A stretch of DNA of 64,000 bases, taken from Ruditapes philippinarum. Its lineage: Eukaryota. The stretch lies in assembly GCF_026571515.1 (NCBI RefSeq), contig NW_026862309.1, positions 248,001 to 312,000 on the forward strand, read 5' to 3'. Under the pieces are notes generated by a model that saw only the letters and a program-made list of their open reading frames with translations, had not been told where the DNA came from and did no database searches. The position numbers and the translations under genes were made by a program. Positions 1-64,000 of the stretch are shown here, in pieces; within the stretch, counting starts at the first letter, position 1, and each line of letters opens with the position of its first letter.

Positions 1-126
1 CTTACCAATGTTATTTCATGATCATAATATCTAAATAGAACGGATCAAAAATATTAAAATACTAATAATAAAACGTTTCATGAAAAAATCATGGTAATTT
101 TAATAATGAAGCGTTATGTTTTCCAG

Positions 127-4042
<3,916 letters not shown>

Positions 4043-4408
4043 CATTTTTATATGTAAGAACAAGAAGAAATATATCTAATCTTGAGTCTTGTTTTACTTT
4101 ACCACCATTAAGTCATTATCATTGAGATACCATATTATCCCAGTATTAGACACACCTTTTGATCTTTGTAGCCAACAACTTATTTTAAGTAATATATCTT
4201 ATTTTTATATACGTTAATTACTGATTTCACAGTTGTAAACTTTCCTTTCCAGTATGTAACTGAAAAATACACAGATTTCATCTGTGACAATCATAATAAG
4301 ATTATCAAATGATAAACTACTAAATCATTTTTTGTTTGTTTGTTGTAATTTTTACAGTCGTTTTTATAATTTATGCATGTATCTATATTCCACACATATA
4401 CAGGAACC

Positions 4409-4785
4409 GGTACCGTTGGCCTAGTGGTTAATGCGCCCGCTTTCGGATCGAGAGGTCGAAGGTCCAAGCCCCACGGGGAACGTTAATTGAAGGATGAATG
4501 TTTCTCGTTGGACTCGTTCTGAAATGGCCGCTTCGTGAGCCGCGAGGTAATTAAAATGAATGGTTACCGATTTATATCCGTCTGGTGCCTGACATATATA
4601 GTGGTAGGAGTTGATTTGTGGTAATCGTTATTGGCCCACCGTTAGCGGTAACTACATTACGGGGACACCAGTGAAGAGCGGTTTCGGTAGTAGCCGTAAG
4701 GTTACGGTGAAAACCGGAACTCCGCCCTCTACATCCAACATGGCTACTGTAATAGCAAAAGCGACGATGAAGCTGAAAAAAATGA
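4409..4785 (+). mobile_element. tRNA-derived SINE (tRNA-Arg-like head)
   Basis: A-box TGGCCTAGTGG, anticodon-loop-like TTTCGGA and degenerate B-box GGTCCAAGCCC in the first ~75 nt, followed by a GC-richer body and an A-rich tail. The stems are too imperfect for a functional tRNA. Confidence 0.65.
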
Positions 4786-6984
4786 TTTAACAACTTGAAA
4801 CTTTGAGCAGTCCGATTTGTGGCAATGAAAAATAAGAAGAAGGGTGTAAGCTGCAAATACTTTTGCTGCTTAGTTTGTTTACTGCTTTTTATAAATGTTA
4901 ATTTCGCAACACACATCCTGTACATGGTATGCAAGCAAAGGGTGTCTCATAAGTCAGAAATGGATGGCCCTTTCAGTAGGGATGACACTATAATAAACAA
5001 GACCTTTAATATAACTATTAGACCGTTAAAGGCGTTTTTATCGTACACATGTATTCATTTCCAGCCTAATTGTGTTTATGTGCTTTTATTTTCTTTAAAA
5101 ATAATATGTCAGCTACTTATGGTGATAATTGCTACACAATGTAGTAAATAAAAATTAATAGCAGCCGCGTTGGGGGAAAAAAAAAAAAAGGGGGTGGGAA
5201 AAACCCCCCCCCCCCAATAAAAAAAAACTTGTTGTTGTTAATTATACCTAATATTATACCTAAAAAAAAAAACCCGGTCCCCTAATTTTTGTAATACCCG
5301 ATATGATTTTTAAAATGCTACAGGATTCCTTGGGGAAATTCAATAATAGATGGTCAATTTAACGGCGAGTAGATGAATTACATTATGTATATAGATAACA
5401 CTAATAATACATGTTCGCACACATGTCAGTTCTGGTAATGAAACACTCTGACACATTGAGCGGTGCTCGTACTGAAAGTCACACAATTATTTCAACATAA
5501 AAGAACAGAGGTGCGAGCTATAGCGCCATCATGTTGGCAATAAAATCACAGATTGATTTATTGTCTACTATAGAATAGCTATTTATTTACTAGGAGTTCC
5601 AGATCAATAATATTATCATTGAATCAGGTATTGACCAGTTGTCTCTTATTACTTGTTTTATCGACCATATAAAGCTATTAACTTTAGAGATTTTTTTCAC
5701 TACATAACAGGGGCCTTATCAAGGCCCCTTCACAATTCCAAAATTCACAACTTTCACAATACAAACTTGTGATTGCTGCCACAAAAAGGTTTGTCAATAC
5801 ATTTTCAAAGTATATTTAGCAGTTTTATACCTTTAAATACCCATAAATATTCCTATTTATTCACAACATAAAGTAATCGGGGCTATTAAAACATTGCATG
5901 TTGAAATATTTCAAGCAATTTGAATTAAACAAATTAAAGAGTAAAGTTTTGTTGTGAATCGACTTTCAAAAATTGTGTCAATATTGCGCTTATTCTTTCA
6001 CAATTTTAAGAAAATTATGCTAAAATTTCACAATTTGAAGAAAAATTGGGCTTTGTCTTTCACAAACCAAACAAGTCAAAACTAACAATATGGGGGAACA
6101 ACCTCTGCTGGAGTTCATCCTTGTTAATTGCTGGAACTAACTTTTCCTGCCGATCGGCAATAATGTGTATAAAGTTATATCTGATGAAATATTTTATAAA
6201 AACTGAAAAAACAAACGTAAAATCAGTTGTTTTCATAATACATGTATAATTATTGTTTCTTGACACAGAATGTCTATGCAATGTTATATACATGAATATT
6301 ATATGTGAATAGAATAAAATGTTCCGGAACAAAATATTTCTCTTCTATATTAAGTAGTGTTTGCTATGATAAAACACATGTCCCACTTGCTTTGAATAAG
6401 ATATACTGGCAAATATCTTTCATTCTAATGTATTCTTTAATAATTTTTATCACAATATAAACAATAAGACAGCAAATATATATAGCTTTATACACATTAA
6501 ACATTTTTTTCAGGAATCATATAATAGTTTTCTTGTCTGTTATGTGTAAATATACATGTATACTTCATAAAAGCTTTGGTTTTAGTTTGACACACACAAA
6601 GCTAATCTTTAGAACGTTATCTATGTATTTAATTACAAGCACTAACAAAAAGACTACAGCAATATTCAATAAGTATGTAGTTAATGCTTAATGAGGGTAC
6701 CAAGAAGAATCTTCCTTTTATATTGGCACGATACACATTTGGACTATTACCTAAGTGCACGATTGTGGTTAAAACATGATTTTATGTGGTCACTGTACAG
6801 TGAGCAATTGACATAATTCCGGGGATTTTATCTTATTTTAAGTAATCGAACAAAATTCTTAAGATTAAGTACGAAATTAAGATTTAATTCAAAAGTCTAC
6901 AGCAAAATCAGCCACATCAAAAATGACACGAAAACGAAAATGTAAAACTTAAAAAAAATCTGTTAGTTTATTAGCGCATCAAAC

Positions 6985-7200
6985 ACCTATCAGAATAAAA
7001 TTAGATAATTTTAGTTTGCAAATTCTGTAACATTACATATATACTAGTGATAATTTCAATAAGGCATAAATGCACAGTTTGATAAGACAATGGTAAATTT
7101 ATAAACTTTCATTAAAAGATACACAATAGAATAATGCCTGTCAGAGATAAAAGATAACGAAACCTCCTATATACAAAAAGGTCATTTGGAGATATCATAC
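6985..7200 (+). promoter_or_regulatory. Putative amylase-2 promoter: TATA box plus clustered GATA sites
   Basis: TATATA at 7168-7173; WGATAR motifs at 6987 (reverse), 7003, 7080, 7145 and 7152, just upstream of the first coding exon. Confidence 0.5.
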
Positions 7201-7239
7201 GTAGACACACTATCAATGATACCAAGACTTGTTAAGAAT

Positions 7240-12240
<5,001 letters not shown>

Positions 12241-14876
12241 TTTGATTGTTAGAATATCTTATGCTGAATAGCAAAATTTAGAATGATATAACAGCTTGTT
12301 TGTATTTATTGGGCCTTCCGGATCTCGAATAACAAATGCATTTCTGTTCTAATGCGATATAGCAATTTAAAAATCTCCTTAAATTGACAATGAGAAGAAA
12401 TAGACTTAACGGAATGTAATTCAAGGCAATATACAATGTAAATCAGTCCTGACATCTCGACCGCATATTTTACACTCTTTATTCACACCTTTGTCTGTTC
12501 GACAATAATCTTTTGAATTGTTACAATCGGTTTTGAACAAGAATGCAATTGTTTTTATCTTATTCTCATGGGAAACCGAGCACAATAATAGAAATATTGA
12601 AGAGAAAATAATAACAAAAATAATAATAAACAAACACCGGAATGTCACATTTTATTTAATAAGGACTGACATGTTGAATTGAAGGACCCGGACACGATTA
12701 TCTGTGCTGTCTTGGCAATACATTGTAATTGGAAATATCAACACTATGATTATGTACCTTTTGTAACTTTTGACTATTCTCAGAGGAAATAATGCTGTTG
12801 TATCACCTATATTAAAGTGACATTTTGTATCACTTATATTAAAGTGACATATTATGATCATATTTTCATTGTAAATTTGAGCTGAATAAAGCCTGAATTG
12901 ACTGTACATTGTAAGATTGGTTGTGAAAACGGCGATTGACCAACAGTTGATATTGGAAATGTTTAAAAAAAGGCTGTCCCACTCTTTTATATTAGTAAAT
13001 CGAACACTTCAGGTAAATTGAGATGAATATTTACAGAAATCTCCTTGAAACACACGATTTGTTTATCGGGATAAATATGGTAGAATATAAACTTATTCAT
13101 TTTGACATTCACCTGTTTTGTCACTATATATTCTTGGATGGGAAATGCATAATGTAACTTTAAGTACGGAGACTCTTTACTAATTGAACAGTTATCACCC
13201 TGTATAATTAATAAGCATGGTCAAAAAAGTTTTTAAGGGTTTCGACTTCCTTCAAGAAAATAATATATACTGCCTCATCTGCAATGATGACAGTTTAAGT
13301 ATACAGAACAAATATATTCTCATAAGCTATTGATTTCCGTAAGGAATTAATTAAAGTGTATAATTCATATATCTGCTGAAAAAATGTTTGAATTTTCAAA
13401 TAGATTACTTCTAATATGGTTGTATGAAAAACTTATGGTATAAATATAGTACATTACCTTAATTAAAAGCGAACATGTACGAGTAAAGCGTTGCCCGGTC
13501 GAGTTTTGCGTAATTGTTTTTTCCCCTAAAATTTCATTAACGTGTTATTTCACGTGGAACCGAAATGCAATGACTGGTTTATCAGTTTATCGGTTTATAA
13601 CAATAATTTATTTATTTCTTATCGCATGGTTTTGAACTTTTCTTTGTTCTTTTCTTACCTATTATACTCAGTTCACTTTCAATGAGCATTTGAAAACTGT
13701 ATTGATATTTAACAGTGTAGTTTTTTTCATTGATTCATATAGGAAAAACTGAACTAATAAATAACAGTTGAGTTTCTTTTCACACCTTCTATATATCAGT
13801 GGACTTTTTTCACAGAGGCTCCAATGGGACAGGGTAAACGAACAGTCCAAGTAGTAATAAATATAAATTAGATAAAAAATAAATAAAAATAAATAGATAA
13901 ATTATAAAATAACCAAAGATAATTAATGAAATGAATTTATTCTCATATATACAACTGCTAAAATCAAAAGGTACATCCACTGAATGAATTAATTCCACTG
14001 AAAGAAAAAAAAAATCTTGAATCAACATTACTTTATCGAAAAGGTAACAGTTAACAATCCGTCTCTAACATTGGACGTCTTTACGTTTACAAGGGTTATT
14101 TTATTCTGTTTTGGTCTTGTCATAAATAGTTGTAAGTAAGCTTACGACAGCATTGGCTGGTATTGGTTTATTTTATCTGATTCCATTTAAAACAAGTGGC
14201 ACAAGGGAGAGAGAGAGAGAAGTGCATATGGCAAGAACAAAGAAAAAGGTTCCAAACTATGCGATATGTGGCCTCCTAAACAATATAAAGAAACACAAAC
14301 ACAAAACATCATAAGACAATAACAACTACTTAGTATTTCATTAAGATTTTGTCCTAAAACTATTTTAGATATTAAATATCATTTATACGATTTTCATTTA
14401 CAAATATTTTAACAAATTTACATGCATAATAATTATTATAACATAATGACAGAGTTATGCATTAAGATATTTATTTGATCTGCAAGATAAGTTTTTATAC
14501 TTATTTTTAAAAGATGTCAGAGAATTAGAAAAACGTATATTAGATGGTATTCTTTTCCAAATCTTTGCACTATTGTGACAAAAAGTATTTTTACCTAATA
14601 ATTTTGGTGTTTTTTACATTTTCTATTTTTTGTTTTGTTTTTTCAATACATAAAGTAAGTCCATTACAATAAAAACTTTTTGTTTCGTGCATAATATCAT
14701 ATTATGTATAAATGCATGGATGGATAAACATACTGTCCTTAGATATACAAGTAGCCTACATATTGAGATCTAGAAACGACATATAAACTAATAAGAGATA
14801 GTACTACATTATAATTTATATAATTCCCCTCAGAAATAAGTGGATAATCATCTGCAAAATTATATAGGACCTGAAA

Positions 14877-17201
14877 GAGCATTAGCACCTTAATTCGACA
14901 TACCCATTAATTCGACACCTTTTTAACAAACATCATGAAATCTCAAAAATAAGCTTTTTAACTGATATTTTGATCGATAGTTACGTCTATCATTCATTTG
15001 ATGACGTCATGAAAAAAATTCAGACCACATAGGTACCGATTTCGCTGACATTGGTTAGTACGAAAGTGTGCCTCGAAAATGTGAACATAAAAAGTGGCTT
15101 CTTAGGGCCCAGTTACACAGACGGTCGGTCCCCAATCGGTCATTTAATTTTAAATTTACTCGCTGTTATGATCGGTTGTCATGCGTGATTTTATTTCTGG
15201 TTTTCTGTGTAAACGGCCATCGGTGACAGAAAGCAAACTCAAACGGGAATGGGTCGATGATTAAATGCTGAAATACTTTTGGTTTTTATCGTTTGTAAAT
15301 CGGAGCTAAATCGGGCGTAACGCTGATTAATCGGTGTTTGATAGCTAGTCATCAGTGATTAAACACTTTCCGTCAGATATGGCCGGTGATTCATATTTGG
15401 TTATCTTTGTCCGATCGGCGATATCGGTGATTAAGAGCTTGCATATCTCGTGATATAGGTTGCCGTCGGTTATTTTTAAAAAAAATTCACCGATCGAGAA
15501 TTTTAAACGTGTTTAAAAATCCCAATCGGTAATTTTTCACCGATGAAACTCATCTTTCCCCAATAGCAGTTGATAGGTGGAAAACAGGTGACCAATAGGT
15601 GATATCGGTGTTAAATACGTTGTCATCGGTTCACTCCATAATTTGGCTAAAAAAACTACCGATCAATCACCGATGGCTCTGTGCAACTGGGGTGTTCGGA
15701 AACGTGTAAGAGGTCGACTAAATACTACTTAATTTTTGTCATATTCTGCTATTGTTAACTTTTTAAACACACTTATTGAAGTTGTTCTTCAAACTGGACC
15801 TTCAACAGCTTATCTAGAGCCAAGGCGTGAGTGTCGAACGTAGGAACCAAATTTAAAAGGAGGTTCGTTAGTTTGATAAATGTGACAGAATCAACTAACT
15901 TAAATCAAACTGACCAAATATGACATTTCATGTACGTATATTGTATTTGGCTGTGGACGAATAAGTATTAACTATATTCCGTTAACGATGTTCGTTATTG
16001 AGGTATCAGATGTCGCTAATTAATTCTTAATTAAAAATAAAATACATTTCATAAGTAACATGTAATGGTAATGTTTCGTGATGTTGTTTATTCTGAAAAG
16101 CAGGTATACAATGTATTTAGTTAAAATAAACTTCAGCTATAGGTATATCAGTGTTTAAAATTGCCTAATTGTGTATGTACATGTCAAGTGAAGCTAAAAA
16201 ATAAATATTGCAGATGTTCGCCATCAAAGTTGATCAACGTTGTGTCTATGTTTCAAAGTGGTGTTAAATGAAAGAAGATAAAATACAGCAATGATATTTG
16301 GCATACTGAGGAGAGCTATAACTGATAAGCTTAAGGGAATTGCACCAACTGGTTTGACAACAGTGAGTGCTGACTGCAAAACTACGCTTATTTGTTAATT
16401 ATGCATGAAAATTAACAAGTCTAACTCTTAGATCATTAAATATGGAAGAAACACACTTTTAAAGACCATTTACCTGGAAAAAACATGTGCCGGTATCAGT
16501 TATTTTAATACCGGTAAGTTACACGCTACACCGGCTCCCTTAGTTAAGTGGCAGACTTGCTTTACTTTTGGCCATCAGAGATACATAATTAATTATAATT
16601 AATGAACTCTACCGATTATGTATTCAGAGTAGGCCTATGATTTAAACTAAGAACTAATATAAAAAAAGAAATGTTTCCGTTATACAGCCTGTCCATGGTA
16701 CATAATGTACACTGCTGGCGCAATGTAATTCGAAATCCCGGTTCAAAGATAAATAATTAACCTTTTTCTCTATAATAAAATTATAAGTGTAAGACATACA
16801 AAAATGTATCTACACGTGCACATTTTTACTGATTCAAGAGATGAACAGATCTTCCTTTTAATGCAATATTCTTTCATAATTATGTTTCGGTCGTAAATTG
16901 TTATTAATAGTGTTGGAATTCATTTTACTTTTATATTATTTGAACTTTTAATGTATTTCTTAAACCTTAATTAGAGTGTCGAATTAAGGATCACCATGTT
17001 GAAATACCGGACCCTCAACGGACAAAGCTTAAATACTATTATAACATGGAAAACCTTAGATGCTACCTAAGAATTAGTGTTTGAAAAGCGCGCGAAAATG
17101 TCGGATACTGTAAATTGCAGTGTCGAAATTAGGATAGTCATAAAAATGTTAAATTGTAACGAAAATTTATTGTAAGGTATCGAAATATGGGTATTTTACT
17201 C
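14877..17201. mobile_element. Probable degenerate non-autonomous DNA transposon with subterminal repeats
   Basis: TTAATTCGACA twice at the left end (14890-14920); inverted TGTCGAA(A)TTA(A)GGAT at ~16977 and ~17122, plus GGTATCGAAATATGGGTA at ~17176; GAG...CTC-like termini. Boundaries are approximate. Confidence 0.4.
15105..15693. mobile_element. MITE (Harbinger-like) nested in the element above
   Basis: Imperfect TIRs cccagttacacagacggtcggt / accgatggctctgtgcaactggg; the interior is rich in ATCGGT/ACCGAT motifs. Confidence 0.55.
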
Positions 17202-17479
17202 TAGAGATTTCCTAAGTTCAAATAATTAATTAGGTCTAAAATAAATAATTTCAAGAGCTAGTTTTTTGCTTTGATCAATTAGATCTATGTGTAAGCTAAT
17301 TAAATAAACATAATTGTATAACCGAAGAGTACAATTTCTCAACTCATATTTCAGGTATTTATTTCCACGTTCCGATCGCTGTGAGTGTACACACCTTTCC
17401 AGAATAAATATGCATGTACCAGTCACATCCTAGCAAAACAATATTTTTACAACAGTCAGTGAATTGAAACAAGGCCAGC

Positions 17480-17900
17480 TTTTTGTAATTGGTTCAGATG
17501 AATAATAAAGCCGATAGCTTTTGTGTGCTGATGATTTGTTGTGGACACCTTGTGGCATCTCGCTATTGATTATCTGTTTTCGCCGATACTGCGGCAGCTG
17601 TCGCAATGCAGGTAAATTCTAACCAATGAGAGAGGGTTTAACAAATAATTAGGATGTAGGCAGATAACATGATAAAAAGTAGTATGCATGATGTTTTGCT
17701 GAGGCAGTTTACTTATGAAGCTAAGAAGGATATAGAAACCGAATTTTTGTTAACGATTTGATGTACTGTTCGCGTTGTTATTTTGTAAAAGTTATTGTTG
17801 GATTTTTCGTTTAGACGTACATAGTTTTCTATCCAGCGGATTAATACTATACATTTCCTCAGCATCAGTAACATCACCGAGTATTAGTTGTTGTGACAGG
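17480..17900 (+). promoter_or_regulatory. Calmodulin promoter / 5' UTR region with CCAAT boxes
   Basis: ATTGG at 17488 and CCAAT at 17623; locally CpG-richer sequence upstream of the ATG exon. Confidence 0.4.
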
Positions 17901-17913
17901 AAACTAATCTAAA

Positions 17914-22543
<4,630 letters not shown>

Positions 22544-25500
22544 AGACTGACTGCTACATATTTTTTACCAATTGTGGGACTAGTTGTTGATGTCATGTTG
22601 GGTGTGAACGGATGTGGACAGTATTTCCAGTTTTACAGGCTCTGTCGCAGGAATACAAAGAGCATTATTAACAAACTGCCTTGTCAGATTCAGTTCATGT
22701 TCAGAACTTTTAAATGATTCCAAGTATTCATTGGCAAGTCCCGAAATGTTGTACTGTGAATTTTTAAATATCTAACAAATATAAAGAAATGATTGACTAT
22801 TCTATTAAATTAAACGAACAAAAAGATACTTTCTTATTCACAATCCAATAAATCATTTTTTATTTCTGTAGGACTTACCGAATTAGATACATTTATGTTC
22901 ATGTTTGCGGTTTGGTGTGTTATTTACAAACTTTGTATACTATGAATTGATAAGTCATAATTTCATATGAATTGTACTTTTATTCAGTGCCTATTTAAGT
23001 GGTATATCGAATTTGCTATAAATGATGTTATTTTATTATTTTATATCATTGTCAAGTATATATTGTTTTGGATTGTGAATGATTTTTACGTGCAATTTTT
23101 TCTTGGTGTAAATGTTTTAGAAGTTATATACTTGGGGGAGAAATATGTTGCATCCATCAAATTCTGTCATCTGGAAAAAAGAATGTGCTCATCCATTTTC
23201 TGAGTAATTGTGATATATTTGTCTTAATTTTGTTTTAAAAACTTGCATTCCATCTTGGTTGACAAGCTTTCTGTTTTTAATAATTTTTTTTTTAAATCAG
23301 GATATTCATTATGATGGATTTGTCCATGATTAAGGCGTAAACCTTATTGTTTAGATTGCCTGTTTTTATATTTCTTAATTTTCTTTTATATATATATGTA
23401 TTTTTATAGGGCCTTTCACTGGTTATCGCAAAAGAAAATCATTTTTTAGGAAACCCTTTTTATAACTAAGACAATTTCTTATGGGAATTAAAAGTTGCTT
23501 TTTGTCTACATTTGAGCAATAATGTAAACATTTGACTAGATGTATGTTATTGTTGAACACAACCTTTTAAACTACTAGTCAATGTCATTTAAATAGTCTG
23601 GCTATGACAAGTCATTTTCCAGGTCATTTTATTTCTTGTCACATTCTACATCTTTTACACTCTTTCTATTTATTGTTCTTTATGTACATATGGCTTCTTA
23701 AAGATGAAAATAAAATTATAAATTCTATTACTGCCTTTTATGTTAATTTATTACTTTACCTGAGCATGTTCTCATGGTGAGCTTATTTTGATCCCTGTCA
23801 GTCCTTGTTTGTTGTCAACAATTTCTTAAAGCAGTATGCCTCCAGCTTCATGTTTCATGAAAAATTTTAAATTGTATTTATTAAGTAAAATATGTTAAGT
23901 ATGTGTTGCAAACAACACTTAAAGTCCATATAAATTACTGAAATGAGGTCAAATATGCGAAAATAGCCCTCACTGTGTAATCAACACAGTAGAAATAATT
24001 GTGATTAATACTAAAAAATGGTCATTTATCGCACATAACATTATTACTTTTTAGTACTTTTTCCCCCAAGTTTGATTTTCTTGAAGTGCTTTGGGGTATG
24101 TATAATCACAGAGCTATATCTAAATTTATCTGTAATAAAAGTGTCTGGTATAATAATTATCTGCTTTTCTAATACCCAAGACATTTGGCATCAAACAACA
24201 TCTGAGGGATCTCTACCAATTTTAATTGAAATGTGATTATATGGTCAAAATTGACATTGCGTTGGGTGATTGTTTTTCTTATATGTAAAGCTTTAGATAA
24301 ATTAGAGGAAACAATATTCTCTACAAGATCAAGACTGTTCAAACAATTCACGTACATCGGCGTTACTTCATAAAAACGACTTCAATCACATTTTATCAGT
24401 TTATTTCAATTTTTATATCAGCAGAAGTTTAGTAAATATCACTTGCCTACCGAAAATCGAAATTATACGGTATAATATGCATTGTTGTACTTATAAGAGC
24501 CGACAAAAAGCCAAAATCTCGCTCAAAACGGTGGTCAAGCCATCATTTTCACGAATGATCTTGAAAAGTAAACAATTTCGTGGAAATAATCTTGATGAGG
24601 GATAAAGAGTAATGTCTTCGCAGCCGTATGCGGCTATTCCTTTTTTCCAGTTCGATTAAATAAAAAATATATTGGCCAGTTTACTTACCGCGTTGGAAAT
24701 CCTGTCAGTTATCCGCCATTTATTGCACAATTCTGCGTTACTTATTGCACGAATCGTGCGTTATTTTCACATTCCGGCGTTACTGGATATACACGGTGTT
24801 ATAAGGTGTCGTGGGTTTTCCCTTTCTGTCCCATACAATTAAAAAGTTTTCAACGGTGTTGATTTTGAGGTCAAAGGTTGTCCTTTCATCAGTTGAGCGC
24901 TTTAGGGCTAATAAACCCCTTGTCAAAGGTCCTGTAACACAATTTTTATGGTTTTAAATCATAAATATGATGTAAATTAAGATTTATCATTATGCTCTAA
25001 TTCGTTACACTCAAACGAGCATAAATCATTTACATTCTTTAATAATACACCTTTGAAATAATAAACAACACAACACAGAGTTTAAAGAGGCTAGAGGGAG
25101 TATTTGTAAGCCGTCTCCACTAACCGTTTATTTTCCCAACCAACAAAAACAAAATTCTGGATATAAATCTTCATATCAATTTTTGTTAAGACAAAAGTCC
25201 AAAAAAGCTTCCATATGACTTATAGTAATAAATTTACTAAGCAAATTCATCTGTTAAAAGATGCCAAATATTCGTGTAAAAGTAAAGAAATATAAACTTT
25301 CCAATATAACTGAATAATAGAGTTTTGTAGAAACAGAAGTTTTTGGAAATGTTCGAAAAGTCAGGTTGCTGCGAGCGGGATACCCAACCCTAACTCCAAC
25401 GTGGGAGGGGGGGGTATTGATGAAGGATTAATCCAGGCTCAAGACCAGCGGCTCCTTCGAACCTACCTGACATAAAACCCAAATTTAGAGGTCTAAAAAT

Positions 25501-27321
25501 TTTTGTCATAATGGAAAAAGGAAACGAATTTTGAAAATTATAAATAAACAAAAACACAGATAATTTGTCACTGAAATAAACTCAGTTCATGTACATAATT
25601 ATATGCAAACAGAATAATAATTCACAATGAATCAAAACGGAATTAAATGAATATGCCTCATCAATTTTGAAAGTCCCTTTTTTTTCTTCTTTTTTTTGCG
25701 TATAAAGACACACGTTTACTTTGCTCTGAGCTGTGCATAATCCTGAAAAAGAAAACAATTGTAAGAAACATTTAAGAATGCCCGCTTTACTAATCACAAG
25801 AAACTCGTGCACTATTGCCGCCAAAAACATAACTTCCGATTACTTCCTTATAAGGAAATACTAAGTTACGGTGTATGATTCCGATAATAAATACATATAT
25901 TGTAGGCTTCAAAAAGCATTATTTATAAAGATATTTAACATTTCATGTAAATAAAGGGAGGTTATAAAAAATTTACTTTCTATAAAGTTTAAGTCAAATT
26001 TTACAATAAGAATTGAGTGCATATATTTTAATGATAACATATAATATGCACACATATTTGCAGTACATATTTTACATATTCTTCGATATTTGAAAATTGT
26101 TTTATTTGCATAATTATGTACATACAAGATACAAGAAACTTTATTTTAAGTCCATATATATAATTTCATCTAGTGTGGTCTACCACTTTGATCACAACAT
26201 ACAGGATCTTTAAAGCAATGTCAACTGACCCCCAACCTGGCATATCTTTGGTATAGCAAGTATCGACATAATGCTTAACAGGTAGATAGATCTTGTCAAT
26301 GAAATATGTTCAAGAACCATATTGCTCTTTTAGCCAAATTTTGTAGCTACAGCCCTTTGTAATTTTATGCTCTCCAAAGGAAGAGCTAGCAATATTACAG
26401 TCACCCCCTGGTGAGAATTTTTTTAAAGATTTTGAAGGAATTTGACATGAACTTGACAAAGTTACAGAGACTGGTGAAAGTGCAATGTACAAGAATGCTT
26501 CATTTTTTAATTATTTCCCAGAGTTTAATAATGCTTGTCCATTTTTACATTAATATCAATGATATCTCAAAGAAACTTAAAACCGTTAAAAGACAAGTGA
26601 ACGAAAATGCAGAGTCAAAGAACCATTACTTGAAATTGCTTTTTTTCAATTATCTCCATTTATAGTACTTGTGTATTAGGAAGGACAATTTCAAGGAACC
26701 ATAATTTACCTTGCTTTAGTACATCTCCCTTTTTCATCCTTAGAAAATGTTAAGGACGTTTTCGGGAGTTTTCATATACATGTAGACATATAGGCAAAAT
26801 GAAAATTGTTCAATAGAATTTCTTTAAACTTGACAAGTTGTTAGAATATGATAACAGAAACATTTTAAGCGAAAAACATTGGGGTCATCATTCTCGTTTT
26901 TGAGATATCTGCCCCAGAATTAGAATTTTCTACTTATTTGTGTTCATTTCAAGGGCAGATAATTTATACATACTTAAACGAATTCTTGTTTTTACTTCTG
27001 GATTATGTTTTTCTTTTTATTGTTGAGTACAATACATAATAACATGCAATTCCTTAAACCGTTCTGTTTTTTTTTGTTTTTTTTCAATGAAAATAAATGT
27101 ACTTTAAATTCTTAAAAAATATGCCAATTTTTAAGGAAAAAATGCACAGGTTAAAAGAAGTGGAAATAAAACTATCCACACTAAATTCGTTCTTGAAATT
27201 TTGCATATCGACTAAAACGAAGGTAAGCTTCATTAAAATAAGGAAAAAAATGTATTTTTTCCCTTCATTGTAAATTATCTGTAAATTATCAGATCATAGC
27301 GTCTTGATTGAAACACAACTG

Positions 27322-29396
27322 TAGACCAGTCCAGAGGAAGTGCTGTTTCAAAGAACCCTGTTTTAACTTATCTTTTATGATACATAATAATATTGCTCCT
27401 GCGAATAACTTGAAATGTATTGAAACAATTCTATTATAACACATCACAAAGTGATTGACAAGAGATCTATATAATGCTACCTTGCTTTTTGACTGAACGG
27501 AGATTAAGATGAGTTACTGTCAACTGCATTTTTAGATAATTTTGAAGCATTAACGGTTGAAGGCTATATAACCCGAGCAGTTTCTATAGGCGAGGGTTAT
27601 ATTGCGAACAACCGTTTTTACATGTCAGACATCTTTATAACTATTTAATAATCAGCATAACGTAAATTACTTCATCCAATTATATCCTTAGTTATAAAGA
27701 TTTTTGACAGGTTATATATGTCTCTAGGTATAATGACCCGAACCGTAAGGTAGGTGTTATATTGCAAAGAACCGTTTATATACGGCCATATAACACTATC
27801 AAGAATATCTATTATACGAATTTATAATACTGCAAACTTCTAATATTGGAGATTGGGTTATTTTTCCAAACAACCGTTTATATAAGGCCATATAACTGTC
27901 AAAATCTTCATAATGATAATCTAAAGATCATTGGTCACGATATCCAATGAAAAACGACGATAAAAATGCGCAATATTAAAAGGAACACATTTAAATAGTC
28001 TTCGTTTGTGAAATTACAATGCCGGAACTTAGATATCTCTACAACAGTTACATTCATCATGCCACTAGTGTAAAGAAATTGCCCCGCCATGGGGTCATCA
28101 TTTTATAAGCAATTTACTAAATTTACGAGTAATATTAATTACTTTTATCAAAAAAGAAACCTCTTCTCCCGGAACTAAATACTGAAGCATAGATATTTGA
28201 CATGTAGCATAATTATCCTATTTTGTAAATTAATCATATTTCATTTCGGTAACGCGAGCAACTCAAGTATCAAGGAAAATTCCAACTAATTATAACCATC
28301 TTTCTCCTCCTATTTATAAGATCAGACAAGCCACAATCTTGTTTCTTCCTTATTTATTTTAACTAGACCAGTTCCAGAGGAAAGTGCTGTTTTCTTAGTT
28401 TTAACTTATAATACATGAATAATATTGCTCCTGCGAATAACTTGAAATGTATTGAAACAATTCTATTATAACACATCACATAGTGATTGACCAGATATCT
28501 ATATAATGCTACCTTGCTTTTTGACTGAACGGAGATTAAGATGAGTTACTGTCAACTGCATTTTTAGATAATTTTGAAGCATTAACGGTTGAAGGCTTAT
28601 ATAACCCGAGCAGTTCTATAGGCGAGGGTTATATTGCGAACAACCGTTTTTACATGTCAGACATCTTTATAACTATTTAATAATCAGCATAACGTAAATT
28701 ACTTCATCCAATTATATCCTTAGTTATAAAGATTTTTGACAGGTTATATATGTCTCTAGGTATAATGACCCGAACCGTAAGGTAGGTGTTATATTGCAAA
28801 GAACCGTTTATATACGGCCATATAACACTATCAAGAATATCTATTATACGAATTTATAATACTGCAAACTTCTAATATTGGAGATTGGGTTATTTTTCCA
28901 AACAACCGTTTATATAAGGCCATATAACCTGTCAAAAATCTTCATAACTGATAATCTAAAGATCATTGGTCACGATTATCCAATGAAAAGCGACGATAAA
29001 AATGCGCAATATTAAAAGGAACACATTTTAGATATTCTTCGTTTGTGAAATTACAATGCCCGGAACTTAGATATCTCTACAACAGTTACATTCATCATGC
29101 CACTAGTGTAAGTAATTGTCCCGCCATGGGGTCATCATTTTATAAGCAATTTACTAAATTTACGAGTAATATTAATTACTTTTATTTAAAAAAAACACCT
29201 CTTCTCCCGGAACTAAATACTGAAGCATAGATATTTGACATGTAGCATAATTATCCTATTTTGTAAATTAATCATATTTCATTTCGGTAACGCGAGCAAC
29301 TCAAGTATCAAGGGAAAATTCCAACTAATTATAACCATCTTTCTCCTCCTATTTATAAAGATCAGACAAGCCACAATCTTGTTTCTTCCTTATTTT
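27322..29396. repeat. ~1.04-kb tandem direct duplication
   Basis: Copy 1 spans ~27322-28355 and copy 2 ~28364-29396. The core is near-identical; differences are mostly 1-bp indels near the copy ends. Confidence 0.9.
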
Positions 29397-30881
29397 ATAT
29401 TAAAAGGTATTTTCCTTAAAAAATTAATCTCTTTCGAATCTTATTAACATTTAATTGAAAGTAAGGGCGCTTAAGCATGAATATGCTTGCTATTCGTTCT
29501 TATTAAATATAGAATTTATACAATCCGAATGTTTTTACATCTATTTACATATCAATAAGATTTATGACAAGGTTCCAAATCGAGACTGAACTCATATGTC
29601 CGAGACTAATTCCCATTCATACAGGTTTCTCTGATTTTAGTTATTATAAGCGCACGATTCATGTTAAGCTGTATGATAATGCTCGTCTATTCTGGCCGGA
29701 ATGAATGCAAAACACCATGAACAATAAATATTTTATCTAAAATTTGAAATATTTCCAAAGAGCTTGTTGTACAAATATTTTCCTATTATTCAATTAATTT
29801 GTAATTAAAAAAAATTGTGTTTTTGTCACATCGATTGTTCTAGCTGTACTGATCAGGGTCTTTCAAATAGAAACTTATCTGAAATCTACTTGAAAGACCC
29901 TATATATCTATAATAATGATATAGATATCATAGAGACCATATACTGAAAATTAGGTGTACTTGTATAATTTCTGCAATCATGGGAAGGTATCTAAGTAAA
30001 GATTTAACATAACGTCTAATGATATTAAATTGCCAGCTTTCATTATATCTTCTATCAATGTACAACTTCAATTAAAATTAAGAACAGATAAGACCCATAT
30101 ATTCACAAATAAGTATGTGTTTCTGTACAAAAGATAGACCGGTAATTTCAAAATTTATTGGCATTTCTCAACCTGTTAAGCTTATCAAAAGGGTAAGAAA
30201 GAAAGCAACTATTGTGTTTGTCTTCGTATAAAAAGAATGAAATCTAGGTCCGAATATTAAGCTGTTAAAATATGTTTGTCGTTGTAATTAAGAAAAGTAT
30301 TATCAAGATTAAAGATGTGACATGATCTATAATCTTATACAGAGATATAAATCAGTAAAGATTTTTTCTTTTTCGAATAAATGTTAAATTAGATTAACCC
30401 AGAGATTTAGATACATTCACAAATCTAACTTGAGGAGTTATTTACATAATTATAATTTCCATAAAATATTCAATCTGTCATTTTCATTACTAAGTATGTT
30501 TATTGTGTTTTAAAACCGTGTAAAGTGCGTGTAAGTCCGGCAGATAACATATCTTAATACTTTTTACGGCCCATTATAGCAGTTACAGAACTTGCTTACA
30601 ATTTCTAACTGTCTATACGCAGAGAGTAGTTTCCGATTGTTCTATTAGTATATTTTGTGGAGTTCGACCTCAACTCATGTAATTTTCAAACAAACTTAGA
30701 TAATGGGCACTAACTTCAAAACTCTACAAACATTTAATCATTTTAATATGAACAAAAACAGTATTTTATGACTATTTGAACTATATATGTTATTAATATA
30801 TTTAATATAATTCTAATCAAGTCAAGATGAATGTCAATACAACGACTAATTAAGTTATTAGCATGCGATCTAATCATATTT

Positions 30882-32192
30882 TTATCTTTTTATCATAGTT
30901 TGTCTACGTTTTCCTGTTAAAGTTACGAGTGATAATGCTTTCGGTGACGTTTTCGTATTTCCCTTTTTATTCTGTTTCCACAATTCTGGGGTTTTGAATA
31001 AGTCAGTCCATCTTAGAGATGGTCCAGAGTCGATATCAGACGCGTTAGCTAATGTTGATGACATCATCCACGCGTCGTCACGTTTAAAAACTTCAGCGGC
31101 CACGTCATCTGTCTCAGTTCCCCTCGACACATGTTTGTCTGTTGATAAAACAGTTTCTCCAGAGCGCATATTCTTAGATGTAGGCGATAAACTTGTATCA
31201 TTCGGAAACAATGGATTTTGTCTTTTTCCTTGTTGTACATAAAACCGCCTTTGGTCTGATCCTACAGAGAACTCATCCTGTGTAAATACATCTTTGAAAT
31301 AATCGTCTTCATTAAGTACAAATGATTCACTTCTCTTATTTTTGGTTTCTGACTGAGTTACAAAAACATCATTTATCATTTCGTCGAAGTCACTTTTAGA
31401 AGAAGAATCCGAACTATCGTTGTGCTGGCTTTTTTTAACTGTATGCTTTGATACATATTCCCTGTCGTTCAGGATATCTTCAATGACGTCACCTGCATGT
31501 GACCCACGTAATACAAACAGAGCTTTTTCTAACTCCTCGCGGGACTCTTTACCTAACACATCAAGCACAGTGGTGTTATTTTCCTTCGACTTTCTTTTAA
31601 AAGCATCTGTATATAATTTATGTAATGTCTTTGTCACTTGTTCCGCCTTCTTTACCAAACCTACAGACTTCGATTTTGTTTTCAGCATATTGTTTTCTGC
31701 TCTTTCCTCTTGCTGTTCCCTTAACACATCTAGACTACCAAGAACTGGTGCAGACCGGTTTCTTGGGGCTCCATTTGAATAAACAGACCACGAACTGATT
31801 AAAACGGGATTTTGTCTTTCCCTGTAACTGGGAGTGGAATAAGATCCTGATACATTCTGATTATGTTCTATGTTTGGAAGTTGGGATCCACCCTTCGGTA
31901 CATGTCTCCTGCTCTTTAAGCGCTGACTCTCCTGTCTTAAGCCTTTTTTCAATGAAGGAGTTTTATATCTAATATCCCTCAGCTGTGTTCGTAGATAGTT
32001 CTGTTCCCATTCATTGTTTATTCTACAAACAGATTTAGCCCGATCCATTGCACGTGAGTATTTATCTAAAGTCTTCATTTCTCGTGCATTAATTTCACGT
32101 GTTTTTATCTGATCTTGAACGTTCAGTTTCAAATAAACACTACAAATATTCCCGTCATGATATAAATGTCCTAAATCTGGATTAGAACTCAT
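30882..32192 (-). CDS. Uncharacterised 436-aa protein, single coding exon; short helical/coiled-coil N-terminal segment, otherwise S/D/K-rich and probably disordered
   Basis: A 1311-nt open frame in very AT-rich DNA is unlikely by chance. An acceptor-like sequence (tttttggcaatagcag) precedes the ATG on the minus strand, and AATAAA lies downstream near 30500. No family recognised with confidence. Confidence 0.7.
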   Translation of the reverse strand: MSSNPDLGHLYHDGNICSVYLKLNVQDQIKTREINAREMKTLDKYSRAMDRAKSVCRINNEWEQNYLRTQLRDIRYKTPSLKKGLRQESQRLKSRRHVPKGGSQLPNIEHNQNVSGSYSTPSYRERQNPVLISSWSVYSNGAPRNRSAPVLGSLDVLREQQEERAENNMLKTKSKSVGLVKKAEQVTKTLHKLYTDAFKRKSKENNTTVLDVLGKESREELEKALFVLRGSHAGDVIEDILNDREYVSKHTVKKSQHNDSSDSSSKSDFDEMINDVFVTQSETKNKRSESFVLNEDDYFKDVFTQDEFSVGSDQRRFYVQQGKRQNPLFPNDTSLSPTSKNMRSGETVLSTDKHVSRGTETDDVAAEVFKRDDAWMMSSTLANASDIDSGPSLRWTDLFKTPELWKQNKKGNTKTSPKALSLVTLTGKRRQTMIKR

Positions 32193-33943
32193 ATTCTGCT
32201 ATTGCCAAAAATATATATAGATCTAAATGAAAAATTCTAGCAAAGACAAAATACTAGCACTTATGTTGCCGTATCACCTTTCAAATGTTCGTCCACATTA
32301 TTCACTGCAAATGTTTTACATTAGCATAACATATAAATATTGAAGCGTAATATTTATTTCCAGTTTGTTTACGAATGTTGCACAATTCAAAGTCAGTTTG
32401 TAAATACAAGACAGCTTATTGGTTATATAACGGAATCTCTTAATCCTCTCAAACAATTTGTATAGCATGAAATGTAATATCATGCAAGGTTTAATGAAAA
32501 TTATCTTAGATATTTAAGTTTTAACACCTTTTGTGTTAATTACATATTACGTTCAATAGAAATATCCTTTTTATGTTACCTTTACAAAAGAGGAATTAAT
32601 TTTGAAATTTCTACACTGCACACTCAAATATTAGAAACCTTTGTCGCTATCTGGCCGGTTTTAGTAATTCCACTTACAAGTATGTTTACGTCATCAGAGC
32701 TTATTTATTTATGAAAATAACCAAAAAAGATCCAGTTTACGATATTTTCAAAATCCCCACCTTTGTAGATAAATGTTAATGGTTTTCGTGTAAATTCATG
32801 CTGATGTATGAACTATAACTTTGACTGCATGGGTTAGAGTATTACATTTAAACAAATACCAGCAAATAAGCTCAATCTCGATATGTTCCATTATCTTTAA
32901 TGTTTGCCATATACGAGCCGGGAAAATTACAAGTGTTTTCATATCTAGATCGTTCAACGTTGTCAACTTTCAAATTGAAAATGTTAATATTTGTCATGAA
33001 AGCACTTGACATTGTGCTATTTGCTATCTTATATTAAAATATTTGATTGATTAAGCAGATACACTTATATCTTTGTACTATACTAAACTGGACCGTGCGT
33101 CATGGGTATTGGTAAAACACTCACTGTAACGTGATGACCATTTTATTTCCATTCTTTTGATAAAGTTGGGTATTAATATTTCGATATAAAGTTTCTTTTA
33201 AAAGTACACGTTAAATCGATTTATTAGCAATAAATTCATTCGCATTTCCTCCTATGAAAGTCTTGAATGATATTTTGATCTTTTCTTATTAATATTGTCG
33301 TTTCTACTTAAAAATCAAAGGCGAAGAAGATCAAGTTTATTTCTTTTTTCCTTCTTTTTTGTTATTGTAAAAAAACGTAAGCGTTAAACATGAATAAATG
33401 AAAAGTGATAGTGACAACTTTTAAATTATGACTGACAATTTTCAATTTTAATTCTTATTTATTACATTCCTTAACATACACTCTTATGGGGGATAAAATT
33501 GTCTTTCATCACAATCTCGAGGTTTTTTCCCCCTACATTACATTTGAACGTTAAATTATACGAATCAAATAAATATAGTGTAAAAATTAAAGTAAAAAAA
33601 AACGCTTGTTTATATTAATGTTTAAGTACGCGAGGATTAATTCTAAGAGTGACACTGAATGAATAAAATGGAAGAAAAATAATTCCGTTCTCTACAAGGG
33701 TTCACAAGGACATGGCATACAAATTTCAAGTTGCAAATATGTCAAAACAAAGTTGTTATATTCAATGATTTTTTCTGATTGATTGCCTACATCTAACAAA
33801 AAGCATGCCTGACAGGTTACACTGGCTGATACATAACTGTACATGTATTAATGAATTAATATAACATATGTTTTAACAGTAAGAGATTCCAACACTGTTT
33901 CTCTTTACGAAAAAAAAGTTTTGTTGTTGTTGTTGTTTTTGTT

Positions 33944-34060
33944 GTAAGTAAGTAAGTAAGTAAGTAAGTAAAGGCTTTATTTATCGAGGCTACACATTTG
34001 GTTTCCCAATCTTCCATGTGGGCCTCTAATAAAAACATAATTTACAATATATACAACTAA
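33944..34060 (-). mobile_element. 3' remnant of a non-LTR retrotransposon with (CTTA)n tail
   Basis: The minus strand reads GAGGC...GCCTC stem, then AATAAA, then about 7 copies of TTAC, the usual CR1/L2-type 3' end architecture. Confidence 0.5.
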
Positions 34061-34719
34061 AATATTACAAAAATAATTGCAACAACATTATGTTACAATG
34101 TACATTGAAATTGTCAGAACAAGAAATACATGTTAAATATTTACAGTCCATTCATAGCATAATACATGTCAAAGAAGTACATATCAAATTAAAAGAAGTG
34201 GGAAATACTTTTAAGGTGGTACATCAAATGATTGGATTCTAATTTTGTTATAAAATGATTAATTTAATGATGAGAAATGCCATGTGTGTTGTTGTTGTTG
34301 TTTTGTTCTCTTTTTTTTTGGGGGGGGGGGGGGGGAGTGGTTGTTGTTTTATTTTTTTCCGGAGAAATATATGGGTTATTATGTGAAGGCCTTAAAATGT
34401 CAGGTGATTAGACGCCTTGATCATATTATGAAAGAAAATATGTTTTATGTATTCATATTCAAAACACATACTAATACATACAATTTTAGAGTGCAAAGGA
34501 AAATGTCAGATTTAACTTCAGTGCAATAAGAGATTAAATTAAGAAGAAGAAAAATGAAGCATGTTCATAGGATACGGATGCCTCACATTCCACAGTTTTG
34601 CTTGTCTATCACAAAGCTTCCGGTGTAAAAAAGCACTACCCTTTATACTCTTTAAACAAAACGTTTGTCTCAAACGCTGCAAGAGTAACATATATAATAT
34701 ACATAATTATATTACTCAG

Positions 34720-35340
34720 AAAAGTGGAGCTATTGTCATGACCCTCTTGTCGTCGTTTGCATTAGTTGACCTTTTCTTTAAAGTCCGGTTTTCTTTTTTT
34801 CTTCAGAAACTGTAAAAGCTATTCACTTCAAACATGATATAGGCTACATGTTTATTGTAATAAGAGGATACCTTTTCGAAAGTGAATATAATAATAATTA
34901 TAATATAAACCTAAAATTCATTTCTGCAAAGCTATGTCTTTTGTACTTCTAATATTATTAATTTCTCAAAAAAAAAGAAAGAAAGAAAAACACACAAAAA
35001 ACAACAAACAAACAAAAAACGCCAAGGTCAGAATGAATACATGTTATATTTAAATTTGAATGCATTTCCAAAGGGCAGGTGACTTTTTTTCTCAGGGTAT
35101 TCTCTTTAATTTTATAGTTCTTGTTCACATGCATTTGTAGGGGAAGGTAATCCAAAAGCCTTTTTTGCTTTATTAATTCCCTCCTTGTTTGGCTTAGAAA
35201 GGTATTCACTTCAAACTTGAAATATTTATTGACTATCAAGGGCAGGTAAGACTGATAAGCATGTTTGTAGAGTTTTGCCCCTTTTATATGGTGCTTAACC
35301 AGCACTGAAAAAAGTGATGCGTGATGTCCTCGGACAGATT
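34720..35340 (+). mobile_element. Degenerate HINE-like remnant abutting the satellite-bearing element
   Basis: AGCTATTGTCATGACCC..GTCGTCG start, two TATTCACTTCAAAC core motifs, and a GTCC-TC-GGAC hairpin before the T-tract at 35338. Confidence 0.35.
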
Positions 35341-35342
35341 TT

Positions 35343-38300
35343 TTTTTATCCCCCGCCGCCTTTTATAGAAATAGTCTCCGTCCGTCCGACCTTCCGTCCT
35401 TCAGTCCGACATTTTTGTCCGGAGCATTTGAGGTATCAACTTGAAACTTCATAGGTGGATAGACCTCATTGAAGAGGAGTGCAGTGCACAATAATGATAA
35501 CTCTACCCTGCATATTTTTTGAGTTATTGCCCTTTTTTATTTTTCAAAATTAATTTTTGTACAGAAATTAACTCAAAAAGCCTTTGAGATATCAACATGA
35601 AACTTCATAGGTGCACAGATCTCACTCAGGAGGTGTGCAGTGCACAATAATGATAGCTCTACCTTTCATAATTTTTGAGTTATTGCCCTTTGTTATTTTT
35701 CATACTTAATTTTTCACCTGAGTGGAGCATAACTAAAAAAGTGTTTGAGATATCAACATGAAATGTCATAGGTGGATAGATCTTATTGAGGAGGAATGCT
35801 ATGTGCAAGAATGATAACTCTTCCCTATACAATTTTTGAGTTACTGCCCTTTGTTCTTTTTCATACTATTTTGTCGGGAGCTTATCTCAAAAAGTATTTG
35901 AGGTATCAACTTGAAACTTCATAGCTAGATGGATCTCATTGAGGAGGAGTGCAGTGCACAAGAATGGTAACTCTACCCTGCATAATTTTTTAGTTATTGC
36001 CCTTTGTTATTTTTCAAAATTAATTTTTGTCCAGAGCATAACTCAAAAAGCCTTTGATATATCAACATGAAACTTCATAGGTGCATAGATCTCACTCAGG
36101 AGGTGAACAGTGCACAAGAATGATAACTCTACCTTTCATAATTTTTGAGTTATTGCCCTTTGTTATTTTTCACACTTAATTTTTCACCTGAGTGGAGCAT
36201 AACTCAAAAAGTGTTTGAGATATTAACATGAAATGTCATATGTGGATAGATCTTATTGAGGAAGAATGCTGTGCACAAGAATGATAACTCTTCCCTATAC
36301 AATTTTCGAGTTACTGTCCCTTGTTCTTTTTCATACTATTTTGTCGGGAGCTTATCTCAAAAAGTATTTGAGGTATCAACTTGAAACTTCATAGCTGGAT
36401 GGATCTCATTGAGGAAGAGTGCAGTGCACAAGAATGATAACTCTACCCTGCATAATTTTTTAGTTATTGCCCTTTGTTATTTTTCAAAATAAATTTTTGT
36501 CCAGAGCATAACTCAAAAGACCTTTGAGATATCAACATGAAATGTCATAGGTGGATAGATCTTATTGAGGAAGAATGCTGTGCACAAGAATGATAACTCT
36601 TCCCTATACAATTTTCGAGTTACTGTCCCTTGTTCTTTTTCATACTATTTTGTCGGGAGCTTATCTCAAAAAGTATTTGAGGATCAACTTGAAACTTCAT
36701 AGCTAAATGGATCCTATTGAGGAGGAATGCAGTGCACAAGAATAATAACTCTACCCTGCATATTTTTTTAGTTATTGCCCTGTGTTATTTTTCAAAATTA
36801 ATTTTTGTCCAGAGCATAACTCAAAAGGCCTTTGAGATATCAACATGAAACTTCATAGGTGCATAGATCTCACTCAGGAGGTGTGCAGTGCATAAGAATG
36901 ATAACTCTACCTTTCATAATTTTTGAGTTATTGCCCTTTGTTATTTTTCATACTTAATTTTTCACCTGAGTGGAGCATAACTCAAAAGTGTTAGAGATGT
37001 CAACATGAAATGTCATAGGTGGATAGATCTTATTGAGGAGGAATGCTGTGTGCAAGAATGATAACTCTTCCCTATATAATTTTTGAGTTATTGCCCTTTG
37101 TTCTTTTTCATACTATTTTGTCGGGAGCTTATCTCAAAAGGTATTTGAGGTATCAACTTGAAACTTCATAGCTAGATGGATCTCATTGAGGAGGAGTGCA
37201 GTGCACAAGAATGATAACTCTACCCTGCATGATTTTTTAGTTATTGCCCTTTGTTATTTTTCAAAATTAATTTTTGTCCAGAGCATAACTCAAAAAGCCT
37301 TTGAGATATCAACACATAACTTCATAGGTGCATAGATCTAACTCAGGAGGTGTGCAGTGCACAAGAATGATAACTCTACCTTTCATAATTTTTGAGTTAT
37401 TGCCCTTTGTTATTTTTCATACTTAATTTTTCACCTGAGTGGAGCATAACTCAAAAAGTGTTTGAGATATCAACATGAAATGTCATAGGTGGATAGATCT
37501 TATTGAGGAAGAATGCTGTGCACAAGAATGATAACTCTTCCCTATACAATTTTCGAGTTACTGTCCCTTGTTCTTTTTCATACTATTTTGTCGGGAGCTT
37601 ATCTCAAAAATTATTTGAGGTATCAACTTGAAACTTCATAGCTGGATGGATCTCATTGAGGAAGAGTGCAGTGCACAAGAATGATAACTCTACCCTGCAT
37701 AATTTTTTAGTTATTGCCCTTTGTTATTTTTCAAAATAAATTTTTGTCCAGAGCATAACTCAAAAGGCCTTTGAGATATCAACATGAAACTTCATAGGTG
37801 CATAGATCTAACTCAGGAGGTGTGCAGTGCACAAGAATGATAACTCTACCTTTTATAATTTTTGAGTTATTGCCCTTTGTTATTTTTCATACTTAATTTT
37901 TCACCTGAGTGGAGCATAACTCAAAAGTGTTTGAGATGTCAACATGAAATGTCATAGGTGGATAGATCTTATTCAGGAGGAATGCTGTGCACAAGAATGA
38001 TAACTCTTCCCTTTATAATTTTTGAGTTATTGTCCTTTGTTATTTTTCATACTATTTTGTCCGGAGCTTATCTCAAAAAGTGTTTGAGGTATCAACTTGA
38101 AACTTCATAGGTGGATAGATTTTACTGAGGAGGGGTGCAGCACACAAGAATGATAACCTACCCTGCATCATTTTTCAGTTATTGTCCTTTGTTATTTTCA
38201 GCCACCAGTATTCACATAGGTTTCAAATCTGTAATCACTTCAGCCATCAGTTTTCATTACCAAAAGACCTCTGCTCTACTACATATACATTCTTCAAATG

Positions 38301-38347
38301 AGCAAACGCATTCGGTGGGGGATGGCCATGTTGACATGGCTCTTGTT
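35343..38347 (+). mobile_element. Non-autonomous Helentron (HINE/DINE-1-like) element carrying a ~2.8-kb satellite array
   Basis: Inserted in a T-tract. Sub-terminal inverted repeats ATCCCCCGCC (35348) / GGTGGGGGAT (38314); (GTCC)n microsatellite near 35378-35408; 3' hairpin GCCATGT-TG-ACATGGC followed by TCTTGTT. Confidence 0.8.
35430..38200. repeat. Satellite array of ~18 monomers (153-161 bp) organised as a ~470-bp trimeric higher-order repeat
   Basis: Monomer anchors (GAG.TATCAAC.TGAAA) at about 35430, 35586, 35747, 35900, 36056, 36217, 36370, 36526, 36679, 36833, 36994, 37147, 37302, 37463, 37617, 37772, 37932 and 38085. Confidence 0.92.
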
Positions 38348-40064
38348 TTATTTTGTTTTTTATTGATAAAACCTTATCGGTTTGGTAAAATCTGTCCTTC
38401 ATATTAATTTACCTGCAATATTATGATACTTTTGATATCCGTGGTTGTGTTTATAAATGCATTGCATCAAATGTGTATAAAGCTACATATCTGATGCAAA
38501 AATTATTGTTTGGATTTAAAAAAAAACAACTTCATTACAATGTCCAGACATCAATAAGGCAAGTATACATTTCGAAAACTACTCATCATCACACAAGAAA
38601 GACAGAATTATTGATAATTATGGCGGAATTCTTGTTTATAAAAGATAAAATACATATAGCTAAAGATTCGATCTAGAAATAACCAACACAGAATTTGGAT
38701 TAAAATTAAATTTAGATGCACATTATGCCTCAGAAATACCAATTTAATATACCAAAAACAGTTTAATGTTTGTTTTTTTATTACAGTTTTCAAAGTCATA
38801 CTCACTTGCCATATACATTGACTATCTTTTGAATATAGCTCTGTTGGCAATCTGTACAATTATAGTGAATTTGTATTTTGTCTGGAAGTCCACAATGAAA
38901 TCACAACAAATAAAAAAAACAAATCAGAAAGCGCAAAAGAGCAAATAGATAGAGCCAAAAAGCCAAAAAATACACATCACTGGGTTAAGCAGTTAAGAAA
39001 TAAAACGACACAACGTATTAGAAATGAACAACCGCGCTAGCAAACTTGCTGAAAAGTTTTTACCCTTTAAAAGGTAAAAATCTATATCTTATGAAATATT
39101 TTTATAAAATCTATCAACAGTAAAATTATATTGGTTTCATTATTATATGGCGCATTCCCGTAAAAGTTGAAACAAAGAATGTCTCTGTTATTTAACACAC
39201 ATGAATAATGTACATAAATAAAATGCATCATTTGGCTATTTTAAGTAGTGTTTTATCCGTTTAGCAATGACATTTTGTGCATGCGCCACTCGCTTTAAGG
39301 CAATTTATTGCCATTTTTATTTCATACAAGCATTTTGGAAGTATTCTTTTTTAAAATCCAAGCGATAAATTTTGCATCAGATATATAGCTTTATACACTT
39401 TAAGGTATAGATAAATATGCAATGTATAGCATTTTCTACACTAAGCTCGTCCCAAAGAGAAGAATAAAAGCTTATTTTTTGCGACGAAAAAAGCACAGCA
39501 AAGGTAGGTAGGTATTATCAAAAACTTGTTAAAAATGATGACTCTGGTCAAATGCGCGGGACTCCTGGTGTTCGCATTAAACTTATTTTGATCAGTCCAT
39601 TTATGAAATTTTGAATTTAAAAAAAAAATCATTGTTGTAGCTCTTGAACAATGCTTGGCTCGTTCCAAGAATTGACATCACTATGACTAAATATATTTTG
39701 ACAGGTGATGTTTATCGCACTTTCTTATTCTTTTAATCTGTGTCCCCTATATCAGTTCTTTCTCTAATTGGTAGAATTTCTTTTCTGATTTATTGACTTT
39801 GTTGGTTAAGTTTATATTGCGTCTTCTCTGTTTGTTATGTATTGTAGGGTGGGAATTCCTAAATTCACTTGTCTTTCACTGTATTCTTTATCCGATAATT
39901 CTCGCAGTACTTAGTACAGTAGCTAGTCTTCTCTCAACATTTTAATGGCGTCTTTTTGAATTTAGGTGCCCATATTACATCTTCATCTATGCAATACTGC
40001 TTTAAATTAAAATCGTTTACGATTACACTAAGCAGGTATACAATGTATACATTGGATTGAGAGA

Positions 40065-41990
40065 CAGAGCTCTATGAGATACAATGGAATCCGGGAACCA
40101 GTCCCTGGCTCTTATTGAATAGATTCCTTGGTTAGTTTAAACATAGTTTATTTCAAACAATGATACAAGTACATGTTGTTAATACATTTACAATAATTAG
40201 ATACACGAATGAAAAAGGATAAGAGCCGAAAGCTATAAAGCTTATAAAGGTCTTCTCCTACATATTTGCACAATGCAGTTAAATTATGACAGTGTTTGCA
40301 ATATTGTTTGAAACAATGAAGTTAATTTTTAACATATTTGAAACGAAAAAAAACGAAGATTTTAGCTATTGTTCAAAAGATCTTTTTTTAAAGAATATAA
40401 ATAATTGAAAAGAATAAGAAAGAAGGTAAAGAAGATTCATTCGATAGGTCAAGTTGGCCATATTATTTGCTCATGAAAATCGGTTACTTTCACGTATATA
40501 TACATGAACTGCTTGAACAATTTTAGAATTAATGTCATGGCTAAGATTCTGGTCTCCGTTTAGTAAGGTATGAAGTGTTATAGTACAAATATTAGAAACA
40601 GCATCAAATAGTCTGAGTCTGATATCATTATAGAAGTGACACTCAAAGAAGAAGTGGTGGTTACTTTTCCAGGAGACCACATTGACAATTTGGTGAGGGG
40701 GACATATTTTTTCTGAATAAGTGATGGTTTAAAGAGCTACATTCTGTTCGGAGCCGTGTATGCATGACTTGCCATTTTCTTTCACCTATATAATAGTATT
40801 TGGGGCATTTTTTTTATATTACCTTTAAGTTGCGTTTTAAAGGAGGACAAATATATTGAGTTTTGTACGTCTCTTGAGAGTGAGTTCCGATCTCTCAAAG
40901 TATATGGCAGAAATGTATTATGGTAAAAAGTAGTTCTTCTGCGTGTTGTTTGCATATCAGAACCATTTCGTAAATTGTACCTCGACGTTTATGGTGGGAC
41001 TAAGGACGATAAATAATCTGGTGTGAGACCATTTCTCATTTTGTAAAACAAAATAAGTTTGTGATTCTGTCTACGGCTTTCGAACGATTCCCAAAGAACT
41101 TCTCTTTGAAGTTTCCTGAAGAGATACAAGTTTAGTGGCCACTGTGACTATACGGGCGGCTTCATGTTGAATTTTATCAAGTTTCAAGTTTTTCATATTG
41201 TGTACAGTTGATCCGAGACTACATCGGCATATTCAAAAAGAGGTGGTATGAATGAAAGATTTATTATAAATAACTTCTAACGATTTTCTGTCTAGTATGA
41301 ATTAAAGATTTCTCGTGATATGAATTCTTTTCCAGGTCTTCTCTTTGATAGACCTAATATGTACATGCCAAGAGCAATCATCAGAAAAGTAAAGACCAAG
41401 ATGTTTATGACTATTTACTGAGGAGATAGGCTGATCATGCATTAGAAGTGGCGGTTGATAAGGCTTATTTGTTTTGCGTGACATGATCATAGTTTCCGAT
41501 TTAGAAGGTTGAATGTTACAAGCCATTTATCAGCCCAACTTGAAATTTTATCAATATCAGATTGAAGAGTTGTCGCGGCAGCTATTGGATAGTCAACTAT
41601 TATGTGCAAACTAGTATCATCGGCAAAGAGGTGTATACTTGAGTTTAAATCGTCAACAATATCATTAATGTATACCAGGAACAACAGAGGCCCAAGAATA
41701 GATCCTTGAGGAACTCCTGCATTTACAGTTGACCAATTAGAATGAGCTCCTGGAAGAACGACACATTGACGTCTGTTAGAAAGATAATCAGAGAACCAGT
41801 TCAGCAATTTTCCATTTAATCCAGCATTTTTTAATTTATAGAGAAGACCTTGGTTCTTTACATGCCCAGTGTATAGTACTGATACATATTTTTTAAAGTA
41901 CACTTCTAGGTAGGTGGGAAACACTGAAAGTGTCTCTGAAAAATCCCAAAGATGTTACCCAGGATCGAACCCGGGACCTCAGGAGTGACA
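40065..41990 (-). mobile_element. tRNA-derived SINE split by the LINE insertion
   Basis: Removing the LINE and one target duplication restores GGGAACCAGTCCCTGGCTCTTATTGAATAGATTCCTTGGTTCTTTACATGCCCAGTGTATAG. Minus-strand B-box CCCGGGTTCGATCCTGGG near 41958-41975. Confidence 0.6.
40134..41847 (-). mobile_element. 5'-truncated, frameshifted LINE (CR1/L2-group non-LTR retrotransposon; partial RT, C-terminus and 3' UTR)
   Basis: RT motifs GVPQGSILGPLLFLVYINDI, LFADD and HKHLGLYF; C-terminal Cys/His remnant (HHFFFEC); 3' end AATAAA..TGTTTAAAC. Flanked by the 8-bp direct repeat CCTTGGTT (40126-40133 and 41848-41855). Confidence 0.9.
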
Positions 41991-42319
41991 TTCAGTTGTA
42001 TTTAAGATGATGCCATAAAAAGGAATTTGCATATTTTTGTTGATGTCTTTTATTGAATACGTTTATACACATATGAATAAATTAAATTTTTTTTATAATA
42101 TTTAGTGAATTTTACTAGATCTATATATCGATTCGTTAATGGCTTAGTAACTGTGCGAGACAATCGGAACTCCTCGGGCGACTTCAAGAATTCGAACTTG
42201 ACGGAGTGCCGAGTTGTTACGATTGTGTGCGAGAGTCAAATCTTTGCGGTGATTGCATACTTTGGGTTTATATAGCTAGAGATCTTCAATAGAAGGAGAG
42301 AAAGGCTATATGTTTACAA

Positions 42320-45300
42320 ATGGCGTCCTCGAATGTCGAATATTATCAAAAGCAGAAAGATTTACAAGATTCAATCATAGAAAAGTAAATAAATGATAAT
42401 TGCAATTTTTAGTAATTTTATGGAAATGTTAATTATGTTTTCTACTATAGAATGTGTGCGTATACATAGTATTCTAATACGAAAGCATGTTTTGTTGGAA
42501 CCATATCAGTTTCAAACGTGACAAAACACGCAAACCATTCTCATATAGAGTTATAGGTCTGAATAAACATGATAAACTATTTTAATGACTTTCACCTTAA
42601 AATATGAAAGTAAACCAAGCCTATGAACGGGAAGTCAGATAAAAATCAAATCGTTCATTCTTTATTTTACATTTTTCCTTTATTGCCTATTGGCAGTTTG
42701 GCTTTAACTGTTATTAATTTAATTCGAAGTGTCATTCGGCATTTCATGCTCTGTTTTGTTTTTTTTCAATCAGAACACCCCGACAATTATTCTTAAGCCA
42801 AAAAGTTGTGATTGTTATGTTATTGGAATACATTGTTGATTATCATTTTATTTTAGTCAGCAGTGTTTTTTTCCACCAAAATATTCGGCGAAATTCTCCC
42901 TATTCCCCCCTCAAAATAGTATGTTTTTTTCCCCCCTCAAAGCTGAAATTTCCCCCTATAATATGGCAGCCCAAAACTGCCTGCAATGAATATCATTTTT
43001 TTGCAACTAACTGCCGAAAAATGCTTTATTTTATGCCTTTAAGACTTACTGTTAAGCAAGGTTTTTCATATAGGTAAGGGAAGCTACTCCTGGTATCCCA
43101 ACAAGTTTATCATGTGACACATCAATATTTTAGATCCGTATAAAAATCCCCCTCCTATTGCATTTTTCCCCCTCCAATGGGCACCGACCCCCTTCCCCCA
43201 AAAGTGAAAAAAAACACTGGTCAGGGCTCTCAGTAGGGTCAGAATTTCACGAGTCAAAGACTCTTTGGCTAAAATTTTCATGAGTCAAATAATTTTTTTC
43301 TAGTGTCATTTGACTACATGAATCATTATTATGTTACAAAAATAACTGTATTGGAGGTCATTTTTGGAGATTCCAAAGTCTAAATTGACAGAAAAAAATG
43401 CCTAATTATAAATGTCTATACCCCCACCACCTAAAAAACAAAACAAAAAACAAATAAAACAAAAACATGAATTGCTGTGAAAGAATAAAATAAGCAGCAG
43501 CTTTTCTGATTAAATGTATAAAATATAAAAAAATATCTTTACTGGTATGCTATATCATATTAATTTTAAATACCAAAATGTACCAGGAATATTTATAAGA
43601 AATGCACAGGTACTCCAAGTAAATGAAAGACGTATTATAAACCTTCAGAAGCAATCAATAATTGACACCTCAAGTATGTAATTCTTATCAGTTGTGTAGA
43701 GCTATTTTTAGCGCTGTCAAATTGCAGCCACTGAATTGTCGCGCTTCAGTGCACAGGGTATAAACAATTGCCGTGTGTAAAGCATTTTATACACATCTTA
43801 TACTGCCTGTTGACATTTTTTATGAGTGTGATTTGAACACATGTAGGATTTGATAGATAATTAGGGGTGGATTTAAGGTAATTATTATTGCATAGCTGAA
43901 AATCCCATGTGGAAAATTGACTCTTGAGCAGATTTTATCACGTGTCAAATATGTGCATTTCCCGATTTTCACGAGTCAAAACCCGGATCCCCGTGTCAAT
44001 CGAGAGCCCTGTTTAGTTACATTAAAAATGGGGGCACCTAATTAGAAATGACACTATCACTGAAAAGTTCACTGATAGGTATACAAATATACTCAGACTA
44101 CTTTATTTAGTTTTTTTTATTTGATTTCCTTTTAGATATACATAAGAAGTCTATAGCCAGGCAAGCCACAGCCCGTGCTCGCTTTGCAGTCTCGGCCTTT
44201 GACTTCACTGTAATATAGAATTTGACAAAGCCTATGAAAAGGGAAGTCGGTTAAAAAAATCGTTCATTTTTCAGTTTTAAAGGTGTCATTTGGTATTTCA
44301 TTCATCGCTTCCATTTTATCTAGTTCCCTGTCCTATTATGGTTCCCTTCCAAGATGGCTTTTTAGAAGTGTGCAGGGGATCAGTCTACACTTCCGTTTTC
44401 ACTCGGAATACTCAACGATTATTATTAATCCAAAAAGTTGCGATTGTTCGTTATAGCAATACCCCACCTATTATCATTGAGTTTCAGTACATTGAAAATG
44501 GTGGCGCCTGACTTTGACTTCCCCATATTATTATGAAATTAGGTGCTACCCACAGGTGTTTGATAATTTATAGAAGGAGGCTTGAAGGTGTGCTCTACGA
44601 TTTCACTCTAAAAGACTAAAATTTAAGGCCTCTTCCAAAGGAAATTTTCTTTAAAATCATGCAGTTTTTTTTAGCTTTTTACGGGGGTCTAAACCAGGAG
44701 TATATTTTGAAGGTTCAATCCATATTTGTAGTATAATCTTTCCTTTGGTTTAAACATATTTATTTAAGCTTGATTGGGAAACAAGTTCTTGCAACTTATA
44801 TTAATCACTTGCGAATCAGCTTCCTTGAACCAACCAGTACAGGTGTCATATGGAGAAACATGGTAGTGACCTGAGTAAGGCTCAAACCCATGATCTCTGA
44901 TTGAGAGGCAGACACCAGTGACCTTAAACACTAGGCCACAGCTCCCATTTATTATCTTTCCTTTCAATTTTGATAATAAATTGTAGTTTATTTTACAAAA
45001 GAAAAGTTTACCCATCATTTGTCGTGTGTTATTGTTGGCCCCCATTATCACTGCGGTATACCGTACCCCGGATATTGCTCGATATTGTGAGGACTTTCAT
45101 CCCATTTCGCGACTTTGAACAGGGAACAAAGGTAAGTTCAGCGACGATATTTTCCAAACTAATGGCTATTTCATTTATCTAAACGGGTTTTATATATCTA
45201 GAGGTATTTTTGTAGCTCTAAAGGACATAAAAGTATTACAGATATTTGTGAATTGATTAAACTACCCCTAAACGATCCGCTGCTCACTAGAAAATACTGA

Positions 45301-48300
45301 CCCGATACTGTAGAATGTTAGAAAATGACTATATTACCAATATAAAAAAAATTGAATCGAGCAATTTTTTTATTCACAATCCAAGTTATGCTTTGTCCAA
45401 ATTTCAGGTAAAAAGTGTGAAAGTACAAAAAAGATGCAGGCAAAAAAAGATACAAGAAACGTGTACCGAGTATTGCTTTTAAGTGTACAGAGTATTGCAG
45501 AAATAGCCCAACCTAAGTGTACAGTGTATTGCAAAACAGAATGAGCACATTAGTATGGGAAAATCGATATTTTTGTCTATTTTTTACGTCTGTTTATCGA
45601 GTCCATTTTTATTTTGCTGATAAATGTACTATTATATGATATTTATTCAAATATTTCAGATTCAACAATGCATTTTCAGTATTTTATTACTGTTCTTTTT
45701 CTACGGGCAAATACAGAGATTTAATTTCCCATTTGATTGAAAGTCAATTATGGATGAAATAAAGTGTGGTGGGCAGGGGTCGGGAGCAGGGTAGATCTAT
45801 CAAAATTGACGTTATAAATCTTTTAAATACATGTCTCAAGAAAATGTGTTTCTGAAAGAAGAGAATAAAAAACCATATTTAATGAAACATTAATAATAGG
45901 TTTTTACAGGGCAAGTTTGCCTTAAGAAACATATTGACACACTTAGTAAAAATATTGGCCCCGCGGGGCTTATGCCGTTCAAGCATGTCGGTATCGTCTT
46001 AACCTTTACGGCATGAGCATATTGCGAAAAAATGGCCGTTTTCATTGAATTAAACCTCCTGTTACAAGTTCAAACTGCTATGAAACTATAACAAAAAATG
46101 CTTCAATACTGTTCCAACTGGGCACAAATGTTGGCTGGACCATAGCCTGTGGAATAGCATGCTCGATTTTAAATTTCCATCTACCATGGCACCGGAGGAC
46201 GTCTCAAAAAATTATTGCCAAAAATCTCTATTTTGCGTTGTTTTTTTCCATAAAAACTGATTTCAAGTGCAGCAACTTCTCAATTGATTGAGATAAAGTC
46301 TAAGGCTTTTCGGCATTGATTACACGGCATCTTTAAATCGACCTGAGGCCATTTTACCACCCCACAAGTCCCAAATCTCGGCGATTAGAGGGGCTACTGC
46401 CCAACTTCAAACCCCCAAACAGAAGGGGACACATCCCCCTGTGTCCCCCTTGATGTACCCCTTTAATGGGGGGTGGCGCCGAAAAAGTGATCACTCTTTT
46501 GAACATTTCTCAAACGAAAAAACCAGTGTTTGGGGCCTAATAAGTGCATGTTTTACACTATTTGAGGCCTCAAAAGGGGTGTGGTGTGAAGCCTTCAAAA
46601 CACGCCTTTATGAGGTAAAAGGTTATAAGGAACATAACCTTTTAATTGCATCTGCTGCCCTTTATCATAATCTTATTAAAATCCATTATTCTGTTTTTGA
46701 GCTGTACTCGCTCGGCAGTCATACGGTGACTCATTGCTAATGATGTAACAATTTTCACGTGCAGACGGTCTGCCGTTGCTAGAGTGCAGGTGCAAAATGA
46801 CCGAAAGTTACCTTTATATGGATTTTTGGCATAGTAGGAAGTCGGTTGATATTAGATATTGGCACATGTCACGGTTCAGAACTGTTCACTAATTCGGGGT
46901 GATGATGTGTAAGCGGCGGGAATAGCTCAGTCGGTTAGAGCCGCGGTACGGTATTCCGAGGTCCCTGAAATTAGTGAACAGTTCTGAACCATGACACACT
47001 TGCTCAATACCGTCTACTATTGACAATCTTGAGGCAGCATTAATGCACTTTGGATGCATTTTTTTTTTTACTATTTAAAGTAAGATATGCAATAATTATT
47101 AACAAATTCTGAAAGGTTGATCCTTCGATAGCAACGAAAACTTTGTAAACACAGAAAATTTGCTGAGTTCGTTCGACTGAGATTTTTCATGAGCAGGAAT
47201 GAAAATCTGGATTATTTGCAGATGTTTCCAGTAAAGTACCTCCAAACTCTGCCTATTCTGCACATATAGTGTAAATAAGTATACACAATAAGATATATTT
47301 AAGATTAAATGTGGTAAATACTCTGTGTTTACTACTTGCATTTACTCGATATTGATAACCAATACTCGTTACACTAAAGGCAATACTCGTGACACCGGCG
47401 GGCAACTCCAACGCAATACTCGGTACACTGACATGTGTATTCATTCTCAAAATGCACTGCCATCTGAGGTTCTATTGTTGATTGAACATTAACAACATAA
47501 ACATTATCATCATTAACACATTTCACTCGATTCAAGTTTTTCTTTTAAGGAAGTATATGCAGAAAAACATCAAATTTGACTGATCCGAGCTCATTTATCA
47601 CGTGAGCAAAGAGACGAATTTTACCTCCTAATTACATTTCAAAGCTATTTCTCAACACTTTTGGGGGTTCAGTAACTAGAGAAATTATCGAAGTATTTGT
47701 TTTTCTATAGAATTTATATCAAACCAATTCAAAATGACTAAATATCGTCACTGAACTTACCTTCTTTCCTCGTTGAAAGTCGCGAAATGGGATGAAAGTC
47801 CTCATTATATCGAGCAATATCCGGGGTACGGTATACCGCAGTGATTATAGTTAGTACAACCTTTTGTAACATCTTATTTAAATTCTTGTGGGAATTTGAT
47901 TGAAATTTTAAAAGTTTCATTTCAAGAAACTTGCTTTGTCATTTTCATGGTTTTGATAATTTATTGTTTTCAGTGAACAGAAAAGAAAAAGACTAGAGGC
48001 ACAGTTACAAGCATACAGTCAGTCTGATCATAAATTGTAAGATATACTGATAAAGTATTACACACAGTGCAATACTTTCATTTACATATATACATTTATA
48101 TAATGATAACAAAATACAGATTCTTACACATTATACTATGCAAATGTTTCAAATATTTAATTAGATTTAAAATCATTAAATGTATATGATGACTTAAGTA
48201 CTTGTTCTTGGTAATGATATAATGATCTTTCTTGTGTACCAAATTGGTAATTGTTTTTAATATTACAACATATTTAACAGGTAAACAGACATAATGGATG

Positions 48301-51300
48301 GTAGAAAACAATCTACAACTATACAGAACTTTCTAACCAAAAATGAAATTGGAAATGAGGAAAATAATCGTTCAAAAAATATTACTTTGTAAATGCGAGC
48401 AATGTTTGACTGTTTTGCACAAAAAATCTGGTTTAGTTTCACATTAGGCTGTTTGGTTTATTTAGATGGATAATGTACAATACTGTTTTGGTTTGTTTAT
48501 AAATATAAAAAATAAGCACTTATAGCACATGCATGCATTTTAATATGCCAACAAATTTCTTAAGTGAACTTAATTATTAATCAGTAAATTTCTGTATTTC
48601 AAGAATAAGCATGACTTTGTTGAAATCTGTTTTTGAATGAATGGGTATTTTTGACTTTAATTGACTTTATACACAAGTGACAAGTATGTGTTTTGGAAAA
48701 GTTTGATATAGAAGTTGTTTGCCACATTCTTTGCTGTCTTAGTCTATCTTTCTATATGGATAAGTTAATCCGTAATTACTAAAGCTTTTATTATAAAGTT
48801 TATTAAACTGTTGATTTTTTTTTAAACCAAAATGATTTTTTTTTTCAATAATTGGTTATAAACATGATATCTGCAAAAAAGTATGATTTTAGAGAGAGAA
48901 AAAAAAACCCAAAAAACATTTATTATGCGCCTTTGTAGTGGGGGGATAGAAACTTCAAACTTGGTATATTGGTCTGATGATGACAAGTAGTTCTGCACTA
49001 TTGTTTTTTTGGTCACAAGCACTGGTGCATTGGTATTGGGAAGTAGATGACCCCTATTAATTTTTGGGTCAAAGTCACATTGTCCATTTTTATCAAAACT
49101 GTTTTCAACCAGTAACTTGAAAACCCATGGGTCTTTTGCCCTCAAACTTAACAGGTTCATTGGTCTTGGCCAGTAGATGACCCCTATTTATTTTGGGGTC
49201 AAAGATCAAGGTCACATTCACCTTGTTTGCACAACTACCCATGGGCCCTTGTCCCTAAAACTTTACAGGTGCGTTGGTCTAGACACTTGTTGTTTTTGAG
49301 ATAATAATTGAATTGGGGTACTTGAAATCAAATCAATTTGAATAGCTGGTGAATCATTGCAGCCATAAAACCTACTATTTTTAAAAGTTAATTGTGTACT
49401 TCTTCCTTATTCATAAGCACATACTGTTACATAATCAGTTTCTCTGTGACTTTCATAATGGTTTTTTATTCTTACTAGCCAAGATAAGAGAATACATGCC
49501 ATATTGCCAGCCATCCAGATAATGGATTTGTCTTGGAAAAAGCAAGGGGTAAAAAGGGGGAGTGACCAGTATATCTATATGTGGCATTTTGAAATTTCTT
49601 GTTCAATTTAGAAAACTGTTTTAATCTTAACAAATTTTATTTCTTATAATGTACCTTTTGCTTTTGACAGATTTAACAATATTTTTAAGAGCCTTTTGTA
49701 AACAATGATCTATCACACACATATATGGCAATATTTTAATTAATGCCAAGTCAATTTGATTTCCTGGCTGAAGTATCAGATTTTTTTTCTCACTAATTTA
49801 CTTATATTTTTTTCTATTCAGAGCAAAGCTTAGAGCGGTTAAATTACAAAGTTATTGGAAGAGAATCTGTGAAGATGAGAAGCGTAGCAAACAGAGAAAT
49901 GCTCAGTTATTGCGAGATCTGGATAGGATGGAGGCAAACATGGCAAGTTTGGAGGCACGTAGAGAGAAACTCAGACATATGAAGGTATGTTTACTTTGAA
50001 TTACTTAAAAAGTTTTATTGCATTGCATTATAATGATTTCAACAGGTGGTATACTTGTAGATCAATGTACCTGTAGGAACAAAAAACATCAAACTTTTAA
50101 TGTTATATATCAGCCAAAACTAAAATAGTTTTCACTCCGGGTGTAACAAAACTTTAAGTGACATCATGGCTGTGTAGTTAACATATCTGGCATGTATAAG
50201 GGACAGACCCACGAATGTGGCTTTAAATCCTACACAATCAAACTGAATTTCAGTTTTAACAAAAACTTTCAGCCCATGATAGATACAAACTACAATACAA
50301 TACAATGGCATGCAGAGAAACACAAAAATATCATGTTTAAGCTGGCTAGTTCTACATTGACTTTATTTTATATTGCATTTTGTTTGCAGCAAAATTATTT
50401 TGATTACATTGAGAGGACATATCCTAAATGGCTGGAACTTGTTCAGCAAAAGAAACATGAATATATACAAGAACAACAACAGAAGCATGAACAACAATAT
50501 CAGCAGCAACACCAGCAGCAGTTCCAACAACAACAATATGAGCAACAACAGAGATTTCAACAACAACAACAGCAAGTACAGCAACAACAATATTTTTCAA
50601 GTTCTCAGGCAAGGAGACAAGAGTATGGACAATCTCCTGGTAGTCAACAAAGTAAACGACAGGAAGAGACATTACCTAAACAACAAGAAGCTTTCCTAAC
50701 CCAGCATCAGTATGATGATACTAGAGATCTATATGAGGTTAGTTATGTCAAGAACTTAAATACTACATACATATGAGCCGCGCCATGACAAAACCAACAT
50801 AGTTTGTTTGCGCAATTGCGACCAGCATGGATCCAGACAAGCATACGCATCAATGCAGTCTGATCAGGATCCATGCTGTTCGTTTACAAACCCTATTACA
50901 AGTAGAGAAACTGATAGCGAACAGCATGGATCCTGATCAGACTGTGCGGATGCACAGGCTGGTCTGGATCCATGCTAGTCGCAAACGCAAGATGTTGATT
51001 TTGTCATGGCACGGCTCAATATGAATTTATGTCACTGTCTTGATAAACATTTTGTTTAATTTAAGGTTTCTATTCTAGAAGGTTCTTATTGTTGATCTTG
51101 TCTATAAGTGAAAATTTGTTTTAGGGTTTGATCACCTTAAATTTTGTTTAATTTCCTTTTCTTTACAGAAATAGAATTGAATACATATATTCAAGGTTGT
51201 ATGTAAATGATTAGAAACAAAGTGCAAAAATAGTGCTAATCCCTCACAGGCACTTGGTTTTTTTGATTTTTTCTTTAAGCAAAGGAAAGTTTTACATAAG

Positions 51301-54300
51301 CCACTAAACTTCTGCCAATTTATTGCTTGAAAATTGTGTTTGTATTTATGATGACCTAAAACTGGTTTAAGTTAGCCATACATTTTATATTATTAAATAA
51401 CAGTAAATGTTGTAATTGTTTTAGAATGATCGTGATGAAGAGAGCCCGCCACCTTTACCTAGTCAACCACCACCAACTGTACCATTTAGTGAACCTGAGC
51501 GAGAATATACCAACCTGAGAGATATTAGGAGAGATAATCCGGTATGTAATGATTTGCTTCCTATGTCCACTGTGCATATATTTATCAAGATACCTATCAT
51601 TTTGATTAGGATCACAGTCCAAACACCATTTATTGGCAATTTGTATATGCATTATATGTATTAATAAATTCATCAATTGAGATTTTATTATAGTTCTATA
51701 TGAAAAGTAAGCCTTTGGGCATGTATTGTCATACCTTTGCAGCTTTCTGTTATCATCACATGATGAGTATCATAGATTTCATTTATAATATACATGTATT
51801 ATAGAATCAGGTAACTCCACAACCACAGTCTGTGACTGTACACATGCCCAGTGCACAGGGAGATGCTGTATCACCCAGTAAATCAGGTCGACCTGGTAGT
51901 GGGAGGAGATCAGAACAGCCAAATCAGAACTGGATGGCAGCTGAAAGAGATGCCAGTATACACAGTCTAAGCTTTAGTGAGGAGACCGACGTACAACCTC
52001 CAGCTATACAGAGTGTTACAGTCAGACAGAAAACTGGTACAGTTAATGTTTTTTTCTTAAACAAAAGACCATTTCTTTAATTTCCAATAATAACACCTTA
52101 TTCTTTTATTGACCTGCTCTGAATATTAAAAGATATAAGGTTATTCTTTGACAGTGTTAATTCTAGTTAGTACAGTTATGTTTAGTTATGTAATTTATTA
52201 TCAGAAGTTTAAACTATATAATACAGAGCCTCCTAAACCTGTAGTACAAACAATGGAGCCAGTGTCAGATGAAGATGTGAGTGATTTTGGAGATGAGCCA
52301 GATTTACCTAGTGGTGCAGATGGTGACAGGGTAGACATAGTGAAACCTCCATCACCTGTACAAGCTGTAGTAGAGGAACATGATGATGATGATGAGGATG
52401 ACACTGATCGGTATATTTCTGTTCAATTTGCAGTTTATGAATTAAAGCAATTTCATTTTTTTAGGAATATTTGTTTGAATAGTAAAAGAAATGCTCCATT
52501 TGTTTCTCTGACAATATCCTTCTACTATTCACAAACTACTAACTGTGATTTAAAGGATGATTTAAATATCATATAAATCCTTTTGCTTATTTGCAGACTT
52601 AAAATGTCGCTTAATTTAGAAATGTGTATCTTTATTTTACTTGTTTCAAACTTTCAAATATGCCAGTTACTATTGTTTATAAATACATTATACTAATCTG
52701 TTATGTACAAGTTATTAATGTTATGATGAAATCAAAGCATCTTAATTGCCTAATCACATTGTCTTACCTGATTATTAACAGAACTCCGTCCATTGTTCAT
52801 CCAGAAATAAGTACATCTGGTCTGTTTCGACTTTTAAAATTTGTGGAAGAGGAACTGTTGAATGCATTGGCCCTAGAAAATTTCTACCGGACTAGAAATC
52901 CAGATGAGGCTACCAAGAAAGATATTATATAGTATGCTTTGTTTTGAACCTTAATTGTATGGTTTTTATACGTACAATTTCATATTTCTTTTTTGATAAA
53001 ATATTTAAACTATAGTATGTTTTAGACAACAAAACATTTTATTGTAAGCATGAGGCAGGTTGTAGTCTTTTTATCCAATAAGCTTGCCTGATATACGCAG
53101 TGTGGAGTGTGTTTGATCAAGTGATTTCAGTTCAGTGAGCATCATGTTTATCTCTTTGGCTGATGACAATTTGTCATTTGCCAGCCACCCATGTTTCAAT
53201 TTGAGAAATTCAGATTTTATTGCAAATAAACAGATACATTCTGACACAATATCCAGGAAGTTTTATAAATTAACACCCTGTAGATAGATTACTGAAGTAC
53301 TGTTGTTATATTTTTCATCACCAAGAACATCAAGCAAAATGATATCAATATCTATTAAGTCGGCATATTTTCTGCAAAGTTTTTTGGGTATTATACCTGT
53401 TAAAATTCTTTAAATCCTTGATATATATTACTTGTAGTAAAGCGAATAATGAGAACAGTAGCCTGCAGTCTCTAGATGGTGAGTTAGTCAGTATGGTTAT
53501 ACTGCAACAACTAACACTTGTCGTCCGCAGACTTCCTGGAGGGTGTATGTTATCTGATACCTTACTTGTCAGGGGAAGTCACTCAAGCACAAATGAACAA
53601 ATCAGGTAAATTTAATTACTGGATCTTCTGGTAGATTTTGAAAGAATGATGGTTAAGAAACAAGTATGTGGACAGCAAAGGAATATTTTTTTCTCTTTAT
53701 TATATCATATTATACCTTACATCAAAAACAATTGTATCACACAATTTCCAGCTTTATCTGGAACATAACATAAGGAACAACTGTTACTCAAAATGCTATG
53801 TTTTTGTATTTATACAAACACTTTAAATAAATGGGTTATCAAAAAATGTACATTTCCTTGTTGAATACCATATTCCAGACAAGTATACAAAATTAAATAG
53901 TAATAGTGCAAAAAACTGAAAATGATTACTTGTTTAATGATGTATGTAAACTTAGTCTTATTTTTAATGTGAAGAATCTTCTTAAATGACTGGTTAGAAA
54001 TGGAGGTTCCTAAAGCAATTGCTGAAAGAGCACTTTATTACAATTTAACAAGTTTTAAACATGTTCCTATTTCGGCTCAAGGTTATTGTCATGTTTCAAT
54101 TAATTTTACATTTAAACTATACATTGAATACTCTAGTAACTTCCATTTAGAACAATCTGTATTTTATGTCATTTAATATTTTAACTATAAAACAATTTCT
54201 ATAGATAAAAGCACAGTGGTCAAGTAAATAAACATTATATTGAACTTCAATATTGTAATTCATTGCTATGTATGTACAGGTGAATTTAAATTCACTATTT

Positions 54301-57300
54301 TATAAGTTAGTTTGTTTTTTTCAGGTCAAATTTACACAGAGATGCTCAAACATTATGGGATAAACTGATGGAGCATTTTATTCTTCTTGTAAAGAATCGT
54401 GTGATGGGGACACGTGAAGTGGCTCATGTGTTTGTACCTTGTCTTGTTCATGCTGGTTCAGAGAATCAGGCTAAGGTTATTATTTTATCTGGCATTCATA
54501 TTTATATTTAAAATGGTAGAGATTATAAATATGAGCTGTAAAGTTACGCTGGAAATGTTTAAGTACCTGGAGCCCATTACATTAAAAACTATTTGTTATT
54601 AAAAACTATATATAAGCTAAAATTGATAAACATTTATTTAAAATCAATGAGATTGTTACACTATCACTAAGCCTTTATTAAAATGCCTTGCAAATCATTT
54701 GAATAATTATATGTTTCACTATATATTAATTTTCAGCTAATGTCTTTAAAATATATTTCATACCAAAACTGTTTAAAAAAACTTAATTGTTTCAAACAAT
54801 ATTACAAAAACTGTCATAATTTAACTACTTATTACACAAATATAGCAAAAGACCTTTATAAACTTTATAGTTTTCGGGTATATTCGTTCTCATACATTTA
54901 TTTATATTTTGACAATGTATTACTAACATGTTGTATTCATTGTTTGAAATATATGAAAACTAAGTATTGTAGTATTGTATCATGTACATGTAGGTATAAT
55001 TTTTGGTGTATCTAAAGTTTATAATTTTCTGATGGAAGACTATAAAAAGTATCGATAACAATGAATCAAGACCAAGGTGAGTTTTAAGTTATTATAAGGA
55101 TATTGTTATGTGAAAGGACAGATATTACATTGAGAGTTTATGTTTACTGAGATATTGATGTGTTATACAGGCTGTGAGTGTTATAGAGGATATAATAGAG
55201 AATGCTATAGAGAAAGTTGACGGTAAATCATCTCCTGTACCACAAGATAGTTTAACAGTTGATACAGCACGCAGCAGCCAACAGGGTGCAGGTATACATT
55301 GATTTTTCTTCTCTATTGAATCAATTTTGCATGCTTTAATTTTTATTTAAAAAAATGTATTTATATCTGTATATTTTTTAATAAAATAATTTGTATTTTT
55401 TTATTTTTGTTTTTTCTTTAACTATTATGATACAATATGTAGTTAGTGAATTGAAAATATATAACTTATAGATTAACAATTCACCTAAAAGAAGACAGAA
55501 ATGGTAACTTTTTATTTAGAGCTTATGAGTCACTGTTATTCCATTATCCAACATGCATTTTCAGAATTAGCCCGATACTAAAAAACAAATATCCAGGTCT
55601 AGTTTTGGCAGTCAAAAAACCCGTCATCTTAAGCTCATTTACCAGTAAGTCGTAAACATAAATTGATTTTCTTGTTTGACCTTGGCCTATGGCAAACAAT
55701 TTCTACCCATTTTTCAAATAGTTTCATAATCATCCTGTGTTACAGATAAGAGGACAATGTGATGTAACTTGTTTAATTACATTTGTAATTTGTCTAATAT
55801 TTAAAAAATTTTTAGGGTTTATGCGTAAAATATCAGCATACAAGCTATGTATTTACAATCTGCATGGCGTTTGGGTAACGTTAAGAATGGGTATAATAAC
55901 TTTGGTTTCAGTCTACGCTCTATTTCCTGAATTACATCTATTTATCTCTTAGATAATGGTCTGTTCAACAATTGTAAATGAAAAATAGGTCCGATATAAT
56001 AAAATTATATAATTACAATGGGTTAGATTTTATGTACGGGAACTACTTCTCTTCATACAAAATAATGGATAATTTCGGTACCCCATTTGAGGCCTCATAA
56101 GTAAGGGTTATTCTATGTTTAGAACATGATGGAATTTCCATGATTTGTGTTACGAGCCGAATATTGATGTGTAACATTTAAATTTTGGTGAGTGATCGTA
56201 ATAAAAAATAATGTTTAAGTAACTATGATTTTTGTACGGGAACTGCTCGCATGCCAGTATATATATAATTAAGATTTATTACAATATTTACAACTAAAAA
56301 GGAAGGACAAGGAAATGGGTTGAAACTTTACACACTTATTTGAGAGCATTATAGGAGGTCACTGTCTAATACCCATATCCTAACATGGATTTTGACAAAA
56401 TGTAGCCATTTTGTAGCTTAGAAAATTCTACATTATCCAGGCTCTTGTTTTACTATCAAACACACACCCGTCATACTTACAGCTCATGTTACAGTTTAAG
56501 TCTGATATAACTAATAAAATTGAATTTCTTTATTGACACTTGGCCTTTTAGTGGCAACAAATTCTACCCATGCAAATAGTTCAGACTCATCTGTGCTTTC
56601 TGATTGGAGAGAGAGAGAAAAATGTGTTTTTATCTTTACATACATGTATGTAATTTGTCTAAATATTTGAAAAAAATTGTAGGGATATATATGAATATCA
56701 ACCTATCAGGTATACAGTACTGTATTTAACAATCTGCATGGCTTTTGTGAAAGTAACAGTTAAAGAAATAGAGTTATTAATAATTTTGTTGTTTTCAGCT
56801 TTCTTAGAGTAATTAGATATTGTGAAATTTATGTTTATACAACTATCTTAGACAATCATTGTGCATGAAAATTTATTAATACCTGATGCTTCACAAATAA
56901 TTAAGATCATTTTTTTTTTGTAATAATATTAAAGAGTTGTTTAACTTACACGACTTTTGACTTACACTCCTTTGTACTGACATTTGATAATACCAGGTCA
57001 TTCATTTTATTAATAGTATTGAAATACATCTTACACAATCAGTGTGTTTTTTTTGGTCATGCATAAAGTATTAGAAAGTTTGAAAGCTGTTTTGTTTTCT
57101 TTCTGACTAACATTTTATTCTACATGGTTTAAGATATGGTATTTTATTGACTTCTATAGAAGAATATCATAGAAAGTAAGGGGGAAGGTATTTACCTGAT
57201 AATTCTTAGGGTTAAAATGAAACTAACAATGTTGCATGTCTATTATTTCTTACCTTTTGTAGTTTTATATTTTATCACATTTTCAATTTATATATAAAAC

Positions 57301-60300
57301 TGAAGTTTTGACATAGAATAATTGCAGAAAAAGTAAAATCACCTTCTTTGGCGAATTTGCTATGCTATATGTCTCTTTAAAACAAAGAATGATTTTATTA
57401 TAGTATTGGTAATTGATCACAATTTTATTTCAAACCACCAATTAGACTCTAAACAAAAGCCTACGTGGAAAATAATCCACCATAAAACATGCATACTGTT
57501 TCCATTTATTTAGTGAAGTAATATCATATAAAATGTTTTTGAATATGTTTTTTAATCATTAAGCAATTCTTCAGTTTTATGTATTTTCCACAAATATAAA
57601 GTTCATTATTTTGCTAAGGGACAAGTTTTTGTTAGTTTTGCATGTGATTATGATGTTTTATTAGAAGTGTGTAAGTGTTGTGTTTCACCTCTATAGTTCC
57701 TCCCCTGAAGTTTGGCAGTCTTGTTGATAGTAAACCATTCAGTGATGAGGAGTCCAGCATGATCACACAAAGTATGAATACAGATGTACAAAAAATTCCC
57801 TTAAATGGTAAGACAAAAGAATGAATACAGATGTACAAAAAGTTCCCTTAAATGGTAAGACAAAAGAATGAATACAGATGTACAAAAAATTCCCTTCAAT
57901 GGTAAGACAAAAGTATGAATACAGATGTACAAAAAAATCCCTTAAATGGTAAGACATCAGTATGAAAACAGATGTGCAAGACAAAAGAATGAATACAGAT
58001 GTACAAATAATCCCTTAAATGGTAAGACAAAAGAATGAATATAGATGTACAAAAAGTTCCCTTAAATGGTAAGACAAAAGAATGAAAACAGATATACAAA
58101 AAATTCCCTTCAATGGTAAGACAAAAGAATGAATATAGATGTACAAAAAGTTCCCTTAAATGGTAAGACAAAAGAATGAAAACAGATATACAAAAAGTTC
58201 CCTTCAATGGTAAGACAAAAGAATGAATATAGATGTACAAAAAGTTCCCTTAAATGGTAAGACAAAAGAATGAAAACAGATGTACAAAAAGTTCCCTTCA
58301 ATGGTAAGACAAAAGTATGAATACAGATGTACAAGAAAATTCCTTAAATGGTAAGACAACAGTATGAATACAGATGTACAAAATATTCCCTTAAGTGGTA
58401 AGGCAAAAGTATGAAAACAGATGTACAAAAAGTTCCCTTACATTGTATGACAGTTTTATGAATACAAATGTACAAAAGTTTCCTTAAATGGTACACAGAT
58501 GTACAAAAGTTGACAATAGTATGAAAACAGATGTACAAAATTGTCCCTTAAATGGTAAGACAGTCTTATGAAAACAGATGTACAAAGTTGATAACAAATA
58601 GTACAAAAGTTGATAACAAATAGTTGAATTATTCTAATTTATAGATAGCTCTTTGTTTCTATATGGTTCTGTATGCAACACTTTCCTGTCATTAACATAG
58701 GATTGTTACTTATTGTAGAAATTAAATTGTACTTTGGGTGTTAAATTGTAAATTCTTATTTGGTTTGGTGTAACATAGTAAAAAGTACTGTTTTTTTTAA
58801 TATAACGTATACATACACTGATTTTTAGAGATGTGGTTAAAGGTAAAAACTTATATTGTTCACTCTTAATATTGTTATTTGCATGATCTAGATTGAAAAT
58901 CAGATTTTATTTTTGTGATGAATGCATTGGTCATTACTACTTTTTTCATGTATATTCACCAATTTACACTTTTTAATTATCATTCACTACATGCAGTTTG
59001 ATTTGTTTGGTTACATCTGTACATGTATATTACAAAAACAAATTTAATCAGTGTTATGCATTTTAAAGGTTTGATGTTTCAATTGCCTGTGCATTTTTAC
59101 TTTTTTAAAATGTCATCTTACATGAGAAATATATTACAGAAACAGATGCGTATAAAAATCTGATAAGTGGAACACGTCCTGCAGTACGTACAATGAGCCA
59201 TGACGACACAGATAATTCTGATAATGAGTTAGAAAAACAAATAGCTTCTACTCTCTCACCCCGAAGTCACGGAAGGTAGGTGCCCACCTTGCAATAGTTT
59301 CTACTTTATAGTGAAAAATCTCTCCTTTCCTGTTGTCGTATTTCCTTTAGGCACCCTTACTAAATCCCTACATTTCAGTAACATTCTAACCAAACTATTG
59401 AAGTCATCAATGTTTATGATTTAAAATTAGTATTTGTACTTCACATTGAATTATGCAAAAATGTAAAATATTGTGATACAAAAGTAACCTTTCTTTACAA
59501 AAGTATAACTCTTTAACATATTATTATATTCATGCCAGTACTTCTAGAATGTTTCTAATTAAAAAAGTCTGGACTAAATTCATGATGTTTCAAATTTAGA
59601 ATGTGTAGATGATTTGAAGGAGTGGCCTTTACTCAATTTGTGAAATGAACATGCCAAATTCTAAAGTTTTGGAATTGTCCATTTGAAGGAATCTTGACAA
59701 TCAGAGTCTGGTCAGTTTGCACAGGCTAATACAGACTGTTCTGCTGCTGGCATAGACAAGTCATTTGTCTTTAGTGTTTAAAAAGTCAGATACATGTACT
59801 AAATGAGGACTTACATATGATTTCTTCACAATAAAACTGTCTTATCTCAAATTTGTTCTACTTTTATAACAAGAAACTAAACAAAAAGCTTGAACAAATC
59901 TATGAAAAGTTTCTCTAGTTGCTTAAAACTAGCCTCTATTGTGTCCACACAAGCTATTAATGTCTATTCACATGTTTACATGTACTTAAAAAATTGAGAA
60001 ACTTTTAATTTTCTTTTTACACATAGTACAAGTTTTCTCATCACTTTGTAATCATTTAATTTTAACATCACCGTGATACTGTAATGTATATGTTGTAGAG
60101 ATATTTCACCGTATAATGTGTAGTATTTCTTTTATTGACCATTTGAATTCCTACATTGACAGATATTTCTATGTGTAATGTACAAAACAGGGTGAGAAGG
60201 CTGACTATTTATGATTTATTTTGGTTTTGCTATTTTTATAGTCGCAGTTTGTGCATGCTAATTTGATACTTCACTTTTGTAGATTAATTTCAAAAGATAA

Positions 60301-61891
60301 GATAGCCTAGCTTAAAGATTCAGTGGTTACATAATGAGTGTTATTTAAACATTACAAACTATAGTAGTCAGATTAAGAAAATTGAGCAGTTTTAGTGAGT
60401 AGTGCTATACTATAGTTTGTTACCATGGCATTGCTTTATAACTGAATACATCAAGTCATTTAAAAGAATCAATATTTCAGATATGCTTTGTAAGTAAATG
60501 TAGTATAGAAATTTCATAAATCTTGCTTTTTGTACATCATTTAAACAAGCGAAATTACATAAAAATGGACAGGGGATATTTCAATTATTCTTATAATATA
60601 TAGTTACAGTATATTGCTTATATTATTGTATTCTTATAATGAAACATTTATAGCTTTACATATATATATATATATTTCAAATATATATCAGTATACATAT
60701 TTAACACAATGTAAGTTTTACAGCTATTTATAATCAAAGGATGTAGATAATAACTTTAAGATAGATAGTGTTTCACATCATAATAATGACAAGTTTTATA
60801 GTGTATAAAGCTATATCTCTGCTGCCTCCAGTTTATAAAAAAATTATGTTTTGAGTTTTGAAAAGAATAATGCTGGTCGCAAACCCATTATGTTGGTTTT
60901 GTTGTGACGCGGCTCAAAGTGTGTTAAAAAATTTCTATGTTACAACTTATTTGATAATAGACCATAAGGTTATGGAAACAACATCATTACTGCTTTAAAT
61001 TTTTGTATAAAAATCATTAGATAAAGCTGTATACACTTTATTGTGTATATTTTTATAGTGTAAAGGATATTTAATATTCTTGCTTTAATGCATGTTTATC
61101 ATAGACAGTTGAAATATTGTATATCATGATTATATAAACATACATTTCTCAACAATTCAGCATATTTCAAATTTAAGTGACTAAATAGCAAATGACCAAA
61201 ATGTTCGGAATTTTAATTTTTCCAGTTTCTCAACTTAAACAATCAAATGATGTTATAGTTTCACTTTCAATTTAAGTTATTGTATGAAGCTTTTATATTG
61301 TGCAAACATGTATTATCATGATGTACTAGTTTCAACTGGTTGTACAATATTGTAATGTTATGTTATTGTATGTGAAAGGGAGGAGAGGGGGGTATTTCCA
61401 AGTAATGTTATAGGCATTTAAAGGGTAAAAAATTTATAAATCAGTCACTGTTGAAAATTTGGAACAATATAAATATTGTTAACCACACTCATTGTATAAA
61501 TTTCATTTCAGAAACGACATTTGCTTGTAGTTGTAATTGAAAACAAGACATTTTTTTATTAAATATTGATCGGGGAATCTTTCACATACAATTATCAGTG
61601 GCATTACAAAATACTTTCCTCATAATGAGCTTATGTATAGACTATATATCATTTGTAAGTTTTCAGGGCACTCTTCTGTCATTTTCCTGAGCAATACTCA
61701 TTTATTAGTAAATTAGCATTTCATCCTTCTGTTAACATTTACAGTAAACCCCATTCTGACCCTCATAATGATGTTCCCTTTAGTGCCCCCAAAGATGCAT
61801 CACATGATCTGTCACATGATAATGAGCCTCAGTCTGAACTCAGCTCACCATCAGCTGCACCAGTATATGTCCCTACAGGGGTAGAACAAAG
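42320..61891 (+). CDS. KIZ: Centrosomal protein kizuna-like (PLK1S1); 3' end not found
   Basis: GT-AG exons 42320-42384, 47974-48036, 49822-49984, 50390-50737, 51425-51541, 51805-52036, 52227-52410, 52782-52931, 53438-53605, 54325-54475, 55171-55291, 57697-57807, 59140-59275 and 61745-61891 splice in frame (~718 codons, no stop). The N-terminus EYYQKQKDLQDSIIENEQKRKRLEAQLQAYSQSDHKLAKLRAVKLQSYWKRICEDEKRSKQRNAQLL matches my recollection of the vertebrate KIZ N-terminal coiled coil, and PLNETDAYKNL resembles its C-terminal ETxAYxxL motif. Confidence 0.85.
42858..44011. mobile_element. hAT-like non-autonomous element with 6-bp target duplication, interrupted in its left TIR by the MITE above
   Basis: TIRs CAGGGCTCTC / GAGAGCCCTG; TTTAGT at 42852-42857 and 44012-44017; repeated TTTCACGAGTCAAA subterminal motif. 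Confidence 0.7.
42861..43219. mobile_element. hAT-like MITE with 5-bp target duplication
   Basis: TIRs CAGTGTTTTTTT / AAAAAAACACTG; GTCAG at 42856-42860 and 43220-43224. Confidence 0.75.
44760..44946 (-). mobile_element. tRNA-derived SINE (V-domain-like core)
   Basis: Minus strand: A-box TGGCCTAGTG, B-box-like GGGTTTGAGCC, core GTACTGGTT..AGGAAGCTGATTCGCAAGTGATT, and AAAT tail. Confidence 0.6.
45049..47843. mobile_element. Non-autonomous CACTA/EnSpm-type DNA transposon (2.8 kb) in KIZ intron 1
   Basis: ~105-bp TIRs beginning CACTGCGGTATACCGTACCCCGGATATTGCTCGATA (45049-45152 and 47740-47843); 2-bp target duplication AT. Subterminal motif GTAC.G.GTATTGC occurs three times near 45463-45532 and inverted near 47380-47426. 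No transposase ORF. Confidence 0.85.
46867..46996. mobile_element. Inverted fragments of the TRIM terminal repeat, forming a foldback around a tRNA-like segment
   Basis: TGTCACGGTTCAGAACTGTTCACTAATT ... AATTAGTGAACAGTTCTGAACCATGACA, with A-box TAGCTCAGTCGG inside; same family as 19553-19911. Confidence 0.7.
48920..49290 (+). mobile_element. Degenerate HINE/satellite-family fragment
   Basis: Repeated core AGTAGATGACCCCTATT..TTTTGGGGTCAAAG..GTCACA with ~130-bp spacing. Confidence 0.5.
50774..51018. mobile_element. Palindromic (foldback) MITE in KIZ intron 4; a right-end fragment also lies at ~60870-60917
   Basis: TIRs TGAGCCGCGCCATGACAAAACCAACAT / ATGTTGATTTTGTCATGGCACGGCTCA; internal inverted CTGATCAGGATCCATGCTGTTCG / CGAACAGCATGGATCCTGATCAG. 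Confidence 0.85.
57768..58625 (+). repeat. 47-bp minisatellite derived from the KIZ exon 12 / intron 12 junction
   Basis: Consensus aaaagWatgaaWacagatgtacaaaaaRttcccttMaatg|gtaagac, about 17 units including degenerate ones. The first unit is the coding end of exon 12 (SMNTDVQKIPLN). Confidence 0.93.
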
Positions 61892-64000
61892 GTAGTAATA
61901 CATCCATTGTGTGCTTTCATACCTAGTTGTATTAATTTTATCTTAAAAATGCATGTTCTTGTTTTGTTTATTTTCTATTAAAATGTAGCACTGGGGAGGT
62001 TAAACTTGCACCATGTTCATGTTAATAAATACATTGCATCAATTATGAGCATAACATAAAACCTTGCAAAAAGAAATTAAAACTTTCTTTGAATTAAAAC
62101 AAAAACAAAAAAAACACACAAAAAACCAATAACAAATAACAACTTTTTTCTGTTTTGGATGACTATTAGTAGAAGCCATTAATTGAAAGGAAATGCAATC
62201 TGGATATTTCTTGTACATGGTATGAGGTCCTATTTTTATGTCATTGCAAAATGCTGGCACTTGTGTACATGTTTTGTTGGTTTATCCTTGACAGGAGTTG
62301 GACAACAGGACAAAACATCAGAGATGAAAATCCATATGAAATAGTGCTTTAAAATAAAGCATGGTGCTTGAACTTTGTTTCTTTTGGCAGTGATTTGTAT
62401 ATAGAAGCTTGAACTCTTTGCCTGCTTGATTAGCACCAGGTTATCTCATGTCGGGTTATCAAGTGATATCATTGTGGCATAACTTATAGCAATACCCTGT
62501 CACTTATTTTGCTAATATCTTTGATAATTTTTCAATATATGGAAAATAAATATAGTACTATATTCCAGGCAAATATTTTCGAAGTCCAATGGTACAATAA
62601 CTTTTCAATGTGGTTCTTTTACACTTTCTGTTATGCTTGCCTCAAGTATGCAATGTTGTATTATGTTAGTGAAAATATTAGGGTAACATTGTGTCACAAA
62701 TTTGTACATTTAGTATCACTATAAAAAATACAAGAGCAACATTTGAAAGTTACTAACAGTTGCAGTTGAATTTTATTCCTGAAACATATCCAACATTGAT
62801 AGATATATCAAAATGGCATAGCAAATGTCTTTGAAATCATGCTGCCAAAAGTGAAGCAGTGACTCCCAGGCTGTAACTGTAGACTAAAGTCATATGATCA
62901 CACATACTGTTGTTTTCTAATTACTTCCTTCTATATCAGTCATGCTGCTCTTATTTCTTACATGTTTTAATAGCAAATTCCTCAATTATTGTGCATGTAC
63001 AGTAGTTTTATAATTTCAAAAAATGATGTTTTTGTTTAATATTTTTTGTTATCATTGATACAATTTCTTAAAAAAAATTTGGAAAAATGTATTAATGTTA
63101 TAGAAAATAGTAAAAAAAAACTTATAGTTTCAGAAAGTTGTTGATATGTGTAGGGAAGACATTGGAATTTCAATAATTAGTAGAACATAGAAGAACAAAG
63201 AATTGTATAATCTTTATTGAAACATTAAAATTTTAGTACTTTTTCACAAAGACAAAGAAGGATAACTTGAACTAGGGTAGATAATTTTCCTAAACAAGAA
63301 TCATGTTTGCATCAAATTGATGAAAAACAATTTTGTGTTACAATACTTTTTGAATTATCTGCCACTGAAAGCGATTTTTTTTTTTGCTTCTAAATAATTG
63401 ATGAATACAAGAAGTAACTCTTTGTTTTCAATATATATATATTTAATAAAAAGAAGTCAGTATTCATGCAATAAAACACTATTTTCTTTGGATATTCTGT
63501 TGTAAGTTGTTGAGGGGAATTTATTGATATGTCAATGTGACATTTTTTATTGAGAAGCTTCTATTATAAAACACATTTGCTTGTTGTCCAACTCATTTAA
63601 TTGTACATGTTATTATTTTTACATTTTATGCTCAAACTGTAACCTGCGAGTGTATATTACACTAATTTGTTGGATGTTTTAACCAGCACATATTTGCTTT
63701 TTCTTATAACCTGCATTGATTTGCTTTACTTTGTAACCTGCACTAATTTGCTATGCACTGATTAGTACCTGCTAGTGACTATGTTACAATATTATTTGCT
63801 GTACACTGCAACCTGCAGGTGCATTCTACATTTCACACTACAGCCTATATATGACAGGTAACAAATTGTACTGTACATATACAATGTATTTAGTTTCAAT
63901 ATTTTTTAACTAAATAATGTTTAAACATTAAAGTAATTTGGTTATGATATTTTTACAAGGTAATGGGTATTATACTTTTATTCTCTATGGTAAAGTTTTA

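What the first reader, a model, noticed from the sequence alone, without database searches (positions are those of the whole stretch)
57697..58625. A KIZ exon end and its 5' splice site amplified into a minisatellite of ~13 competing donors
Seen: the last ~40 coding nt of KIZ exon 12 plus the donor (AATG|GTAAGAC) form the 47-bp repeat unit. Intact ATG|GTAAGA donors have their GT at 57808, 57855, 57902, 57949, 58022, 58069, 58116, 58163, 58210, 58257, 58304, 58351 and 58555, with variants near 58398, 58445 and 58491. The first donor joins exon 13 as PLN-ETDAY. Reading past it gives GGT AAG ACA AAA GAA TGA, so any downstream donor includes a premature stop. The units decay toward the 3' end. Inference: a copy-number-variable array of identical decoy donors could act as a heritable dial on productive versus NMD/truncated KIZ mRNA, or as a U1 snRNP sink. 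It is also a snapshot of tandem duplication of a splice site. How the spliceosome picks donor 1 among identical sites is unexplained.
Basis: partly seen in the sequence, partly recalled or inferred. Interest (0 to 1): 0.78.

Follow-up and report, generated by a model that had tools for sequence, protein, structure and literature searches.

The report
Splice-donor minisatellite in clam kizuna gene
The end of one exon of a clam centrosome gene and its splice signal have been copied about 16 times into the next intron, a known kind of repeat, and the assembled transcripts examined use only the first, original signal.

Summary
A 47-bp minisatellite (57769 to about 58625, about 16 units) begins with the last 39 nt of a real coding exon (57697-57807) plus its donor. 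It reiterates ATG|GTAAGA 13 times, exactly at the listed places. The gene is a bivalve kizuna-like (KIZ) gene.

The exon end (…SMNTD…PLN|ETDAYK) is conserved in three homologues, so the array grew out of the exon, not the reverse. The unit occurs nowhere else in the 1.4-Gb assembly.

Transcript contigs of 4 of 4 RNA-type runs join donor 1 (GT 57808) to acceptor 59140. No listed joint uses a decoy donor, but contigs cannot exclude rare use, and 16 weaker joints were not shown. Any decoy use would carry an in-frame TGA at 57822.

This is the known "mirage", or human F7-IVS7-type, exon-boundary minisatellite. In F7 the choice of the most upstream of identical donors was studied experimentally (PMC1557585; PMC3087553). 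The "dial" and "U1 sink" ideas have no support here.

The scan has already found and followed up the same kind of array on other DNA of this genome. Verdict: real, ordinary, a new member of a known kind.

The parts
55171..55291 (+). Upstream coding exon ('exon 11') of the kizuna-like gene
   Evidence: RNA contigs lie on 55169-55289, with a GT..AG joint 55289->57695 (cut +2) in X19, X20 and X15. tblastn of the Dreissena kizuna-like protein P0011 matches 55171-55299.
56683..56709 (+). 27-nt alternative cassette micro-exon, in frame (adds GIYMNINLS)
   Evidence: X17 joint 56707->57695 (GT..AG, cut +2; 2 contigs, side 21). The sequence reads tag|GGATAT..ATCAG|gtatac. Dreissena isoforms carry VIYENLNYA at the same spot and P0004 lacks it.
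57697..57807 (+). Coding exon ('exon 12'), 111 nt, encoding (V)PPLKFGSLVDSKPFSDEESSMITQSMNTDVQKIPLN
   Evidence: Covered by spliced contigs in 4 of 4 runs. Translation. It is 79-82% identical to P0011 and P0004 over the whole exon.
57805..57813 (+). Authentic 5' splice site ATG|GTAAGA (GT at 57808)
   Evidence: Joint 57806->59139 (skips 1332, GT..AG, cut +1) in X19, X20, X15 and X17. It matches CAG|GTAAGT at 6 of 9 positions.
57769..58625 (+). 47-bp minisatellite of about 16 units; unit 0 is the exon end plus donor
   Evidence: TRF, the repeat finder, unit table. It is private to this locus in the 1.4-Gb assembly.
57822..57824 (+). First in-frame stop (TGA) if the authentic donor is read through
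   Evidence: ORF 57675..57824 ends ...IPLNGKTKE*; confirmed by script.
57949..58021 (+). Irregular 73-nt unit (a 47-nt unit plus a 26-nt partial unit)
   Evidence: Spacing of 73; sequence.
58022..58303 (+). Homogenised core: six units that alternate between two subtypes, a 94-bp higher-order repeat x3. Units starting at 58022, 58116 and 58210 are identical.
   Evidence: Unit table; 91-100% identity among the reference-length copies.
58398..58625 (+). Decayed 3' tail, with altered donors GTAAGG, GTATGA and GTACAC, one intact donor at 58555, and a 22-bp sub-repeat at 58569-58624
   Evidence: X17 lacks 21 nt at 58581, and X15 and X17 contigs differ in structure here (tables 4 and 5c).
58626..59139 (+). 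Unique remainder of intron 12 with acceptor ...tatattacag|AAAC
   Evidence: joint.
59140..59275 (+). Coding exon ('exon 13'), (E)TDAYKNLISGTRPAVRTMSHDDTDNSDNELEKQIASTLSPRSHG
   Evidence: RNA contigs lie on 59139-59275 in all 4 runs. The peptide finds kizuna-like proteins at 70-76% identity.

Best explanation
This is a 'mirage'-type (F7-IVS7-type) exon-boundary minisatellite in intron 12 of a single-copy bivalve kizuna-like (KIZ) gene. A 47-bp segment spanning the last 39 nt of exon 12 and the first 8 nt of the intron was duplicated in tandem. The likely cause is slippage or unequal exchange between the short direct repeats ACAAA(A)G that flank it; this step is inferred. The array then grew and turned over like any minisatellite: a homogenised 94-bp higher-order core and decaying edges. 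Each unit carries a copy of the donor as a passenger. The splicing machinery uses the most upstream, authentic donor, which closes the 111-nt exon next to its own acceptor. The downstream copies are removed with the intron. Any leak to a decoy would meet the TGA at 57822 and probably be degraded (inferred). The array is most likely a tolerated, near-neutral by-product and not a regulatory device.
For: Array anatomy and exact donor copies. The exon is real and donor 1 is used: joint 57806->59139 (GT..AG) in 4 of 4 RNA-type runs, and in three of them one contig chains exon 11, exon 12 and exon 13. No listed joint runs from a decoy donor. The exon end is ancestral: SSMITQSMNTD-x(3-4)-PLN|ETDAYK is conserved in 3 of 3 full-length homologues (Dreissena, Mya, one unnamed transcript). 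Local origin: the 235-nt query hits only this locus, and the 28-nt junction pattern with up to 3 mismatches gives 13 of 13 hits in the array, 0 elsewhere and 0 for the control. The flanks are single-copy. There is no sign of selection on the donors: hypergeometric P 0.52 for the 9-mer over 12 units, and 0.07 after dropping the decayed unit. RNA folding is no stronger than in shuffles: z +0.64, +0.86, +1.93. Precedents with the same behaviour: amphioxus mirages do not disturb splicing (PMC3087553, PMC3902484; passages). In human F7 IVS7 and LMNB2 only the authentic donor is used (PMC1557585).
Against: All four runs were Logan contigs. Contigs drop rare variants and reflect steady-state RNA, so NMD-degraded decoy products would be invisible. 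'16 more joints' were not shown. Two of the runs (X15, X17) are only guessed to be RNA. After dropping the decayed unit, the 12-mer AATGGTAAGACA is the longest invariant part of the unit (P 0.024, post hoc), a faint hint that the donor region is better kept. In human IFI6 and CBS the two proximal pseudo-sites are used (PMC1557585 Introduction), so some leak at donors 2-3 is plausible. The microhomology origin is read by eye and is not tested.
Confidence: 0.8

Rival explanations
1. One reading: the decoy donors compete with donor 1 and divert part of the pre-mRNA into PTC-containing, NMD-targeted or truncated mRNA. Array length would then act as a heritable dial on KIZ output.
For: All 12 further intact donors are identical to the authentic 9-mer. 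Each would bring in the TGA at 57822. NMD would hide such products from steady-state contigs. Human IFI6 and CBS use two proximal pseudo-sites (PMC1557585 Introduction). F7 repeat number is reported to correlate with mRNA level (PMC3492156 passage). Contigs of other individuals differ in the structure of the tail.
Against: No joint from a decoy donor is listed in any of 4 runs, while the donor-1 joint is in all 4. In the best-studied case the pseudo-sites do not compete at all (PMC1557585). Where leak is known it involves only the first one or two copies, so total copy number would matter little. The donor motif is not significantly conserved. The scan's earlier notes list many arrays of the same kind in unrelated genes of this genome, which fits a mutational by-product better than gene-specific regulation.
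Confidence: 0.07
2. The reiterated U1-binding sites help the gene. Intronic U1 snRNP binding could strengthen definition of exon 12 or suppress premature cleavage and polyadenylation in this AT-rich intron (telescripting-like).
For: There are 13 U1-complementary sites within 750 nt downstream of an exon whose donor is of only average strength, 6 of 9. The window has 32% GC. That U1 suppresses premature polyadenylation is recalled knowledge and comes from no call.
Against: There is no direct evidence. The 3' units have lost the motif along with the rest of their sequence. The motif is not significantly conserved. None of the other exon junctions mapped in the window (13 exon matches) has such an array.
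Confidence: 0.05
3. A U1 snRNP sink: the array titrates U1 in trans.
For: Only the multiplicity of the sites.
Against: Thirteen sites on a modestly covered transcript (word depth 16 to 250, which is not a measure of expression) are negligible against cellular U1, which is highly abundant (recalled knowledge). The scan's notes list many similar arrays in this genome.
Confidence: 0.01
4. An assembly artefact: the array or its length was created by mis-assembly.
For: The exact copy number of a 47-bp array is hard to assemble. Contigs of X15 and X17 show different structures in it (table 5c).
Against: Low-depth intronic contigs of independent runs cover the array bins (table 2). In one search, 12 of 20 holder rows hold half or more of the sampled words of the 9-kb stretch. 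The units carry an ordered pattern of variants, with a higher-order core and a decayed tail, that is typical of real arrays.
Confidence: 0.02

Closest known systems
Human F7 intron 7 (IVS7) 37-bp VNTR, and the similar arrays in IFI6 (6-16), CBS intron 13, LMNB2 and PDGF listed in PMC1557585
   Same: A minisatellite whose first unit spans an exon-intron boundary, so the authentic donor is followed by identical pseudo-donors. In F7 and LMNB2 only the most upstream site is used, as in the contigs here. The donor is of ordinary, not perfect, strength.
   Different: Here the unit is 47 bp and takes 39 exonic nt (F7: 37 bp with 4 exonic nt). There are 13 intact donors, against 5-9 in F7. The host is a bivalve and the gene is kizuna-like. 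Polymorphism of copy number and the silence of the decoys are not shown experimentally here.
Amphioxus 'mirage' minisatellites (Adh3, globins BflGb6/9, troponin C, PGBD5)
   Same: Tandem repeats that span an exon-intron boundary in an invertebrate genome rich in such repeats. Splicing is reported as undisturbed. They show concerted evolution in the middle of the array and diverged edge units (PMC3087553 passages), which is the pattern seen here.
   Different: A different phylum (mollusc). Here the 5' splice site is the copied one; amphioxus has examples at both kinds of boundary. Somatic instability and intron gain, discussed for amphioxus, were not examined.
Regulated unproductive splicing (AS-NMD, 'poison' splice sites)
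   Same: Use of any decoy donor would create a PTC-containing mRNA.
   Different: No alternative junction was seen. Conservation of the element could not be tested. The multiplicity comes from repeat expansion, not from a conserved regulatory element.

Membership tests
Exon-boundary ('mirage' / F7-IVS7-type) minisatellite | Head-to-tail array of a minisatellite-sized unit with several copies | tested here: met
   47-bp unit, 4.5 + 11.0 copies at 93% and 88% matches; 15 in-register copies.
Exon-boundary ('mirage' / F7-IVS7-type) minisatellite | The first unit spans a real exon-intron junction, so the splice site is reiterated in the intron | tested here: met
   Unit 0 is the last 39 nt of exon 12 plus the donor. 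There are 13 exact ATGGTAAGA copies. The exon and junction are confirmed by spliced contigs in 4 of 4 runs.
Exon-boundary ('mirage' / F7-IVS7-type) minisatellite | The exon is the source of the array (the exon end is ancestral), not an exon recruited from a satellite | tested here: met
   The exon-end residues SMNTD..PLN|ETDAYK are conserved in 3 of 3 full-length homologues. The unit is absent elsewhere in the genome.
Exon-boundary ('mirage' / F7-IVS7-type) minisatellite | The authentic, most upstream site is the one used; splicing is not disturbed | tested here: met
   The donor-1 joint is in 4 of 4 runs and no decoy joint is listed. Caveat: these are contigs only, and 16 weaker joints were not shown, so rare use is not excluded.
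Exon-boundary ('mirage' / F7-IVS7-type) minisatellite | Length polymorphism among individuals (VNTR) | tested here: inconclusive
   X17 lacks 21 nt at 58581, and X15 and X17 contigs differ in tail structure (tables 4 and 5c). The core copy number cannot be read from k-mer contigs. There is no second haplotype in the assembly and no hit in metagenome contigs.
KIZ (centrosomal protein kizuna) gene | Encoded exons are homologous along the gene to proteins named kizuna | tested here: met
   The exon-13 peptide hits P0002-P0004 (E 3e-9 to 4e-7). Sources name these 'centrosomal protein kizuna(-like)' in Dreissena polymorpha and Mya arenaria. 13 exon matches of P0011 lie in order on the + strand from 42320 to 61886. 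The nearest Atlas clusters of P0011 are chordate kizuna, scores 0.97, 0.96 and 0.96.
KIZ (centrosomal protein kizuna) gene | Kizuna_N domain (PF28416) | tested here: inconclusive
   The local Pfam scans listed no PF28416 match for the exons or for P0011 and P0004. PF28416 appears only as an annotation of the Atlas clusters.
Regulated unproductive splicing (AS-NMD) | Alternative junctions from the poison sites detectable in RNA | tested here: not met
   None of the 15 listed joints links a decoy donor to 59139 in 4 runs. The test is limited: contigs, steady-state RNA, and 16 unlisted joints.
Regulated unproductive splicing (AS-NMD) | Conservation of the poison element across species | not testable with these tools

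The most novel reading that the evidence does not exclude
The decoy donors are used at a low level that steady-state contigs cannot show. The products are removed by NMD, and the diverted fraction rises with the number of intact units. Array length would then be a heritable quantitative modifier of kizuna expression. Because the scan's notes list many arrays of the same kind in this clam genome, boundary minisatellites as a class could add copy-number-dependent expression noise or tuning in bivalves.
Probability: 0.06. Interest if true: 0.55.

Novelty: new member of a known kind. Interest (0 to 1): 0.2.

Why it matters
For this gene it matters little. The transcript contigs examined show the ordinary splice, and the array looks like a tolerated by-product of a repeat-rich genome.

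Its value is as one more clean natural example outside chordates: 13 identical donors, with the most upstream one used. That agrees with the 'most upstream site wins' rule worked out on human F7.

Together with the other arrays the scan has noted in this genome, it suggests that bivalves, like amphioxus, are rich in exon-boundary minisatellites. Such arrays could serve as natural test material for 5' splice-site choice, for repeat-driven intron growth (the array makes up about 61% of this 1332-nt intron), and for annotation pitfalls, since gene predictors may pick a wrong copy of the donor.

Tried and rejected
Dispersed satellite or transposon origin of the unit: rejected. The 235-nt and 28-nt queries hit only this locus in the own genome.

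Exonisation of a pre-existing satellite: rejected. The exon end is conserved in three homologues.

Masking of the decoys by RNA structure: rejected. Three 144-nt folds have z +0.64, +0.86 and +1.93.

Selection on the donor motif: inconclusive. P is 0.52 for the 9-mer and 0.28 for the 12-mer over 12 regular units. After dropping the decayed unit at 58398, P is 0.07 and 0.024. The 73-nt unit and tail units 14-16 were left out of that count.

Minus-strand ORFs through the array (73-114 aa): rejected as repeat artefacts. The GT..AG joints put the gene on the + strand.

Pfam on the exons and on the homologues: no kizuna family in the local copy, only a sub-threshold CEP15-like hit (25 bits, cut-off 27) for P0011.

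Other boundary arrays in this gene: none.

A second allele was sought in three ways. There is no haplotig in the assembly. There were 0 hits in metagenome contigs. The contig joints inside the array (table 5c) are ambiguous, because the left sides fit several units.

Literature on boundary minisatellites in bivalves: nothing turned up in the listings. The abalone paper PMC6905558 (passages) describes an intronic 27-bp minisatellite and makes no boundary claim in the passages read. This is no proof that the subject is not in print.

Full report
THE OBSERVATION. The sequence at 57697-58625 is as described. Tandem Repeats Finder reports a 47-bp array at 57769-57979 (4.5 copies, 93% matches) and 57978-58493 (11.0 copies, 88%), then decayed rows up to 58624. 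The repeat finder puts 15 copies in register with spacing 47 and one spacing of 73.

The 9-mer ATGGTAAGA occurs 13 times in the 64,000-base window. The three 'variants' are GTAAGG (58398), GTATGA (58445) and GTACAC (58491). The window has no N and 32% GC. Only one other large array lies in the window, a 156/470-bp satellite at 35423-38198.

THE GENE. The local Pfam copy has no family for these exons. The exon-13 peptide was searched alone against 1.84 billion representatives and gave 7 hits. Three are full-length proteins of 788, 543 and 517 aa, at 70-76% identity over the exon. Their sources name them 'centrosomal protein kizuna-like' (Dreissena polymorpha) and 'Centrosomal protein kizuna' (Mya arenaria, UniRef name); the third has no name.

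tblastn of the Dreissena protein P0011 against the window lays 13 exon matches in order on the + strand from 42320 to 61886. The ESM Atlas places P0011 next to chordate kizuna clusters, with scores 0.97, 0.96 and 0.96. So 'KIZ' is supported, in a bivalve mollusc. The locus is single-copy in the 1.4-Gb assembly.

IS THE EXON REAL, AND WHICH DONOR IS USED? Twenty rows of public runs hold part of window:51500-60500. I laid four RNA-type runs on window:54900-60500: X19 and X20 are on record as RNA-Seq, while X15 and X17 are only guessed to be RNA. All four are Logan contigs.

The joint 57806->59139 skips 1332 nt with GT..AG ends and a cut that fits one place further right, so it is GT 57808 joined to acceptor 59140. 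It is present in 4 of 4 runs, with word depths 16.2, 16.5, 249.8 and 179.6. In X19, X20 and X15 a single contig chains 55169-55289, 57695-57806 and 59139-59275.

None of the 15 listed joints links a downstream array donor to 59139. There are three limits. Contigs drop rare variants. Steady-state RNA hides NMD substrates. The tool said that 16 less-supported joints were not shown. The exon and the productive junction are therefore shown; the silence of the decoys is shown only at the level of the dominant transcript.

DIRECTION OF ORIGIN. The 39 exonic nt in the repeat encode SMNTDVQKIPLN. In all three full-length homologues the exon ends SSMITQSM(N/T/A)TD-x(3-4)-PLN and continues ET(D/E)AYK. 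The exon end is therefore older than the array.

The unit is not a dispersed element. A 235-nt piece of the array hits only this locus in the own genome. A 28-nt junction pattern with up to 3 mismatches gives 13 of 13 hits inside the array, none elsewhere and none for the reversed control.

The duplicated 47-bp segment is flanked by CACAAAG (57766-57772) and GACAAAAG (57812-57819). This suggests slippage or unequal exchange between short direct repeats; that step is inferred, not shown.

ARRAY DYNAMICS. Six units alternate between two subtypes (starts 58022, 58069, 58116, 58163, 58210 and 58257). They form a 94-bp higher-order repeat present three times, and three of the units are identical. 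One unit is 73 nt long, and the last four units are decayed. A homogenised core with diverged edges is what the amphioxus globin paper describes for mirage clusters (PMC3087553, passages).

Contigs of other individuals lack 21 nt at 58581 and differ in structure in the tail (tables 4 and 5c). The tail is therefore structurally variable. The number of core units cannot be read from k-mer contigs.

TESTS OF THE FUNCTIONAL IDEAS. (a) Read-through of donor 1 gives GKTKE and then TGA at 57822, so every decoy product carries a premature stop.

(b) The authentic donor and the 12 further intact copies carry the identical 9-mer, which matches CAG|GTAAGT at 6 of 9 positions, the same as the exon 11 donor. 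No site in the intron reaches 7 of 9.

(c) The donor motif is not significantly better conserved than the rest of the unit. Two of 13 variable columns fall in the 9-mer (P 0.52). With the decayed unit dropped, none of 11 does (P 0.07; for the 12-mer P 0.024, post hoc).

(d) No RNA structure stands out: z +0.64, +0.86 and +1.93 for the authentic context and two core stretches.

(e) None of the other exon junctions mapped in the window has a boundary array.

WHAT IS KNOWN. Minisatellites whose first unit spans an exon-intron boundary are described in amphioxus as 'mirages' (Adh3, globins, troponin C, PGBD5) and are reported not to disturb splicing (PMC3087553 and PMC3902484, passages). The original Adh3 paper was not read; it is cited there as reference 68.

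In humans they occur in F7, IFI6, CBS, LMNB2 and PDGF (PMC1557585; abstract, Introduction and Discussion read). [quoted passage not shown] The most upstream site is selected by a 5'-to-3' scanning-type process. Only a pseudo-site with perfect consensus shifts the choice. In IFI6 and CBS the two proximal pseudo-sites are also used.

A review passage states that F7 repeat number correlates with mRNA level (PMC3492156). Two searches listed no paper on such arrays in bivalves.

EARLIER NOTES OF THIS SCAN. The same kind of array has already been noted many times on other DNA of this genome. Several follow-ups filed them as mirage-type repeats that assembled mRNAs skip. Those notes gave me the word 'mirage' and the F7 lead. 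I checked both in the papers, and I tested this locus on its own.

VERDICT. This is a real, cleanly built exon-boundary minisatellite in a clam kizuna-like gene, and a new member of a known kind. Most likely it is a tolerated by-product: the first donor is used and the copies are spliced out with the intron. Low-level decoy use followed by NMD, and any copy-number effect, remain untested rather than excluded.

Noticed in passing
window 56683-56709 (+): A 27-nt in-frame alternative cassette micro-exon between exons 11 and 12, adding GIYMNINLS. X17 contigs join it to exon 12. Dreissena kizuna-like isoforms carry VIYENLNYA at the same place and the unnamed homologue P0004 lacks it. It appears to be a conserved alternative micro-exon.
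   Followed up: partly
window 55835-56582: A stretch of intron 11 with very high contig depth (hundreds to thousands) and many loose ends in all four runs. It is a dispersed, transcribed repeat, probably a transposable element.
   Followed up: no
window 58569-58624: A 22-bp sub-repeat at the end of the array. One run (X17) lacks 21 nt at 58581, a small length polymorphism.
   Followed up: partly
window 1235-2437 and 9552-10661 (+): Two tandem alpha-amylase-like long ORFs; the Pfam Alpha-amylase and Alpha-amylase_C hits are for the second one. Each is followed by a Ser/Thr-rich ORF and a shared '...QDLFIRGG...' segment.
   Followed up: no
window 20508-20741 (+): A calmodulin-like exon with an EF-hand pair (EF-hand_7, E 2e-19).
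   Followed up: no
window 30882-32192 (-): A 436-aa uninterrupted ORF with no Pfam family above threshold.
   Followed up: no
window 35423-38198: A 2.8-kb satellite with a 156-bp unit and a 470-bp higher-order period (5.9 copies at 90%).
   Followed up: no
window 41302-41924 (-): ORFs that look to me like reverse transcriptase (read by eye, no family search), about 400 nt upstream of the first kizuna-like exon match at 42320-42382.
   Followed up: no
window 50384-50740 (+): A Gln-rich coding exon of the kizuna-like gene with imperfect 18/21-bp CAA/CAG repeats. The Dreissena homologue is also Gln-rich here.
   Followed up: no
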